DNA of 64,000 nucleotides from an uncultured bacterium (GTDB lineage: Bacteria > Acidobacteriota > Aminicenantia > Aminicenantales > Saccharicenantaceae), in assembly GCA_937920515.1 (NCBI GenBank), contig CALEUG010000003.1:2108-66107 (forward strand). Reading direction: 5' to 3'. Shown here piece by piece: positions 1 to 64,000 of this stretch. Below the pieces are notes generated by a model. The model did not search any database. It was given only the letters and a program-made list of their open reading frames with translations, and was not told the origin of the DNA. The translations under genes were made by a program, and so were the position numbers. Every line of letters begins with the position of its first letter. Position 1 is the stretch's first letter.

Positions 1-2
1 AA

Positions 3-1376
3 CTTGTCTTTCAGGTTCTCAACCCCCCTCGCCTGGATTTTGCGGCCGGCGGCCAGGCCGAAAAATCGGGTGGAATTGCCACGCCCAGCTTTTCGGTTGT
101 CGGGCTGTCCCGAATCCTCGGCCCGGTGGGTGCCGCCCTTACTGAATCAGTCCCGGACCCTGTAGCCCAGGCCGCTGCTGCCCTGAACGACATAGTTAAC
201 GGAAAGTTTGACCCCAAAAAGTTTTTCAGCGACAAGGCTAAAATCCTCGGCGGAATTCTGCTCCAGGATGTCATCGACCAGGTTAATGATTTCACCAGCC
301 CGGCCAACACCGGAAAAGCCCTGACCATCAAGAACGAACAGGTTTACGAAAGCGACGGCAAAACCCCGGCCGGACTCAAGACTCTTCTCAAATGGACTCC
401 TTCCGTCCATGACGTCCTGATATTCATCGCCAGCCGCGACGGGACCAGGTCCACACTGACTTTGAACGTGGAAGTCATTAACTATTTCAACGGAAAAGAA
501 TCGACTTACAAAGTCAAGGGAGAACTTACCGACTTCACCCTCGACCTGATCAAGGGCATCACCACCTTTATCCTGGTCAAATTCTCAAAATTTACCTTTA
601 CCTCAGAAAAAGGGAAGAAAACAGATGTCGACCCGAAAATCGCTTCCATCGATTTCCAGGGCCCGCTCAAATTCATAAAAGAACTTCTTGATAAAATTCC
701 GCTACCAGGAGGCTTCAGCGAGGCCGACGGAGGCTTTGGCGGAAAGCCGATAGTCAGGGTTGATACCTCCGGGGCCAGGCTGGGCTATGCCCTGTCAATT
801 CCCGACGTGGCCTTCGGAGTCTTCACCCTGCAGAACCTGAGTTTCAGCGGAGAAATTTACCTGCCTTTTACCGGCGACCCGGTTTCCCTGCGCTTTGCCT
901 TCAACGAAAAGAATAACCCCTTCCTGGTAACCGTGGCCATGTTCGGCGGCGGGGGGTTCTTCGCCATCGTGCTGCAGCCCCACGGCATCAAGCTCATCGA
1001 AGGTTCCCTGGAGTTCGGCGGCAGCTTTGCCATGAACATCGGCGTGGCCAGCGGCGGGGTTACCCTGATGGCCGGTATCTACTTCAAGTACGAAGACGAG
1101 GCCCTGACCCTGACCGGGTATGTCCGCTGCACCGGAGAGCTGGACGTCCTGGGACTCATCAGCATCTCGGCAGAATTTTACCTGTCGCTTACATACGAAG
1201 AAGCCCGTAACCGGGTCTGGGGCCAGGCCTCGCTGACCGTCAAAATCAAGATAGTCTTCTTCAGCATCAAGGTAACGTTGAAAGTTGAAAGAGAGTTCGG
1301 ACACTCACCGGCGCCGCTCTTCTGTGACCTGATGGAAGAAAAAGACTGGCTGGCTTACTGTGAAGCCTTTGCCTGA
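3..1376 (+). CDS. hypothetical protein, 5'-truncated by window edge (reading frame open from nt 3; ORF track shows GTG at 126 but no upstream stop). C-terminal half is Gly-rich with alternating hydrophobic stretches
   Basis: Frame 3 has no stop from nt 3 to the stop at 1374-1376. Coding-like composition. Followed 14 nt later by the next gene with a strong RBS. No recognisable family motif. Confidence 0.6.
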   Translation, partial: LVFQVLNPPRLDFAAGGQAEKSGGIATPSFSVVGLSRILGPVGAALTESVPDPVAQAAAALNDIVNGKFDPKKFFSDKAKILGGILLQDVIDQVNDFTSPANTGKALTIKNEQVYESDGKTPAGLKTLLKWTPSVHDVLIFIASRDGTRSTLTLNVEVINYFNGKESTYKVKGELTDFTLDLIKGITTFILVKFSKFTFTSEKGKKTDVDPKIASIDFQGPLKFIKELLDKIPLPGGFSEADGGFGGKPIVRVDTSGARLGYALSIPDVAFGVFTLQNLSFSGEIYLPFTGDPVSLRFAFNEKNNPFLVTVAMFGGGGFFAIVLQPHGIKLIEGSLEFGGSFAMNIGVASGGVTLMAGIYFKYEDEALTLTGYVRCTGELDVLGLISISAEFYLSLTYEEARNRVWGQASLTVKIKIVFFSIKVTLKVEREFGHSPAPLFCDLMEEKDWLAYCEAFA

Positions 1377-1390
1377 AAGGGAGGACGAGA

Positions 1391-4300
1391 ATGGCTAAAT
1401 CAACAATAATGTGGACCGTTTGTCCCAACGGAATTAAGGATGGCAAGCTGCAGTTTTCGGCCGCAGTCTCCATACGCCTGGAAGAAGGCTCAGGCGGAAA
1501 AACCCCGAGCCTCAATTTTTTCCCGGAAATACTTAACTGGCCAGAAACCGTTAAGGCCATAAATTTTGGAGTTATTTACGATAAGAGAAAGGCTGCCGGG
1601 CCAGCCGAAATCAGGAGAACCTCACCAGACCCGGAACCTGAACTCTGGCAGGCCATCTTCAAGCCTGAAGCACCCGTCTTCAATTTCAAGATGGCCGACC
1701 TGAGCAAGAACCTGGTGATATCCTACCCGGTAAAGAATGTCCTGACCTTTGTAGCCTCTCAGTATCTTAACGTGGCCGCAGAATCGCCCGAAGAACCACC
1801 GCCGATAGAAAAAGTTTTCCACACCGAGGGCCTGGCTCAAATCAGGCTTAAGCCCATTACCGATGTCCGTTTTGCCCAGACTGTTCAGCTCCGGACCACC
1901 CGGCAGGTTATGGCCCAGTCAGTCAGGCGGGAGGCCGAGAGTCAGAAGATAAGAGCGGTCCAGGTCACTCCCCTGCCCCAGCCGCCTAAAGATTTCTTCT
2001 TGCTCCGTGATTTTCACAGGCCAAAAAACAGGATAACCTTTGACCCCAAGACTAAACAACCGATTGTCAGGAGGGTGCCCATCACCAGACCGGAGATAGA
2101 TTTCCACCAGGCCCTGGCCTTCCTCACCAATTATCCAGCACTGATGAGACTCCTGGGCCTGGCCGTTGATTTTGAGATGGAAGTGCCGTCAGATTTTCCG
2201 GCCAGCGGCTGGATTAAAATTGTACCCGGGGGCCGGAGCGACGAAACGCCGAGAACAGCATATAACTTTGACCCGGCCCGTGGAATCTTTGAGGCCGCTT
2301 CCAGCAAAAGGCCACCAGAGGTGGTCAGAGGCTTCTTAAACCTGGCCGATGAAGAACAATATGACCTTGTTCAGCTCGATGTCGATGCCATAGCCCTGAA
2401 AACGGCCGAGCTGGCCGACACGGCCGAGACCAGGGAAAAAGCGGAGCTTCCAGCCCTGCGCTCAAGTGGCCTGGGCGTTGTAAGAAATGAGCAGGCCAGG
2501 AACATGGCCGAAGTCCTGGTTCGGGCCGTGGAACTTAACAATGATTTGGTGCGCAAAAGGGAAATAACACTCTTCGCTGAAGATTTAGTGCAGGGCTACC
2601 GGGTCGATGTCTGGGACGAAAAATCCAGGAAATGGCATTCCCTCTGCCAGCGTATCGGAACTTACCGCTTCCTCCGGCTGGACAGAGAACTAACCCTGGA
2701 AGACGAAGGTTTTATATCACCCGCCGTGACCCAGTCGGCAGACGAATCATCCGAAGATATTTTCGCCCATGAATCTCTTTTTCACTGGGACGGCTGGAGC
2801 TTAGTGGCCCCCCGACCCGGAAAGACCATCGACCCGAACGATAATCCGCAAACTATCGAAAACAAAGCCCTTACCGATTTTCTGCTGGAAACCAGGTTCA
2901 GGCCCAGGCCGGGTTCTCTGCCCAGGTTAAGATACGGAGTTGGCTACAGGCTAAGGGCCAGAGCCGTCGACCTGGCCGGAAACAGCCAGCCCCTGGAAAA
3001 TCCTGACGACAGCTGTGCTATTCCACCTCCTTCCAAGCCACCCTTTACCTTCAGCCGTTTTGACCCAGTGCCCTCGCCCCTGGTCATACCCCGTGAAGCA
3101 CCTAAAAGCGGAGAGAACGTGGACCACGTGGTCATAAAGAGTTTTAACGAATCCATAGAGAAGGACAATGTGCCCACCAACCAGGTTTCCGACCGCCACC
3201 TGGCCCCGCCAAAAATCTCCCAGCTGGACTCTGAATTTCATGGGATGTTTGACAGCGCTTCCGGGTTGAAGCCCGAAGTCTATTCTCTGATATGCCAGCG
3301 GGATGGAGGCCGGTTTAAAGAAATGGAGCCGGGCGAGCAGATAGAACTTCCTTACTTCCCTGACCCCTGGGCTCGCGGGGCCTGTATCCGCGGCTTGCCT
3401 TACGGAGCGCCCGACCCGATGCTGATTGAATTTTCAGGCGACTGGCCGGATTACAGGCCGTTTAGAATCAGATTGCAGGAAGGCAGTCAGCCTGCCCGCT
3501 GGGATAATTCCTCCCGCCTTCTGACTGTTTACCTGAAAAAGGGAGAATCGGTTACGTTGCGCCTGAGCTGTTATTTCCCTGAAAGATTACTGCCCGTCCA
3601 GGGACTTTACCGCTGGCTGGAAAAACCTGAAAGGATTATCCCGCAAAAAGTCATGCAGCCGCCGCGGGGTCTACCCGAAGGCCAGGTCCAGGTCCTGAAA
3701 ACCCTCCAGCCGCCCCGAATTGACCTGGCCAGAGTGCGCACGCTTTCGCTTCAGGGGCGCAACTGGTTGATGACACCCTTCAGAGAGATTACCCTGATTC
3801 ATGCCACTCTGCAGCCTGTCGGTAAACCGCGTCATAAATCACTGGAAGCCCGGAGAACGCTCGGCCAGACCTCAGCCATTCTATACGGAGAGTTTGAGCT
3901 CCACGGGCCTAGCACCTCCAAGGCCGAACTTCTGGCCGACTGGAAAGAGCCGGTGGATTACCTTAACGAACCCGGACCCAGGGTCCTGGATGGCAAAGCT
4001 CATGTCCTGGAATTCAAGGTAGACCCGGCCCAGACCTCGCTGACCCTGACTCCAGGGCCTGAAGCCGGAAGGACAGCAGCTCAACCAGGTACGACCCAAC
4101 TTCAGACCAGGTCGGCTTCAGTGGCCATGGTCAGGGCCCCGCAGACTCCGGTTTACCGCCATGAATTCGGCGACACCAGGTTCAGAAGGGTCTACTATCG
4201 CCTGCTTACGACCACTAGGTACATGGAGCAATTTCCCTCGAACGAACTGCCGGAAGAAACCGGATACACCAGAAGCAGCGACCCGGTGGAAGTCAAGGTG

Positions 4301-5383
4301 CTCAACACAGCTCCACCGGCCATGCCGAAAGTCGTTTACGTGGTACCATCTTTTAAGTGGGAAAGGAGCAAGAAAGGCTCTCAGATTACCAGCTTCAGGA
4401 AGAGCGCCCTCCGGGTTTATTTAGAAAGGCCATGGTATTCAAGTGGCGAGGGGGAGCTCCTGGCAGTAATCCTGCCGCCGGGAATCACGGTAACCCCGAA
4501 AAAGCCGGTGGTCGCTCCGGCCAGCCGGGCCGACGCACCGCAGGTTTCCCAGAGGATTCAGCCCCAGCTCCAGAGGAAAACCGTGCCCGGGGCTCTTCAG
4601 GTGAGTGTTCCTCCGGTGGCCGAGAAATACAAGCCCTACGTTACCATGTGGGGAGCCGACCCCATCTGGAGGTCAGGACCGGTGGCTCCGCCCGAGTATC
4701 CGTTGCCGGATGCCTTCCCTTCGGCGGTGGAAATAATGGGAGACCTGCCGCTTCTGGAATTGCCGGAAGATAAGAAATTCATCGCCGTCGGCCACCAGGT
4801 TGAATATGACGCCGAGCGGCAGTTGTGGTTCTGCGACTTAGAACTTGATTCCGGCCAGGCTTACTTTCCGTTTATCAGGCTGGCTCTGGCCAGGTTCCAG
4901 CCAGATTCAGTAGCCGGAGCTCATCTGTCACAGGTGGTGGTGGCCAATTTCGCCCAGATTCTGCCCGAAAGGAACCTGACCGTGACTTTCAATCCTTCAA
5001 GCCTCAAGGAAATCAGCATCAGCCTGTCGGGTGTGTCTTACATCCAGGGTTATGCCGGCAGCGGCCCGGGTGAGGTGGAGGTGGCCCTGGAAACCAAGAA
5101 ATTGAACCTGCCCGACGAGCTGGGCTGGGAACCGGTCGAAGATGCGGTCATTACCCTGAAACCGCAGCGGGCCGGGGCCACAGAAGTCGGCTCGTTTATC
5201 TGGCAGGGAGTTCTTAAACTCCCCTCGGGCCTGAAAATCCAGGATTACAGAATTGCGGTCCGGGAATATGAATTATTCGACACCGACGAAATGGATAAAG
5301 CCGCCAGGACCGTAGCCGCCGTCACCCATAAAAAGTATAAACGTTTAATATACGCCGAGACCATCAAGCTTCTGGACCTTTAA
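1391..5383 (+). CDS. large hypothetical protein (1330 aa), Pro-rich, with no signal peptide, TM segment, Walker A or HExxH motif seen
   Basis: Uninterrupted 3993-nt ORF. RBS AGGGAGGA sits 6 nt upstream of ATG 1391, immediately after the upstream gene, so the two look like a co-operonic pair. No known catalytic motifs found by eye. Confidence 0.65.
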   Translation: MAKSTIMWTVCPNGIKDGKLQFSAAVSIRLEEGSGGKTPSLNFFPEILNWPETVKAINFGVIYDKRKAAGPAEIRRTSPDPEPELWQAIFKPEAPVFNFKMADLSKNLVISYPVKNVLTFVASQYLNVAAESPEEPPPIEKVFHTEGLAQIRLKPITDVRFAQTVQLRTTRQVMAQSVRREAESQKIRAVQVTPLPQPPKDFFLLRDFHRPKNRITFDPKTKQPIVRRVPITRPEIDFHQALAFLTNYPALMRLLGLAVDFEMEVPSDFPASGWIKIVPGGRSDETPRTAYNFDPARGIFEAASSKRPPEVVRGFLNLADEEQYDLVQLDVDAIALKTAELADTAETREKAELPALRSSGLGVVRNEQARNMAEVLVRAVELNNDLVRKREITLFAEDLVQGYRVDVWDEKSRKWHSLCQRIGTYRFLRLDRELTLEDEGFISPAVTQSADESSEDIFAHESLFHWDGWSLVAPRPGKTIDPNDNPQTIENKALTDFLLETRFRPRPGSLPRLRYGVGYRLRARAVDLAGNSQPLENPDDSCAIPPPSKPPFTFSRFDPVPSPLVIPREAPKSGENVDHVVIKSFNESIEKDNVPTNQVSDRHLAPPKISQLDSEFHGMFDSASGLKPEVYSLICQRDGGRFKEMEPGEQIELPYFPDPWARGACIRGLPYGAPDPMLIEFSGDWPDYRPFRIRLQEGSQPARWDNSSRLLTVYLKKGESVTLRLSCYFPERLLPVQGLYRWLEKPERIIPQKVMQPPRGLPEGQVQVLKTLQPPRIDLARVRTLSLQGRNWLMTPFREITLIHATLQPVGKPRHKSLEARRTLGQTSAILYGEFELHGPSTSKAELLADWKEPVDYLNEPGPRVLDGKAHVLEFKVDPAQTSLTLTPGPEAGRTAAQPGTTQLQTRSASVAMVRAPQTPVYRHEFGDTRFRRVYYRLLTTTRYMEQFPSNELPEETGYTRSSDPVEVKVLNTAPPAMPKVVYVVPSFKWERSKKGSQITSFRKSALRVYLERPWYSSGEGELLAVILPPGITVTPKKPVVAPASRADAPQVSQRIQPQLQRKTVPGALQVSVPPVAEKYKPYVTMWGADPIWRSGPVAPPEYPLPDAFPSAVEIMGDLPLLELPEDKKFIAVGHQVEYDAERQLWFCDLELDSGQAYFPFIRLALARFQPDSVAGAHLSQVVVANFAQILPERNLTVTFNPSSLKEISISLSGVSYIQGYAGSGPGEVEVALETKKLNLPDELGWEPVEDAVITLKPQRAGATEVGSFIWQGVLKLPSGLKIQDYRIAVREYELFDTDEMDKAARTVAAVTHKKYKRLIYAETIKLLDL

Positions 5384-5686
5384 AAGGATCTGGCTGAAAA
5401 CTTAATCTTATTTACTGTGCCCAAGGAAAGAGCCAGGTCTAAGGGCCATTTCTCCGGTTCAGCTAACAACACCCTGGAAAACGATTTTTATATTTTACCT
5501 CTTCTCTTTACTAAACTCTTTTTATGATTTTTCTGATTTCTTTTGTTCTCAACATTTCTGCTCGGGCTTAAGTTCTCCTGTGGTTAATTTTTAATACCGG
5601 ACAAAAAACAAAAAATAACAATTGAGGCTGATAAAATTGATAAAATACTGATCAGGTATTGAATGAGGAGATTTTGAATTTCGATA

Positions 5687-7000
5687 TCAGCCCAGATAAG
5701 CCTTTTTGGCCCTTATGGCGGCGGATCTGTGATCGACGATGGGTTGGTGGTAGCCTGGAATGTCCAGCGCCTTAATTGCACCGCAATCAACCTTCTTCAG
5801 CTCCGGCAGGTATTTTTTTATGTAGCGGCAGTCGGGGTCGTATTTTTCAGTTTGCAGTTGCGGGTTGAACATCCGCAGGGGCCTGGGGTCGGCTCCGACC
5901 GAGGCTGACCACTGCCAGTTACCGGTGTTGACCACCTCATCATAATCCAGAAGATATTTTTTGAATAACTTCTCCCCTATCCTCCAGTCAATCAGCAGGT
6001 CCTTGGTCAGGAAAGAAGCCACAATCAACCTGGCCCGGTTATGCATCCAGCCTTCTTCTTTGAGCTGGTTTATGGCGGCATCGATAACGGGATAACCGGT
6101 GCGGGCCTCTTCCACCGCCCTGATGTCTTCGTCGCGGTTGAGCCATTTGAGGCCCCGGCGTTTCTCCTGGAATTCCAGGTTTTCGGTCCAGGGGAAATGA
6201 TAACGAATGTGGTACCAGAACTCCCGCCAGGCCAGTTCTTTTACGAACTGGCTGTCCGCTTCCAGTCTCTTTCTGACCGCCGCCAGCACTTCCCTGATGG
6301 AGACCAGCCCGAACCTTATGGCCACCGACAGGCGACTGGTACCGTCTGTGGCCAGCTTGTTCCGGCCTTCGTCGTAAACGCGGAAATCATACTGCTTGAG
6401 CCTTCGCCCGGCATAATCAACCTTCCAGTATCTGTTAATCTCGTGGGGTACTAACTTCAAGGTTTCGGTTAGCGATGGCAATTTAAGGACTGGCGTTTTA
6501 AGAAGTTCGGGTTCCGGTTTGAGGCTTAAATCCTCAGAGGCTAAAGCCGCGTTCCACAGCCTGAAAAACGGGCTGTAGACTTTACGGGCCTCAATTTTTT
6601 CCGGTGGCACCAGCAGGGAGTCATTGAAATCCTTAAAAATAACCCCAGCCTGGCGGCAAAGAGCTTCCACTTTCTTCTGGGTTTTCTCTCCGGTCCAGGA
6701 ATAGCTGCGGTTGGTGTAAAGGGCGTCGGGTTTAAGCCGGGTAATGAGCCGGGCAAAAATTTCTTCAGGTTGCCCGTAGAAGCAATAGAGCCGGCTGGCC
6801 CGGGCCCGGAGTCTGGCTTCCAGCTGCTCCAGGGCTGAAGCCAGAAAACCGGTTCTCCAGGCAGGGCCATTCAGGCCGGACAATAACTTCCTATCAAAAA
6901 TGAAGACGGGAATTATCTCGGCCGAAAGAGCGGACAGCTCATACAGGCCGCGGTTGTCCTTGAGCCTTAAATCTCTCTTGAACCAGAAAATAGACCGCAC
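5687..7000 (-). CDS. phrB: deoxyribodipyrimidine photolyase (cryptochrome/photolyase family, FAD-binding)
   Basis: N-terminal WFKRDLRLKDN photolyase motif. C-terminal FAD-binding signature WREFWYHI...TGYPVIDAAINQL...GWMHNRARLIVASFL...NWQWSASVG. GTG start preceded by GGAAGGTGAA. Confidence 0.85.
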   Translation of the reverse strand: MRSIFWFKRDLRLKDNRGLYELSALSAEIIPVFIFDRKLLSGLNGPAWRTGFLASALEQLEARLRARASRLYCFYGQPEEIFARLITRLKPDALYTNRSYSWTGEKTQKKVEALCRQAGVIFKDFNDSLLVPPEKIEARKVYSPFFRLWNAALASEDLSLKPEPELLKTPVLKLPSLTETLKLVPHEINRYWKVDYAGRRLKQYDFRVYDEGRNKLATDGTSRLSVAIRFGLVSIREVLAAVRKRLEADSQFVKELAWREFWYHIRYHFPWTENLEFQEKRRGLKWLNRDEDIRAVEEARTGYPVIDAAINQLKEEGWMHNRARLIVASFLTKDLLIDWRIGEKLFKKYLLDYDEVVNTGNWQWSASVGADPRPLRMFNPQLQTEKYDPDCRYIKKYLPELKKVDCGAIKALDIPGYHQPIVDHRSAAIRAKKAYLG

Positions 7001-7047
7001 TTCACCTTCCCGGCTTGAGCTGATCGCCGGCCTGAACGGATCATAAA

Positions 7048-7548
7048 TTAATAGCTAATCTTTTTGACCACGATGCTGGGCACCAGGCGATATCCGTTAC
7101 CATCCGGAACGGCGGATTGAGCTGCGTCAAAATCCAGGGTCACTTTTACTTTCCCATCCTCGAGCACCGTAAAATTAACAGGAACCGTGATGGTCAGCGG
7201 CGTATTGATGTTTATCTGGAAACTCCGGCCATTGACGACAACCTCGGCATTGGTGATTACCAGCTTGATACCGGTATAAGTCCCAGGCGGAAGATCTGCC
7301 TGGCAGACCTTCTCTTCCCTGTTTCTCAGCAGGAGCAGGTCATAGGTCCTGGGCCCGGCTAAAAGATTATCAGTCCAGGTGCCGTCCTCCAGCCTTAAAT
7401 ATATCTGGCTGATGGTAACATAAAAATGCTCCAGGCCGGCCAGAGGAGCATCGGTCAGATAAAGCTCGAAGTTAGATGACCTGTCAGGAGAACAGCCAGA
7501 CTGAATTAAGAGAAGAATCCCCGTTAAGATCAGGACCTTCCTTTTCAT
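7048..7548 (-). CDS. lipoprotein, DUF4382-like
   Basis: Signal peptide plus lipobox (LLLIQSGCS). Pattern LTDAPL...LPPGTYTGIKLVI...VNGRSF...LDFDAAQSAVPDGNGYRLVPSIVV resembles DUF4382 family lipoproteins. Confidence 0.55.
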   Translation of the reverse strand: MKRKVLILTGILLLIQSGCSPDRSSNFELYLTDAPLAGLEHFYVTISQIYLRLEDGTWTDNLLAGPRTYDLLLLRNREEKVCQADLPPGTYTGIKLVITNAEVVVNGRSFQININTPLTITVPVNFTVLEDGKVKVTLDFDAAQSAVPDGNGYRLVPSIVVKKISY

Positions 7549-7667
7549 GTTTAACCTCCCTGGCTGCTTTAAACTTAAGACATCCGCGGTCAGCTGTCAA
7601 TAACGGAGCGAAAGCCGGCCTTAATAAAATGACCCGCGAGACCCGGCTCCTGAAAACAGCCCTGCTA

Positions 7668-8375
7668 TTATTTTCTTCCCTCCACGTACTTTTTTACCCT
7701 GGCCAGGGAAGAACGGACGTTGCTCCTTTCAAGCCAGTTGCGGAGAAAAGCCGGGACAGGGAAAGCAGGTTTGACCAGGCTTCCGTAACGGGCCACCGTC
7801 CTGTGGTCGTCGTACCTGAACAGTTTCCAGAAACCGTGGAGTTCTTTCAGGTCGTGCGGTTCGTTGCGGTCGAGCTCCCACCACAGGTAAAACTGCCCGG
7901 GGTTGAAATGATGGATGACAGTATAGCGGACCTTCTGGCCCATCACTTTGACCAGAAAAAACATCCGGTTATAATCCTGACCCTGCTCAACCATCTTTAA
8001 CTCTTCGATTTCTTCGATATAGTCTGCCTGGCGCTCGGTGGCCGAAAGAATTGCCCAGGCCTGCTCGACGGGAACCTCAAAAATCAGGGCAGCCGAAATT
8101 ATGGTTTTGCCCTCGGACTCCACTTCGCGGGGAAAAACCAGCACCACCTGGCCGGCCAGCACTTTATTCTTCTGCTCTTCAGTTAGCCCCTTCAAACCAT
8201 CGGGGCCAAAGTCGGGCCCAGCCTGATGTATTTGAAGGTCCCCGGCGGGCTGAAATCTTAATCCGGTTAGGTCTTCACCGCAAACCCGATTGGAGGCAAT
8301 TCCGGTTGCCGGTGGCCTGGCACAAAGAGTGATAACTAAAATGCTGTTAATAATAATCAGTAAACTTCTTTTCAT
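7668..8375 (-). CDS. secreted protein, tentatively SRPBCC/START-like fold
   Basis: N-terminal signal peptide. Weak resemblance to polyketide-cyclase/SRPBCC proteins in the C-terminal half. Call is tentative. Confidence 0.35.
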   Translation of the reverse strand: MKRSLLIIINSILVITLCARPPATGIASNRVCGEDLTGLRFQPAGDLQIHQAGPDFGPDGLKGLTEEQKNKVLAGQVVLVFPREVESEGKTIISAALIFEVPVEQAWAILSATERQADYIEEIEELKMVEQGQDYNRMFFLVKVMGQKVRYTVIHHFNPGQFYLWWELDRNEPHDLKELHGFWKLFRYDDHRTVARYGSLVKPAFPVPAFLRNWLERSNVRSSLARVKKYVEGRK

Positions 8376-8546
8376 CAGTTAAACCTCAAGATTCTCCAGC
8401 CCGGGTTCATGAAAATTCCTTCTGATACTGGCATCAAACTGACCATTTATGGTACCCTACGAGAAAATTATCCCGCGGGTTGTCCTCAGTCAAGTCCGCC
8501 GCAGTGTTGACCGGCCTGCCCGATTGTGTTTAAATTATGAGGAGCC

Positions 8547-8632
8547 GCCGGGGTGGCGGAATTGGTAGACGCAAGGGACTTAAAATCCCTCGGGGTGTAA
8601 ACTCCGTGCCGGTTCGAGTCCGGCCCTCGGCA
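8547..8632 (+). tRNA. tRNA-Leu (anticodon TAA), class II with long variable arm
   Basis: Cloverleaf folds by eye. Acceptor GCCGGGG/CCTCGGC, D-arm GCGGAATTGGTAGACGC, anticodon stem AGGGA/TCCCT with loop CTTAAAA, long variable arm, T-arm GCCGG-TTCGAGT-CCGGC, discriminator A. No encoded CCA. Confidence 0.9.
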
Positions 8633-9047
8633 TTTCCTTTCTTTATCTTTCTTTCCCCTTCAGTCTTATTAGCTTCACCGGCAACATATCTTCTGTACCT
8701 GGCAACAATCCGCCATCTTTCTCAAAGACTGAACAAATCTAATCTATTTTTGCTTTACGATAAGGCTTTCTTTTGTGGCCGGCCTGATCAGGGCTGACCC
8801 AACAGCCGGTCAAGAATGTCTTCGGCCGCTTCAGCCGGCAGTTCTGGAGAGAAATTTTAGTTGTCAGAAACCCGGTCAAACCCTGGTAAAACTGAAGGCC
8901 GGCAGGTTCATATTCATACTTGTGTTGTTTAAGGGCCTGATTCCCTGCCTATAAATTAGGAACAACTTCCCTATTCCAATCTGGTCCAAGGTGGATATTG
9001 AGAGAATGGACCCCTTCAAAATAAAAATGGTCGGCAGTCACCCCCGG

Positions 9048-9076
9048 TTGACAGCCCCCGGCCGGGGGACTAATCT
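9048..9076 (+). promoter_or_regulatory. putative sigma70-type promoter of the hemerythrin gene (TTGACA-17-TAATCT) with a perfect GC palindrome CCCCCGGCCGGGGG inside the spacer
   Basis: TTGACA at 9048-9053, 17-nt spacer, TAATCT at 9071-9076. RBS AGGGAGGGG at 9081-9089, ATG at 9093. Confidence 0.4.
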
Positions 9077-9092
9077 GGATAGGGAGGGGAAA

Positions 9093-9662
9093 ATGAAATC
9101 CACAGATGAATTGAAAAAGGAACACCGGGCAATTAAAATTATGTTGAATATAATGACCGAGCTGGCCAGGAGGCTGGAAGCAGGCCAGGGGGCCGACCTT
9201 AAAGACCTTAACGACATCCTGGAGTTTTTAATGATATTCGCCGACAAGTGCCATCAGGCCAAGGAAGAAGAGCTGTTATTTCCGGCCTTGGAAAAAGCTG
9301 GCATCCCGGGTGAACAGAACCAGGTCAGAGCCAGGCTGGCCGAACACCAGGCTGGCCGGGCGCTGGTAAAGGATATGGATGAGGCCGTGAGCGGGATAGC
9401 CCGCGGTGAAGACCGGGCCGGATTGAATTTCGCCAGACAGGCCAGGGCTTATGCCGAACTTCTGGCTGCTCATATAGATAAGGAAGATAATGTGCTGTTT
9501 CCGCTGGCTGATAAAAGGCTCAGCCAGAAAGCCCGGGGCAAGCTTAAGATAGGGTTTGAGAACATAGAGCGCCAGATTGTCGGTCCCGGCCGCCACCAGG
9601 AATTCCACCGGTTGCTGGACAGACTGGCGGGAAAATACCTGGTTAGAGATGAATCAGGCTGA
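9093..9662 (+). CDS. hemerythrin HHE cation-binding domain protein
   Basis: Repeated H...E pairs (KEHRAIKIML, HQAKEEELLFP, HIDKEDNVLFP). Start moved from the ORF-track 8991 to the internal ATG 9093, which has a strong SD. Confidence 0.75.
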   Translation: MKSTDELKKEHRAIKIMLNIMTELARRLEAGQGADLKDLNDILEFLMIFADKCHQAKEEELLFPALEKAGIPGEQNQVRARLAEHQAGRALVKDMDEAVSGIARGEDRAGLNFARQARAYAELLAAHIDKEDNVLFPLADKRLSQKARGKLKIGFENIERQIVGPGRHQEFHRLLDRLAGKYLVRDESG

Positions 9663-9690
9663 ACGCAGATTATGAGAGAAGAAAAAAAAG

Positions 9691-9894
9691 ATGGATGAAA
9701 AAGACCTGAGCCGGATGAGCGACGAAGAACTCAAAGAGTTCATAAAGAGATTCTACGCCGAAATGGATAAGAAGCCGGATTGCGCCCTTTGCCCGGTGAC
9801 CTCCTGCCCACGGCGCCGCTCTCCACAGCTCCAGGAAAACGGAGAACTTTCAGATGACGACGAATCACCGGGTAAAAATCGGGATTCCAGATAA
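9691..9894 (+). CDS. small hypothetical protein (67 aa) with CALCPVTSC cysteine motif and acidic C-terminus
   Basis: Intergenic ORF with an A-rich upstream region. No homology recognised. Could be spurious. Confidence 0.3.
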   Translation: MDEKDLSRMSDEELKEFIKRFYAEMDKKPDCALCPVTSCPRRRSPQLQENGELSDDDESPGKNRDSR

Positions 9895-9923
9895 ATTCTG
9901 AAACCGGAACAAGCCGCAGACTG

Positions 9924-10355
9924 TCAGCTCGGAATAATCTTTATTTCCCAGGTCAGGGGCATGGCTTTTTTGATGGTGGGGCTGACCCCGCAATACTTTT
10001 CCTGCGACAGCTCTATGGCCTGCCTGAGCTTATCAAGCGGCAGGTTTTTGCCGGTAAATTCATAGACGAGATGTATGCGGTAAAACTGCCGGGGATGCTC
10101 GGCCGTCAGGTCGCCCTCGACCACCAACCTGAATTTTTCCACCGGCACCCTCATCTTCTGCAGCATGGAGATCACGTCCATTCCAGTGCAGCCGGCCAGG
10201 GCCACCAGCAGCAGGGGTTTGGGGCGCGGCCCCCGGTTCCTGCCACCGTAATCCTGCGGAGTGTCAAGGATTATCCGGTGTTCATCCACAGCCGTTTCAA
10301 AAGCCACTCCGTCCAGCCAGCTGGCCATGATGATTTCCTTTCCGGCCATGACCAT
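9924..10355 (-). CDS. OsmC/Ohr family peroxiredoxin-like protein
   Basis: Motif LLLVALAGCTGMDV and a C-terminal conserved Cys are typical of OsmC. Start set at the ATG 3 nt after AGGAGG (ORF track extends to 10379). Confidence 0.8.
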   Translation of the reverse strand: MVMAGKEIIMASWLDGVAFETAVDEHRIILDTPQDYGGRNRGPRPKPLLLVALAGCTGMDVISMLQKMRVPVEKFRLVVEGDLTAEHPRQFYRIHLVYEFTGKNLPLDKLRQAIELSQEKYCGVSPTIKKAMPLTWEIKIIPS

Positions 10356-10779
10356 ATACCTCCTGAGGGTAATTAACACCTAAATTATAGACCCTGATAA
10401 TTAAAAACTTTAATAATTTTTTTATCTGTGGTGCGGCCGGAGAATGAATCTCTTTAAGAACTTGAGCGGATAGATAATCGAACCCGATCTTCAGCCCGGC
10501 CCCACTACCGCGCCTTCAACGGTATTAATAAGTTCAAAACATCAGCTTTTCGTATTTCTGGACTTAATTGACCATGAACCCGGGCCGCTGTGAGGCAGAT
10601 AAGAAATGCCTGATGAAAATGGCTAACTCTGCGGCCAGACAAATCGTGCTTTCCACTTCAGCCACTGAAATTAATAATGGTTATCGGCGACGGAGAACCT
10701 GTTGCTTCTTGATCTCTCTTTAAGTTATATTAATTTACCGGTGCCAGCCGGAAAGGCTGAACCCTTAGGGAGGATGTTT

Positions 10780-12276
10780 ATGAAAAAGCGCGGTCTTCTT
10801 TTTTCCATAACGGTCATTCTTTTTCTGGCCCTGAGTCTGGCTCTGGCCCTTCAGGCCGCCGACCGGAAAGAACTCAACTGCTTTACTGTCCTGGTGGGCA
10901 AGAAGGCCAGTGCCGATGGCTCGGTTCTGGTGGCTCACAATGAAGATGACAGCGGCGACATCATCGTAAACGTCAGGAAAATCTCCCCTCGTAACTACGG
11001 ACCGGAAGTTAAAATTAATCTGGGCTACGGGGCCACTTACCAGACCGACGGCCGGACCAATGGCTTTATCTGGGTCGAAGCTTCCACCCAGGAATTCGCC
11101 GATAGCTTCGTCAACGAGCACGGGGTGGTCATCACCTCCAATGCCTGCGGCTCCCGCGAGACCAACGAAGATTATACCGACGGCGGCCTCGGCTACATGC
11201 TGAGAAGAATCGTGGCCGAAAAGGCCAGAACGGCCCGGGAAGGGGTCAGGCTGGCCGGAGAGCTGGTGGAAAAGTATGGCTACCGTTCTTCCGGAAGGAC
11301 CTATTCCATCGCCGATAAGAACGAAGCCTGGATGCTGGCCGTTATCAGGGGCCGGCACTGGTTGGCCCAGAGGGTGCCGGACGATGAGGTGGCCGTCATT
11401 CCCAATTTCTACACCATCAGGCAGGTCAGGCTGGATGACCCGGAAAATTTCATGTCCAGTCCCGGTATAATCGAATATGCCATAAAAAACGGCTGGTACG
11501 ATGAAGGAAAGGACGGACCTTTTGATTTCAAAAAGGCCTTCAGCCGGCCTTCGCGGCGAGACCCGGTCTCCGACGGAAATAGCCTGCGGATGTGGCGGGG
11601 GCTGGTCATCCTCAGCGGGAAAGACTGGAAGGTTGAAGACGATTTTCCTTTTTCCTTCAAGCCGGCCCGCAAAGTCACTGTCGAGATGCTGATGTCCCTG
11701 CTTCGCGACCATTATGAAGGAACTGAATATGACGCCACCAACGGGTACAAAGAAGGTAGCCCCAACCTGACCAGGTTCCGCACCATCTGCACCAGCTCTA
11801 CCATAAATTCTTTCGTGGCCGTTCTTAACGCCCGGAAACCGGAGCCAATTTCTATACTGTTGTGGCTGGCCCTGGGGAAACCGGATACCACCATCTATCT
11901 CCCGATATATTATGGAATAGAAAAAATGCCCGAAGGCCTGGGAGCAGGTCCGACCGACCATGATTACGAACTCTTCTACCGGCAGCACTTCCAGCCGGAA
12001 GAACTGATCGCCGCCCGCGACCGCCTCCTCCATACCAGGGTGCTCAGGTTCGAAAGGGTGGTCGAGGGCAACTATGGCCGGATGATTCAAGTGGTCAATA
12101 AAGAACTCCGGCCCTTAGAAAAAGAATACCTGAACAGCCAGAAGCTCTTTGAATCGAAGTTCAGCGAGTTACACCGCCGGAACCAGGCTGCTGCCGGGGA
12201 GGCTCTCAACAGGTATGTGACGGAGGCTTTTGACAGGCTCGGAAAGATTTACAAGAAACTGGAAGCCAAATACTGA
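10780..12276 (+). CDS. C69 family dipeptidase (secreted, N-terminal Cys nucleophile)
   Basis: Signal peptide followed by CFTVLVGKKASADGSVLVAHNEDD, the hallmark of peptidase C69. RBS AGGGAGG 7 nt upstream of ATG 10780 (ATG 10774 is an alternative). Confidence 0.85.
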   Translation: MKKRGLLFSITVILFLALSLALALQAADRKELNCFTVLVGKKASADGSVLVAHNEDDSGDIIVNVRKISPRNYGPEVKINLGYGATYQTDGRTNGFIWVEASTQEFADSFVNEHGVVITSNACGSRETNEDYTDGGLGYMLRRIVAEKARTAREGVRLAGELVEKYGYRSSGRTYSIADKNEAWMLAVIRGRHWLAQRVPDDEVAVIPNFYTIRQVRLDDPENFMSSPGIIEYAIKNGWYDEGKDGPFDFKKAFSRPSRRDPVSDGNSLRMWRGLVILSGKDWKVEDDFPFSFKPARKVTVEMLMSLLRDHYEGTEYDATNGYKEGSPNLTRFRTICTSSTINSFVAVLNARKPEPISILLWLALGKPDTTIYLPIYYGIEKMPEGLGAGPTDHDYELFYRQHFQPEELIAARDRLLHTRVLRFERVVEGNYGRMIQVVNKELRPLEKEYLNSQKLFESKFSELHRRNQAAAGEALNRYVTEAFDRLGKIYKKLEAKY

Positions 12277-12547
12277 TAGAATGACAGGAAACTGGCGGGC
12301 ACAGGACATCAACAAAAAAACCCGGCGGGCAGGGTCTCAGATTCAGCCCTCTGCTTCAGGTTCAAAATAGCTTCATCCAGGTGTAATCGGAATCTTAACA
12401 ATTATCTAACCGCAGCCGATTTGAATCGGGGTGAGTCTGAAGCTGGATGATTTCACCAGCAATAAAACCCCGGGCCTGTCTGTTTATTGCTATGACCTGC
12501 AGACATCCATCTTGGTTACCGGACATGGTTCCCACTCAGATAAGCTG

Positions 12548-12578
12548 CAGGGAAAGTTAAACCTCCCTTTCCACCCTG
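12548..12578 (-). terminator. GC-rich imperfect hairpin about 15 nt downstream of the GH38 stop; possible terminator, but no U-tract
   Basis: CAGGGAAAG-N10-CTTTCCaCCCTG inverted repeat. Confidence 0.2.
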
Positions 12579-12592
12579 ACACCTTATATTGA

Positions 12593-15500
12593 TTACCTTA
12601 CATAAAGCTCATCAAACAGCATCCAGGCTTTCTGACCGGCATTGGGGAAACCCTCCGGGATTGTGCCAGGATTAACAGCCTTAACCCGGAGGAAGCGGCC
12701 TTCCGCACCGCGAAGTGAAACGTAGAGTGATTTCTGGGCTGGCCCCGGCGGCTTTTCGGGCAGGGCAAATTGTTTCTCGGCTACCTTTTCAAACTTTCGG
12801 CCGTCCAGAGAAACTTCCACTTCCACCCTGACCGGCAGGAAGACCCTGGCATTATTATTTTCGAGGCAGCTGAGCTCCAGCTCGTACAGGTCCTGTTTTC
12901 GTCCGAGGTCCAGTACCACCACCAGGTCATTCCCTTCGTAGCCCTGCCAGTTCTGATCCCTAACTTCAGGCCCGGCCTTAACCAGGTCAATGAGGGTCTT
13001 TTCGCCGGCCGCACCGGGACGGGAAGAAGCCGGAGGGCTGAAATATACGATATCTTTTATCGGGTAGGACTGGCTGTAAAAAGCCGTGGCCACCGGGCTC
13101 GGCTGCCGCCTTGGATGAAAAGCCATGGCTTTAAGAACCGCCGTGCCCCTGATTATTATCGGTCCCCCGTAGACCGGAGACTTTTCAGTCGGCTCGCTGC
13201 CATCCAGCGTATAGTGAATTTCGGCACCTTCCAGTCCAGCCCTGATGTTCACGCTGGCCGGCTCTGCAGGGCTGACATAGGCCCGGGCCGGCTCGATAAC
13301 CGGCAGCGGGACTACCTGCCATCTTTCATACTCGGCCTGGTTTCTTTTCAGCACGTCAAAGAGATTCCGGGCAGGACGGCTGTTGTCATTCTCGTTCCAG
13401 GCCACAGTCATGGCCAGGATTTTGATGGCCGGATTTACCGGCAACTTAACAGTCCGGGCTCCGGCCGGCAGTTCCACCGCATACTTCAACATGTATCCAT
13501 AGATATAAGCTTCGTTGCCCTCAACCGGATGATGGAGATGAGTGGTGAAAAAGGCCACGTTATCCTGCCGGGTATATCCCGGAACAACCCCGGTGTAGGT
13601 ATATTTTTCCCGGTCAAAATCAATTTTACCCGCCGGACCTTCGGCCCAGGTCCGGTTATCCCACTGGCCGATAAAGCCCGACCAGTAAGCCACCGGGATT
13701 TCCACGTTCTTTTCCCCCACCCTGAACAGACCTTTCTGATTTTCTTCGGCCGCCGCCGCCAGAATGTACAGACGGTTAAACTTTCCGTCAGGAATCTCTA
13801 TCTCCTGGCCCTCACAGGCCACGGCATTTCTCGCCCCGTCTGTCCGGGGCCCGAGCTTGAAGCTGAGGCTATCAGTCACAATTGTGTCAGGCACCCACTC
13901 GGCCGGGAAGCTGCGCCCGCTGGAATCAAAAGCGCCGTCCTGCCGGTTTTGGTCATGGCTGAAGACATCAACGTTGTACGGGAGTTCCACCGGAACCGAG
14001 AGCGGCGGGGTTAGCTGACTGGCAATCGGAAGAAGCTTTAAGGCAAAGGTTTTTATTCCAAAAGGATTCAGGTCAAAGACCAGCTTCCCCTCGCGCACCA
14101 CGGCCGGACCAATTTCCTCTTCCAATCCGTTCACTTCCCGGGCAGCGCTGATCCCGGTCAGGAAGGACAGGGTGGCTTTTTTTAAGCTCTGGCCTTTGGT
14201 CTCGACCAGTCTGATTATCACTTCATCTGAATTTTCGGCTTTCTTTATGGCCGAGATGTGGAGGTTATCGTGGCTGACTCTCAGGAAAGAAACATTCTGG
14301 CCCAGGCTGCCCTCATGGGAAACGGTCTGGAAGGCCAGAAGGGGCTGGTTAAGACGCAGGGCTTGTTGTCCGGTCCCACCCTGCCGCCAGTCCCCCTGGT
14401 GACCGTAAATGGCATACATAATTTCGTGCCGGCCGAAGTCCTGGGTGGCCTGCTCTCCGGGCCAGGACCGCACTCCAGGAGTATAAAGCAAGGTCAGACG
14501 AAGCATGTTGTCGGCCGGCTTATCGGAACCGTACTTGCAATCTTCCAGGATGGAAACACCGTAACCGCCTCTCTTATCGGTCAGGTCAAACCACAGGTGT
14601 GACGGCACCTCGAACTTCTTGGGGTCGTTGTTTCCCCGCTGAATTGTTCCCAGTCCCCAGTTGTAAGTGGCCAGCGGATTGGAGACTGTCAGCGGGAAGG
14701 CAGCTTTGAGAGACGATTCCCTGGTAGCCCAGTCAATCAGGTTGTAAAATTCCAGCCGGTCTCCTGCCGCACCGGCAGCCAGTCTTATATATTGAACAAA
14801 CTTAGAGCCACGGGCTTCCCTTTCGATTTCAATGGCCACCCTGGCCGGACCATTCTCTACCACAAAAACCCTGGCCGGTCCGGTCACATATCCGGAAGGG
14901 GGCTTCATCCGGTCTTCCCAGTCCATATTCCAGGCTGGCCACTGCTGCGGTTTTTCATGGTGGAAAGACAGCCTGGCGGAGGAAGCCAGCAATTCCCGGC
15001 GGGCTTTCTTGTCGAAGATACTCGACACCTCGCCCTCCCGGTTAAGCTTTACCAGATAGCGGCTGTTTTCCAGGTGGTTAGGGCTGACCTTCAAACCTGT
15101 GGCCAGGCGACAGGGCTCAGAGGAAGGCCTGACATCATAAACGCTGAACCCGACAGAAGGGACCGCGGCCAGAAAAATCAGCCTGACCGTATGTTCATTT
15201 TTTCCAAGAATCTGGGACGGCACTTCCCTGCCGTCCGGGGCAAAAACTCTAAGGTATTCAGCGGACTGCGGCAATTCCAGCTCGGCTTCCACCACATCTT
15301 CCCGGTCAAAAGCCAGCGGGTTGTAAACCACCACCGGATAACCCTTTACCCTGGTATCCAGGGCCCTGATGACCGCTCCAGCTGAATCCACAAGAACCGC
15401 GCTGAACTGGTTGGCGGCCAGGAACTCGTCGTTCCAGGAGAACTCATAGGCCCGCGGGATGCTGGTTCCGGGCAGAATATCATGAAACTGGGCGCCGAGG

Positions 15501-16609
15501 ACCAGGCGCCAGGCTTCGTTGATTTTTTCCCTGTTGTAGGATGCCCCACCCAGCCAGTCGGCTACCACTGCCGCCGCTTCAGCCGAATAGCCCAGGAACT
15601 CATTCTTGCGGTTCCAGCGTTTCATGGCTGCCTGGGAAGTGATGGAGCCAGCCGAATGGTTGGTCAGGAGAAACTCGCCACTGTAGGTGGGCAATCTTTT
15701 TTTCTGCGCTTCATTCAGGTTCAGGAAAAATTCATCGGCCCGGGCCGAAACCACCTTGAGGTCCGATTGCTGGCTGCTCTCCAGACTGAGCACCAGGTTC
15801 CGAACCGAGTTTTCATCCGGAGCCCCGCCGACATCTCCGGTTCCGAAATACATGTAATCGCCGTAGACACCGTACTTCTGCCCGTTTTCGCTGACTCTCA
15901 GCCTCCAGGTTGGATGCCGGGTCAGGTCGCCCGTTATCTTGCCGGTATAATCACCGGGATTGAGGGCGGCCACCACGAACTGGCCGTCCGGTCCGTACCA
16001 GGTCCCGACGTTAAAGGGAACCCCGACCGCCGAACCCCAGGTCAGCTTCTGGGTGGAAAAGCCTTTCAGGCCGCAATGGGCCAGGATGGAAGGAAGGGAA
16101 GCCGGGAAACCGAAGCAGTCGGGCAGCATGTACTCCTTGCTGCTGAACCCGAATTCCTTCTTGAAGTACTCGGTGCCATAAAGAATCTGCCTGATGATGG
16201 ATTCAAAGGACGGCACCATGACATCGTTTTCTTCCATCGATGAGCCTGAAGGAAACCAGCGCCCCCTGACCACGTAATCTTTAACCTTCGCATATTCCTT
16301 CGGGTAATATTCCTTCATCATACGGTAACGGTTGGCTCCGCTGAAATTAAAAACGTAACCCGGGTACTTCTCAAACAGGGCAAAATTATCGACCATGGTG
16401 TTCCAGATGTATTCTTTAATGGTCTTCTGGTAGTCCCAGCGCCACTGGGTATCGAGGTGGGCATAACCCACCGCAAACAGGACTTTTTGCCGGCTGAGGT
16501 CATAACCGCCCTGGCCGAAGGCTGGAAGTGCTGCCAGACCGGGGAGAAAAGAAAACAGGGTTATGATAAGGGCTAAAGTTTTTTTTACCTGGATAATTTT
16601 TTTAACCAT
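12593..16609 (-). CDS. glycoside hydrolase family 38 alpha-mannosidase, secreted, with long C-terminal extension (Fn3/chitobiase-like and discoidin-like segments)
   Basis: Signal peptide. GYAHLDTQWRW and LPDCFGFPASLPSILAHCGLKGFSTQKLTWG are GH38 N-terminal catalytic-domain signatures. 1338 aa. Confidence 0.85.
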   Translation of the reverse strand: MVKKIIQVKKTLALIITLFSFLPGLAALPAFGQGGYDLSRQKVLFAVGYAHLDTQWRWDYQKTIKEYIWNTMVDNFALFEKYPGYVFNFSGANRYRMMKEYYPKEYAKVKDYVVRGRWFPSGSSMEENDVMVPSFESIIRQILYGTEYFKKEFGFSSKEYMLPDCFGFPASLPSILAHCGLKGFSTQKLTWGSAVGVPFNVGTWYGPDGQFVVAALNPGDYTGKITGDLTRHPTWRLRVSENGQKYGVYGDYMYFGTGDVGGAPDENSVRNLVLSLESSQQSDLKVVSARADEFFLNLNEAQKKRLPTYSGEFLLTNHSAGSITSQAAMKRWNRKNEFLGYSAEAAAVVADWLGGASYNREKINEAWRLVLGAQFHDILPGTSIPRAYEFSWNDEFLAANQFSAVLVDSAGAVIRALDTRVKGYPVVVYNPLAFDREDVVEAELELPQSAEYLRVFAPDGREVPSQILGKNEHTVRLIFLAAVPSVGFSVYDVRPSSEPCRLATGLKVSPNHLENSRYLVKLNREGEVSSIFDKKARRELLASSARLSFHHEKPQQWPAWNMDWEDRMKPPSGYVTGPARVFVVENGPARVAIEIEREARGSKFVQYIRLAAGAAGDRLEFYNLIDWATRESSLKAAFPLTVSNPLATYNWGLGTIQRGNNDPKKFEVPSHLWFDLTDKRGGYGVSILEDCKYGSDKPADNMLRLTLLYTPGVRSWPGEQATQDFGRHEIMYAIYGHQGDWRQGGTGQQALRLNQPLLAFQTVSHEGSLGQNVSFLRVSHDNLHISAIKKAENSDEVIIRLVETKGQSLKKATLSFLTGISAAREVNGLEEEIGPAVVREGKLVFDLNPFGIKTFALKLLPIASQLTPPLSVPVELPYNVDVFSHDQNRQDGAFDSSGRSFPAEWVPDTIVTDSLSFKLGPRTDGARNAVACEGQEIEIPDGKFNRLYILAAAAEENQKGLFRVGEKNVEIPVAYWSGFIGQWDNRTWAEGPAGKIDFDREKYTYTGVVPGYTRQDNVAFFTTHLHHPVEGNEAYIYGYMLKYAVELPAGARTVKLPVNPAIKILAMTVAWNENDNSRPARNLFDVLKRNQAEYERWQVVPLPVIEPARAYVSPAEPASVNIRAGLEGAEIHYTLDGSEPTEKSPVYGGPIIIRGTAVLKAMAFHPRRQPSPVATAFYSQSYPIKDIVYFSPPASSRPGAAGEKTLIDLVKAGPEVRDQNWQGYEGNDLVVVLDLGRKQDLYELELSCLENNNARVFLPVRVEVEVSLDGRKFEKVAEKQFALPEKPPGPAQKSLYVSLRGAEGRFLRVKAVNPGTIPEGFPNAGQKAWMLFDELYVR

Positions 16610-17023
16610 ATTAAACCCCTTGTTATGAATAACAAAATAATTAATTCACAAACGGCAGCGGGTGTCAACCGGGCCCGGGATAACAAACCGTAGGGCTCTT
16701 TATCAATCCTGCCTCTAATTATCAGACCGGCGGACCAGAACTGTCTTGATGCACTCCATGGTCAAGCCGGGCCGGACGAAGAGCCCAGGCCCCGGGCCAT
16801 CAGGCTAAAAGCTATCCCGGGTGAAAAAAAATGAAAACAAGAAAAGCAAGCAAGCAGAAAAACATCCGGTTAAGCCCCAAGTATTAATCGGGTTAAAAGA
16901 AATTTCTAAACCGAATCACGTTCCAGCACAAAGCGGTAATATTAACTTTCTGTGTTCAGGTCTGTTCAACCACAGAGAAAGCGACTGGCGCCGGGGCACC
17001 GGGCCCTGGCAGGGCTCACCGCC

Positions 17024-18337
17024 TCAATCGTAATATTCCAGGCCCAGGTGGGTAATCAGTTCTTCGCCTTTGATGTAGCGCAGGGTATTCTTGAGCTTCA
17101 TCAGCTGGATGAACAGGTCATGCTCCGGATAGAGTTCGGGGGCACACATCGGAGTCTTGAAATAGAAGGACAGCCACTCCTGGATTCCCCTGAAACCTGC
17201 TCTCTGGGCCAGGTCCATGAACAGCACCAGGTCCAGCACGATGGGCGCAGCCAGGATGCTGTCGCGGCAGAGAAAATCAATCTTGATCTGCATGGGATAT
17301 CCCAGCCAGCCAAAAATGTCGATGTTATCCCAGCCTTCCTTATTATCTCCGCGCGGCGGATAATAGTTGATGCGGACCTTATGATAAAACTTACCATAAA
17401 GCTCGGGATAAATTTCCGGCTGTAATATGTATTCCAGGGCACCGAGCTTGCTTTCTTCCTTGGTCTTAAAAGACTCGGGGTCATCCAGGACTTCCCCGTC
17501 CCGATTGCCCAGGATGTTGGTGGAAAACCAGCCTTGCAATCCGAGCAGCCTGGCCTTAAGCCCCGGGGCCACGATAGTCTTCATCAGGGTCTGTCCGGTC
17601 TTGAAATCCTTTCCAGCTATGGGAACGTTATGCTGCCTGGCCAGTTCCACCATGGCCGGGATATCCACGGTCAGGTTGGGAGCGCCGTTGATGAAAGGAA
17701 CACCCGACTTGATGGCGGCATAAGCATAGACCATGCTGGGAGCGATGGCCGGATGGTTTTCCTTCATGGCCTTTTCCAGGGATTCTATGGTCTGATGCAC
17801 TGGTTCCGGCTTGAGGTAAATCTCGGTACTGGCACACCAGATCATGACCAGCCGGTTCAGGGAATTTTCTTCCTTGAATTTCTTGATATCGTCCATTAAT
17901 TTAAGGGCCAGCTCGTACTTATTGGACCCCGTTTTCTTATTGGGTCCATCCAGCTTTTTGACATAATTGCGGTCAAAAACTGCCGGCATCGGCTTTATCT
18001 GCTCCAGCTCATCCCTGACCGGCTCCAGGTGCTCTTTTCTCAAAACTCCGGCTTTGACCGCGGCTTCGTAGGCGTTATCGGGGAAAATGTCCCAGCCGGC
18101 AAAAACCAGGTCATTGAGTTCGGCCAGCTCCACAAAATCCTTTATCCGGGGAACTCTTTTTTCGGTCCTTTTGCCCAGACGGATCGTTCCCATCTGGGTA
18201 AGAGAGCCAAAAGGTTTGCCCAGTCCTTTTCTGGCCAGAAAAACCCCGGCCATGAAAGTTGTGCTCACCGCCCCGATGCCCGGAATCAGGACTCCGAGTT
18301 TTCCTTCCGGGCTCTTGATTTCAACCTTTCCCTTCAT
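17024..18337 (-). CDS. ino1: myo-inositol-1-phosphate synthase (inositol-3-phosphate synthase)
   Basis: Matches the MIPS family: NAD-binding GVLIPGIGAVSTTFMAG, SMVYAYAAIKSGVPFINGAPN, AGKDFKTGQTLMKTIVAP, AAPIVLDLVLFM, FYFKTPM. Start set at the ATG after GGAGG (ORF track extends to 18439). Confidence 0.85.
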   Translation of the reverse strand: MKGKVEIKSPEGKLGVLIPGIGAVSTTFMAGVFLARKGLGKPFGSLTQMGTIRLGKRTEKRVPRIKDFVELAELNDLVFAGWDIFPDNAYEAAVKAGVLRKEHLEPVRDELEQIKPMPAVFDRNYVKKLDGPNKKTGSNKYELALKLMDDIKKFKEENSLNRLVMIWCASTEIYLKPEPVHQTIESLEKAMKENHPAIAPSMVYAYAAIKSGVPFINGAPNLTVDIPAMVELARQHNVPIAGKDFKTGQTLMKTIVAPGLKARLLGLQGWFSTNILGNRDGEVLDDPESFKTKEESKLGALEYILQPEIYPELYGKFYHKVRINYYPPRGDNKEGWDNIDIFGWLGYPMQIKIDFLCRDSILAAPIVLDLVLFMDLAQRAGFRGIQEWLSFYFKTPMCAPELYPEHDLFIQLMKLKNTLRYIKGEELITHLGLEYYD

Positions 18338-18656
18338 GACCGCCTCCTCACTCTTAATAAAAAACCGGATAGCAGGCTCAAGAATTTGCTGAACAAAGCA
18401 ACAGATTTTAAGATTATCATAGGGTTTTTTTGGTTTCAAGCTGTCCTTCCAGCCCGGGTTACCATTTTTGCTGTAAGTACCACTGGCCAGGGTAAGCGGT
18501 CGTCATAATCGAGATTCTAACGGGTAAGATTTTCCTCTCGTTAAAGCTTCTTCCTGACGGCCGGGGCTCTTTATTACCCGGGACCAGAGCCTAACTTTCC
18601 GGCTCACCCTGTCGCCCAATCCATCCCCAGACCGGCCAGAAGGCAACTCGATTTCG

Positions 18657-18714
18657 CGTAGATTTTCCTGTGAGGCAACTAATCATTTTCAAGTAGATTT
18701 CAAGTGAGGCAATT
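18657..18714 (+). promoter_or_regulatory. two about 22-nt imperfect direct repeats (GTAGATTTtcCTGTGAGGCAACT / GTAGATTTCAAGTGAGGCAATT) in the divergent MIPS/CDP-alcohol transferase intergenic region; candidate operator
   Basis: Core GTGAGGCAA at 18670-18678 and 18704-18712, spaced 34 nt apart. Confidence 0.35.
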
Positions 18715-18756
18715 CGTCAAATTGATTTTTTTACCCATAATAATTATAATTTTCAA

Positions 18757-19401
18757 ATGATGGTCAGCTATGACAACAAAGGATTCAGGCTTCTCCCCAG
18801 GAATCTGATTATCTTCGTCCTGGAAGTTTTTGACCGTTTCTCCCTGTTACTGGTCAGGTTAAAACTGAGCCCTAACCTTCTCAGTTTCCTGGGGCTTTTG
18901 GCCGGCCTGCTGGTGGGACTGTTCTTTGCCCTCGGAAGATGGGGCTGGGCGCTGGTCTTCCTGATTATCTGCGGGATTCTGGATATCCTTGACGGCAAGG
19001 TGGCCACCAACAGTAACCGGCGGACGGTTTTCGGAGCGGTTTTCGACTCCAGCCTTGATCGCTACTCGGAGTTTGCCATCTACCTCGGCCTGGGATTTTA
19101 TTTCGGACCTCATTGGGTTCTATGGGTTCTGGCTCTGGCCTTCCTTGGCTCGACTATGGTCAGCTACACCAGGGCCCGGGCTGAAAGCCTTGGAGTCAGC
19201 TGTCAACTGGGGATTATGCAGCGAGCTGAAAGAATGGTGCTGCTCATTATCGGCACCCTGTTAAGCCTGATTGTCGCCCACCGAGAAAAGGTAATTATAA
19301 CGGTCATAATAATACTGGCGGTGGCCTCCAACCTTACTGCCATCCAGAGAATTATCCACGTCTATCAGGCTGAAAGAAAGAGGGCCAGTCTCCAGGGCTG
19401 A
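18757..19401 (+). CDS. CDP-alcohol phosphatidyltransferase family protein, putative phosphatidylinositol-phosphate synthase
   Basis: Multi-TM protein with the D-G-x2-A-T...G-x3-D-x3-D motif (DILDGKVAT...GAVFDSSLD). Sits divergent from MIPS. Confidence 0.7.
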   Translation: MMVSYDNKGFRLLPRNLIIFVLEVFDRFSLLLVRLKLSPNLLSFLGLLAGLLVGLFFALGRWGWALVFLIICGILDILDGKVATNSNRRTVFGAVFDSSLDRYSEFAIYLGLGFYFGPHWVLWVLALAFLGSTMVSYTRARAESLGVSCQLGIMQRAERMVLLIIGTLLSLIVAHREKVIITVIIILAVASNLTAIQRIIHVYQAERKRASLQG

Positions 19402-19426
19402 GCCGCACGGCCTCAAGTATTATTAC

Positions 19427-20773
19427 TTACTTTTTTGCTTTTTTCACCCTGGCCGCTTTTTTCCCGGCAGACTGTATCCTGACCTTCCGTTCCCTGGCCC
19501 AGCCTGGTTTCTGCACCTGGCGGGCCCGGGCGATGGCCAGGGCCTCCGGCTTTACGTTTTCGGTGATGGTGGAGCCGGCAGCCACATAGGCTCCGCGTCC
19601 TACCCGGACTGGAGCCACCAGCTCAGTGCCTGAACCAATGAAAGCCTCTCGTCCGATAAAAGTCCTGCTCTTCCTCACTCCGTCGTAATTGCAGGTGATG
19701 GTTCCGGCACCCACGTTGACGTTCTTTTCAACCCGGGTGTCACCCAGGTAGCTGAGGTGCATGGCTTTAGAACCTTCACCGAAGACCGTTTTCTTCATTT
19801 CCACAAAATTGCCAACCCGGCTTCCCCGGCGCAGCCTGGTTTCTGGCCTCAGCCTGGAAAACGGCCCGACCTGGGCTTCGTCATCTATTCGGCAGCCCTC
19901 AATAACCGTGGCCCCGTGCACCGTGACCCTGTTTCCCAGCCTGCTATTAATGATATGACAGTGGGGATAAACCAGGCAATCTTTGCCAAGCTGACTTCTG
20001 CCCTCAATAACCACTGATGGATAGATGACTGTTCCCCGCCCGATTTTGGCCCAGGGATCAATCCAGACCGAGGCCGGGTCCAGAAAGAACACCTCCCTTT
20101 TTTCCAGCTCGGCTATCTTGGCCTTCCTTAGAAATTCAGCCACCCTGCCATAATCGGCCAGGGAATTAACCGGAATGAAAGACTCTTTCTCGGCCTCCTT
20201 TACCCAGTAAAAGCCTATCCTCAATCCAGCAGTCCAGGCTGCCTCAACCAGGGCCACCACGTCAAGCTGACCAGAGGGCTTGAACGGACGGACCTGCCTG
20301 AGCCATTTGCGCTGGCCGTCAAGGGAAATCAGGGCCAGGCCGGGGCGGACAAAATAATCCTCTAACGGCCGATCTCCACGGGAACTGATTCTTTCACCGA
20401 TCAGGGTAAGGTCATAACCCGATTTTTGATGAAAGGCCAGAACCTTTTTGAGGAAACCAGCATCCCTTGGAAAAAATTCTGCCGTAATCAGGATCAGCTC
20501 CCCGGTTGTTTTTGCCTTTTTAATCTTCTCCATCAGGGTAAAAAGAGAACACGAGAGAGCCTCAAGCGGAAGGACCCAAACCAGTTTTTTCCAGACTTCA
20601 GGCAAATCTTCAGGCCGGGAATGCAGCAGGCCGACTCGCTCCGGGTTTAGTCTGGCCAGGGTTTCCAGCCGGCTGTTCAGAAGCGAGGAGCCAGAAACGA
20701 TTGAAGGCAATTTTATTTTCTGGCCGCCCGAAACATCATCTCCGCAGGCCAGAACCAGGAGTTTGTTTTTCAT
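19427..20773 (-). CDS. glmU: GlmU homologue: N-terminal nucleotidyltransferase-like domain (divergent) plus C-terminal left-handed beta-helix glucosamine-1-phosphate N-acetyltransferase domain
   Basis: C-terminal half is close to E. coli GlmU (NFVEMKK...GSKA.HLSYLGD...NVNVGAGTITCNYDG..K..T.IG...FIGS.T.LVAPV.VG...AAGSTIT..V...ALAI.R..Q..K.GW). N-terminal LAAGKGTRM motif is replaced by LACGDDVSGGQKI. Confidence 0.7.
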   Translation of the reverse strand: MKNKLLVLACGDDVSGGQKIKLPSIVSGSSLLNSRLETLARLNPERVGLLHSRPEDLPEVWKKLVWVLPLEALSCSLFTLMEKIKKAKTTGELILITAEFFPRDAGFLKKVLAFHQKSGYDLTLIGERISSRGDRPLEDYFVRPGLALISLDGQRKWLRQVRPFKPSGQLDVVALVEAAWTAGLRIGFYWVKEAEKESFIPVNSLADYGRVAEFLRKAKIAELEKREVFFLDPASVWIDPWAKIGRGTVIYPSVVIEGRSQLGKDCLVYPHCHIINSRLGNRVTVHGATVIEGCRIDDEAQVGPFSRLRPETRLRRGSRVGNFVEMKKTVFGEGSKAMHLSYLGDTRVEKNVNVGAGTITCNYDGVRKSRTFIGREAFIGSGTELVAPVRVGRGAYVAAGSTITENVKPEALAIARARQVQKPGWARERKVRIQSAGKKAARVKKAKK

Positions 20774-21273
20774 GAAAGCTTTACCAGGACCTTAAACCTT
20801 TTATCTTCCCAGATGGACTCGAAGTCAGGCTCATTCTGGGCCATGACCGCCAGGGATTTATCTTTCTGGAGAGCTTTTTTGAGGGCCTCCAGCCCCTCTT
20901 CCACCTGGCCGGCCTGGACATAAGCCGTGGCCATCAGGTAGTTCACCCTGGCTTCCTCGCGCTTGAGTTCCAGAGCTTTTTCCAGAAGCTTTAGAGCCCC
21001 CTGATAGTCACCCTGGTTGATTCTCATCTGGGCATAAAAAAGATAATCTTCAATATTCCGGGGAGAGATAGACTCTTTTTTGGGACCCCTCTCGCAGATG
21101 CTGATGTAAACTCTGGCCCGGTCAACCAGCTCGTGTTCTTCAGGATAATTAGCTATCAGCTCTTTGAAGGAAACGAGGGCCCTGTCGTAGTCGTTCTTGC
21201 GAAAATCCTTTATACCCTGGTTGTAAAGGGCCAGCGCCTTCTGGTAATCATCTTTTTTCTTCGATTCGCTCAC
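20770..21273 (-). CDS. tetratricopeptide-repeat protein
   Basis: TPR-like helical repeats (YDRALVSFKELIANYP, YQGALKLLEKALEL). GTG start after AGGAG. Start/stop overlap with the glmU-like gene downstream. Confidence 0.65.
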   Translation of the reverse strand: MSESKKKDDYQKALALYNQGIKDFRKNDYDRALVSFKELIANYPEEHELVDRARVYISICERGPKKESISPRNIEDYLFYAQMRINQGDYQGALKLLEKALELKREEARVNYLMATAYVQAGQVEEGLEALKKALQKDKSLAVMAQNEPDFESIWEDKRFKVLVKLS

Positions 21274-21409
21274 TTCTCTCTCCTGATGACCATAACTTAA
21301 GTTTTTGCTATTTTACAACATAGAAACCGGTTAATCAAGCCAGCCGGGTGCCGGGAAAATATTGTGGTAGGGTGATGCCAAAGCTCGATTTTTATGCTAA
21401 AATTCCTGC

Positions 21410-22153
21410 GTGAAAGCGCTTCTGGTTGACCTCCTCGATAAGCTTTACCGGAAAGAAATAACCCCCCAGCAGGCACTGGAAAAGCTCCAGGACTTCCCTT
21501 ACCAGGACCTGAGTTTTGCCAAGGTAGATCATGCCCGAGAGGTGAGACGGGGAATGCCTGAGGTCATCTTTGGCCAGGGCAAGACCCCGGAACAACTGCT
21601 CAAGATAGCCTCGGCTATTCTGAAAAAGGGCAGCAACCTGCTTATCACCCGTCTCTCTCCCGAAAACTACAGGAAAATAAGGACCCGGTTGAAAAACTGC
21701 CATTACCATGAACAGGCCAGATGCCTGACTTTTATAAAAAACAGGCCTTTAGAGGGAAAAGGCCGGGTGGCCGTAATCTCAGCCGGCACTTCTGACGTTC
21801 CCGTGGCTGAAGAAGCGGCCCTGACGGCCGAGTTCTTTGGAAATGTCGTAGACCGGGTCTATGACGTGGGCGTGGCCGGGCTGCACCGTTTGCTCGCTCA
21901 CCTTGACCTGATAAAACAGGCCCGGGTACTGGTGGTGGTGGCTGGAATGGAAGGGGCCCTGCCCAGCGTGGTGGCCGGCCTTGTACGGGCACCGGTCATA
22001 GCCGTTCCCACCAGCGTCGGTTACGGAGCCAGTTTCCAGGGGCTGTCGGCCTTGCTGGCCATGCTTAATTCCTGCCCCGGCGGAGTGGCCGTGGTTAACA
22101 TAGACAACGGTTTTGGCGCTGGCTACCTGGCCAGCCTGATAAACCACCTATGA
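21410..22153 (+). CDS. larB: nickel-pincer cofactor biosynthesis protein LarB (PurE-like AIR-carboxylase fold)
   Basis: PurE-like core VAVISAGTSDVPVAEEA...VVVAGMEGALPSVVAGL...NIDNGFGAG with a LarB-type N-terminal extension. GTG start. Confidence 0.7.
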   Translation: MKALLVDLLDKLYRKEITPQQALEKLQDFPYQDLSFAKVDHAREVRRGMPEVIFGQGKTPEQLLKIASAILKKGSNLLITRLSPENYRKIRTRLKNCHYHEQARCLTFIKNRPLEGKGRVAVISAGTSDVPVAEEAALTAEFFGNVVDRVYDVGVAGLHRLLAHLDLIKQARVLVVVAGMEGALPSVVAGLVRAPVIAVPTSVGYGASFQGLSALLAMLNSCPGGVAVVNIDNGFGAGYLASLINHL

Positions 22154-22194
22154 TTTTTCTGGCTGAAAAAATTAAGTTCATTACGGCAGCCAGC

Positions 22195-22223
22195 TTGACA
22201 ACTGCCGGGGTCGAACCTATTTT
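22195..22223 (+). promoter_or_regulatory. putative sigma70 promoter (TTGACA-17-TATTTT) upstream of dnaG
   Basis: Consensus -35 with a 17-nt spacer and a weak -10, about 30 nt upstream of the dnaG ATG. Confidence 0.3.
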
Positions 22224-22253
22224 ATATGAGAAAAGCATACCCTAAGTAGCCTA

Positions 22254-23978
22254 ATGGAGATAACCGAAAAGATCAGGGCGGCGGCTTCTATTGTCGAAAT
22301 AGCCTCCCAGTATACGACCCTGAAAAAGCGAGGCAAGAAATGGGTCGGGCTCTGCCCTTTCCACCCGGAAAAAGATCCCTCCTTCACCATAGACGAAGAT
22401 AAACAGCTTTTCCACTGTTTTGGCTGCGGCATCGGTGGGGACCTGTTTTCCCTGGTGATGGAAAAAGAAAACCTGACCTTCCCCGAGGCCGTCCGCTTCC
22501 TGGCCGAAAAATGCCGGATTCCCCTTCCCGAAACCCGCCAGGCAGCCAGAGAATCCCGGCTGGAAGAAAAAATTTTTGAAATAAACGAGAAGGCGCTTAA
22601 TTACTTCAGGAATAACCTGTTCCGGACTCCCGAAGGTAAAAAAGCCCTGGAATACCTGAAAGGCCGGCAGTTCTCCGAGGACACAGTCAAAAAACTCAGG
22701 CTTGGTTACGCCCTGAACTCCTGGGATTCGCTCTACCAGGCATTTAAGACAGCTTACAGCCCTCAGATACTGGAGAAGGCCGGGCTGATAATTCCCGGTC
22801 AGAAACCCGGAGAATACCGTGATCGCTTTCGCGGCCGGATCATTTTTCCGATTTTCACCCTGACCGGAAGGGTGGTGGCTTTTGGAGGACGGACTATTTT
22901 TGAAGCCCAGCCCAAGTACTTGAACTCGCCCGAAACCCAGACTTTTACCAAGGGCCACATCCTCTACGGGCTTAATTTCAGCCGTGACAGCATCAGGAAG
23001 GCCGGCGAAATGATACTGGTAGAAGGGTATGCCGATTTTGCCGCCCTGTTCCAGGCCGGCATTCTGAACATCGCCGCTTCAATGGGCACCAGCCTCACAC
23101 CCCAGCAGGCCGCCCAGATTTTCAGGTATGCTCCAAGGGTTATCATCAATTACGACGGAGACGATTCCGGATTGAATGCTGCCCTCCGGGCCGTGCCCAT
23201 CTGCCTGGAAAAAGGGCTGCAGGTAAAAATCCTGGTCCTGCCTGAAAAGCTTGACCCCGATGCCTTCATCAGGAAGTACGGATCAGAAAAGTACCTGGGC
23301 CTCGCCCGGCGAGCCCTGGACGGGTTTCGCTTCCTGCTCGTCCAGTACTCAAGGGGTGCTAACCTTAACATTCCGGAAGAAAAGAGCCGGGCCGCACGTC
23401 AGGTTATTCAGGAAGTCATGCGGATCCCCGATGCTATCGTCAGGAATGAATACCTGAAAAAAACAGCTGAATACTTCAGGATTAACGAAGCGACCCTTAG
23501 ACAGATGCTGGAGCAAAGCAGGAAACCGGCAGCAGCGACCAGCCGCGAAGAGAAAGATATTTTCCTGCCAGCGGAAAAGAGACTCCTGCAGTTGCTTTTT
23601 AACCAGCAGGAAATTGCCAGGATGGTTCTGGGCGAGATGGACCCGGATTGCTTCCGGGGGCTGGCCAGCGAATCGGTCTTTCGCTACGTCCTCGAGTCCT
23701 TCCAGCAGGGGCAGTCCTGGAGCCCGAGCTCACTTCAAGAAAAGATTGATTCCAGGTTGCTGGGCCAGTTATGCCGTGTCCTGCAGGAAGACATTCCCGA
23801 CGGTTCCATAGGCGAAGCCCTCGACTGCCTGATAACCCTCAAGAAGAACAGCCTGCAGAAAAAGCTCAGGGAAATCCAGAGAGAAATTGCCCTGACCGAA
23901 AAGAAAGGTGACCAGGAAAAACTCATGTCCCTTCTCTACCAGAAACATGAGCTTACCCGTCAGATCATGACCCTATGA
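22254..23978 (+). CDS. dnaG: DNA primase
   Basis: CHC2 zinc finger CPFHPEKDPSF...HCFGCG. TOPRIM segment EGYADFAALFQAG. Sits upstream of rpoD. Confidence 0.9.
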   Translation: MEITEKIRAAASIVEIASQYTTLKKRGKKWVGLCPFHPEKDPSFTIDEDKQLFHCFGCGIGGDLFSLVMEKENLTFPEAVRFLAEKCRIPLPETRQAARESRLEEKIFEINEKALNYFRNNLFRTPEGKKALEYLKGRQFSEDTVKKLRLGYALNSWDSLYQAFKTAYSPQILEKAGLIIPGQKPGEYRDRFRGRIIFPIFTLTGRVVAFGGRTIFEAQPKYLNSPETQTFTKGHILYGLNFSRDSIRKAGEMILVEGYADFAALFQAGILNIAASMGTSLTPQQAAQIFRYAPRVIINYDGDDSGLNAALRAVPICLEKGLQVKILVLPEKLDPDAFIRKYGSEKYLGLARRALDGFRFLLVQYSRGANLNIPEEKSRAARQVIQEVMRIPDAIVRNEYLKKTAEYFRINEATLRQMLEQSRKPAAATSREEKDIFLPAEKRLLQLLFNQQEIARMVLGEMDPDCFRGLASESVFRYVLESFQQGQSWSPSSLQEKIDSRLLGQLCRVLQEDIPDGSIGEALDCLITLKKNSLQKKLREIQREIALTEKKGDQEKLMSLLYQKHELTRQIMTL

Positions 23979-24034
23979 ATATATATCCGAATACAATTCA
24001 GGCCACAGGCCTGCGGAGTTTAAGGAGGCTTTAA

Positions 24035-25714
24035 GTGTCGTCTGACGACAGGTACCAGAAAGAAGAAATTCTCCAGTTGATTTCCAAGGGCAAGAGACAG
24101 GGTTTCCTGTCCTGGGAAGAGATTGACCAGACCCTGGGCGATGAGTTCGGAGCCGAGGACGATTTTGACGATTTCCTGAACTCCATGGATAGCTACGGAA
24201 TCAAGATCCTCGATTCCCAGCAGCGAGAAATCATACCCTTCCCCCACAAGAAAGTTCCGGTCTGCACCCACGGCCTGGAAAGAACCACCGACCCGGTCAA
24301 GCTCTACCTGCGGGAGATGGGCAACATCCCCCTTCTGACCAGGGAGGGCGAAATCGCCATCGCCAGGGAGATAGAGCGCGGAGAACGGGCTATAATCAAG
24401 GCCCTGTCCCGGACCAGGCTGGTTCTGACCAACATCCTGCAGATAGAACAGAAGATCAAGGAATTCCCGGACACCATCCAGGATTACTTCGATTTCAACG
24501 ACGAGGAGCTGGCCGAAGACAAGCTTCTGGAGAAACAACAGGAACTTCTGGCTCAGATAAAGAACATCAAAGACCTGGCCCGCAAGATAGAAGCCCTGCC
24601 CCCCAGGAAAAAATTCAACTTTGCCCGGGGAAGAATTATCGTCAAGATGAGTCGACTGATCAGGACCCTCAACCTGCAGCCGGGGATGCGAGAGACAGTA
24701 ATTGAGCAGATGAAGGACACTCTGCGGGAGATTAACGAGCTGGAATACCGCCGGGAAGAACTGGAGCAGAGCCTCAGCCGGAAGAACTGGGAACAGAAGA
24801 AACAGACCGGCTCTGGCAAGAAAAAAACGGCCGGCCCGGCCTGCCCCAGCACCAAAAAGAAAGCCATTGAGAACGAAATCAAAAAGATAAACCAGGAAAT
24901 CAGGAAGATAGAAAAAGAGATAGGCCTCGACTCCCAGGCCCTGAAAAAGGCCGTCCGGACCATCATGATGGGCAAGAGCACCAGCGAACAGGCCAAGAAG
25001 CAGCTGGTGGAGGCCAACCTCAGGTTAGTGGTATCAATAGCCAAGAAATACAGCAACCGAGGCCTGCAGTTCCTGGACCTGATCCAGGAAGGCAACATGG
25101 GGTTGATGAAAGCGGTTGACAAGTTCGAGTACCGGCGCGGCTACAAGTTTTCCACCTATGCCACCTGGTGGATCCGGCAGGCCATCACCCGGGCCATCGC
25201 CGACCAGGCCCGGACCATCAGGATACCCGTACACATGATAGAGACGATAAACAAGCTGGTGCGGATTTCCAGGCAATTGGTGCAGGAACTCGGCCGCGAA
25301 CCCACTTGCGAGGAAATCGCCAAGAAGATGGACATGCCGGTCAGCAAGGTCAGGAAAATCATCAAGATAGCCCAGGAACCCATTTCCCTGGAGACGCCGA
25401 TCGGAGAAGAGGAAGACAGCCATCTGGGTGATTTCATAGAGGACAAACTCATGCCCTCTCCGCCGGAAAGGGTATTTTACCAGAGTCTTCGGGAACAAAT
25501 AGACGAGGCCCTCAAGACCCTGACCGACCGGGAAGCCAGGGTGCTGAAGATGCGCTTCGGCCTGGGGGACGGCAACGAGCACACCCTGGAAGAGGTCGGG
25601 CAGCAGTTCAGAGTCACTCGCGAAAGAATCCGCCAGATTGAAGCCAAGGCCCTGAGGAAGCTCAAGCACCCCACCCGTTCCAAGAAGCTGCGCTCCTTCA
25701 CCAACAGCTTTTAG
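24035..25714 (+). CDS. rpoD: RNA polymerase sigma factor RpoD (sigma-70)
   Basis: Regions 2-4 conserved ([53 protein letters not shown]; [15 protein letters not shown]...[29 protein letters not shown]). GTG start after AGGAGG. Confidence 0.95.
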
Positions 25715-25759
25715 AGGTGAATTGACTAACCTCCTAATATCTGGTATAAAATCAAAAAA

Positions 25760-25834
25760 GGGCCTATAGCTCAGCGGCAGAGCCACCGGCTCATAACCGG
25801 CAGGTCCCAGGTTCGAATCCTGGTAGGCCCACCA
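25760..25834 (+). tRNA. tRNA with CAT anticodon (elongator Met or lysidine-modified Ile2), CCA encoded
   Basis: GGGCCTA...TAGGCCC acceptor with G1-C72 rules out initiator. Anticodon loop CTCATAA. T-arm CAGGTTCGAATCCTG. The C4-G69/C5-G68 acceptor pairs resemble Ile2 identity elements. Confidence 0.85.
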
Positions 25835-25863
25835 AAAAACGGCTAAATGAATCGAGAGTCAAA

Positions 25864-26616
25864 GTGGATGGAGTGGATGCTGACTTTGAAAAATTAATCC
25901 AGCTCCAGGAGCTGGATAATGCCCTCAGGCAGATTACTGCTGAACTGGCCGACATTCCCCACCTTATAGAACAGATCGAAAAAAAGATAAAGGCCGATTC
26001 CGACCTGGTGCTACGGGCCAAAGAGCGCCTGGCCCAGAACCAGAAGAAAAGAAGGGACCTGGAGGCCGAGGTCAAGGACCTGAAGGCCCAGATGGCCAAG
26101 TATAAGCGCCAGCTCAACGAGGTCAAGTCCAACAAAGAATATACTTCCCTTCTCAAAGAAATCCAGGAAACCCAGGAAAAAATCGACCGGCTGGAAGAAG
26201 AAATAATCCGGGAACTTCTGGTGGCCGATGAAATCGAGGAAGAGATCAGATCCGCCGGCCTTAAACAGAAAAACGAAGAAGAACATCTGAAACTGGAGAT
26301 TGCTGCCCTCACCCAGAGAAGAAAGGCCCTGGAAGCAGAAAAAGGCCAGCTCTCAAGGAAAAGAGAAGAGCTGATTCCAGGAATCGCCAGGGCCCAGCTT
26401 CAGCTCTACCTGAGCATATCCAGGAAACGGGGCGGAATCGCCCTGTCCAGGGTAATTGACGAATTCTGTTCCATGTGCCAGCTAAGAATCAGGCCCCAGA
26501 TGCTGAACGAAATCCGCGACCGCAGCAAAATCCACCTGTGCGAAAGCTGTGGCCGTATCCTTTACTTTGACTCTTCGGAAGAATCCAGGGAAGAAGCCGA
26601 AGAATCCTCCCGGTAA
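25864..26616 (+). CDS. zinc-ribbon domain protein (COG1579-like coiled coil with C-terminal CxxC...CxxC)
   Basis: Long coiled-coil region followed by CSMCQLRI...CESCGRILYF. GTG start. Confidence 0.65.
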   Translation: MDGVDADFEKLIQLQELDNALRQITAELADIPHLIEQIEKKIKADSDLVLRAKERLAQNQKKRRDLEAEVKDLKAQMAKYKRQLNEVKSNKEYTSLLKEIQETQEKIDRLEEEIIRELLVADEIEEEIRSAGLKQKNEEEHLKLEIAALTQRRKALEAEKGQLSRKREELIPGIARAQLQLYLSISRKRGGIALSRVIDEFCSMCQLRIRPQMLNEIRDRSKIHLCESCGRILYFDSSEESREEAEESSR

Positions 26617-28382
26617 AGGCTGTCTATCAATTCCCGGTAACGATTCTCAACAGCCGCCCTTCTGACCTTCAGTGTCGGCGTGATTTCACCCTTTTCGATC
26701 TCCAGTTCTCTATCCAGCAGGGCCACTTTTTTGACTCTTTCATAGGAAGCCAGACCGACGGTAGCCCGGTCAATCTCAGCCTGGACGAAAGCCACTATCT
26801 CCGGGTTGTTGATTAGTTCCTTGCGATCGGCAAAAGAAATTCCGCGGCTTTTAGCCAGCTCTTCCAGTTTTTCGAAGTTGGGCACCACCAGAGCTGAAAT
26901 AAAGCGCCTCCGGTCACCTATTACCACCACCGTGCTGATGTAGGGACAGGTCTTGAGCAGGTTTTCGATGGGCTGTGGAGCCACATTCTTGCCACCGGAA
27001 GTTACAATCAGGTCTTTTTTCCGGTCGGTAATGACCAGGAAGCCATCTTCATCCAGGTGGCCTATGTCGCCGGTATGGAACCAGCCTCCCTCGAAGACCT
27101 CCCTGGTCTCGGCTTCCTTCTTGTAATAACCCTTCATAACGTTCGGACCCCGGGCCAGGATTTCACCGTCGGGGGCAATCCTTATTTCAACCTCAGGGAT
27201 GGGCTTGCCCACCGTTCCGAACTTGACAGCTCCCGGTCGGTTGACAGTTAGGACCGGAGCAGTCTCGGTCAACCCGTAGCCTTCATAGATAACCAGGCCG
27301 ATGGCGTAAAAAAACTCGGCAATGTCCTTGGCCAGTGGGGCCCCACCCGAAATGAAGAACCTGATCCGGCCTCCGGTCCGCTCGATAATTTTTTGGAAGA
27401 CCAGCCTGTGAGCGATTTTTCGCTTAAGTTTCAGCAGGGCCGGGATTTTCTCTCCGGCCAGGTCTTTCCGGGCATACTTTTTTCCCACCCTGTAAGCCCA
27501 GAAAAATATCTTCTTCTTAATGGTTGAACTGGCCAGGATGTTGTCCATTACCCGGGCATAGATTTTTTCAAACACCCGGGGGACACTGACCATGATGTTG
27601 GGCCTAACTTCAAGCAGGTTCTGGGCCACGGTATCTATGCTTTCGGCAAAGCCGATGGTGGTTCCGGCATAGATATAAGCGAACATGACCATCCGTTCCA
27701 GGACATGGGAGAGGGGCAGAAACGACAGAACCGTGTCTCTGGAAGAAATGTCGAACAGGGCCACGCAGGTCTTAACGTTGGAGATAAAATTGCGATGGGT
27801 CAGGATGACTCCCTTGGGATACCCGGTTGTCCCGGAAGTATAGATGAGCGAAGCCTCGTCTTCGGGCGAGATGGCCGAGGCCAGACTGGCAAAAAGCCCG
27901 GGGTTTTCGGCTGCTTTTTTCTGGCCGATATCCAGGAGCTCGGACAGGTTCATAAACCCTGGAACCTTTTCCGATTCAAAGGTCAGGAAATGCCGAACCC
28001 GGCCCAGGTTGCCCCTGATGGCTTCTATCTTGGCCCGCTGTTCCGGGTTGGAGACCACCACCACCGAGGCATCCGAGTCCTGGATGATGTATTCCGCCTG
28101 CTGGGCGGTCAGGGAAGTATAGATGGGTACGGTCAGTCCACCCTGGCAGATGGTGGCAAAATCAGTCATCACCCATTCCGGTCGGTTCTCCGAAAGGATT
28201 ACCAGCTTCTCGCCCTTCCTGAACCCAAGATGGTTAAGGCCCAGGGCCAGGTGGATTACCGCTTTTTCAAACTCGGCCGTGGAAATGGGTATATACCTGC
28301 CCTCTTTCTTATAGAGCATCAGGTCGGGTTTCCGGTATTCCCTTACAGTATTTAAAAATAGCTGGGATAAAGTCTCAATCAT
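26562..28382 (-). CDS. long-chain-fatty-acid--CoA ligase (AMP-dependent synthetase/ligase)
   Basis: AMP-binding motif LIYTSGTTGYPKGVILTH. Y/GEGYGLTE and GWFHTGDIG motifs present. Confidence 0.85.
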   Translation of the reverse strand: MIETLSQLFLNTVREYRKPDLMLYKKEGRYIPISTAEFEKAVIHLALGLNHLGFRKGEKLVILSENRPEWVMTDFATICQGGLTVPIYTSLTAQQAEYIIQDSDASVVVVSNPEQRAKIEAIRGNLGRVRHFLTFESEKVPGFMNLSELLDIGQKKAAENPGLFASLASAISPEDEASLIYTSGTTGYPKGVILTHRNFISNVKTCVALFDISSRDTVLSFLPLSHVLERMVMFAYIYAGTTIGFAESIDTVAQNLLEVRPNIMVSVPRVFEKIYARVMDNILASSTIKKKIFFWAYRVGKKYARKDLAGEKIPALLKLKRKIAHRLVFQKIIERTGGRIRFFISGGAPLAKDIAEFFYAIGLVIYEGYGLTETAPVLTVNRPGAVKFGTVGKPIPEVEIRIAPDGEILARGPNVMKGYYKKEAETREVFEGGWFHTGDIGHLDEDGFLVITDRKKDLIVTSGGKNVAPQPIENLLKTCPYISTVVVIGDRRRFISALVVPNFEKLEELAKSRGISFADRKELINNPEIVAFVQAEIDRATVGLASYERVKKVALLDRELEIEKGEITPTLKVRRAAVENRYRELIDSLYREDSSASSLDSSEESK

Positions 28383-28465
28383 ACTCTGCCTCCTCTGACG
28401 GTATTCAGGCAGATTTTAAGAAATTGTCGGGCTGAAATCAAACTTATTTTTCGGGGGGCGGTAGC

Positions 28466-31045
28466 TCAATCCTCCCGGACCTTGGCAATAGAGCAGACCC
28501 GGTCTTTATCTTCCAGCTGGATCAGCCTGACTCCCTGGGTGGCCCGGCTGAGCGGCCTGATTTCGGTGGTTTTTATCCTGATAACCTTGCCGCTTATGGT
28601 GATTATCAACAGGTCGTCCTCGTTAACCCCGACCATGGCCAGGGCCGGTCCGATCTTGTCGGTAATCTTGAGGTTGATAACACCTTGACCGCCCCGGTTA
28701 TGGGTTGGGTAATCCTCGACCGGGGTTTTCTTGCCGTAGCCGCGTTCAGAGGCGGTAAATATGAACTTGTCTTCGGCCCCGACCACGATCATACTGATGA
28801 CCCGGTCCTTGGGTTTCAGGGTAATGGCCTTGACTCCAGCCGCCTGGCGCCCCATGGGCCTGACCAGCTTCTCCTTGAAACGGATGGCTTTGCCCATCCT
28901 GGTGCCGATGATGATATCATTCTGGCCGCTGGTCAGGGCAGCGGTGAACAGCTGGCTCCTGGGCCTGAGGTTCATGGCGATAATACCGCCACGGCGGACG
29001 TTCTTGAACTCGCTCAGCCTGGTTTTCTTGATCAACCCGGTATCGGTCATGATGACCACGTACTGGTCATCCCGGAATTCCTTGACGGCCAGAATCGACT
29101 GCACCTTTTCATCCGGCTGCATTTCCAGCAGGTTGACTATGGCCTTGCCCCGGCCGGAAGGCCCGACATCTGGCACGTCCAGGGCCTTCAGCCAGTACAT
29201 CCGACCCTTGTTGGTGAAAACCAGAAGGTAAGAATGAGTGGAGCCCACGAACAGGTTCTCCACCACGTCCTCGGCCTTCATCTCGATACCCTTCCGGCCC
29301 TTGCCCCCGCGGCTCTGGTAGCGGTAGGCGCTGAGGGAAGTCCTCTTGATATAGCCGGACTGGGTGTAGACAATGGCCACGTCTTCTTCTTTAATCAAGT
29401 CCTCGGCCTTGATCTCGGTAATCACTTCGTCTCTGATCTCAGTTCGTCTTTCATCCTTATACTGTTCCTTGAGATGCCTGAGTTCATCCTTGATGATCTG
29501 AAGAACCATTTCCGGGTTCTTCAGGATGAGTTTCAGCTGCTTGATCAGGGCCAGAAGTTCCTTGTGCTCCTGCACAATTTTCTGTCTTTCCAGCCCGGTC
29601 AGTCTCTGTAACTGCATTTCCAGTATGGCCTGGGCCTGGATGGCCGTCAGCTTGAACCTGGTCATCAAACCGTTCTTGGCCTCTTCCACCGTCCTGGAAG
29701 ATCGGATCAGGCTGATGACCGCATCCAGGTAATCCAGGGCAATCAGCAGGCCTTCCAGGATATGGGCCCGGTGTTCGGCTTTCTTCAGGTCGTGCTTGGT
29801 GCGCCTGATGATTACATCCCGGCGGTGGGCGATGAAATAGTTCATCATCTCCAGCAGGTTCAACAGCTTGGGTTGCCTGTCGACAATGGCCAGCATGATG
29901 ATGCCGAAGGAGGTCTGCAGAGCCGTGTGCTTGTAAAGGTTGTTGAGGATAATCTCCGGCAGCTCGCCCCGCTTGACTTCAATCACCACCCGTATGCCTT
30001 CCCGGTCAGACTCATCCCTGATGTCGGCAATGCCCTCTATCTTCTTGTTGTTGACCAGGTCGGCAATATTCTCCAGCAGCCGGGCCTTGTTGACACCGTA
30101 AGGAATCTCGGTGATGACAATCCTGTCTCTTTCGCCTTTATCCGCTCGCTCGATGGTGGTCTTGGCCCGGAGGTGGATGACCCCTTTGCCCTCCTGGTAG
30201 GCCTGGCGGATGTTCTGCCGGTTGAAAACATAACCGCCAGTGGGAAAATCCGGCCCGGGGATAAATTTCATTATGTCATCCAGGCTGGCCCCGGGATGGT
30301 CTATGAGATAGACCAGGCCGTCGCAGACTTCGGCCAGGTTGTGAGGCGGAATGTTGGTGGCCATGCCCACGGCTATACCCGAAGCCCCGTTGACCAGCAG
30401 GTTGGGAAACTTGGCCGGCAGGACCTCGGGCATCAGAAGGCTCTCGTCATAGTTGGGAACAAAATTGACCGTGTCCTTCTCTATGTCGGCCAGCAACTCC
30501 TCGGCCAGCCTGGTCATCCGGACCTCGGTATAACGCATGGCCGCCGGAGGGTCGCCGTCGATGGAACCGAAGTTGCCCTGGCCATCCACCAGCGGGTAGC
30601 GCAGGCTGAAGTCCTGGGCCATCCTGACCAGGGCGTCATAAACGGCCACGTCGCCGTGGGGATGGTACTTACCGATTACATCACCCACAATCCTGGCCGA
30701 TTTCTTATAGGGCTTGTTGTGGGTGGTGCTGGTCTCCCACATGGCATAGAGTACGCGCCGGTGGACCGGTTTCAGTCCGTCCTTTATATCCGGAATGGCC
30801 CGACCGATAATGACGCTCAGGGCATAGTCCAGGTAGGACTTCTTCATCTCTTCTTCCAGGCTGACCACGGACAGGCTCTGGGCTATCGGGGCCAGCTGTT
30901 CCTGGCTCTGGAGTTTCCGGGGTTCCGGGCCTGTCTTTTCCGGCTTGCTGGCCGCCGGCCTGGACTGTTCGGGCTTCTCTTCCGGCTTTTCTTTTTTTCT
31001 TTTCCCGGTCTTTTCTGGTTCTGGTTTTCGTTTCTTCGCGGCCAT
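28466..31045 (-). CDS. gyrA: DNA gyrase subunit A
   Basis: AMRYTEVRM active-site region (Tyr), [15 protein letters not shown]-terminal beta-pinwheel repeats. 859 aa. Confidence 0.95.
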
Positions 31046-31080
31046 CAGTTCAACCTTTCCCTTAAATCTTTATGACCGTG

Positions 31081-33546
<2,466 letters not shown>

Positions 33547-33787
33547 TTATAGCTTAATTCACTCTAAAAGTAAAGAAAAAATTGACCCGAAAGTGGCTTT
33601 TTTCTTGTATCTATATTATTTATTATCTTATGTTTATAAATGATGCGGCCGGACCAGAAGCCTGTTTGCCATTTTCCGGGCAAAAATTGATTAATTTTAC
33701 CGGCAGAAAAGAGAAAAGATAGCTATTCTGGCGACTTAAAAAACCGCTGGATCTAAGTTAAAATAGGTTATCTCTGGAGGTCAAAAA

Positions 33788-34777
33788 GTGCCGGCCAACC
33801 TGCCGCCCGAATACTTCGAAGTGGAAAAAACCCTGCGCCAGGCCAGGACTGCCGAAGAGAAAATTGCCATTATGGAAAAGTTGCTGTCCATCATTCCCCG
33901 GCACAAGGGCACAGAAAAACTGGTGGCTCTGTACCGTTCTAAGATTGCCAGGCTGAAAGAAGAAATCGAGCAGCGACCGGCGACCAGAAAAGGACCGCTT
34001 TTCCGGATTGAAAAATCAGGGGCTGGCCAGGTCATAGTCATCGGCCCGCCTAACGCCGGCAAGTCAGCCCTCATCCAGGCCCTGACGGGAGTGGAGGTTG
34101 AAGTGGCCGACTTTCCCTTCACCACCAGGATGGCCGCGCCCTACATGATGCCCTTCGAAAACATCAAGATCCAGCTCATCGACACCCCGCCTATCACTGC
34201 TGACTACCTGGAATCCTGGCTGGTCGAGATGGTCAAGATGGCCGAGGCGGTGCTGGTGGTTCTGGATGCCAGCAGCCCCGACTCTTCGGCCCAGCTGGAA
34301 ACGATCATCAACCGCCTCCAGGAAAAAAAGGTTGAACTTGTCCCCGGGGAAACGATTATCCCGCCAGAAAAATTCCCTTTCGTGAAGAGGACTCTTCTGG
34401 TCTTAAACAAAAGCGACCTTCGGGGAGCCGGGACTCTCCTGGAAGAGCTGGATATCCTGTTCGGAAAAAAACTGGACAGACTCCCGGTCTCAGCCTCAAC
34501 GACGGAGGGGCTGGAGACCTTGCGACGCCTGGTATTCGACCTGTTGCAGATTGTCAGGGTTTACAGCAAAGTCCCCGGGAAAAAACCAGATTATGAATCG
34601 CCGTTCATCCTGAAAAAAGGCAGCAACATAATGGACCTGGCCCGGCAGGTTCACAAGGATTTTGCCGAGAGGCTCAGCTACACCCGGGTCTGGAACAAAC
34701 AGGGCACGATTAACGGCCTGCGGGTGACCCGCGATTACCTGCTAAACGATGAAGATACCGTTGAGCTGCACCTCTGA
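33788..34777 (+). CDS. Obg-family GTPase with C-terminal TGS domain, DRG-like N-terminal helical region
   Basis: G1 GPPNAGKSALIQAL. G4 LNKSDL. C-terminal TGS-like VRVYSKVPGK...FILKKGSNIMDLARQVHKDF. N-terminal KGTEKLVALYRSKIARLKEE resembles the DRG/Rbg1 N-terminus. GTG start after GGAGG. Confidence 0.65.
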   Translation: MPANLPPEYFEVEKTLRQARTAEEKIAIMEKLLSIIPRHKGTEKLVALYRSKIARLKEEIEQRPATRKGPLFRIEKSGAGQVIVIGPPNAGKSALIQALTGVEVEVADFPFTTRMAAPYMMPFENIKIQLIDTPPITADYLESWLVEMVKMAEAVLVVLDASSPDSSAQLETIINRLQEKKVELVPGETIIPPEKFPFVKRTLLVLNKSDLRGAGTLLEELDILFGKKLDRLPVSASTTEGLETLRRLVFDLLQIVRVYSKVPGKKPDYESPFILKKGSNIMDLARQVHKDFAERLSYTRVWNKQGTINGLRVTRDYLLNDEDTVELHL

Positions 34778-34944
34778 AAATTCACGGCAGCCAGTCATAA
34801 ACCAATAGCGGGAACAAACGGACCTGAAATTTCATGGAGCAGAGGCCGGCAGCTATCGCTTCTGTCTGACAGTGTAACCAGCAGGCTCTTAATCTAAATC
34901 TAACTTCAAGGATAAATGAATTTCCATGTCCCGCCGTTTCCGCC

Positions 34945-36492
34945 TTATCTCAGGCTTTCGGCCGGGGCGCTGGCCAGCTCCATAACCGCCAGGAACATCA
35001 GCCTGGCCATATCCTCGAGCATCTCGGGGTTGATCAGACTGATATTATCCCGGGTGTTATGATAGGTCGGATAAGGAAGCTTCAAGCCGGAAGTGGAAAA
35101 TGACAGCGAAGGAATATTCCTGTCCATGAACCTGGCCGCATCCAGCCTGGGCCGGGTCAGGTTGGCCCAGTAATTGGTGCCCATCTCCCGGTGCAGATAG
35201 GTGGCGTTGGCCTTTTCAAAAGGAGCATACAGCCATGGGAAATTCTTCCCGGCCAGGGCAAAAATCCGCTCCCCGCTGCCCACTCCATCCAGGTTTATAA
35301 GCCCCATGGTTTTTTCAATGGGGAAGACCGGGTTCTGCAGGTAGTACTCGGAACCTTTCACACCCTGTTCCTCGGCTCCAAAGAAGGCAAACAGGATGGT
35401 TCTCTTCGGTTTTATTTCGCACTTGCTGATGGCCTCAGCCAGACCGAGCATGACAGCCACGGCCGAGGCATTGTCGTTGGCCCCCGGCATCAATTCCGGG
35501 AAAAGCCCCAGGTGGTCGAGATGCCCGCCGATTATGATGACCTCATCCCTGAGCACGGGGTCGGTGCCGGTTATTTTACCCAGCACGTTATAACCAACGC
35601 CTTCCGGATGATGCTCGGTCTTGTTTCTTATGGTGAAAACCTTGCCGGTGGCAAAAGACTGTGGTTTCAGGTCGGTCCTTATTTTCTCCACGGTAGCCTG
35701 GTAGCTGCGGCCGGTGCCGGCGAAGATGTCATCAACCACGGTCCGGCCGACATGGCTGTAGATAAATCCTTCGATATAATCGTTGTTGGGGTTGCAGATC
35801 GGTCCATAATAATACAGCATTCCCCTGGCCCCGTGGGCGGCCGCATTCTGCAGCTTGTACTGGTGGAAAGAGTAGGGGCGCCACTTCTTAAAGGTCTCGG
35901 GGTCTTTGTCCGGGCTGTAAGGAACTTCATTTTCCATCAGGACAATTTTCCCACGAACATCGACTCCCCGGTAATCATCGTAACCCAGCTCGGGAGCGGT
36001 AATTCCATAACCCACGTAAACCACTTCGGCCGTGACCTCGCCCGAGGCCGAGGTGCCGCCGGGAAAATATTCATCTTCATAGAGATAATACTTTTTGACC
36101 GTGGCCTGATTCTTCGGGTCGGCTTTGCCGACCCTGAGATGCATGGATACCTCGCCCCTATCCAGTATCAGGGTGTAGGGATTGGGAAACGCCTGGAGGT
36201 AGGTCCCATTATCTCCGGCCGGCTCCACTCCCCACTCTTTCAACCTGGTGATGACCCATTCGGCCGAAAGGTTATAACCCTCAGTCCCGGTCAGGCGGCC
36301 GGTGTATTTTTCCGAGGTCAGTTCCCTGACATGCTCAAAAAGCGTGTGGCTGGAAATGGTATGGAATACCCGCAGCAACTTCTGGCTGTCGTCGGCGGGG
36401 CGAGTTTGAGCCGGAGCGGCCAACGGCTTAAGGTAAAAGGCCAGCACCAGAACAACCAGCCAGCTTTCAATTTTTCTGAAGTGATTTTTCAT
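34945..36492 (-). CDS. M28 family zinc aminopeptidase with PA domain, secreted
   Basis: Signal peptide. IIIGGHLDHLG, NDNASAVAVMLGLAEA, FAFFGAEEQGVKGSEYYL zinc-binding motifs. Confidence 0.8.
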   Translation of the reverse strand: MKNHFRKIESWLVVLVLAFYLKPLAAPAQTRPADDSQKLLRVFHTISSHTLFEHVRELTSEKYTGRLTGTEGYNLSAEWVITRLKEWGVEPAGDNGTYLQAFPNPYTLILDRGEVSMHLRVGKADPKNQATVKKYYLYEDEYFPGGTSASGEVTAEVVYVGYGITAPELGYDDYRGVDVRGKIVLMENEVPYSPDKDPETFKKWRPYSFHQYKLQNAAAHGARGMLYYYGPICNPNNDYIEGFIYSHVGRTVVDDIFAGTGRSYQATVEKIRTDLKPQSFATGKVFTIRNKTEHHPEGVGYNVLGKITGTDPVLRDEVIIIGGHLDHLGLFPELMPGANDNASAVAVMLGLAEAISKCEIKPKRTILFAFFGAEEQGVKGSEYYLQNPVFPIEKTMGLINLDGVGSGERIFALAGKNFPWLYAPFEKANATYLHREMGTNYWANLTRPRLDAARFMDRNIPSLSFSTSGLKLPYPTYHNTRDNISLINPEMLEDMARLMFLAVMELASAPAESLR

Positions 36493-36751
36493 AGCGCCTC
36501 TCCCTGCTTAAATCTCAAGGAAAGTATATTACCGCAGATTGCGAGCCGGTGTAAAAAAATTTCTAAAAGCAGGAAGAGTTTCTGAGTCCGTGAATGGCGG
36601 CAGTATTTACAGAAGGGCGGCACGGCCTTTATCTCCCGAGACCCGCAGACCAGGAGCCTCCTCACCGGGCGATATTGGAGCCAGGGCAGAGAGGGGCATG
36701 CCGTGGCCAGAACCTTCATCCAGTATTGGCCATCAAAATAAACAGAGCAGC

Positions 36752-36783
36752 CTGATATATGAAGAGTTATTCATATATGAATT
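36752..36783 (+). repeat. palindromic element CTGATATATGAA-N6-TTCATATATGAA (copy A), in the 5' region of the M28 peptidase gene
   Basis: 9-bp perfect inverted-repeat arms ATATATGAA/TTCATATAT with a 6-nt loop. A second copy with the same architecture lies at 62312-62338. Confidence 0.45.
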
Positions 36784-36898
36784 CCAGGCTTTCTCCAACA
36801 TCAGCCATCAAAAACAAAGGCACACTCCTCCAAGTCGGTTCATATTTTTTGCCCCTCACCCGCTCCTTTTTTCGCTTCATTCAGAGGCGGAGCCGGAT

Positions 36899-37726
36899 TT
36901 ATATTCTGAAGGACAGACCTCCGCGGAAAAGAAACCCGTCAAAGATTCCAACGTCGGCCACCAGGTTCAAGGTCCTGGACAGCCTGGCTCTCAGTCCCAG
37001 GTTAAATTGAAAGATCGGTAAAAAATTAAGCGGGAAGTCTCTGCCCTCTGCCAGGCGTTCGTCCTTGATCTGTCTCAGCGTCTTGCTGTCAGATTCGGAG
37101 TACTGTTCGATGGAACTGTCGGGGAGGGTCAGTGTTCCGCTGTATTCGTATCTGTAACGGGCATCCAAAAAGCTCCTGGAGGTGGAAATACCGGCGCCTA
37201 TGGTCAGGCAGGGAGAAATAACTCTGGAAGGCAGAAATTCCCAGCGCATGTTGAGATGAAAGGATAGCGGCTTGATGACGAATTCCCCGCCGGCCTGGCC
37301 GTTGAAGGTGGCTGGCTGGTTGAGGTTGAGGTCGATGAGGTCCAGCCTGGCGGTCACCGAGGGAAAGGAGATTTTCATGGTGGTCTGCTCGACGGCCAGC
37401 CCGAGGCTGAAGGCCCCACCCCGTCCCCCCGGATAAAAACGGAGTTCAAACCCCACGTTATGGCCCGGAGCATCAAAGTTGACATCCTGCTGGTAGCCGC
37501 TCTCGACCAGGGTCGGATAATCTGCCTGAATCTGTTTTAGGAAGCGGTCTTTGAGGTCGCTCTTCAGGGTATCGCTGACCATTTTCTCCACCAGGCCCCT
37601 GACCACGTTCAGCGTCCAGTAGGAATAATGGACGTTAAACTCCAGGTGACCATCGGCCAGAAGCGGAGAAGATAAAACGTATAGAAGAAACAGGGCGCCT
37701 GTAATTCTGACTGCCGTTTTTGGCAT
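36899..37726 (-). CDS. outer-membrane beta-barrel protein (hypothetical)
   Basis: Signal peptide, alternating beta-strand pattern, C-terminal aromatic-x-aromatic ending FRI typical of OMPs. Confidence 0.5.
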   Translation of the reverse strand: MPKTAVRITGALFLLYVLSSPLLADGHLEFNVHYSYWTLNVVRGLVEKMVSDTLKSDLKDRFLKQIQADYPTLVESGYQQDVNFDAPGHNVGFELRFYPGGRGGAFSLGLAVEQTTMKISFPSVTARLDLIDLNLNQPATFNGQAGGEFVIKPLSFHLNMRWEFLPSRVISPCLTIGAGISTSRSFLDARYRYEYSGTLTLPDSSIEQYSESDSKTLRQIKDERLAEGRDFPLNFLPIFQFNLGLRARLSRTLNLVADVGIFDGFLFRGGLSFRI

Positions 37727-37888
37727 GTCGCAGCCTCCTTTTCACTCATTTTATCCCACGCCGTCTCTGGAAAGTCAAGCCTTCTTGCCGGCCTGGCAAT
37801 TTAACGACCTCTTTTTTTCAGCCGGCCACTATTGATTTGATTATTTTTTACCTATCTGATATCGTAAACTCCTATTCGGAGGTAGAAA

Positions 37889-38461
37889 ATGAATAAATGT
37901 CTTTTCATTTTTTTCAGCCTGCTCCTCGTCTTCTCCCTGAGCTCCCTGCTGGCGGCCAACCCAAGGGTCCTGATGAAAACCACCAAGGGAGACATAGTGA
38001 TCGAGCTCTACGCTGATAAAGCCCCGATTACCGTCAAGAATTTCCTGAATTATGTCGGAGACAGGTTCTACGACGGGACCATTTTTCATCGGGTTATCAA
38101 GGGATTCATGGTCCAGGGTGGCGGCCTGACCCCCGACCTGCAGACCAGGCCGGAAAAACGGCCACCCATAAAGAACGAGGCCAACAACGGCCTGAAAAAC
38201 CTGCGTGGCACAATCGCCATGGCCAGGACGGCTGAAATCGACAGCGCCACCTGCCAGTTCTTCATCAACCTGGTGGACAATCCCTTCCTCGACCACGTGC
38301 CCAACGACCCCAAGAAGTTCGGTTACGCCGTTTTCGGCAAGGTTGTCCAGGGGATGGAAGTGGTCGACGCCATCGCCGAGGTGCCCACCACCACCAAGGG
38401 GATGTACCGCGACGTCCCGGTTGAACCGATCGTTATCATTTCTGTTACCAGGATCCAGTAA
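37889..38461 (+). CDS. ppiB: peptidyl-prolyl cis-trans isomerase, cyclophilin type, secreted
   Basis: [14 protein letters not shown] and the rest of the cyclophilin core. N-terminal signal peptide. Confidence 0.9.
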
Positions 38462-38510
38462 ATTGAACGCCGGCTGGCCTTGAGGTTCCAGCCCGATAAC
38501 GACCGGATAG

Positions 38511-38720
38511 ATGTTTGAATGGCTGTTTGCTTTTGTGCACCTGGCTCTTTTCCTGGCACTTCTTGCTTATTCTATATTGAACCTGGCAAAGGGCCGCTGG
38601 CTGGCCGGAGCGGTTCTCCTGGCTTTCCTGGTTGCCTATTATTTTATTGTCCTCCATCCGGCAGTTCTTAAAGAAATAAGCCGAAAGAAAAAGAAAACCA
38701 ATAAGATAAGAAAAAATTAA
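38511..38720 (+). CDS. small membrane protein (2 predicted TM helices, Lys-rich tail)
   Basis: Hydrophobic ORF between ppi and the M28 gene. Weak RBS. Confidence 0.3.
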   Translation: MFEWLFAFVHLALFLALLAYSILNLAKGRWLAGAVLLAFLVAYYFIVLHPAVLKEISRKKKKTNKIRKN

Positions 38721-38821
38721 TTTATCGAAGGAGTCAGTCTGAGGCGCCGGCAATTTTGCCTTCAGCCTGAACCCGGTCCTGTGATATAATTGCTCTAAAA
38801 TTTTAGCTGGAGAGAAACCTT

Positions 38822-40318
38822 ATGAACACTAACCCGGACCTTAAAAGAAGAACAATCTGTCTGACCTTAGTCCTGGTACTTACTCTATCTGTCTTTAGCC
38901 GGCTGTCCGCGGCCGAACTGCCCGCCCGTCTCCAGAAGGCGGTTCAAAGCATAGACCCGCTCCTGGCCTACCAGCTCACCAGAACCATGGCCTCGGAAGA
39001 ATTTGCCGGCCGCCTGACCGGCCACGAAGGCTACACCAGGGCAGCCCGCTGGGCCGCAGCCAAATTCAAGGAATGGGGCCTCAGACCGCTCGATGCCAGG
39101 AACGGTTATCTACAGCCCTATCCCTCTCCCTATACCATCATAGACCAGGCCTCAATGACTCTTCACCTGCCGGGCAAGACCGGAAGTGACGGCCAGCCTC
39201 AATATGAAACGGTGGAGCTGAAGCCAGAAAAGGATTTCCTGCCGCTTCTTTACTCGGACTCAGGAAACCACACGGCCGGCCTGGTCTTTGCCGGCTGGGG
39301 TATCTCCGCTCCTGAACTCAACTATGACGATTATGCCGGAGTGGATGTAAAGGGCAAGTTTGTTCTCTGTTTCCGCGGCACGCCGGACCCGGGCCGGCGC
39401 GAGTTCCAGCACCACGACGAACACCGGACCAGGATGAAGGTGGCCAGAGATAAAGGAGCCCTCGGTCTTATCTACATTTATCCCGAAGCCCAGGCCAACC
39501 CCAACGGTGACTGGTTGTCCGGTTTCATGCCAGGCATGATAACCGAAAAAACTGCCGACCTGGTTTTCAAAGAAATCAATTCCACCACGGCCGAATTGAA
39601 AAAAGCGCTGCAGACCTTCAAGCGGCCCATTTCCTTCGACCTCAAGGCCCGTCTGTCTTACCGGGTGAGCTCCAGGCATTTCCCCGAGGCCATCGGCTAT
39701 AACATCGCCGGCTGGGTGGAAGGCTCCGACCCGAAGCTGAAGAAAGAACTGATCATCATCGGCGGCCATTTCGACCATTGCGGCCAGCACCTGGGCCTTC
39801 TCTTTCCGGGGGCAGATGACAATGCCAGCGGCTCGGCCGTGGTGATGACCCTGGCCAAAACTTTTGCTTCCCTGAACCCGAAGCCCAAAAGGTCGGTCAT
39901 GTTTGTACTTTTCGGAGGCGAAGAGCTGGGCCTGCAGGGTTCCACCTACTTTGCCGACCATCTTCCGGCCGGTTTTAACCGGGTGGTGGCCATGTTCAAC
40001 TTTGATATGGTAGGTGCAGGTGACGGCGCCTGGTGCGGGGTCAGCGCCGAGCCACCCTCACTCAAAGAAGCCATCGAAAAAGCCAACCAGGAAATAAACA
40101 TCATAAGGGGCTACGGGGTGATCAGGAACATCGGGGTCAGGAGTTCAGATTTCGCGCCATTCTTCCAGAAGGGGATTCCCTGCGCCAGTCTCGGCTCCAA
40201 TGGACCCCATCTGGCCTACCATGGAACTGGCGATACCATCTACCGCATCAACCCCGAGATCATGGGCAGCATCGCCCGGGTATCTTTCCTGGCAGTCTAT
40301 TTCCTGGCTGAAAAATAG
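38822..40318 (+). CDS. M28 family zinc aminopeptidase with PA domain, secreted (paralogue of 34945-36492)
   Basis: IIIGGHFDHCGQ, DDNASGSAVVMTLAKTF, FVLFGGEELGLQGSTYF. Same domain order as the other copy. Confidence 0.8.
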   Translation: MNTNPDLKRRTICLTLVLVLTLSVFSRLSAAELPARLQKAVQSIDPLLAYQLTRTMASEEFAGRLTGHEGYTRAARWAAAKFKEWGLRPLDARNGYLQPYPSPYTIIDQASMTLHLPGKTGSDGQPQYETVELKPEKDFLPLLYSDSGNHTAGLVFAGWGISAPELNYDDYAGVDVKGKFVLCFRGTPDPGRREFQHHDEHRTRMKVARDKGALGLIYIYPEAQANPNGDWLSGFMPGMITEKTADLVFKEINSTTAELKKALQTFKRPISFDLKARLSYRVSSRHFPEAIGYNIAGWVEGSDPKLKKELIIIGGHFDHCGQHLGLLFPGADDNASGSAVVMTLAKTFASLNPKPKRSVMFVLFGGEELGLQGSTYFADHLPAGFNRVVAMFNFDMVGAGDGAWCGVSAEPPSLKEAIEKANQEINIIRGYGVIRNIGVRSSDFAPFFQKGIPCASLGSNGPHLAYHGTGDTIYRINPEIMGSIARVSFLAVYFLAEK

Positions 40319-40349
40319 CTTTACAATAATAAAAGGTGAGGCTGAGAAA

Positions 40350-40991
40350 ATGAGAATAGCCAGAGAAGGTTCAATATTTTACCTGCCATCACTCGTTGTT
40401 TTTTTCCTGACCCTGGTACTCGGCTGGTGGCTGGCCAGCCTGTTTTTCCTGCTGCTATCAGCGGCTTTTCTTTTCTTCTTCCGCGACCCGGACAGGCAGC
40501 CGCCGCCGGGCGAGAACCTGGTGCTGTCGCCGGCCGACGGACAGGTTATAAAAATAGAAGAATTTCCCAGTCATCCGGACCTGGCCGGTTCCGGGACAGT
40601 CGTCAGCATCTTTCTCTCTCTGCTCGACGTTCATTTCACCCGCTCTCCCTTCTCGGCCGAGGTTAAAAGAGTTGATTACCGGCCCGGCAAATTTTTCCCG
40701 GCCTACCGGAAAGAAGCCAGCAGCCAGAATGAATCCAGCAGCCTGTTATTGCACGGAGAAAGGGGCCCGGTCTTCTTAAAGCAGATGGTCGGGATTGCTG
40801 CCAGGCGCATAAAATGTTATGTTAAGCCCGGAGACAGAGTGGCCGCCGGGCAGAAAATCGGCCTGATGTATTTTGGCTCGCGGGTTGATCTCTACTTGCC
40901 CGACCGGGTTGACCTTAAAGTTGGTCTGAACCAGAAAGTTAAAGGCGGCCTGACCATCATCGGAGAGTGGCGAGATGAAAGTCAGAATTAA
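40350..40991 (+). CDS. psd: phosphatidylserine decarboxylase-related protein (short archaeal-type PSD proenzyme)
   Basis: N-terminal TM segment, then LSPADGQV...FLS..DVH core and a C-terminal GS cleavage-type region (YFGSRVD). Start set at ATG 40350 after AGGTGAGG (ORF track extends into the upstream gene). Confidence 0.7.
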   Translation: MRIAREGSIFYLPSLVVFFLTLVLGWWLASLFFLLLSAAFLFFFRDPDRQPPPGENLVLSPADGQVIKIEEFPSHPDLAGSGTVVSIFLSLLDVHFTRSPFSAEVKRVDYRPGKFFPAYRKEASSQNESSSLLLHGERGPVFLKQMVGIAARRIKCYVKPGDRVAAGQKIGLMYFGSRVDLYLPDRVDLKVGLNQKVKGGLTIIGEWRDESQN

Positions 40992-41757
40992 GCAGCCGGT
41001 TCGCCGGCTCTATTTCCTGCCCAGCGTTTTTACTCTGACCAACGTCTTCTTCGGCTTTCTCAGCCTGACCTCAACCTTCTATGGACGTTACCGCTGGGCG
41101 GCTCTCTGGATCATCATTGCGGCCCTGCTGGACGGGCTGGACGGCCTGGTGGCCAGAGCCACCAGGACCAGCTCTGATTTCGGCATACAGCTGGATTCCC
41201 TGGCCGACGCCATCTCCTTCGCCGCGGCGGCTTCCCTTCTGATGTACTTCTGGGGTCTCAAAGTCCTGGGACCGGCCGGAATATTTTTCAGCTTCCTTTT
41301 CATAGTGGGCGGCTTGCTCCGGCTGGCCCGTTACAACATCAGAACCAAGAGCCTGCCCGACCGGCGCTTTTACCAGGGACTGACCGTGCCTTCAGCCGCC
41401 ATTTTCCTGGCCTCGCTGGTCATATTTAGCCCGGAGCCGAACTATCAAACCTGGAACGCCTTTTACCTGTCCGCCCTGGTGGTAACAGTAAGCCTGCTGA
41501 TGATCAGCACTCTTCGCTACCGGAACTTCGTTTCGTTAATCATTAACCGGCCGGTGGACATGAAAACAGGATTGTTGCTGGCCGTGGTCCTGACCGGACT
41601 GCTTTTCCGTCCGAAATACTTCCTGCTGCTCTTCACCACCATCAACGTTCTCTATGGACCCGTGGATTTCCTGGTGCTGAAATTAAGAAGAAAGGCAGCG
41701 CCCAGAACCGCGGCTGAAAAGCACGAGGCCGGCAAACCCCTCGACTTCAAGGAATAG
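40975..41757 (+). CDS. pssA: CDP-diacylglycerol--serine O-phosphatidyltransferase
   Basis: CDP-alcohol phosphatidyltransferase motif DGLDGLVAR...G...D...D (LLDGLDGLVARATRTSSDFGIQLDSLADAISF). Multi-TM. Overlaps psd by 17 nt. Confidence 0.8.
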   Translation: MKVRIKQPVRRLYFLPSVFTLTNVFFGFLSLTSTFYGRYRWAALWIIIAALLDGLDGLVARATRTSSDFGIQLDSLADAISFAAAASLLMYFWGLKVLGPAGIFFSFLFIVGGLLRLARYNIRTKSLPDRRFYQGLTVPSAAIFLASLVIFSPEPNYQTWNAFYLSALVVTVSLLMISTLRYRNFVSLIINRPVDMKTGLLLAVVLTGLLFRPKYFLLLFTTINVLYGPVDFLVLKLRRKAAPRTAAEKHEAGKPLDFKE

Positions 41758-41767
41758 TCCCGCTGAC

Positions 41768-43021
41768 TTGATGAGAGCCAGAGCCAGGGTCAACCGGAAA
41801 AAAGTACTGGCAGTTGCCATCCTTCTTCTTCTGCTGGCCATTACCATCATTTTCTTGCTTCTCAACAGAAGCTCTGACCAGCCGGCAGCCGTCCCCGGAA
41901 TTCCCGAAGTTAAACAGGAGCTCGAAACCCCGTCACTCGTAACGGAAGAATTCACCATCCCGGCTGGCAAGACCATAACCGAGCTCCTGGCTCCTGCCGG
42001 TTTTTCCCCGGCCCGGGTGATTGAAATCAGGGAAGCCAGCCTGAAGGTCTACGACCTGGCCAGAATCCCGGCCGGCCGGAAGTTCAGGCTGCTCCGGCAG
42101 GGCGAGACCTACACCGTTTTTCAGCTCGACCTTGACCCCGAACGCTACCTGGAGATTGACCTCACGGCCTCTCCCCCTGCAGCCAGCATCAAATCCCATC
42201 CGGTCACCAGGCAGCTGGTTCTGGTCGAGGGAATTATCAAGGATTCCCTGATCGGAGCCATAAACCAGGCCGGAGAGCAGGACCTTCTGGCCCTGATGAT
42301 GGCCGAAATTTTTGGCTGGGTTATAGATTTTTACGTTGACCTCAGGCCGGATGACAGCTTCCGGCTGCTGGTTGAAAAGAAATTTATCAACGGCCAGTTC
42401 AGCGGTTACGGCCCGATCCTGGCTGCCCGGTTTGTCAACAGGAACCGGGTTTTTGAAGCCTACCGCTATGTATTTCCAGATACCGGTAAGGCCGATTATT
42501 TTGAGGCCGGCGGTGGATCGCTTCGAAAGGAATTCCTGAAATCGCCCCTGCGTTATGCCAGGATTACCTCGCGCTTTAGCTCCAGCCGGCTTCACCCCAT
42601 TCGCAAGATTTACCGTCCCCACTACGGAATAGATTATGCTGCTCCCGTGGGCACCCCGGTCCAGGCCACGGCCGACGGCGTGGTGACCTTTGCCGGCTGG
42701 AACGGGGCTGCCGGCCGGATGGTCAGAGTCCGCCATAAAAACGCCTACGAAACCATGTACCTCCATCTCGGGTCGATCGCCCCCGGGATTAAAACCGGGG
42801 CCCGGGTTGAAGGCGGTCAGGTCATTGGTTACGTCGGGTCCAGCGGCGAGTCGACCGGTCCCCATCTTGATTACCGTCTCCTTTACCACGGCAAGTATGT
42901 CAACCCCCTGAGCTGGAAATTCCAGCCGGCCGAACCCCTCCCCCCGCGATACCAAGCGGATTTCGAACAGAAGGTCAGGGTGCTGCAGATGCTCCTTCTT
43001 TTCCCGGCAACTTACTTTTAG
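41768..43021 (+). CDS. M23 family metallopeptidase (murein endopeptidase-like)
   Basis: HYGIDYAAPVGTPV...GNSG.TGPHLDY... (HxxxD and HxH zinc motifs of LytM/M23). N-terminal TM anchor. Confidence 0.85.
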   Translation: MMRARARVNRKKVLAVAILLLLLAITIIFLLLNRSSDQPAAVPGIPEVKQELETPSLVTEEFTIPAGKTITELLAPAGFSPARVIEIREASLKVYDLARIPAGRKFRLLRQGETYTVFQLDLDPERYLEIDLTASPPAASIKSHPVTRQLVLVEGIIKDSLIGAINQAGEQDLLALMMAEIFGWVIDFYVDLRPDDSFRLLVEKKFINGQFSGYGPILAARFVNRNRVFEAYRYVFPDTGKADYFEAGGGSLRKEFLKSPLRYARITSRFSSSRLHPIRKIYRPHYGIDYAAPVGTPVQATADGVVTFAGWNGAAGRMVRVRHKNAYETMYLHLGSIAPGIKTGARVEGGQVIGYVGSSGESTGPHLDYRLLYHGKYVNPLSWKFQPAEPLPPRYQADFEQKVRVLQMLLLFPATYF

Positions 43022-43229
43022 TCTTCCCCACCGGCAGAAAAATTTTCCTGGCAGCCGCGGCCCGGAGGTGCACGTCGCTGGTCAGCCCACCTATCAAATC
43101 AAACAGAGCGCAATTTCGACCACAATTCCCTGCCCAGGAGAATTTTCCCTGGCCGGCAAATCTCTCATCACCCTGGCAATTCCGGCCCTGGCTGTTAACC
43201 GGAACTTCACCCGTATGAAAAAAAGGCGT

Positions 43230-43258
43230 TTGACTTGAGATAGCCATCCGCATAAATT
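43230..43258 (+). promoter_or_regulatory. putative sigma70 promoter of the fbp gene (TTGACT-17-TAAATT)
   Basis: Consensus-like -35 with a 17-nt spacer. GGAGG RBS 7 nt upstream of ATG 43290. Confidence 0.35.
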
Positions 43259-43289
43259 TATTAGCGGGAATCAACTTCTGGAGGCAAAC

Positions 43290-44390
43290 ATGAAAATCAC
43301 CATCAGTGTCTTGAAAGCCGATATCGGCAGCATCGGCGGCCATATCAAGCCCAGCCTGGCCCTTCTCCAGGAAATCAGGAATTTCATGGCCGCCAGCAGC
43401 CGTGACCTGTTGATTGATTATTACATCAGCTCAACCGGTGATGACATCGCCATCCTCTGCACTCATACCCGGGGAACCGGGGACAAGCAGGTCCACCAGC
43501 TGGCCTGGGAAGCCTTCCAGGCCGGGACAGCCGTGGCCAGGAAGACCGGGCTGTATGGAGCAGGCCAGGACCTGCTAAAGGATTCTTTTTCTGGAAACGT
43601 CAAGGGCCTGGGACCGGCCGTGGCCGAAATGGAAATCGAGGAAAGGGAAAACGAACCGTTTCTTTTCTTCGCAGCCGATAAAACCGACCCCGGGGCCTAT
43701 AACCTGCCATTTTACCTGGCCTTCGCCGACCCCATGTACTGCTCCGGTCTTATCCTCAGCCCGAAAATGAGCCAGGGTTATAAATTCCGCATCATCGATG
43801 TCAGCTACATCGAAAAGAACAGGGTAATCGAACTGGTGGCGCCAGAAGAACTTTACGACATCGCCGCCCTGCTGCGGGACACGGAAAAATACGTCATCGA
43901 AAGCATCTGGTCACGCAGCACCGGAAACCAGGCCGTGGCCATTTCCACCCAGCGCCTGCACAACATCGCCGGCAAGTACACCGGAAAAGACGACCCGGTG
44001 GCTCTGGTCCGGGTCCAGGGAGAGTTCCCGGCCACCGGAGAAGTCCTGGCTCCGTTCAACATCGGGCATTATGTGGCCGGCTTCATGCGCGGCAGCCACA
44101 TCGGACCGCTGATGCCCTGCCGGCTCAACGCCACCGTATCTTATTTTGACGGCCCGCCGGTGGTGACCGGAGCGGCCTTTTCCATGAAGGAAGGGCGCCT
44201 CTCAGAGCCGGCCGATGTTTTCGACCATCCCTACTGGGACGCTATTCGGGCCCAGATTGCTCAAAAGGCCTCGGAAATCAGGCGCCAGGGATTCTGCGGA
44301 CCTTCGATGCTGCCCTACTCCGAGCTGGAGTACGGCGGGGTGGTGGAAAAATTGAAGCAGCTGGAAAAGAGGTTTGCCCTTTCTGATTGA
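43290..44390 (+). CDS. fbp: fructose-1,6-bisphosphate aldolase/phosphatase (bifunctional, archaeal/deep-bacterial type V FBPase)
   Basis: Diagnostic N-terminus [18 protein letters not shown]. Conserved GPAVAEME and YxxGxxxxP regions. 366 aa. Confidence 0.85.
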
Positions 44391-44433
44391 CTTTTTTTAC
44401 CGCAGGCGGTATTTTAGCCGGGAAGAACCCGGA

Positions 44434-45150
44434 ATGAGCGAAAGAAAGCATCCTGTCCCGGCTGTCGACCTGATCATTGAAATCAGGCTGCCCGACGGAA
44501 GGACAGGCATAGTCCTGATCGAAAGGAAAAATCCGCCACCGGGCTGGGCCCTTCCCGGCGGTTTTGTGGATTATGGCGAAACTCTGGAACAGGCCGCCAT
44601 CCGCGAAGCCAGGGAAGAGACTTCTCTCAACGTGGAACTCGTTCGGCAGTTCCATACCTATTCGGACCCCGGACGGGACCCGAGAGGCCACACCATATCC
44701 ACCGTGTTCATCGCCCGGGCAGAAGGAATGCCCGAAGCGGCCGACGATGCCCGAAAAACCGCTGTTTTTACAAGGGAAGAAATAAACTTTCCTCTGGCCT
44801 TTGACCACCGGCAGATTCTTGATGATTACTTTGCCTGGCGGGAAAAACATCCCGCTGAACAGGACCAGTATGAATCCATATCCCCTGAGCCGTCGCTTCA
44901 GACAGATCAGGTCCAGGAAGATACGCTGGCCGAGCTGACACGGGTCTGGAGCCTGGCCGAGGCCGAAGTCATCAAGAGCTTATTGGGCACAAACGGCATA
45001 TATTGTCTGCTCAAGGGCCAGATAGTTCATTCCATCTATCCTTTCACCATGGACGGACTCGGAGAAACCATAATCATGGTGCTCCAGAAAGACCTGGAAA
45101 AAGCCCGTCAATTACTGGAAGAGTACTCACCTCCCAGGACCGGAGACTGA
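44434..45150 (+). CDS. NUDIX hydrolase with extra C-terminal domain of about 80 aa
   Basis: Nudix box [24 protein letters not shown]. Start set at the ATG after the fbp stop. Confidence 0.75.
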
Positions 45151-45220
45151 CCCGTTCCGCCTCCCTATTTCTCTCTGTTAACATCCCCGAAAAATAATTT
45201 ACTTTGATGGGATTTTTTTC

Positions 45221-45249
45221 TTGACTTTTACAATTTTCTTTCTTATATT
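45221..45249 (+). promoter_or_regulatory. putative dcw-cluster promoter Pmra (TTGACT-17-TATATT)
   Basis: Near-consensus sigma70 elements about 30 nt upstream of the mraZ ATG. Confidence 0.5.
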
Positions 45250-45259
45250 TAACTCAAAA

Positions 45260-45284
45260 TGGGATAAAACGGGATAAAATGGGA
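45260..45284 (+). promoter_or_regulatory. three direct NGGGA repeats at exact 10-bp phasing (TGGGA/CGGGA/TGGGA), candidate MraZ operator, with the third repeat overlapping the mraZ start codon
   Basis: TGGGA at 45260, CGGGA at 45270, TGGGA at 45280. A further TGGGA lies at 45208-45212. Confidence 0.45.
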
Positions 45285-45761
45285 AAAGAAGCCGCCAACA
45301 ACCTGCTGATCGGAAGCTACTCAGCTCGCCTCGACCGAAGCGGCCGGTTGAAAATTCCCGAAAAATTCCGCGACCTCATCGAACAGGTTTACGGTAAAGA
45401 TGTTTTCATAACTTCTCTTACCGATGAAGCTGTTCAGCTGTATCCACTGGCGGTCTGGGAACAGATGACCAGCATCGCCAACGAGGGAGCCCTGACGCTC
45501 CGTCCCGACGTCAGGCGCTTCCTGTTGCGGGTTAACCTGAAAGGAAGTCATCATCAGATCGACGCCAAGGGAAGAGTGTTGATCAGCCAGACGCTCCGCG
45601 AAAAAGCCAGGCTGAACACCGAAGTGGAGGTGATAGGACTTAATAACCATCTGGAAATCTGGAATAAAGAAGTTCTGGAATCAATAATCGAGAAGCGACC
45701 CCTGAGCGAGGAGGATTTCGAAAATATTGCCCGTCTTGTCCCCCGAGGAAAGACTGAATGA
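45279..45761 (+). CDS. mraZ: transcriptional regulator MraZ
   Basis: Two SpoVT/AbrB-like halves. First gene of the dcw cluster. Confidence 0.9.
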   Translation: MGKEAANNLLIGSYSARLDRSGRLKIPEKFRDLIEQVYGKDVFITSLTDEAVQLYPLAVWEQMTSIANEGALTLRPDVRRFLLRVNLKGSHHQIDAKGRVLISQTLREKARLNTEVEVIGLNNHLEIWNKEVLESIIEKRPLSEEDFENIARLVPRGKTE

Positions 45762-46660
45762 AAGATTACGGGCACAGGCCAGTCCTGGTTGAAGAAGCAC
45801 TGGCCTTTTTACAGGCCTCGCGCCCGGGGCTCTACATAGATTGCACTATAGGCCTGGGGGGACACGCTCTGGAGATTCTGAGGAGAAATCCCGGAGCCAG
45901 AATAATCGGGTTTGACCTGGATGAACTGTCACTCAGGGCTGCGGCCAGAAGGCTGGCCGAATACCAGGACCGGGTCAAGCTGTTTCAACTGGATTTCAGA
46001 GAGATGCTCGACGTGGAGGAGCTTGTTCCCTTTGAGGAAGTTAAGGGCGTGCTGGCCGACCTTGGAATTTCTTCCTTTCAGCTCGATAACCCGGAGCGAG
46101 GTTTCAGTTTCAACCTGGAAGGCCCGCTGGACATGAGAATGGATACGAGACAGAAGACCACCGCCGAAAAGATCCTTATGACTTATCCTGAAGCCCGGCT
46201 GGCTGAGATATTCAAGAAGTACGGAGAGCTGCATCACACCCGTTTGCTGGCCCGTAAAATTGCCAGCCAGCGCAAGCTGGGGCTCTTAAAAAATACCACC
46301 GACCTGAAGAAGCTGGTGGAAGAGGTCTACCGCTGGGTTCCGCAAAAGAACCATCTGCACCCGGCAGCCAGGGTTTTTCAGGCCTTGAGGATAGAGGTCA
46401 ACCAGGAGCTTAAAAACCTGGATGTTTTTCTCGACCGGCTGGTCAGGAAATGCCTGCCCGGCACCAGGCTGGTGGTGATTTCCTTCCATTCCCTGGAAGA
46501 CCGTTTGGTAAAAAAAGCTTTCCAGAGCCTGGCTTCCGGGGAAAACGGTCAGCCGCTGGTCAAAATTCTGACCCGCAAGCCGGTCCAGCCATCCCCGGAA
46601 GAAATAGAAGCCAATTCTCGCAGCCATTCGGCCAAGCTCCGGGCCGCGGAGCGAATATGA
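45758..46660 (+). CDS. rsmH: 16S rRNA (cytosine1402-N4)-methyltransferase
   Basis: RsmH/MraW signature (GxGGH, FQLD, SFHSLEDR). ATGA overlap with mraZ. Confidence 0.9.
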   Translation: MKDYGHRPVLVEEALAFLQASRPGLYIDCTIGLGGHALEILRRNPGARIIGFDLDELSLRAAARRLAEYQDRVKLFQLDFREMLDVEELVPFEEVKGVLADLGISSFQLDNPERGFSFNLEGPLDMRMDTRQKTTAEKILMTYPEARLAEIFKKYGELHHTRLLARKIASQRKLGLLKNTTDLKKLVEEVYRWVPQKNHLHPAARVFQALRIEVNQELKNLDVFLDRLVRKCLPGTRLVVISFHSLEDRLVKKAFQSLASGENGQPLVKILTRKPVQPSPEEIEANSRSHSAKLRAAERI

Positions 46661-46959
46661 GCATGGTCAGGAAAAAATTTAGCTGGAAACAGGTAGCCCT
46701 GGGAGCCGGGCTGGCCTTGCTGTTACTGGGCAACCTGACCTTTTACATCTGGTACCAGAGCGAGTCGGTTCGGCTGGGCTACCAGATTCATGAGCTGGAG
46801 ATGAAAGTAGATAAGCTTAAAGAAGAAATCAAGAGGCTGGAAACCAGGAAGGAAGCCCTGCTATCTCTTGAAAGGATTGACCGGGTGGCCCGGAACGAAC
46901 TCCAGCTCCAGGACCCTCAGCCCGACCAGGTCATTTTCGAAAAGCAGGTGGTAAAATGA
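46657..46959 (+). CDS. ftsL: cell division protein FtsL
   Basis: Single-TM small protein with coiled-coil, in the canonical position. Start set at ATG 46657, which overlaps the rsmH stop (ORF track extends upstream within rsmH). Confidence 0.7.
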   Translation: MSMVRKKFSWKQVALGAGLALLLLGNLTFYIWYQSESVRLGYQIHELEMKVDKLKEEIKRLETRKEALLSLERIDRVARNELQLQDPQPDQVIFEKQVVK

Positions 46960-48743
46960 AACTGATTCTCCAGGACCGGTCACCGTTTTCCACCAGCCAC
47001 CGCAGGAAGGTTAAGTTCATTCTGGTGGCCGTCCTCTTCTGGTTTACAGTCATAGTCGTCCGGCTGCTGGAACTCCAGGTCCTGGAACACAAAAAATTAA
47101 AGGCCGAGGTGCTGGAACAAAGTCAGGACCTGATCACCGTCCTTCCCACCAGGGGGACGATTTTCGACCGCAACGGAAAAATCCTGGCCCGGAGCCTTCC
47201 GGCCGCCTCGGTGTTTTTTTCCCCGGTTAAGGGAGAAAACCTGGACCAGCAACTCCAGAGCATCCACCGCTTAAAAAATCTGCTGGACTTAAAGGACCAG
47301 GAAGTAAGAAAAATCGTCGGTTCCATAGAAAAGAGGAAACGGTTTACCTGGGTCAAAAGAAAAATATCGCTGGAACTGGCGGAGAAGGTCCGGAGCCTCA
47401 AGCTTCCCGGTATTTACCTGCTGGAAGAAAACAAAAGGTTCTACCCCCAGGGCCAGCTGGCTGCCCATGTCCTGGGCGGGGTCAACGTGGACGACTTCGG
47501 CCTGGCCGGCGTGGAATATTATTACAACTCCCTGCTGCGGGGAGAAGAGGGTCAGCAGCTGATAATGAAGGATGCCCGCAAGAGGGAATTCTTCATCGAA
47601 ACCATCAAGGAAACCAGGCCCGGCCAGGACCTCTACCTGACGATAGATTCCACCATCCAGTATATCGCCGAAAAAGAATTGCAGCGGGCGGTGGAAAAAC
47701 ACCAGGCCAGCTGGGGCACCATCATCATCTCGCTGCCGCAAACAGGTGAAGTCCTGGCCATGGCCAGCTACCCGTCCTACGACCCGAACCACTTCCCCCC
47801 GCCAGAGAATATTATGCCCAACCGGGCCATCCAGCATACCTATGAACCCGGCTCGACTGTCAAGATGGTCACGGCCGCAGCCGCCCGGGAACTGGCCGGA
47901 ATTGACTGGAATACTTATTACGATTGCAGCCAGGGTTACCTGGTTTTCGGTGGAACAATGGTGCGAGACCACGTCCGGATGGGTGTGCTGAGCTTTCCCC
48001 GGGTCTTCATTCATTCTTCCAACGTCGGCACCATAAAAATCGCCGAACGGGTCGGCGCCGAAAATATTTACCGGATGTTTCGGTCCTTCCGCTTTGGCGA
48101 GAAGACCGGCATCGACCTGCCCGGAGAGGAAGCCGGTATCCTCCATCCGCTGGAAAAGTGGCGGAAATCGTCTCTCCGGGTGGCCATCGGCTATGAAATC
48201 TCGGTCACTCCCATCCAGATACTGAGGACTTTGAACGTTTTTGCCAGCGGCGGTTACCTGGTAAGACCCAGGGTCAGGCTGGAACAGCCTTCTCCCCTGT
48301 CCGGAATCATCAACGCCGCCCTTGAGCCTCCGGCCGGGAGCCAGCCCGTTCTCAGTCCGGAAACCGTCCGAAGTTTAATTGACCTGGTTCTGCAGCCGGC
48401 GGTGGAAGCGGGCACCGGCCGGGAAGCCGGCCTGCCCGGCTACCCTATGGCCGGGAAGACCGGAACCGCCCAGAAATATGACCCGGAACTCAGGGCTTAT
48501 TCCAGGAAAAATCACGTGGCCTCTTTTGCCGGATTTGTTCCGGCCGACCAACCCCTGGTTTCCATGGTAGTGGTCATAGACGAACCTCGGGGCCAGTTTC
48601 ATTATGGAGGGCAGGTGGCTGCCCCCGTTTTCAGGGAGGTGGCCAGGAAAGTCCTGCTCTACCTCAATCAACCCCCGAAAAAATTGCCAGAAGGCCTGAT
48701 TCTGGCCAGAAAAGAAGCCTCGACCGCAGGAGTGACTGACTGA
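46956..48743 (+). CDS. ftsI: peptidoglycan D,D-transpeptidase FtsI (class B PBP)
   Basis: TM anchor. STVK, SxN and KTGTA motifs. Confidence 0.9.
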   Translation: MKLILQDRSPFSTSHRRKVKFILVAVLFWFTVIVVRLLELQVLEHKKLKAEVLEQSQDLITVLPTRGTIFDRNGKILARSLPAASVFFSPVKGENLDQQLQSIHRLKNLLDLKDQEVRKIVGSIEKRKRFTWVKRKISLELAEKVRSLKLPGIYLLEENKRFYPQGQLAAHVLGGVNVDDFGLAGVEYYYNSLLRGEEGQQLIMKDARKREFFIETIKETRPGQDLYLTIDSTIQYIAEKELQRAVEKHQASWGTIIISLPQTGEVLAMASYPSYDPNHFPPPENIMPNRAIQHTYEPGSTVKMVTAAAARELAGIDWNTYYDCSQGYLVFGGTMVRDHVRMGVLSFPRVFIHSSNVGTIKIAERVGAENIYRMFRSFRFGEKTGIDLPGEEAGILHPLEKWRKSSLRVAIGYEISVTPIQILRTLNVFASGGYLVRPRVRLEQPSPLSGIINAALEPPAGSQPVLSPETVRSLIDLVLQPAVEAGTGREAGLPGYPMAGKTGTAQKYDPELRAYSRKNHVASFAGFVPADQPLVSMVVVIDEPRGQFHYGGQVAAPVFREVARKVLLYLNQPPKKLPEGLILARKEASTAGVTD

Positions 48744-48744
48744 A

Positions 48745-50211
48745 ATGAAGCTATCGGAATTATTGAAATATGTTCGGGTGGTAAGCCTTTCGGCAGCCGC
48801 AGACCCGGAAATTACGGGAATCGCCTACTCTTCTAAGAAGGTCGAACCCGGTAACATCTTCATCGCCCTTAAAGGACAGAGAGCAGACGGCCATGATTTC
48901 CTGCCAGAAGCCCTGGAACGCGGGGCCGCGGCCATAGTCTCTGAAAGGCCACGCCCGCCGGCACTTGACCGGGCCTGGGTCCAGGTACTGGATGGCCGCG
49001 AGGCTATGGCCCTGCTGGCCGCCGGCTTCTACGGCCACCCCTCTTCCCGTTTGAAGGTGGTCGGCATTACCGGTACCAAGGGAAAAACAACCATCACCTA
49101 TATTCTGGAAGAAATTCTTAACTCCGCCGGCTTCAAGCCTGGAGTGGTCGGCACCGTGGAATACCGCTGGCCCGGCCGGCAGTTCTCGGCTGAAAGAACC
49201 ACGCCCGAAGCGCCGGACATCCAGAAATTCCTGCGGCAGATGGTGGAGGAAGGGGTCAGCCATTGCCTGATGGAGGTTTCTTCTCATTCCCTGGAACTCA
49301 AGCGGGTCTGGGGAATCGGTTTCGACGTGGCCATCTTCACCAACCTCAGCGGGGAGCACCTCGACTACCACCAGACCATGGAAAACTACTTTGAGGCCAA
49401 GAAGAAATTATTTTTCCTGAACCATAAACGGCAGGCTTCGATCGTCAACATCGATGACCCCTGGGGAGAAAGGTTGCTGTCGGAACTGCCGATGCAGACC
49501 ATCAGCTTTGGCTTCAAGCCGGAAGCCGTGGTCAGGGTCGAAAAGTTCAGCATCAACCAGGAAGGAATGACGGCCACCGTCTCCTCGCCTCTCGGGCAGC
49601 TGACCTTCACTTCCGGCCTGATCGGCAAACACAATCTTTATAATTTCCTGGCAGCCATTTCGGCCGCCCTGGTCCTGGCCATTCCGGTTCCGGATATCAT
49701 CAAAGGAATTTCTTCCGTCAAAAGGATTCCCGGCCGTTTTGAGAGCGTCCCCAATCGTCTGGGAATAAACGTCATCGTGGATTACGCTCACACCGACGGG
49801 GCCCTGGAAAACCTGCTGCAGGCCATCCGCAGCCTTAACCCCAGGAAAGTCATCCTGGTCTTTGGCTGTGGCGGCGACCGCGACCGGCTGAAACGACCGC
49901 GGATGGGAGAGGTGGCGGCCAGGCTGGCCGACTGGACCATCATCACTTCCGACAATCCCCGGTCCGAGGAACCGGAGCAGATAATCACGGAAATAGAACA
50001 CGGATTCCACCGGCTGGGCAATCACAACTACGAAAAAATTGTCGACCGGCGCCGGGCCATAGAGGCCGCCCTGGCCCAGGCCAGAAAAGGAGACTGGGTG
50101 GTCATTGCCGGCAAGGGTCATGAGAATTACCAGGTTTTCAAAGACCGGACTGTTCCCTTCAGCGACGTGGAGACGGCCCGGGAAATAATACTCACTCTGG
50201 AGAGGAAATAG
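48745..50211 (+). CDS. murE: UDP-N-acetylmuramoyl-L-alanyl-D-glutamate--2,6-diaminopimelate ligase
   Basis: Mur ligase P-loop GITGTKGKTT. Position in the dcw cluster. Confidence 0.9.
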   Translation: MKLSELLKYVRVVSLSAAADPEITGIAYSSKKVEPGNIFIALKGQRADGHDFLPEALERGAAAIVSERPRPPALDRAWVQVLDGREAMALLAAGFYGHPSSRLKVVGITGTKGKTTITYILEEILNSAGFKPGVVGTVEYRWPGRQFSAERTTPEAPDIQKFLRQMVEEGVSHCLMEVSSHSLELKRVWGIGFDVAIFTNLSGEHLDYHQTMENYFEAKKKLFFLNHKRQASIVNIDDPWGERLLSELPMQTISFGFKPEAVVRVEKFSINQEGMTATVSSPLGQLTFTSGLIGKHNLYNFLAAISAALVLAIPVPDIIKGISSVKRIPGRFESVPNRLGINVIVDYAHTDGALENLLQAIRSLNPRKVILVFGCGGDRDRLKRPRMGEVAARLADWTIITSDNPRSEEPEQIITEIEHGFHRLGNHNYEKIVDRRRAIEAALAQARKGDWVVIAGKGHENYQVFKDRTVPFSDVETAREIILTLERK

Positions 50212-50212
50212 A

Positions 50213-51601
50213 ATGGCCGTTTTGTCTCTGGGACAGGTAGCGCAGCTGGTCGGAGGCCGCTTGCTTCAGGGCCGGCCCGAGGCTCTGATCCTGTCCTACA
50301 TCTTTGATTCCAGGCAGGCCACCCCGGGAGCCCTGTTTTTTGCTCTCAGGGACAGGCGAGACGGCCATCAGTTCGTCCGCGACGCGCGGGAGAAAGGCGC
50401 GGCGGCCGCCTGCATCTCCCAGGATGTGGGCAGTTTCCCGCCGGACTTCGGGTTGATAAAAGTCGACGATACCCTGAAGGCCCTGCAAACCCTGGCTGCC
50501 CGGTGGCTCAACCTCCATCCGGTCAAGGTCGTGGGCATCACCGGCAGCGTGGGCAAGACTTCAACCAAGGAATTTACCGCCCGCCTGCTCCAGGAAAAAT
50601 TCCAGGTGCTGAAATCGCCCGGCAATTTCAACAACCAGATCGGCCTGCCCATCTCCATACTATCAATGAACGGCTCCCAGGAAATCGCCATCCTGGAAAT
50701 GGGGATGAGCCAGCCTGGAGAAATCAGGCAGCTTACCGAAATCGCCCCGCCCGACGTGGCGGTTATAACCCGCATTGCCCCGGTTCACCTGGAGTTCTTC
50801 CGGGACCTGGAAGAGATAGCCCTGGCCAAGAAAGAAATCCTGGACGGGGCCAGGCCGGGGGCCCTGGCGGTACTGAACGGTAATGACCCTCTTCTCAGAA
50901 AAATCGGCTCGGCCTGGAGAGGTGGCCGGGTGATGTATTACGGCCTTGGGCAGGATTTTCCGGTCAGGGCCGAAAACATTGAACATCTCGGGCTTCAGGG
51001 CATTCGCCTTGAACTTGTCATGGGAGAGGAACGGGCTTCTCTCCGGGTGCCTTTCCTGAACCAGGCCCTGGTCTCAAACCTCCTGGCTGCCTGCGCCGTG
51101 GCCCATTCCTTCAGACTTAAAATCCAGGAGCTTCTGCCGGCTCTCCATGACCTGCCAGCCATAGAACACCGTGGCCAGCTCCTGGAATTAAAGAACGGAA
51201 TTAGAGTCTACGATGATTCTTACAATTCCAACCCGGTGGCGTTAAAAGCCGTGCTGGAGAGCCTGGGCCGCATTCCGGCCCGCCGGAAAATCGCGGTCCT
51301 GGGCGACATGCTGGAACTCGGCCCGGAAGAAATTAACTTTCACCGCCAGGCCGGGGCCAGGATTCCCGAAAACAGCTGGGATGTCCTGGTAACCGTTGGC
51401 CCGAGGGCCAGGCACCTGGCCGAAGCGGCAGTAGAAAACGGATTCAACCCCCGGTCTGTCCATTCCTTCGATGAAGCCCTGGAGGCAGCCGGCTGGCTGC
51501 TTGATTTTATCCAGGCCGGGGACCTGGTTCTTATCAAGGGTTCCCACGGCCTGGCCCTCGACCGCATAGTGACTTTTCTAAAAAAAGAGAAGGAGGCCTG
51601 A
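50213..51601 (+). CDS. murF: UDP-N-acetylmuramoyl-tripeptide--D-alanyl-D-alanine ligase
   Basis: GITGSVGKTSTKE Mur ligase motif. Position. Confidence 0.9.
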   Translation: MAVLSLGQVAQLVGGRLLQGRPEALILSYIFDSRQATPGALFFALRDRRDGHQFVRDAREKGAAAACISQDVGSFPPDFGLIKVDDTLKALQTLAARWLNLHPVKVVGITGSVGKTSTKEFTARLLQEKFQVLKSPGNFNNQIGLPISILSMNGSQEIAILEMGMSQPGEIRQLTEIAPPDVAVITRIAPVHLEFFRDLEEIALAKKEILDGARPGALAVLNGNDPLLRKIGSAWRGGRVMYYGLGQDFPVRAENIEHLGLQGIRLELVMGEERASLRVPFLNQALVSNLLAACAVAHSFRLKIQELLPALHDLPAIEHRGQLLELKNGIRVYDDSYNSNPVALKAVLESLGRIPARRKIAVLGDMLELGPEEINFHRQAGARIPENSWDVLVTVGPRARHLAEAAVENGFNPRSVHSFDEALEAAGWLLDFIQAGDLVLIKGSHGLALDRIVTFLKKEKEA

Positions 51602-51602
51602 A

Positions 51603-52691
51603 GTGCTGTACTGGTTGCTTGTTCCGCTCAGGGAGTATTACTTCTTTTTCAACGTCTTCCGTTACATCACGGTCAGGACTGCCCTGGGCGGAATCACCGC
51701 CCTGCTGTTGATGTTCACTTTAACTCCCCTTTTCATCAGTCTCCTGAAAAAACACCAGGTCGGACAGGAAATAAGGCAGGAAGGACCGTCCAGCCATCTC
51801 AACAAGAAGGGCACACCTTCCATGGGCGGGTTGATGATCATCGGGGCAACCCTGTTGTCCACCCTGCTCTGGGGCAACCTGAAAAATATCTACGTCTGGC
51901 TGGCCATGGGCGGGATGCTGTTCTTCGGGGCAATCGGTTTTGCCGACGATTACATAAAATACCGTTCGCGGCGTTCCCTGGGCCTGACCCCCCGGCAGAA
52001 ACTTGTACTGCAATTCCTGGTGTCAGGGGCGCTGGCCCTGGCCCTGGTTCTGATCGGATTCAGGGGTCAGTTCAGCCTGAACCTGACCTTCCCGTTTTTT
52101 AAGGAATGGACACCGTACCTGGGCTGGCTTTACCTGCCCTGGATCCTGTTCATACTGGTTGGCTCGTCCAACTCGGTCAACCTGGCCGATGGCCTGGATG
52201 GGCTGGCCATAGGCTTGACCCTGATCGCCTCTGTGGCCCTGACCGCCCTGACCTATGTCGCCGGCCACGCCGTCTGGTCCCAGTACCTCAACATCCTGAG
52301 AGTCCCCCTGGCCGCCGAGCTGACCGTGTTCGTCGGCGCCCTGTCCGGAGCCTGCCTGGGTTTTCTGTGGTTTAACTGCCACCCGGCCGAAATATTCATG
52401 GGCGATGTCGGAGCCCTGTCGCTGGGAGGTACCCTGGGACTGATTGCCATCCTGATCAAGCAGGAATTCCTGCTGTTCGCCGTGGCCGGAGTCTTCATCC
52501 TGGAAGCCCTGTCGGTGATGCTCCAGGTTTCCTACTTCAAGCTCTCTGGCGGCAAAAGAATCTTCAGGATGGCTCCCCTGCACCATCATTTTGAGCTGGC
52601 CGGATGGCCGGAAGAAAAGGTGGTCATCCGTTTCTGGATAATAGGCATAATATTCGCCATGTTCAGCTTAACCACGTTGAAGTTGAGGTAA
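51603..52691 (+). CDS. mraY: phospho-N-acetylmuramoyl-pentapeptide transferase
   Basis: Multi-TM. NxxNxxDGxDGL motif (NSVNLADGLDGLAIG). GTG start after AGGAGG. Confidence 0.9.
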   Translation: MLYWLLVPLREYYFFFNVFRYITVRTALGGITALLLMFTLTPLFISLLKKHQVGQEIRQEGPSSHLNKKGTPSMGGLMIIGATLLSTLLWGNLKNIYVWLAMGGMLFFGAIGFADDYIKYRSRRSLGLTPRQKLVLQFLVSGALALALVLIGFRGQFSLNLTFPFFKEWTPYLGWLYLPWILFILVGSSNSVNLADGLDGLAIGLTLIASVALTALTYVAGHAVWSQYLNILRVPLAAELTVFVGALSGACLGFLWFNCHPAEIFMGDVGALSLGGTLGLIAILIKQEFLLFAVAGVFILEALSVMLQVSYFKLSGGKRIFRMAPLHHHFELAGWPEEKVVIRFWIIGIIFAMFSLTTLKLR

Positions 52692-52693
52692 GA

Positions 52694-54058
52694 ATGGAGC
52701 TCAAAGGGAAAAACGTCGTGGTTGTGGGCTTCGCCCGAACCGGCCAGGCCGTCTGCGATTTTCTGCTGGAAAAAGAAGTCGGCCGGCTGACTGTCAGCGA
52801 CCGCAAACCAGAAGGCGAGCTGGAGGGGGTGGCGGAATACCGGAAAAGGGGCGTGGAATTTGACTGCGGTCGGCACCGACTGGAGCTTTTCCTGGCAGCT
52901 GACCTGATCGTGGTCAGCCCGGGAGTTCCCCCTCTCCCGGAAATCCTGGAGGCTCGAGAGAAGGGTGTAAAGGTAATTTCTGAGATAGAACTGGCCTATC
53001 GCTTCCTGAACTGCAGCCTTATCGGCATTACCGGCTCCAACGGGAAATCCACCACCACTACCCTGATCTACAACATGCTCAAAAATAGCGGCCTGAAGGT
53101 CCACCTGACCGGGAATATCGGCAGGCCGCTGATTTCCTTCGTTAAAAAGAGCCGGCCGGGCCACACCATAGTTACCGAAATCTCCAGCTTTCAGCTGGAA
53201 TTTACCGAAAATTTTCGCACTGACATCGCGGTCTTTCTCAATCTTTCACCCAACCACCTCGACTGGCATAAGACCTACGAAAACTATATCCGGGCCAAGA
53301 AGAAACTCTTCGACCAACAACGGCCCGGAGACCTGACTGTCCTCAACCGCGACGACGCCGTCCTCTGGAGCTGGCGCCGCGATAAAAAATCAGAACTCTA
53401 TGCTTTCAGCCGAAAGCATAAAGTACCCCGGGGTTGCTACCTCAAGGACTCAACTGTCTGGTTGAAGCTTGAGGAAGAGCTTCCGGTAATAAAAAACAGG
53501 GACATCAAGCTGAGAGGGGTTCACAACCTGGAAAACGTCATGGCTGCTGCCCTTACCGCCCGTCTGGCCAGGGCCAGTCTGCCGGCCATCCAGCAAACCA
53601 TCAGAGATTTCAGGGGGTTAGAACACCGACTGGAAGAAGTTCGAACCATAAACCGGGTCCTGTTCGTGAACGACTCCAAAGCTACCACCGTGGCCGCTAC
53701 CGTTAAAGCTGTTCAGTCCTACTCACGCCCAATCGTGCTAATCCTCGGGGGGCGCGACAAGGGGGGAGACTTCTCCCCCCTGCGTCGCGCGCTAAAAAAC
53801 AGGGTCAGGAAAGTCCTGCTGATAGGAGAAGCCAGGGAGAAAATAAGAAAAGCGCTGGCCGGAGCTTTCCCGCTGGAGGAAGTCAGTACCTTCCGGGAGC
53901 TGGTGACCAGGGCCTACCAGGTGGCCAGACCGGGTGACGTCGTGCTGCTGGCGCCGGCCTGCACCTCCTGGGACATGTTCAGGAACTTTGAGGAACGAGG
54001 CCGGCTGTTCAAAAAAGAAGTAAATTATCTGGCCAGGAAACTGGCCAGGAGGAAATAG
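52694..54058 (+). CDS. murD: UDP-N-acetylmuramoylalanine--D-glutamate ligase
   Basis: N-terminal Rossmann VVVGFARTG. GITGSNGKSTTT. Start set at ATG 52694 after the mraY stop. Confidence 0.9.
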   Translation: MELKGKNVVVVGFARTGQAVCDFLLEKEVGRLTVSDRKPEGELEGVAEYRKRGVEFDCGRHRLELFLAADLIVVSPGVPPLPEILEAREKGVKVISEIELAYRFLNCSLIGITGSNGKSTTTTLIYNMLKNSGLKVHLTGNIGRPLISFVKKSRPGHTIVTEISSFQLEFTENFRTDIAVFLNLSPNHLDWHKTYENYIRAKKKLFDQQRPGDLTVLNRDDAVLWSWRRDKKSELYAFSRKHKVPRGCYLKDSTVWLKLEEELPVIKNRDIKLRGVHNLENVMAAALTARLARASLPAIQQTIRDFRGLEHRLEEVRTINRVLFVNDSKATTVAATVKAVQSYSRPIVLILGGRDKGGDFSPLRRALKNRVRKVLLIGEAREKIRKALAGAFPLEEVSTFRELVTRAYQVARPGDVVLLAPACTSWDMFRNFEERGRLFKKEVNYLARKLARRK

Positions 54059-54063
54059 AGCTG

Positions 54064-55176
54064 ATGGAAGTCTTCAAGAGATTTGCCTTCGACAAGGTCC
54101 TCCTGGTCAACACCCTGCTGCTGCTCATACTGGGCATTATCATGGTCTTCAGTTCCTCGGCCATCCTGGCCAGCGAAAAATACCGGCAGAGCTTCTACTT
54201 CCTGACCAACCAGATTGTGGCCGCGGTTTTCGGGTTGATACTGATGGTCATAGTGGCTTCCATCCGGGAACCATTCTTCACCATGACCAGGCTGATCTAC
54301 CTGGCTACCGCTTTTACCTTCCTGCTTCTGGTTCTCTGCCTGGTCATGCCGCCCTCGGCCAATGCTCACCGCTGGGTCCAGTTGATGGGGGTTCGTTTCC
54401 AGCCGTCCGAGCTGGCCAAGGTGGTCCTGATTCTTTTCCTGGCAAATTTCTGCTACCGGAAAGCCGACATCATCAACCACTGGAAAACACTTTTGGTTCC
54501 GGTGGGCGTGGTGCTGGCCTTTATCCTGGTCATCCTGTTAGAGCCGGATTACAGCACGGCCGTTTTCATCTTCCTGATTTCTTCACTGATGCTCTACCTG
54601 GGCGGGGTCAAACTCAAGTACTTCGCTCCGCCGGCCGTGGCCCTGCTGGTCATATTCATAGTCTTCCTTTTCTCGGCCGATTACCGGGTGAACAGGCTGC
54701 AAGTATTCTTATCGCCGGACCAGGACCCGCTGGGCAAGGCCTTTCAGGTCAGGCAGTCCAGGCTGGCTGTCGGGGCCGGGGGGCTGCTGGGGGTGAGCAT
54801 CGGCTCTTCCACCCAGAAACTCTACTTCCTGCCCTGCGCCCACACCGACTTCATCTTTGCCATCATAGGCGAGGAGGTCGGGTTGCTGGGCACCCTAAGC
54901 ACGGTCGGACTGTTCCTGCTCTTCCTGTTCCGCGGTCTGAAGATAGCAGGCCGTACCTTAAACGCCAACCACCGGCTGGTAGCCTACGGGCTGACCCTGA
55001 GTATAATCATCCAGGCTCTCCTGAACATCAGCGTGGTCCTGGGGCTGGGACCGGTTACCGGCATTCCCCTGCCCTTCATTTCTTTCGGACGTTCGGCCCT
55101 GGTCTGCAACCTGCTGGCCGTGGGCCTGCTGCTGAATATTTCTCAAAGAAAGCTGGAGGTTACCCCGTCAACATGA
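54064..55176 (+). CDS. ftsW: SEDS-family peptidoglycan glycosyltransferase / lipid II flippase FtsW
   Basis: 10-TM SEDS protein in the canonical dcw position. Confidence 0.85.
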   Translation: MEVFKRFAFDKVLLVNTLLLLILGIIMVFSSSAILASEKYRQSFYFLTNQIVAAVFGLILMVIVASIREPFFTMTRLIYLATAFTFLLLVLCLVMPPSANAHRWVQLMGVRFQPSELAKVVLILFLANFCYRKADIINHWKTLLVPVGVVLAFILVILLEPDYSTAVFIFLISSLMLYLGGVKLKYFAPPAVALLVIFIVFLFSADYRVNRLQVFLSPDQDPLGKAFQVRQSRLAVGAGGLLGVSIGSSTQKLYFLPCAHTDFIFAIIGEEVGLLGTLSTVGLFLLFLFRGLKIAGRTLNANHRLVAYGLTLSIIIQALLNISVVLGLGPVTGIPLPFISFGRSALVCNLLAVGLLLNISQRKLEVTPST

Positions 55177-56273
55177 AACGGAACACAGTGATCATAAGCG
55201 GCGGCGGAACTGGCGGACATCTCTACCCGGCCCTGGTCCTCGGCCGCACCCTGCTCCGCCTGCAACCCGACCTCCGGCTGGTCTATGTCGGCAGTTCCAG
55301 GGCCGTCGAAAAAAAGATCATGTCGGCTGAAGTCAACCGCTTTCTGACCCTGCCGGTGGAAGGACTTAAAGGCAGGGGGCTAAAGAAACTGCGCGGCCTG
55401 GTCCTGCTCCCGCTGGCTTTTCTGAAGTCATTCTACATATTGCTGCGATTCCGTCCGGACCTGGTGGTTGGAGTCGGCGGTTTCAGCTCCGGTCCGATTG
55501 TGCTGCTGGCCGCCCTGATGAAAAAGCCAGCGGTCATCCTGGAGCAGAATGCCCTGCCCGGTTTCACCAACCGCCAGCTCAGCCGCTTCGTCGACCTGGT
55601 GGTGGTCTCCTTCGCCAGTTCGCTCCACTATTTCGGAGACAAGGCGGTGCTGGTGGGCAACCCGGTCCGCCCGGAATTCTACGAAATTCCAAAAAAACAA
55701 AGAGAACAGGCACTGACCCTGCTTATTTTCGGAGGGAGCCAGGGGTCAAAGTTCCTTAACGACCGGTTGATTGAGTCTCTTGACCGGCTGGAGGAACTCA
55801 GGGATTCGCTGGTCATTTATCATCAGACCGGAGAAAGGGACCTCGATCGGGTCAGCCGGGCATACAGCCAGCACGGCTTTTCCCGGGCTGTGGTGGCCGC
55901 CTTCTTTTCACCCATGGCCGATTATTTGGCCCGGGCCGACCTGGTCATCTGCCGGGCCGGGGCTACCACCTGTGCCGAGCTGGTGGCGGGGCGGAAACCT
56001 GCGCTGCTGGTTCCTTTTGCCGCGGCTACCGACAACCACCAGGAATTCAACGCTCGCGAACTGGAAAAGGCCGGCGGAGCCGAGGTTATCCTGGAAAAGG
56101 ATTTTCAGCCAGGGCTGCTGGCAGAAAAAGTAAAGTACTACCTGAACCATAAAGAAGTTCTCGACCGGATGGAAGAAAACCTGGAAAGAATCCGGCCGGA
56201 GGGCGTGGCCGAAAAAATTGCCGGTCTCTGCCTGGAGAGGATGAAGGCTCGCACCGGAGGCACCCGTGGTTAA
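55173..56273 (+). CDS. murG: undecaprenyldiphospho-muramoylpentapeptide beta-N-acetylglucosaminyltransferase
   Basis: ISGGGTGGHLYPAL N-terminus. GT28 family. Confidence 0.9.
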   Translation: MKRNTVIISGGGTGGHLYPALVLGRTLLRLQPDLRLVYVGSSRAVEKKIMSAEVNRFLTLPVEGLKGRGLKKLRGLVLLPLAFLKSFYILLRFRPDLVVGVGGFSSGPIVLLAALMKKPAVILEQNALPGFTNRQLSRFVDLVVVSFASSLHYFGDKAVLVGNPVRPEFYEIPKKQREQALTLLIFGGSQGSKFLNDRLIESLDRLEELRDSLVIYHQTGERDLDRVSRAYSQHGFSRAVVAAFFSPMADYLARADLVICRAGATTCAELVAGRKPALLVPFAAATDNHQEFNARELEKAGGAEVILEKDFQPGLLAEKVKYYLNHKEVLDRMEENLERIRPEGVAEKIAGLCLERMKARTGGTRG

Positions 56274-57666
56274 GAAAGTTTACCGCAAGTTGAATCGCAT
56301 TCACATGGTGGGCATCGGCGGCACGGGAATGTGCGGGATCGCCGAAGTCTTGCTCAATCTGGGTTACCAGGTTTCCGGCTCGGACCTGCAGGAAAACGAG
56401 GCCACCCAGAGGCTGGCCAGGCTCGGCGCCATAATCCACCGCGGCCATGCCGCCGAAAATGTCGGACAGGCGGACGTGGTGGTCATCTCTTCCGCGGTGC
56501 GGGAGGACAACGTGGAAGTGCTCCAGGCCCGGGCTCGCAAGATCCCGGTTATTCCCCGGGCCGAAATGCTGGCCGAGCTCATGCGGATGAAATACGGCAT
56601 CGCTGTGGCCGGGGCCCACGGCAAGACCACCACCACTTCCATGACGGCCATGGTGCTGGAAATGGCCGGTCTGGACCCGACGGTCATAGTCGGCGGCCGA
56701 CTCAACACCTTCGGGGCCAACGCCCGCCTGGGCGAGGGAGATTTCATCGTGGCCGAGGCCGACGAAAGCGACCGCTCCTTCCTCTATCTTTCGCCCTTCA
56801 TCGCTGTCCTGACCAATATCGACGCCGAACACCTGGACCATTACGGCACCCTGGACGAAGTCAAGAAGACCTTCGTCAGCTTCGCCAATAAAGTGCCCTT
56901 TTACTGTCCGGTTATCCTGTGCCTGGACGACCCCAACCTGCAATCCATAATCCCCGCACTGGAAAGGAAGATCATTACCTACGGCTTCAGCTCCCAGGCT
57001 GACATCCAGGCCCGGGATTTTTCCTTTTCCGAATTTTCCAGCCAGTCAACTCTTTATGCCTTCGGGAAGCGGCTGGGACACCTGAAGCTCAACGTTCCCG
57101 GTAAACATAACATACTCAACGCCATGGCGGCCACGGCCGTCGGGCTGGACCTGGACGTCCCGGCCCGGACCATCCTCAAGGCCCTGGAGGAATACTCCGG
57201 AACCGGCCGCCGCTTTGAGCTGAAGGGCACGGTCAGGGACATCATGGTCATAGAAGATTACGCCCACCACCCGACCGAAATCCGGGCCACCCTGGAGGCG
57301 GCGAGGACTGGCTGGAGTAGAAGGCTGGTGGCTGTTTTCCAGCCTCACCGCTACAGCCGGCTGGCCCGCCTGCTCCCCGATTTTGCCACCGCCTTCAATC
57401 AGGCCGACATTCTTCTGGTGACCGAAATTTATGCCGCCGGGGAGGACCCTGTCGAGGGAGTCAGCGGCCAGGCCCTGTTTGAGGCCATCAGGCAGTTTGG
57501 CCACAAGAATGTGCTCTTTGAGCCGATCCTGAACCGGATACCCTCAAGGCTGGCCGAAATCCTTCGTCCGGATGATATGCTCCTCGTCCTGGGAGCTGGA
57601 AATATCAGCCGGATTATTCCGGACATCCTGAAGCTGCTGCAGGGAGAAGACAACCATGGCCGTTGA
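56266..57666 (+). CDS. murC: UDP-N-acetylmuramate--L-alanine ligase
   Basis: HMVGIGGTGMCGIAEVL, GAHGKTTTTSM. Confidence 0.9.
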   Translation: MVKKVYRKLNRIHMVGIGGTGMCGIAEVLLNLGYQVSGSDLQENEATQRLARLGAIIHRGHAAENVGQADVVVISSAVREDNVEVLQARARKIPVIPRAEMLAELMRMKYGIAVAGAHGKTTTTSMTAMVLEMAGLDPTVIVGGRLNTFGANARLGEGDFIVAEADESDRSFLYLSPFIAVLTNIDAEHLDHYGTLDEVKKTFVSFANKVPFYCPVILCLDDPNLQSIIPALERKIITYGFSSQADIQARDFSFSEFSSQSTLYAFGKRLGHLKLNVPGKHNILNAMAATAVGLDLDVPARTILKALEEYSGTGRRFELKGTVRDIMVIEDYAHHPTEIRATLEAARTGWSRRLVAVFQPHRYSRLARLLPDFATAFNQADILLVTEIYAAGEDPVEGVSGQALFEAIRQFGHKNVLFEPILNRIPSRLAEILRPDDMLLVLGAGNISRIIPDILKLLQGEDNHGR

Positions 57667-58507
57667 GAACGGATATCCACTGAACCCCACCGGGACAGCA
57701 GTCTTCCACCGCTCGGCCCGACCGGTCGGGCTTAAGAGCAAGAGCGGGAAAAAGACCCTGCGCGGGACGCACCTGCTCGCTCTCTTCTTCAGCCTGATAC
57801 TGCTGTTCCTGGGCCTGGCCCAGCTGTATTACTACCTCATCACCTGCGATGCCCTGAGAATCAAGAAAGTGGAAGTTATTTCCTCCAGCCCGGAGCTCAA
57901 GCAGCGGGTTGAAGATTTCCTGAGAAGCCGGAATTTGGGCAACATCCTGATCTGCAACCTCGATTATCTCCGGTTGAATCTGACCTCCCTGCCCGGGGTC
58001 AAGGAAGTTCGGGCGGAAAAGATACTGCCCTCCACCCTCCGGGTTGAAGTCTATCCCGGGACGCCCAGGTTCTACATTCACAGGGGCCTGTATTTTTTGG
58101 TGGATGAAGAAGGAAAGCTTATCAGAAGCGAAGCTGAACCTTCCGACCAGAACTACCCGGTCCTGGAAGATGAAGCCGGTTTCAACCTGAACTACCAGGA
58201 AAAAGTCAGGCTGGCCTGGCAGGCCCTGAGCAGCCTGGAACCTGAAACCAGGCAGGCTATTCGCCGCCTGATTTTTTTGGCTGACCGGAGGCTGGAAGTG
58301 GAGCTGGCTGAAGACCCGGTCCGGATCATAATTAGCGCCGAAAATTTCCAGAAACAGTTGCCTTTCTACCTGGCTAACAGAGAAGCCTGGACCCGGCTGT
58401 TCGGCCCGCTGGAGTATGTGGACTTAAGAATTGAGGGTCGGGCCTACGTTAAGCCTCTGGAACTCTCGGCCCGGGACTCCAGGGGGCAGAAAAAGGAGGT
58501 AAGTTAA
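57656..58507 (+). CDS. ftsQ: cell division protein FtsQ/DivIB (POTRA domain)
   Basis: Single TM, POTRA-like region. Lies between murC and ftsA. Confidence 0.75.
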   Translation: MAVENGYPLNPTGTAVFHRSARPVGLKSKSGKKTLRGTHLLALFFSLILLFLGLAQLYYYLITCDALRIKKVEVISSSPELKQRVEDFLRSRNLGNILICNLDYLRLNLTSLPGVKEVRAEKILPSTLRVEVYPGTPRFYIHRGLYFLVDEEGKLIRSEAEPSDQNYPVLEDEAGFNLNYQEKVRLAWQALSSLEPETRQAIRRLIFLADRRLEVELAEDPVRIIISAENFQKQLPFYLANREAWTRLFGPLEYVDLRIEGRAYVKPLELSARDSRGQKKEVS

Positions 58508-59727
58508 TGGCCAGAAATAACTATCTGGTAGGTCTGGACATCGGCACCAAGAAGACGGTGGCCATCATCGGAGAAATCACCGAAGAGCAGAAGGTCGAAA
58601 TCATCGGCATCGGGGTGGCGGAATCCAAGGGCATCAGGAAGGGAGTGGTGGTCAACCTGGACCTCACCATATCAGCCATAAAAAGAGCCCAGGAAGAAGC
58701 CGAGCTGATGGCCGGCGTGGAGATAGAATCGGCCTACGTTGGCATCTCCGGCTCGCACATCAAGAGCTTCAACAGTCGCGGGGTGGTGGCCGTGTCCGGC
58801 AAGAACCGGGAGATTTCCCGGGAAGACATACGCCGGGTGATCGACCAGGCCCGGGCTTTGTCCATTCCACCCGACCGGGAAATAATTCACATCATTCCCC
58901 AGGAATTCATCGTGGATGAGCAGGACGGTATAAAGGACCCGCTGGGCATGAGCGGTATCAAGCTGGAGGTCAACGTCCACATCGTCACTTCGGCCATTAC
59001 CTCCATCCAGAACCTGAAGAACTGCCTGGACAGGGCCGGAATCGGCATCCAGGAAATAGTCCTGAACCAGATCGCCACCAGCCATTCGGTTTTGACCCAC
59101 GACGAGCGGGAGCTGGGAGTGGGTTTGATCGACATCGGAGCCGGCACCACCGAGGTGGCCATTTTCGAACGCGGTGCTCTATGGTACACCTCGACCATTC
59201 CTCTGGGCGGCGATAACTTCACCAACGATATTGCCGTGGGACTGCGGACACCGATTCCCGACGCCGAGAAAATCAAGAAGAAATACGGTTGCGTGGCCCT
59301 GCCGGTAACCGAGGAGCAGGACACCATCGAAGTACCAACCGTCGGCAAGGGTCGGAAATCGCGGATGATGTCCCGGCAGATCCTGGCTGACATCATCCAG
59401 CCCCGGGCCGAGGAAATCTTCCGCCTGGTGGACTCTGACATCAAGAGGATGGGCTACGAAAAGTCGCTCAATTCCGGTCTGGTCCTGACCGGGGGCACCG
59501 CCCTGCTGGACGGCCTGGAAGAGGTGGCCGAGGAAATATTCGACCTGCCGGTCAGGAGAGGAGACCCGAACTACATCGGCGGACTGATCGACCGCGTCAG
59601 CACGCCCGATTACGCCACGGCTGTCGGGCTCATCCTTTACGGATACAACCAGATCAGGGAACGCGGTTTCATCAAAGATAAAAAGAAAGGCTTCTGGACC
59701 AGGATTAAAGACTGGTTCAATGAATAA
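58507..59727 (+). CDS. ftsA: cell division protein FtsA
   Basis: Actin-like ATPase motifs ([18 protein letters not shown]). GGAGG RBS. Confidence 0.9.
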
Positions 59728-59737
59728 GGAGGCAAAA

Positions 59738-60961
59738 ATGCGCGATGACTTCGGTAACAAGATCAAGTTTCACCTGGCAGAAGAAAATCCGGGAGCAAAA
59801 ATCAAGGTGATAGGAATCGGCGGCGGCGGGGGTAACGCCGTCAACCGGATGATAGAGAGCGGAATCGAAGGAGTGGAATTCATCGCCGTCAACACCGACC
59901 GCCAGGCCCTGAACAACAACCGGGCCCATCTCAAGGTCCAGGTCGGGAGCAAGCTGACCAAGGGCCTCGGCTCGGGCGGCGACCCCGAGGTCGGTCGCCA
60001 GGCAGCAGAAGAAGATACCGAGCGACTGGCTGAAATTCTGGAAGGGGCCGACATGGTCTTCCTGACCGCCGGCCTGGGTGGCGGCACCGGAACGGGGGCC
60101 ACTCCGGTCATCGCCAACCTGGCCTCCGGGATGGGCATACTGGTCATCGCCATCGTCACCATGCCCTTTGCCTTCGAGGGCAGGATCAGGGCCAAGAAGG
60201 CCGAAGAAGGCCTGCAGGAACTTAAATCGGTGGTGGATACAGTCATCGCCATTCCCAACCAGAGGTTGATTGATACGGTTAACCTGGATACCACCATTCC
60301 CGAGGCCTTCCGCATGGCCGACGATGTCCTGCGCCAGGCGGCTCAGGGTATTTCTGACCTGATCACCAGACCCGGCCTGATCAACCTGGATTTTGCTGAC
60401 GTCAAGTCCATTATGAAAGGCATGGGTATGGCCTTCATGGGCACCGGTATTGCCAGCGGGGAAAACCGGGCGGTGGAGGCAGCCCAGAAAGCCATCAGCA
60501 GCCCGCTGCTCATAGACACTTCCATAGAGGGAGCCCGGGGTGTGCTCATCAACATCACCGGTGGTAAGGACATGACCCTGCACGAAGTTTCCAAGGCCTC
60601 CCAGTTGATAACCAGCCTGGCCGATCCAGAAGCTAATATAATTTTCGGAACCGTCCTGGACGAAGAGGTCCGGGAAACCATCAAGGTTACGGTAATTGCC
60701 ACCGGCTTCAACCGCAAGAAACCAAGGACCGCTACCCCGGAAATCATCAGGAGACCGGCCAGCAGCCCGCCGACCCAGACGGCCGTCCTGGTCAAGAACG
60801 AAACCCCGCCTTATCTTTTTGAACCCAGGGGTGGGCAGGCCGTGCCGGCCATGGTGGAGCCGGCTCCCTCCGAAATCGACTGGAACGAACTCAACACCCC
60901 GGCCTTCATCAGGAAAACCAGACAGGGTTCGATGAGGAAAACGCCCAATGACCTGCGCTGA
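59738..60961 (+). CDS. ftsZ: cell division GTPase FtsZ
   Basis: Tubulin signature [22 protein letters not shown]. Start set at the ATG after AAGGAGG (ORF-track ATG 59720 overlaps the ftsA stop). Confidence 0.9.
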
Positions 60962-62222
60962 CCTGGTGGTAGCCGACCTCAACCAGCTACTGACCTGCGG
61001 CGGACCGGCTCCCAAAACGGGCCAGGCCATGCGGGAAGTCGGCCTGCTGGAAAAAGCCTGGATTGCTGGCTGCCAGGGCAAAATCGTTTTTATCGGCCCG
61101 GAAAGAGAATTCCGGAAAAAGGTCAAACCGTCCGACACAGCCCGGGTGATAGACGGCCGGGACCTGGTCGGGCTGCCCGGACTGGTCGACTGCCATACTC
61201 ACCTGCCTTTTGCCGGCAACCGGGAGAAAGAATTTTCCCTGCGCCTGCAGGGATATACCTACCAGCAGCTGGCGGCCATGGGCCTGGGTATCCAGACCAC
61301 GGTCCGGGCCACCAGGGAAGCCAGCCGGGAAGAACTCAAAGACCTCTGCCGGAAACGCCTAAAGACCATGCTGCTCAACGGTACGACCACAGTCGAAGCC
61401 AAGAGCGGTTACGGCCTTAATCTCGAAGACGAAATCAAGCAGCTGGAAGTGGTGCGGGAAGTGGCGGACGAACAACCGGTCAGCCTGGTGGCGACTTTCA
61501 TGGGCGCCCACGAAATTCCCCCGGAATACCGGGCCGAACGAAGAGCCTACCTTGAATTGTTAAAAAACAAAGTCATGCCTGAAGTCAAAGCGCGCCGGCT
61601 GGCTGAATTTTTCGATATTTTTTGCGAGCCGACGGTCTTCAACCTGGAAGAGACCAGGGAGCTGGCCGAAGCCGCCCTGAAGCTCGGCTTCAAGCTAAAG
61701 GTACACGCCGATGAATTTGTCCCCATCGGCGGTACCGAGCTGGCCGTCGAGCTGGGAGCCCGCTCGGTCGAACACCTGATAAACATAACTCCCGCCGGGA
61801 TGGAAAAGCTGAGCCGCAGCCGGACCGCGGCCGTGCTTCTGCCCGGGGTATCTTACTTCTTGATGATGGACAAAAAGGCGCCGGCCCGGGAACTGCTCGA
61901 CCGGGGAGCCATCGTGGCCCTGGCCACCGATTTTAACCCGGGAAGTTCTCACCTGCTGTCCATGCTTTTTGTGCTGCAGCTCGGCGTTTTCACCCTGCGG
62001 CTGACGGTGGAAGAAGCCATCAACGCCTGCACCATCAATGCCGCCTACGCCATAGACCGCCAGAACCGCGGCGGCTCGCTGGAGCCCGGAAAAGATTTTG
62101 ACCTTATTCTCTGCGACCTTCCTTCTTACCTTTCCCTGGCCTACGAGCTCGGCCGCAACCCGGTTAAAATGGTCATAAAAGCCGGACGGGTGGTGGTCGA
62201 AGATGGCCGCCCGGTCAGCTGA
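60948..62222 (+). CDS. hutI: imidazolonepropionase-like amidohydrolase (HutI family)
   Basis: [11 protein letters not shown] metal-binding start. KVHADE...[11 protein letters not shown]. Confidence 0.65.
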
Positions 62223-62311
62223 ACTCTTACCCGTTCTTTCCCTTCCCCTCAGCACGCCTCCATTTAATTTATTGATTTTCTCCTTAAATCTATTCCTCTG
62301 TATTAAGGCCG

Positions 62312-62338
62312 CCGCTGATATATGAATATTCATTCATA
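62312..62338 (+). repeat. palindromic element CTGATATATGAA-N6-TTCATATAT (copy B), in the convergent intergenic region between hutI and the radical-SAM gene
   Basis: Same 9-6-9 inverted repeat as at 36752-36783. Also contains the 12-bp perfect palindrome ATGAATATTCAT. Confidence 0.45.
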
Positions 62339-62610
62339 TATTTCTATTACCCTGCATTTACCCTGCATTCACCCAATTATGTTTTCCAGGAACCGCTGGC
62401 CGGACAGGCCGAGAGGTTCGAGTCCCCCGGGCCACGCCTTCCATCAGAGTCAGTCCTGTCAGTCAAGGATGCTGATGATTTCTTTTCCCGGATGTTGTAA
62501 ATTCAGAAAAGCAAGGAGAGGTCGCCAACCCGGATCAGTTTCAAGTCCGGCCGGGCCGGCGGAGACCCCTCACCAGAAAATCAGGAAACTGAAATTCTGA
62601 AAGCTCAAAT

Positions 62611-63948
62611 TTATTTTCCCAGGTTTTGTTTCCTGATGTAGAGGAATAGCTCAACCAGATCCCGGCGCTTGAGCTCTTCCGTCTCGACGGCAAAGGCCGA
62701 GGACCGGTACATATCCCAATCGCCGAAAATCTCAGCCGGAAGCTCCAGGCTGCGCTGAAGCTCGCTTCCGGGCGTCAGATAAAAAACCGAGGGCCCCACC
62801 AGCACCCCGGCTGCCAGCAGTTTTTCCGCAGCGGCCACTATTTCTTCCCGGGTCTGTCCGGGCAGCCCCAGGATCAGATAAACGGTAACGAAAAATCCCA
62901 ACCGCCGGGCCTCCTGCAGCAGGTTGAAAAATTCGGCCTCATCCTTTTTCTGAGGCCGGTGATGCTTTTGCCTGACATCCGGGTTCCCGGACACCCAGGA
63001 CAGGTCAAGTTTTCTGACCCCGGCCCTCTTCATCAGTTCCAGCAGGAACCCATCAAGGTTTTCATAGCCAAGGCCGTTCATGAAGGTCAGCTCGCTACCC
63101 TCGAGCTCCGGGTCGGCAGCCACAGCCTCGAGGAACTCAACCAGCCAATCCCGGTCAAAGGCCAGGTTGTCGTCTTCAAAATTGAACAGCCGGATGCCGC
63201 GGTAGCGATGATTCCAGCGCATTTCTTCCAGGACTGAAGAGACCGGGCGGTAATCCGTCCGGCGCCCGAAAACCAGATGGACGTTGCAGAACGAACAATT
63301 CTGCGGGCAGCCGCGGCTGGCCTGGAGTGATATGTAGTTTTTCTTCCCGATACGGTAAGCCGCCGGGTCCAGCAGCTCGTGGGCCGGCCGCAATTTTTTC
63401 CAGTCCAGGGCCCGGCTCTCTGTCCCTTCAGCTTCAACAGGCAGCAACCTTTCATTTTTTACCAACTGTGGCAAACAGCTCTCGGCCGGCCCGGGCAGCA
63501 CATAATCAATTTCCGGCACCCTGATTTTTATTTCTTGGCGACAGCAGGTGGCCTGGTTGCCACCCACCATGACCGGTATTCCAGATTTCCGCTTCAGGGC
63601 CCGAACCAGCTCGACCACCGTGCTGAAATAGGCGGCAAAGGAGCTGTTGATTGCTATTAAATCAGGACCAAGCTCTCCCACCCTAACTACAATCTGATCC
63701 GTCTCCAATCCGAAACGCTGGAAACGCTTGAAAAAATACGGTTGTCCAAGATACGGTTTCAGGTAAAAGAACTTCTCGGGCAGAGGCAGTTGTTTCTTTC
63801 TCAACGGGCTTAAACAGTCCAGGATTTCCACCTGAAACCCTAAGGTTTTCAGCACCGCAGCCACAGACAGAAGACCCAGAGGATAAAGGCGGATGGGCGT
63901 GGTGTAAAAATCCTCAAGCGGTGGCTGGATCAGAACGATTCGCCTCAT
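62611..63948 (-). CDS. B12-binding-domain radical SAM protein
   Basis: N-terminal cobalamin-binding-like domain. CxxxCxxC cluster ASRGCPQNCSFCNV. Confidence 0.8.
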   Translation of the reverse strand: MRRIVLIQPPLEDFYTTPIRLYPLGLLSVAAVLKTLGFQVEILDCLSPLRKKQLPLPEKFFYLKPYLGQPYFFKRFQRFGLETDQIVVRVGELGPDLIAINSSFAAYFSTVVELVRALKRKSGIPVMVGGNQATCCRQEIKIRVPEIDYVLPGPAESCLPQLVKNERLLPVEAEGTESRALDWKKLRPAHELLDPAAYRIGKKNYISLQASRGCPQNCSFCNVHLVFGRRTDYRPVSSVLEEMRWNHRYRGIRLFNFEDDNLAFDRDWLVEFLEAVAADPELEGSELTFMNGLGYENLDGFLLELMKRAGVRKLDLSWVSGNPDVRQKHHRPQKKDEAEFFNLLQEARRLGFFVTVYLILGLPGQTREEIVAAAEKLLAAGVLVGPSVFYLTPGSELQRSLELPAEIFGDWDMYRSSAFAVETEELKRRDLVELFLYIRKQNLGK

Positions 63949-64000
63949 CGCTCAGAAAGCCGGACCGGCTAACCCGCTACCAGTTTTCGCGGCCAGGCTG

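What the first reader, a model, noticed from the sequence alone, without database searches (positions are those of the whole stretch)
3..5383. Two large uncharacterised proteins (>458 aa and 1330 aa), translationally coupled, at the window edge
The first gene runs off the 5' end of the window, with the frame open to nt 3. Its C-terminal half is Gly-rich, with GGGG and glycine-zipper-like runs and alternating hydrophobic and polar residues (MFGGGGFFAIVLQPHGIKLIEGSLEFGGSFAMNIGVASGGVTLMAGIYFKYE). These are features I associate with beta-hairpin or pore-forming segments, but I cannot place it in a family. The second gene follows 14 nt later with a strong SD. It is a 1330-aa Pro-rich protein with no signal peptide, TM segment, P-loop or metalloprotease motif. 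A 300-bp AT-rich spacer follows the pair, and then a convergent photolyase. This is the most likely location of an undescribed system, and the upstream partner genes lie outside the window.
Basis: partly seen in the sequence, partly recalled or inferred. Interest (0 to 1): 0.75.

Follow-up and report, generated by a model that had tools for sequence, protein, structure and literature searches.

The report
Conserved giant two-protein module, function unknown
These two coupled genes belong to a very large, completely unannotated family of giant protein pairs found in over ten bacterial phyla; one partner usually has a Tat export signal and ends in a porin-like beta-sheet domain, so the pair probably acts at a membrane, but nobody has yet shown what it does.

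Summary
Gene A is open from nt 3 to the stop at 1374-1376. GGAGGA lies at 1380-1385, and gene B (1330 aa) runs 1391-5383.

The "missing upstream partners" do not exist. In a close relative A is complete at 1112 aa and the module is just A+B. A lies directly upstream of B in 75 of 75 testable genome loci, across more than ten phyla. No third gene is conserved, and A and B co-evolve (r = 0.89).

- **Family size:** family A has about 4,900 clusters at 50% identity. B relatives occur in at least 525 species.
- **B:** it never has a signal. It is built of novel modules plus FN3/Ig-like sandwiches, and some members carry peptidoglycan-binding, PLD, LamG or Ig domains.

Best model, at low-to-moderate confidence: a complex assembled in the cytoplasm, exported on A's Tat signal, and acting at a membrane.

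Three facts cut against it: the signal-less lineages, the 268 kDa size, and the family's presence in bacteria without an outer membrane.

The parts
3..1376 (+). Gene A, C-terminal 457 codons plus stop. The gene is truncated by the window edge. The full-length orthologue is 1112 aa with an N-terminal twin-arginine signal.
   Evidence: Open frame. It is 92.6% identical to residues 656-1112 of L002:4997-8335. The identical contig L001 extends the gene 1303 nt further upstream.
750..1298 (+). Amphipathic antiparallel beta-sheet or barrel-like domain of A (full-length residues ~905-1087). It includes the near-invariant FGGGGFF, EFGG, ASGGV..MAGIY and EFY..L.Y motifs.
1320..1373 (+). Conserved C-terminal helical tail of A (...DLMEEKDWLAYCEAFA-COOH). 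It ends 14 nt before the start of B.
   Evidence: W1104 and Y1107 are invariant, and A1110, F1111 and A1112 are at least 90% conserved in 58 diverse sequences. The model shows helices at 1095-1111.
1380..1385 (+). Shine-Dalgarno sequence GGAGGA for B, in the 14-nt A-B gap.
   Evidence: Sequence read directly. Gaps of a few tens of nt or less between A and B are the rule in the other loci.
1391..5383 (+). Gene B: 1330 aa, 149.6 kDa, no signal peptide. It combines novel alpha/beta modules with several FN3/Ig-like beta-sandwiches.
4064..4141 (+). Variable, low-confidence linker in B (residues ~892-917).
   Evidence: pLDDT below 50 at model residues 762-787. These columns have no consensus in the family alignment.
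4493..4606 (+). Variable, Pro/Ala/Gln-rich low-confidence linker in B (residues ~1035-1072).
   Evidence: pLDDT below 50 at model residues 905-942. These columns have no consensus in the family alignment.
5384..5686 (.). AT-rich (34% GC) spacer that bounds the module, between the convergent ends of B and the photolyase gene.
   Evidence: Composition. No terminator-like hairpin was found by the simple scan, and no Rfam family.

Best explanation
**What it is.** The two ORFs are one copy of an autonomous, horizontally mobile two-gene module (A then B). It encodes a heteromeric complex that works outside the cytoplasm, at a membrane.

**Shown here**
- A and B are always adjacent, co-oriented, closely spaced and co-evolving.
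- A usually starts with a twin-arginine signal. This includes the orthologues of the window's own gene.
- A ends in a conserved domain of long, strictly amphipathic antiparallel beta-strands with the geometry of outer-membrane beta-barrels.
- B never has a signal. It is built of novel modules plus FN3/Ig-like sandwiches, and in some lineages carries peptidoglycan-binding, PLD, LamG or extra Ig domains.

**Inferred**
- A and B assemble in the cytoplasm, with coupled translation. B possibly covers the hydrophobic face of A's beta-domain.
- The folded complex leaves through the Tat translocase, with B hitch-hiking on A's signal.
- The amphipathic beta-domain of A then inserts into or lines a membrane as a pore or channel, while B provides binding or anchoring.

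**Not established.** I cannot tell whether the membrane is the producer's own envelope or that of another cell (a toxin-like role).
For: - **Pairing:** A lies directly upstream of B on the same strand in 75 of 80 species loci. The other 5 lack upstream sequence. The same arrangement holds in Chloroflexota, Actinomycetota, Armatimonadota, Bacillus and Betaproteobacteria.
- **No third gene:** all-against-all clustering of neighbours finds none. The 120 immediate neighbours carry 128 different Pfam families, the commonest in only 6.
- **Co-evolution:** pairwise identities of A and B correlate at r = 0.89, and at 0.73 for pairs below 50% identity. The permutation maximum is 0.145.
- **Tat signal:**
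  - An S/T-R-R-x-F-L motif plus an uncharged h-region occurs in about 78 of 114 full-length A proteins.
  - It also occurs in about half of the complete genes in the genome loci, when the whole upstream open frame is scanned.
  - In Aminicenantes the n-region varies while the RR and h-region are conserved.
  - TIGR01409 hits 6 of 8 diverse N-termini, 2 of them above the curated cutoff.
- **B is extracytoplasmic:** it is fused to PG_binding_1 and PLD (Kitasatospora), 2x PG_binding_1 (Inquilinus), Big_3_5, LamG and ASH/HYDIN-type Ig domains.
- **Precedent:** Tat exports heterodimers in which only one partner has the signal (PMC10924467; PMC4273604). One example is the toxin PlcH with its downstream-encoded partner PlcR (PMC3601568).
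Against: - **Signal-less lineages:** roughly half of A proteins have no signal of any kind. These include Actinomycetota, Bacillus/Paenibacillus, Phototrophicus, Bryobacteraceae, Verrucomicrobiota and the archaeal copy. B never has one. In Kitasatospora, B carries a peptidoglycan-binding domain although A has no Tat signal, so export cannot depend on Tat everywhere.
- **Size:** mature A plus B is 268 kDa, and long-form A alone is 176-197 kDa. A review gives about 150 kDa as the upper size of Tat cargo (PMC6708511).
- **Borderline score:** the closest orthologue's signal scores 15.6 bits against a curated cutoff of 16.7. The window does not contain that end of the gene.
- **No outer membrane:** the barrel-like domain is just as conserved in bacteria that lack an outer membrane. 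Tat cargo is folded, whereas known outer-membrane barrels are inserted unfolded.
- **Model limits:** I could not inspect coordinates. Barrel closure, and which face points outward, are unknown. An amphipathic sheet could equally pack on a protein core or line a lipid groove.
- **Missing evidence:** no A-B complex was modelled, no immunity-like gene is conserved, and there are no experimental data.
Confidence: 0.35

Rival explanations
1. The pair is a cell-surface or cell-wall-associated structural or adhesive complex with no pore function. B is an Ig/FN3-rich surface protein and A is its scaffold or anchor. On this reading the amphipathic beta-domain is a protein-protein or lipid-binding platform, not a channel.
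For: - B consists largely of FN3/Ig-like sandwiches.
- B acquires Big_3_5, LamG, ASH/HYDIN-Ig and PG_binding_1 domains.
- A few neighbours carry LysM, PG_binding_1 or LGFP domains.
- The Tat signal places A outside the cytoplasm.
Against: - Adhesins usually evolve fast and are repetitive. Here both proteins keep about 60 invariant residues and 30-35% identity across phyla over their whole length.
- No sortase, S-layer, T9SS or other anchoring motif was found by Pfam.
- The long amphipathic strands, with a hydrophobic face 7-10 residues long, go beyond what a simple scaffold needs.
Confidence: 0.2
2. The pair is a large complex that is basically cytoplasmic, or associated with the inner membrane, and of unknown biochemical function. 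Some lineages would have relocated it to the periplasm by adding a Tat signal, as happens with cytoplasmic and periplasmic versions of some enzyme families.
For: - Half of the A proteins and all B proteins lack any export signal.
- The many invariant polar and aromatic residues (His, Asp, Glu, Arg, Trp) spread through both proteins could mark active sites or tight interfaces.
- The size exceeds the usual Tat cargo.
Against: - B is fused to peptidoglycan-binding, Big_3_5 and LamG domains. These are extracytoplasmic modules, and they occur even where A has no signal.
- There are no nucleotide-binding, metal-cluster or other catalytic motifs.
- The PDB holds no enzyme-like fold match.
Confidence: 0.2
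3. The pair is an anti-phage defence or abortive-infection module that kills the infected cell by permeabilising its membrane.
For: - In B. thuringiensis the pair lies between a Gabija-like OLD-TOPRIM/UvrD pair and a DEAD/ResIII helicase, next to an integrase.
- Its distribution is patchy and it occurs on plasmids.
- It has a membrane-active-looking domain.
- A few other neighbours hit single PADLOC models such as LmuA and Avs1a.
Against: - A and B have no PADLOC hit.
- Defence-type neighbours are singletons among 120 flanking genes.
- In the window and its relatives the neighbours are housekeeping genes: carB, a methyltransferase and a photolyase.
- A Tat signal and PG-binding fusions point outside the cell, not to an intracellular sensor.
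Confidence: 0.07
4. The pair is a remnant or relative of phage tail, baseplate or fibre proteins, or of a tailocin or contractile injection system.
For: - The third gene in Saccharothrix has a weak SPP1_Dit hit (E 0.006).
Against: - tblastn finds no match for A or B in 50,697 phage genomes.
- There is no PHROG hit.
- Foldseek against BFVD gives TM-scores of at most 0.12 over the query.
- Only 1 of 2.9 million IMG/VR contigs carries the pair.
- No sheath, tube, baseplate or ATPase genes lie nearby.
Confidence: 0.02

Closest known systems
Tat 'hitch-hiker' heterodimers, for example P. aeruginosa PlcH-PlcR, the [NiFe] hydrogenase small and large subunits, DmsAB and PaoABC
   Same: Two co-expressed partners, of which only one carries a twin-arginine signal. 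In plcHR the signal-less partner is encoded directly downstream, and the folded complex is exported (PMC3601568, PMC10924467, PMC4273604).
   Different: - There is no sequence or fold relationship and no cofactor-binding motif.
- The complex would be about 268 kDa, against about 95 kDa for PlcHR2 and the roughly 150 kDa quoted limit.
- Half of the family has no signal at all.
- Export has not been tested.
Outer-membrane beta-barrels, including two-partner-secretion transporters (FhaC/CdiB), CymA, OmpG, PgaA and TonB-dependent transporters
   Different: - Identity is below 13%, and no POTRA, plug, Omp85 or porin Pfam or NCBIfam model is matched.
- A uses a Tat-type signal, not a Sec-type one, and B has no signal or TPS domain.
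- The domain's sequence is unusually conserved, with Gly motifs.
- The family thrives in monoderm bacteria and occurs in an archaeal MAG.
Inverse autotransporters (intimin/invasin) and classical autotransporters
   Different: Here the barrel-like domain and the Ig-rich part are two separate polypeptides. There is no Big_1, LysM or autotransporter Pfam match, and the family is not restricted to diderms.
Two-component beta-barrel pore-forming or binary toxins of Bacillus and Clostridium (PA/Vip1-type)
   Same: Large secreted multi-domain proteins encoded as adjacent genes, sometimes on B. cereus-group megaplasmids. The proposed division of labour is also similar: one part inserts into the membrane and the other binds.
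   Different: There is no detectable homology or fold similarity. Known beta-pore-forming toxins contribute one or two hairpins per protomer, whereas A has nine or more long amphipathic strands. The pair also occurs in free-living subsurface, soil and marine bacteria with no obvious host.

Membership tests
Tat (twin-arginine) substrates | N-terminal S/T-R-R-x-F-L-K consensus followed by a weakly hydrophobic, uncharged h-region | tested here: met
   The motif is outside the window but present in the orthologue: SRRKFLSYAGILGATPVMG in L002, which is 92.6% identical over the shared part. It occurs in about 78 of 114 full-length family members.
Tat (twin-arginine) substrates | Score above the curated cutoff of the TIGR01409 TAT_signal_seq model | tested here: inconclusive
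   The Saccharicenans orthologue scores 15.6 bits against a cutoff of 16.7. Two of 8 diverse A N-termini exceed the cutoff (17.7 and 19.5), four score below it, and two have no hit.
Tat (twin-arginine) substrates | Tat-dependent export shown experimentally, and TatA/TatC present in the genome | not testable with these tools
   There are no experimental data, and the rest of the genome was not available for a TatAC search.
Tat hitch-hiker complexes | The signal-less partner binds the signal-bearing partner before export | not tested
   Support is indirect only: strict adjacency, a 14-nt coupled junction and co-evolution at r = 0.89. No multimer prediction tool was available.
Omp85/TpsB transporters (two-partner secretion) | POTRA domains plus an Omp85-type 16-stranded barrel (Pfam Bac_surface_Ag, ShlB, POTRA) | tested here: not met
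TonB-dependent transporters and porins | Plug domain and TonB box, or porin family signatures | tested here: not met
   No Pfam or NCBIfam match. The family profile finds no PDB sequence at E <= 10.
Known anti-phage defence systems | Match to a PADLOC-DB protein model, and consistent location in defence islands | tested here: not met
   A and B have no PADLOC hit. Neighbours hit defence models only as singletons.
Phage tail, baseplate or contractile-injection proteins | Homology or fold similarity to virion proteins, and presence in phage genomes | tested here: not met
   No tblastn match in phage genomes, no PHROG, BFVD TM-scores of at most 0.12, and 1 IMG/VR contig only.

The most novel reading that the evidence does not exclude
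The A-B pair defines a previously unrecognised, pan-bacterial class of giant membrane-active heterodimers. A pre-folded complex of about 270 kDa would be exported by Tat, making it the largest Tat cargo known. Its porin-like amphipathic beta-domain would insert from the folded state into a membrane, without the BAM pathway. The same device would work in diderm bacteria, monoderm bacteria and possibly archaea.
Probability: 0.2. Interest if true: 0.85.

Novelty: categorically new. Interest (0 to 1): 0.62.

Why it matters
If the model holds, this would be a new kind of envelope or toxin machinery. It would also widen two textbook limits: how large a folded cargo Tat can move, and how a beta-barrel-like domain can reach a membrane without the Sec/BAM route or an outer membrane.

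Even with the function unknown, the result is useful in itself. Two protein families are strictly paired, spread over more than ten phyla, and present on Bacillus cereus-group, Rhizobium, Cupriavidus and Streptomyces replicons. Family A has about 4,900 clusters at 50% identity, and B relatives occur in at least 525 species. Neither family has a Pfam or NCBIfam model, a name, or a structural relative.

Several hosts are culturable and genetically tractable: Cupriavidus metallidurans CH34, Paenibacillus, Streptomyces and Bacillus. The question can therefore be tested directly.

The label 'categorically new' reflects the failure of every membership test, not a demonstrated new mechanism.

Tried and rejected
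- **Family and PDB sequence searches:** single-sequence and family-profile searches of Pfam, NCBIfam, PADLOC, PHROGs and PDB sequences found nothing for A or B.
- **Phage origin:** rejected.
- **Shared domain between A and B:** rejected. hhalign gives a probability of 0.06%.
- **A-B fusion protein as proof of interaction:** the one candidate, P0416, is an A protein with an unrelated repeat extension.
- **A third conserved partner:** none found. Only one subset of six loci adds a 2OG-Fe(II) oxygenase, a ferrochelatase-like protein and a GT2.
- **A signal on B where A lacks one:** none in 84 B proteins.
- **Terminator or RNA element in the AT-rich spacer:** none found.
- **afdb50 fold search:** the library was not available, so AlphaFold-database relatives were not examined.
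- **Full-length B prediction:** Residues 1-130 of B were therefore not modelled.
- **Literature:** searches found no description of such a pair. The library is incomplete, so prior work cannot be excluded.
Full report
**1. Observation**

The described features are all present.
- The frame is open from nt 3 to the TGA at 1374-1376 and encodes 457 residues, including the quoted Gly-rich stretch.
- After a 14-nt gap containing GGAGGA (1380-1385), a 1330-codon ORF runs from ATG 1391 to 5383.
- B is 149.6 kDa with 9.5% Pro. It has no P-loop, HExxH or CxxC motif and no TM-like segment.
- The following 303 bp (5384-5686) are 34% GC, against 55% in the genes.
- The next gene is a convergent photolyase.
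- The window is identical to a Logan contig (L001), which extends gene A by 1303 nt but still not to its start.
- The organism is a Candidatus Saccharicenans (Aminicenantes/Acidobacteriota) MAG, judging by the names attached to the closest homologues.

**2. Extent of the module**

In a related Saccharicenans genome (L002), B is 87% identical and A is 92.6% identical over the shared part. There gene A is complete at 1112 aa. It is preceded by an unrelated methyltransferase on the other strand, a glyoxalase and carB.

That expectation is not borne out: only the N-terminal ~655 residues of A lie outside the window.

**3. Co-conservation**

- Homologues of A lie immediately upstream of B homologues in Phototrophicus (Chloroflexota), Saccharothrix, Armatimonadota, B. 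thuringiensis, B. bombysepticus and Diaphorobacter.
- In the 80 best loci, A ends a few tens of nt or less (a few hundred in a minority) before B on the same strand in 75. The other five have less than 300 nt of upstream sequence.
- These loci span Acidobacteriota, Armatimonadota, Chloroflexota, Actinomycetota, Bacillota, Pseudomonadota, Bacteroidota, Verrucomicrobiota and others, plus a Nitrososphaeraceae MAG.
- Clustering of all neighbouring ORFs finds no third conserved gene.
- The 120 immediate neighbours carry 128 different Pfam families. The commonest, a 2OG-Fe(II) oxygenase, occurs in six. PADLOC-type neighbours are singletons.
- Pairwise identities of A and B from the same 64 loci correlate at r = 0.89, and at 0.73 for pairs below 50% identity. 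The permutation maximum is 0.145.
- A and B are not related to each other.
- An exhaustive HMM search with the C-terminal part of A finds 4,880 clusters at 50% identity (2,958 at E <= 1e-30). Among the 150 best hits shown, the domain sits at the extreme C-terminus in all but one.
- The pair occurs on 22 plasmid or chromid records (B. cereus group, Rhizobium/Sinorhizobium, Cupriavidus metallidurans CH34, Streptomyces) and in no phage genome.

**4. What the proteins look like**

*Sequence searches.* Neither protein matches Pfam, NCBIfam, PADLOC, PHROGs or PDB sequences at permissive thresholds, either alone or as a family profile.

*Protein A.* The full-length orthologue, modelled with a 58-sequence alignment, gives pLDDT 79.7 and pTM 0.69. 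Its parts are:
- a disordered N-terminus that contains the signal;
- a small beta-sandwich;
- a large, very confidently modelled beta-rich centre (residues ~240-900) with long hairpins;
- a final domain (about 905-1087) of 14 antiparallel strands up to 19 residues long;
- two short helices that end in a nearly invariant ...DW..YCEAFA-COOH.

Across the family, nine consecutive strands (912-1087) alternate strictly between two faces. One is hydrophobic: mean Kyte-Doolittle +1.75 to +3.3, about 0% charged or polar in most strands and at most 0.19. The other is polar: -0.5 to -2.3, 14-57% charged or polar. Unusually conserved Gly motifs (FGGGGFF, EFGG, ASGGV..MAGIY) run through them.

I could not inspect coordinates, so I do not know whether the sheet closes into a barrel or which face points outward.

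**5. Localisation clues**

*The Tat signal on A.*
- The full-length orthologue begins MTDPESRKKKEGERDSRPARI-SRRKFL-SYAGILGATPVMG, a canonical twin-arginine signal.
- Within Aminicenantes the charged n-region varies freely while the RR and h-region are conserved.
- The motif is present in about 78 of 114 full-length homologues.
- It is present in about half of the complete genes in the genome loci when the whole upstream open frame is scanned. It is found mainly in Aminicenantes and in the long (1400-1790 aa) forms of Armatimonadota, Symbiobacteriaceae, Marinifilum, Dehalococcoidia and some Proteobacteria.
- NCBIfam's TIGR01409 hits 6 of 8 diverse N-termini, two above the curated cutoff. The Saccharicenans one scores 15.6 against 16.7.

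*No signal on B.* All 84 B proteins examined start within about ten residues of the conserved first strand.

*Extracytoplasmic domains on B.* Some B proteins carry PG_binding_1 plus PLD (Kitasatospora), two PG_binding_1 domains (Inquilinus), Big_3_5, an inserted LamG, or ASH/HYDIN-type Ig arrays.

**6. Mechanism proposed**

Tat is known to export folded heterodimers in which only one subunit has the signal (PMC10924467; PMC4273604). One example is the P. aeruginosa toxin PlcH with its downstream-encoded partner PlcR, secreted as a folded complex of about 95 kDa (PMC3601568).

By analogy I propose the following. A and B assemble in the cytoplasm. They leave together on A's signal. The amphipathic beta-domain of A then engages a membrane as a pore or channel, while B binds or anchors. 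These steps are inferred, not shown.

Serious problems remain:
- About half of the family has no signal on either protein, and in Kitasatospora a PG-binding B accompanies a signal-less A.
- A plus B is 268 kDa, and long-form A alone is 176-197 kDa. The quoted Tat cargo limit is about 150 kDa (PMC6708511).
- The porin-like domain is equally conserved in monoderm bacteria and in an archaeal MAG, where there is no outer membrane.
- Folded Tat cargo does not fit the known route of barrel insertion.

I therefore give this model 0.35.

**7. Rivals**

| Rival | Confidence | Main reason |
|---|---|---|
| Non-pore surface or cell-wall complex | 0.2 | Fits B's domains, but not the strong conservation or the amphipathic strands |
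| Basically cytoplasmic complex, relocated by Tat in some lineages | 0.2 | Fits the signal-less half, but not B's extracytoplasmic fusions |
| Anti-phage defence module | 0.07 | Suggested only by the B. thuringiensis island; not supported by PADLOC or by neighbour statistics |
| Phage-tail relative | 0.02 | Effectively excluded |

**8. Comparison with known systems and novelty**

The pair works most like a Tat hitch-hiker heterodimer in its export logic. In operon logic it superficially resembles two-partner secretion or autotransporter systems, where a barrel-containing protein is paired with a large Ig-rich partner.

It fails every membership feature that could be tested for those families:
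- no POTRA, Omp85, plug or porin signature;
- no TPS domain or Sec signal on B;
- not restricted to diderms.

It fails the tests for defence and phage families too. By sequence and by fold it belongs to no described family, so I rate it categorically new. That rating rests on the failure of membership tests. It does not rest on a demonstrated new mechanism. The AlphaFold database could not be searched, and the literature library is incomplete.

**9. Verdict**

This is a real, strictly paired, very widespread and wholly unannotated two-gene module. The function remains unknown, but the hypothesis can be tested in culturable hosts. Interest: 0.62.

Noticed in passing
N-termini of long-form A homologues (for example P0305, P0308, P0322, P0333, P0353); not in the window: A conserved 'M..RLNLxxLR' motif lies 25-40 residues upstream of the twin-arginine pair. 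B. thuringiensis keeps a similar motif (MASELNISFLRQGRF) but has no RR or h-region. It could be a chaperone-binding or regulatory element of the signal.
   Followed up: no
L043, L047, L049, L050, L058, L063 (for example L049:14159-15735; L058:5814-6752): In six loci, from Bryobacteraceae, other Acidobacteriota, one Proteobacteria MAG and Streptosporangiaceae, B is followed by two extra genes. One is a 2OG-Fe(II) oxygenase. The other is a 324-aa protein that hits a PHROG annotated as ferrochelatase. A family-2 glycosyltransferase lies upstream. This may be a protein-modifying accessory set.
   Followed up: partly
L007 (B. thuringiensis NUNK01000033.1) 3378-23185: The A-B pair sits between a Gabija-like OLD-TOPRIM ATPase/UvrD helicase pair and a DEAD/ResIII helicase, with a phage-integrase-like gene at the edge. 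It looks like a defence or mobile island. This context is not seen in most other loci.
   Followed up: partly
L004 (Saccharothrix deserti) 5935-6924 and 14517-16385: A weak trypsin-like peptidase gene precedes A. A third gene (622 aa, with a Big_3_5 domain and a weak SPP1_Dit-like hit at E 0.006) follows B by 14 nt. In B. bombysepticus (L008) a papain-like cysteine protease gene precedes A. Proteases next to the pair might process it.
   Followed up: no
L077 (Nitrososphaeraceae archaeon MAG) 6109-13796; also P0131 (Nitrososphaerales archaeon, partial): Two independent archaeal MAG records carry the pair or its A protein. This is either inter-domain transfer or binning contamination.
   Followed up: no
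P0416 (1731 aa): One A homologue carries an extra C-terminal extension of about 660 residues with internal repeats (...QPHYLAY..., ...SKLQGRLT...). The extension is unrelated to B. It was the only case among the 150 best hits in which the Gly-rich beta-domain is not C-terminal.
   Followed up: partly
window 8547-8632 (+): A tRNA gene (Rfam RF00005, 58 bits) lies about 3 kb downstream of the pair. Between them are the photolyase, a DUF4382 lipoprotein-like gene (7048-7548, -) and a Polyketide_cyc2-like gene (7668-8375, -).
   Followed up: no
window 12593-16609 (-): A second 1338-aa ORF lies in the window. By synteny with L002 (20372 onward) it is a GH38 alpha-mannosidase-like protein with Fn3_assoc/CHB_HEX_C domains, and it is unrelated to the finding.
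   Followed up: partly
window 5384-5686: The 34%-GC spacer between the convergent B and photolyase genes has no terminator-like hairpin in the simple scan and no Rfam match. How transcription of the pair ends is unclear.
   Followed up: partly

Follow-up and report, generated by a model that had tools for sequence, protein, structure and literature searches.

Inositol phospholipids count as rare among bacteria and have been reported from Actinobacteria, some Bacteroidetes and spirochaetes (PMC9246714). In Bacteroides thetaiotaomicron the inositol lipid cluster is BT_1522-BT_1526 (Heaver et al. 2022, PMC9246714), and its myo-inositol-1-phosphate synthase (MIPS), BT_1526 (PDB 7NWR), is a crystallised and genetically validated enzyme (PMC9246714). 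For the archaeal enzyme AIPS (archaetidylinositol phosphate synthase), the acceptor is inositol-1-phosphate according to Morii et al. (2009, 2014), as relayed in PMC9385802.

The window analysed here, a 64-kb stretch of DNA from the uncultured Candidatus Saccharicenans (Aminicenantes), contains a back-to-back gene pair. A MIPS gene (437 aa) occupies 17024-18337 on the minus strand, and a gene for a PIP-synthase-like CDP-alcohol phosphotransferase (214 aa) occupies 18757-19401 on the plus strand. Aminicenantes are an abundant uncultured lineage with subsurface and anaerobic-digester habitats. The sequence-only reading of this DNA had proposed a MIPS divergent from a PIP-synthase-like CDP-alcohol transferase. 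The two Pfam-supported ORFs indeed lie on opposite strands, and HMMs, PDB and Foldseek matches, the tree, the pocket residues and the linkage to MIPS all bear out the proposed identities. The same reading had called the route uncommon in bacteria, which overstates its rarity: the transferase family has 2,674 representatives of 50%-identity clusters in public data at E<=1e-10.

Judged from sequence, the pair most likely makes inositol phosphate and then attaches it to a membrane lipid. MIPS would supply inositol-1-phosphate as the acceptor, and the transferase is predicted to put inositol phosphate on a CDP-activated lipid (CDP-DAG + inositol-1-P -> PIP + CMP). The product of the module would be phosphatidylinositol phosphate, which a putative phosphatase encoded away from the pair would dephosphorylate to phosphatidylinositol. 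We consider it probable that the two genes provide the head-group branch of the inositol phospholipid pathway of Candidatus Saccharicenans, with separate divergent promoters and with spacer repeats that are a lineage-specific duplication. Inositol phospholipids are accordingly a predicted conserved trait of Aminicenantes; a literature search found no report of inositol lipids in this lineage.

The MIPS is of the long, Bacteroides/eukaryote-like type. Its ORF matches PF07994 (360 bits, E 1.6e-107) and PF01658 (106 bits, E 1.5e-30), both above the Pfam threshold, and residues 4-426 align to 7NWR with 578 bits and ~65% identity. Orthologues in ten loci (L001-L010) are 87-96% identical. The actinobacterial INO1 equivalog model TIGR03450 gives 25 bits where 638 is the cutoff, so the protein is not an INO1 equivalog.

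MIPS adjoins the transferase in 22 of 32 Aminicenantes loci. The long type is found beside it in 12 of these loci (9 divergent, 3 co-directional upstream), while an actinobacterial-type MIPS (TIGR03450-like, 24% identical) lies immediately downstream of the transferase in 10. Such recurrent linkage, in three arrangements and with two different MIPS types, is strong evidence that transferase and MIPS function together. The swapping of MIPS types beside the same transferase is also a clean case of a gene neighbourhood supporting a predicted substrate. No PIP phosphatase (PgpA, PAP2 or HAD-type) was found among the scanned window genes or as a conserved neighbour in related loci. A GlmU-like neighbour was considered as a cryptic inositol-phosphate cytidylyltransferase and rejected: the nucleotide-binding motif of the Saccharicenans protein is degenerate, not re-specialised. 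In other Aminicenantes this gene is a canonical GlmU beside GlmS.

The transferase belongs among the CDP-alcohol phosphotransferases of class I (PF01066 over residues 38-187, 61.1 bits with a gathering threshold of 22), and its predicted acceptor is inositol-1-phosphate. Among NCBIfam models AIPS scored best (NF040950, 153.8 bits, cutoff 180), followed by PgsA1/PIPS (NF045883, 120 bits, cutoff 170), the BT_1523-type PIPS (NF052561, 117 bits, cutoff 350), IPCT/DIPPS (NF041135, 53 bits, cutoff 580) and ClsA (30 bits). No curated equivalog cutoff in NCBIfam was reached. Distant Aminicenantes homologues rank the models in the same order. The best matches among PDB sequences are PIP synthases, namely RsPIPS (E 2.5e-21) and Mycobacterium tuberculosis (Mt) PgsA1 (E 1e-16). 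The AlphaFold (AF2) model (pLDDT 89.5) has 7 helices, a juxtamembrane helix and six TM helices. Its top 14 Foldseek hits are all PIP synthases (TM 0.70-0.77, E ~1e-8), after which come DIPPS and AF2299 at 1e-5 and then PSS, CEPT1 and PgsA at E>0.02.

In a neighbour-joining (NJ) tree the Aminicenantes proteins form a clade (89/100) within the radiation that holds the Rs and Mt PIPS. The DIPPS/AF2299 group (99/100), PssA and PgsA fall outside this radiation, and the split between the PIPS-like ingroup and all outgroups together (PgsA, PssA, DIPPS/AF2299) received 60/100. The tree contained no labelled AIPS or BT_1523 sequence, and placement relative to these two comes from HMM scores alone. The best HMM matches, the closest solved structures and the fold are those of inositol-phosphate-using lipid synthases (PIPS/AIPS), not of PgsA, PssA or DIPPS. 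The transferase is a distinct clade of a known kind of enzyme.

Close homologues carry the name 'CDP-diacylglycerol--glycerol-3-phosphate 3-phosphatidyltransferase' in JGI and in some NCBI records. If these names were right, the transferase would be an ordinary PgsA (phosphatidylglycerophosphate synthase) and its adjacency to MIPS coincidental, which is extremely improbable. Grouping with PgsA was a check set beforehand, and in the NJ tree, the HMM scores and Foldseek the transferase sits apart from PgsA and with inositol-phosphate-using enzymes. The window protein has no match to the PgsA model TIGR00560 at E<=1e-3, and a distant homologue reaches 26.7 bits against its cutoff of 109. The PgsA structure 7DRJ was present in the searched PDB set and has no sequence match to the transferase at E<=1; in Foldseek PgsA appears at E 0.06-0.13 with a TM of ~0.5. 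PgsA also lacks equivalents of the pocket residues R159 and R198 described below, and coincidental adjacency fits poorly with a MIPS linkage that recurs in three independent arrangements. The PgsA label on many public homologues is probably wrong.

The pocket residues point to an inositol-phosphate acceptor. In Mt PgsA1, R94, S132, Y133, K135, R137, R155 and R195 bind inositol phosphate, as established by mutagenesis or structure (PMC4634129, PMC6506517). Their equivalents in the window protein are R102, S136, Y137, R139, R141, R159 and R198. Across 123 members of the Aminicenantes clade, all except R139 show no or almost no variation. The R139 position is R93/K30 in the clade, a conservative swap, and is Lys in Mt PgsA1.

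The CDP-binding signature, D76xxD79G80K81xA83T84...G93xxxD97xxxD101, departs from the canonical one at a single place. Seven of its eight residues (D76, D79, G80, A83, G93, D97, D101) are invariant in the 123 clade sequences. The eighth, the Arg after the Ala, is Thr84 in the window protein and is never Arg in the clade (T40/V29/A24/K18, R 0; n=123); in the 136 nearest other representatives the position is R126/K7. The equivalent residue of Mt PgsA1, R76, contacts the alpha-phosphate of CDP-DAG (PMC6506517). Three residues before Thr84, the clade has a fixed Lys, K81 (K120/R3). These proteins amount to a natural experiment on the signature of CDP-alcohol phosphotransferases, since the 'absolutely conserved' Arg is gone in every member of the clade and the rest of the active site is intact.

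One interpretation is that the Aminicenantes transferases form a clade with a function of its own, in which the loss of the Arg and the Lys fixed one helical turn before it may accompany a non-canonical CDP-lipid donor, for example an ether/archaeol-type one; the top score of the archaeal AIPS model would agree with this. The interpretation is unlikely. If true, it would mean that an entire uncultured bacterial class has inositol phospholipids that are archaeal-like or unusual in some other way. More likely, with roughly an even chance of being correct, is a weaker version: these proteins would be ordinary CDP-DAG-using PIP synthases in which the signature Arg became dispensable once its charge was relocated.

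The lead of the archaeal model in the NCBIfam comparison, for the window protein and for distant homologues, raises the question of whether the transferase is AIPS-like. Its donor would then be an ether or isoprenoid CDP-lipid, either CDP-archaeol or an ether analogue from bacteria, while the acceptor would remain inositol-1-phosphate, and the Arg-less signature could accompany such a different donor. The score is nevertheless under the AIPS cutoff, and a Dehalococcoidia homologue with a canonical signature also ranks AIPS above PIPS. The bacterial PssA encoded in the same window behaves similarly: it too has higher raw bits on the archaeal model, yet it passes the bacterial equivalog cutoff (TIGR00473, 109.9 bits against 107). 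Because these two proteins behave alike, the raw-score lead of the archaeal model says little about lipid type. The window also encodes Psd, the partner of PssA in a bacterial pair, and an acyl-CoA-synthetase-like gene, and it showed no archaeal lipid gene. An AIPS-like donor is on this evidence very unlikely.

Another reading has the pair produce a soluble inositol solute, with a DIPP synthase-like transferase (CDP-inositol + inositol-1-phosphate) of the kind found in hyperthermophiles; Saccharicenans MAGs are from thermal habitats. DIPPS, too, is a CDP-alcohol transferase of the membrane whose acceptor is an inositol phosphate, and it has the RxxR arginines in common with the window protein, and one Aminicenantes locus (L022) encodes a full IPCT/DIPPS-like protein beside the MIPS/transferase pair. 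In L022, however, the DIPPS-like and PIPS-like genes coexist, which argues for two distinct functions. The window contains no IPCT domain or gene, and the transferase has no N-terminal NTP-transferase domain. Together with the 53 bits on the DIPPS model (cutoff 580) and the separate DIPPS/AF2299 clade, this makes synthesis of a soluble solute highly improbable, and synthesis of a phospholipid head group is the preferred reading of the pair.

The spacer between the two genes is longer than first described. The MIPS start had been placed at a TTG at 18439, which is an over-extension: the orthologues and the PDB homologue all align from an ATG at 18337, and this ATG is therefore the start. With this correction the divergent spacer is 419 bp (18338-18756), not 317 bp. 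A Shine-Dalgarno sequence, GGAGG (18343-18347, minus strand), can be read 5 nt upstream of the ATG, and GGAGG or AGGAG precedes MIPS in 10/10 orthologous spacers. What had been taken for a TTG start codon opens, at 18439, the -35 box of a candidate MIPS promoter (18411-18439, minus strand), which consists of a -35 TTGAAA (18439-18434), a 17-nt spacer, a TG (18419-18418) and a -10 TAATCT (18416-18411). The pattern cTTGAAn-N14-TGnTAAnnT keeps its position in the window and in L001-L010. This candidate was recognised by conservation alone and, owing to its weak -10, was absent from the consensus promoter scan. The MIPS mRNA would have a 5'UTR of ~65-70 nt that carries the Shine-Dalgarno sequence.

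The transferase has a sigma-70-type promoter, TTGATT-17 nt-TATAAT (18722-18750, plus strand), which matches 10/12 consensus positions and has an identity of 88%. It ends 6 nt upstream of the ATG, so the transferase mRNA is probably leaderless, with a predicted start site at ~18757, the A of the ATG. TTGATT-N17-TATAAT followed 6-9 nt on by an ATG, without a Shine-Dalgarno sequence, is found in 11/11 Saccharicenans-group loci. Transferase orthologues start mostly at the second ATG, at 18760. Transcription of the two genes would thus run divergently from distinct promoters, each adjoining its own gene.

The remainder of the spacer is variable. In relatives L001 and L008 the entire spacer is merely 147-161 bp, and the part at 18447-18643 is absent from both. 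This part is present in the window and L002-L004 only, with a mean pairwise identity of 43%. A mobile element or decayed gene at this place was rejected, as it contains no ORF and no further copy turned up in the window or among 43 loci. An ncRNA or riboswitch was also rejected: no Rfam match was found in 16400-19600 at a permissive threshold, and folding gave a z-score of -0.6 for either strand.

The sequence-only reading had further described two direct repeats of about 22 nt at 18657-18714 and suggested that they could bind a regulator co-controlling both genes. Both copies are present, with cores GTAGATTTTCCTGTGAGGCAA at 18658-18678 and GTAGATTTCAAGTGAGGCAA at 18693-18712, but the units extend to ~34 nt. 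Copy 1 (18652-18685) and copy 2 (18687-18719), both on the plus strand, agree at 25/33 positions of their alignment, which has one indel. Counted from the predicted start site of the transferase, copy 1 lies at -105 to -72, and copy 2 lies at -70 to -38 and abuts the -35 box. The best-conserved stretch of copy 2 is its promoter-proximal end, ATTCGYCAAA. An equal or better direct repeat arose in 9/300 dinucleotide-preserving shuffles of the spacer, and the repeats are only marginally beyond chance.

Some features would suit transcription-factor sites that activate the transferase promoter, or co-regulate both genes. The -105 to -38 region is the class I activator binding zone, the period of ~34-35 bp is near three turns of the helix, the repeat score is matched in only 3% of shuffles, and an AGGCWA/ATTCG-like core is loosely visible at the same position in L002-L004. 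The comparison with relatives speaks against such sites. The motif is absent as a repeat from every orthologous spacer, being the best direct repeat in 0/9, and the region is wholly missing in L001 and L006-L010. In the four species that have the region, identity is 63% for copy 1 and 62% for copy 2, which is not above the 69% at 4-fold synonymous sites of MIPS. The conservation check thus essentially failed. The motif has no other occurrence in the 64 kb, where a pattern search allowing <=3 mismatches returned copy 1 as its sole match, and a regulon signature is ruled out by this lack of recurrence. No regulator gene adjoins the pair. Of the two promoters only that of the transferase has the repeats upstream of it; the MIPS promoter is ~210-280 bp away from them. 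A role as operator sites is unlikely, and co-control of both genes by the repeats is not supported. The repeats have the appearance of a chance match or of a recent duplication in place; most likely they are a lineage-specific local duplication. Although they were part of the original motive for the finding, they seem unimportant.

The Saccharicenans pair can be compared with several described systems. It shares with BT_1522-BT_1526 of B. thetaiotaomicron the MIPS type, a PIP-synthase-like CDP-alcohol transferase beside MIPS and a predicted PIP intermediate. In other Aminicenantes the genes are followed by a CarboxypepD_reg outer-membrane protein, and BT_1527, such a protein, flanks the Bacteroides cluster. 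The transferase differs from BT_1523 in its score far below the model cutoff (117 against 350 bits) and in the lost signature Arg. The Saccharicenans pair also has no nearby PgpA-type PIP phosphatase (BT_1525), IPC synthase (BT_1522) or GtrA-like gene, and its genes are divergent, whereas the Bacteroides genes form one operon.

Archaeal AIPS gives the top HMM score and has the same predicted acceptor, inositol-1-phosphate, but that score is below cutoff and the host is a bacterium, PssA and Psd being encoded in the window. The IPCT/DIPPS of A. fulgidus (PDB 4MND) and AF2299 share with the transferase the superfamily, the fold and the RxxR motif, and have the inositol-phosphate acceptor that is predicted for it. 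They form a separate clade, the DIPPS model is far from its cutoff, and the window protein has neither their cytidylyltransferase nor their extramembrane domain; the donor of DIPPS is soluble.

Actinobacterial PgsA1/PIPS (M. tuberculosis Rv2612c; R. salmoninarum; PDB 6H59, 5D92), which work with Ino1, are the closest solved structures by both sequence and fold. Identity to them is ~27-30%, and the score of 120 is below the PIPS cutoff of 170. Where Mt PgsA1 has R76 the window protein has T84, K81 being fixed, and Mt P153 corresponds to Ala157. The window MIPS is not of the actinobacterial type, but other Aminicenantes use that type. In the remaining respects the resemblance is close: the four catalytic Asp and the inositol-phosphate-binding residues are kept, with Mt K135 as Arg139; the size is the same, as is the layout of a juxtamembrane helix and six TM helices; and in neither system is a PIP phosphatase linked to the genes.

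The pair proposed by the sequence-only reading, a myo-inositol-1-phosphate synthase (MIPS) gene divergent from a PIP-synthase-like CDP-alcohol phosphotransferase gene, is supported by profiles, fold, tree, residues and linkage to MIPS. Its gene positions were also right: both MIPS Pfam domains (1.6e-107 and 1.5e-30) lie in the minus-strand ORF ending at 17024, and PF01066 lies in the plus-strand ORF 18757-19401. The window MIPS is ~65% identical to BT_1526, an enzyme of known structure with an established part in making inositol lipids (PMC9246714). MIPS starts at ATG 18337, where the alignment with its orthologues and the solved Bacteroides enzyme begins and which has GGAGG 5 nt upstream. The longest ORF, starting at TTG 18439, was ruled out by this alignment, by GGAGG and by the short spacers of relatives (the whole MIPS-transferase spacer is just 147-161 bp in the related loci L001 and L008); the T at 18439 instead begins a conserved -35-like TTGAAA. 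With MIPS starting at 18337, the spacer measures 419 bp (18338-18756), not 317 bp.

The three top NCBIfam matches of the transferase are all inositol-phosphate-accepting lipid synthase models: AIPS (153.8 bits), PIPS (120) and BT_1523-type (117). DIPPS (53 bits) and ClsA (30 bits) scored lower, and the NCBIfam PgsA model gave no match. The AIPS > PIPS > BT_1523-type ranking repeats in distant members of the Aminicenantes clade and in a Dehalococcoidia relative. In a PDB sequence search good scores were limited to PIP synthases (RsPIPS 2.5e-21, M. tuberculosis PgsA1 1e-16), with DIPPS and AF2299 at ~1e-5; the S. aureus PgsA structure, present in the set searched, was unmatched even at E<=1. The AlphaFold model (pLDDT 89.5) has an N-terminal helix and six long helices, and its best 14 Foldseek matches were PIP synthases of Renibacterium, M. 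tuberculosis and M. kansasii (TM 0.70-0.77), followed by DIPPS and AF2299 and then by PSS, CEPT1 and PgsA at E>0.02. The Aminicenantes transferases form one clade (89/100) in a neighbour-joining tree, nested in a large radiation that includes the two characterised PIP synthases; outside it lie the DIPPS/AF2299 group (99/100), the window's PssA and two PgsAs. Grouping with PgsA, the alternative considered earlier, was thus not recovered, with a caveat that the ingroup split is supported at 60/100 only. Public databases often label homologues of this transferase PgsA.

The inositol-phosphate pocket is retained. Structure, docking and mutagenesis of M. tuberculosis PgsA1 implicate R155, R195, S132 and K135 (PMC4634129) and R94, Y133 and R137 (PMC6506517) in binding. 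Their window counterparts are, respectively, R159, R198, S136, R139, R102, Y137 and R141. Across 123 clade members these are invariant or nearly so, with one exception: R139 varies conservatively with Lys (R93/K30), which M. tuberculosis PgsA1 has at this position. The eight residues of the family signature D1xxD2G1xxAR...G2xxxD3xxxD4 are said to be absolutely conserved (PMC4634129), and in M. tuberculosis PgsA1 the signature Arg (R76) coordinates the alpha-phosphate of CDP-DAG together with G72 (PMC6506517). In the window transferase this Arg is Thr84, and Arg never occupies the position in the 123 clade sequences (T40, V29, A24, K18, others). Three residues earlier, the clade always has Lys or Arg (K120, R3; n=123). 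Of the 136 nearest cluster representatives outside Aminicenantes, 126 have the signature Arg and 7 have Lys instead, and the earlier position is unconstrained in them. From these alignments, the positive charge appears to have shifted one helical turn along TM2 in the Aminicenantes clade. Because the signature Arg is missing and the curated cutoffs of the AIPS, PIPS and BT_1523-type models are not reached (0/3), the transferase is not placed in any of these families; it is assigned to a distinct variant clade, whose members most likely function as PIP synthases do.

Linkage to MIPS was surveyed in 32 Aminicenantes loci carrying the transferase. The long MIPS is divergent from it in nine loci and the window, and directly upstream on the same strand in three. 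In ten loci (L016, L018, L019, L021, L023, L026, L028, L029, L032, L033) a different MIPS lies directly downstream, an actinobacterial-type, TIGR03450-like protein of 370 aa (e.g. L021 5649-6761) that scores 474 bits on TIGR03450, short of the cutoff of 638, and shares 24% identity with the window's MIPS. Few explanations other than dependence of the transferase on inositol phosphate would account for this swap of MIPS types beside it. In L016 (3373-4536), L020, L026, L028 and L033 the gene directly upstream of the transferase, in the same orientation, encodes an ArsA/Get3-like ATPase with a C-terminal HSP20-like domain. In L022, a full-length bifunctional IPCT/DIPPS-like gene (1842-3167, minus strand; 318 bits on NF041135, 1.8e-52 to PDB 4MND) is divergent from MIPS and the PIPS-like gene, which suggests that this MAG makes di-myo-inositol phosphate solute as well as inositol lipid.

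The highest raw profile score belongs to the archaeal AIPS model, which could be read as pointing to an archaeal-type lipid. However, the score does not identify the lipid type, because the window's PssA also scores higher on an archaeal model, yet passes the bacterial pssA cutoff, and a bacterial relative with the canonical signature shows the same AIPS-first ranking. CDP-diacylglycerol is the favoured donor, since the window encodes phosphatidylserine decarboxylase (Psd; 40200-40991, plus strand) overlapping PssA, a second CDP-alcohol transferase (40975-41757, plus strand; 109.9 bits, equivalog cutoff 107). This PS-to-PE pair lies ~21 kb from the inositol pair. A search of the scanned window genes and of conserved neighbours in related loci found no PgpA, PAP2 or HAD phosphatase; the PIP-to-PI phosphatase was long unassigned in Actinobacteria too (PMC4634129).

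Eleven Saccharicenans-group spacers were compared and contain two conserved blocks, one beside each gene. The transferase promoter, TTGATT-17 nt-TATAAT (18722-18750, plus strand), matches 10/12 consensus positions, and in 11/11 spacers ATG follows TATAAT after 6-9 nt without a Shine-Dalgarno sequence. Assuming a start site 7 nt past the -10 box, this spacing places transcription start at the A of ATG 18757; the transferase mRNA would then probably be leaderless or near-leaderless. The MIPS-side block, cTTGAAn-N14-TGnTAAnnT (18439-18411, minus strand), is conserved in position and looks like an extended -10 promoter with a leader of ~65-70 nt containing a Shine-Dalgarno sequence. In distant Aminicenantes the promoter-like block differs and the leader is 30-40 nt long, so the predicted leaderless arrangement is specific to the Saccharicenans genus-level group. 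The blocks are almost back to back in L001 and L008, and ~200-270 bp apart in the window and L002-L004, where the intervening DNA is poorly conserved (43% identity) and revealed no ORF, Rfam match, folding signal or copy elsewhere. The spacers of L006 and L007 carry a second, degenerate transferase promoter block ~115 bp upstream of the real one (CCAGnTTnCT...TTCCAG...AAATTAnAATTT), a duplication different from that of the window's repeats.

Two direct repeats are indeed present where they had been reported, at the transferase-proximal end of the insert, as adjacent units of ~34 nt (18652-18685 and 18687-18719; 25/33 positions match, one indel). Their suggested role as regulator sites was not supported. 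An equal or better direct repeat arose in 9/300 dinucleotide shuffles of the spacer, the motif was not found elsewhere in the 64-kb window, and the homologous stretch is the best direct repeat in 0/9 orthologous spacers. The region is absent in L001 and L006-L010, and among the four species having it the two copies are 63% and 62% identical, compared with 88% for the core promoter and 69% for 4-fold synonymous sites of the neighbouring MIPS. Accordingly, we regard the repeats as either a local duplication confined to this lineage or a chance resemblance, and no constraint on them was detectable.

By name, the transferase's closest homologues belong to Candidatus Saccharicenans or Aminicenantes, and 10 species-representative genomes of this group share the order GH38 mannosidase, MIPS (minus), transferase (plus), GlmU-like (minus), TPR, LarB, DnaG; the window is therefore part of a Saccharicenans chromosome. 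The GH38 alpha-mannosidase (12593-16609, minus strand; 1338 aa, C-terminal chitobiase/Fn3-associated domains) is directly downstream of MIPS, an adjacency kept in L001-L004, L006, L007, L009 and L010. The GlmU-like gene (19427-20773, minus strand), convergent with the transferase, retains its acetyltransferase (LbH) half. In the window and every Saccharicenans-group orthologue the N-terminal nucleotidyltransferase motif LxxAGxGTR has degenerated (LVLACGDDVSGGQ), and in GlmU of distant Aminicenantes, which have glmS adjoining, it is canonical. The window also encodes rpoD, gyrAB, the Psd-PssA pair and the dcw cell-wall cluster. A class V (archaeal-type) fructose-1,6-bisphosphate aldolase/phosphatase (43290-44390, plus strand; PF01950, 6e-159) precedes a NUDIX-DUF2007 protein, after which comes the dcw cluster (MraZ to FtsA). 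Two adjacent large plus-strand ORFs (126-1376, 416 aa; 1391-5383, 1330 aa) had no Pfam or NCBIfam matches.

Besides the gene pair itself, three features add interest: loss of the signature Arg throughout the clade, a transferase transcript that is probably leaderless, and the exchange of one MIPS type for another. The literature searched yielded no mention of inositol lipids in Aminicenantes or Saccharicenans. Earlier work describes the pathway in Actinobacteria, Bacteroidetes and Archaea (PMC4634129, PMC9246714, PMC9385802). Its description as uncommon in bacteria fits characterised organisms but not sequence space, as public data contain a very large transferase family, with 6,339 cluster representatives at E<=1e-3 and 2,674 at E<=1e-10. 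In 14 loci (L012, L016, L018-L021, L024-L026, L028, L029, L031-L033) the inositol genes are directly followed by a ~940-aa outer-membrane-type protein with CarboxypepD_reg and TonB Plug domains (e.g. L021 6781-9597), of which the window has no homologue. Heaver et al. mention that the inositol cluster of Bacteroides also has a CarboxypepD_reg-like protein next to it (BT_1527; PMC9246714), a likeness in the N-terminal domain.
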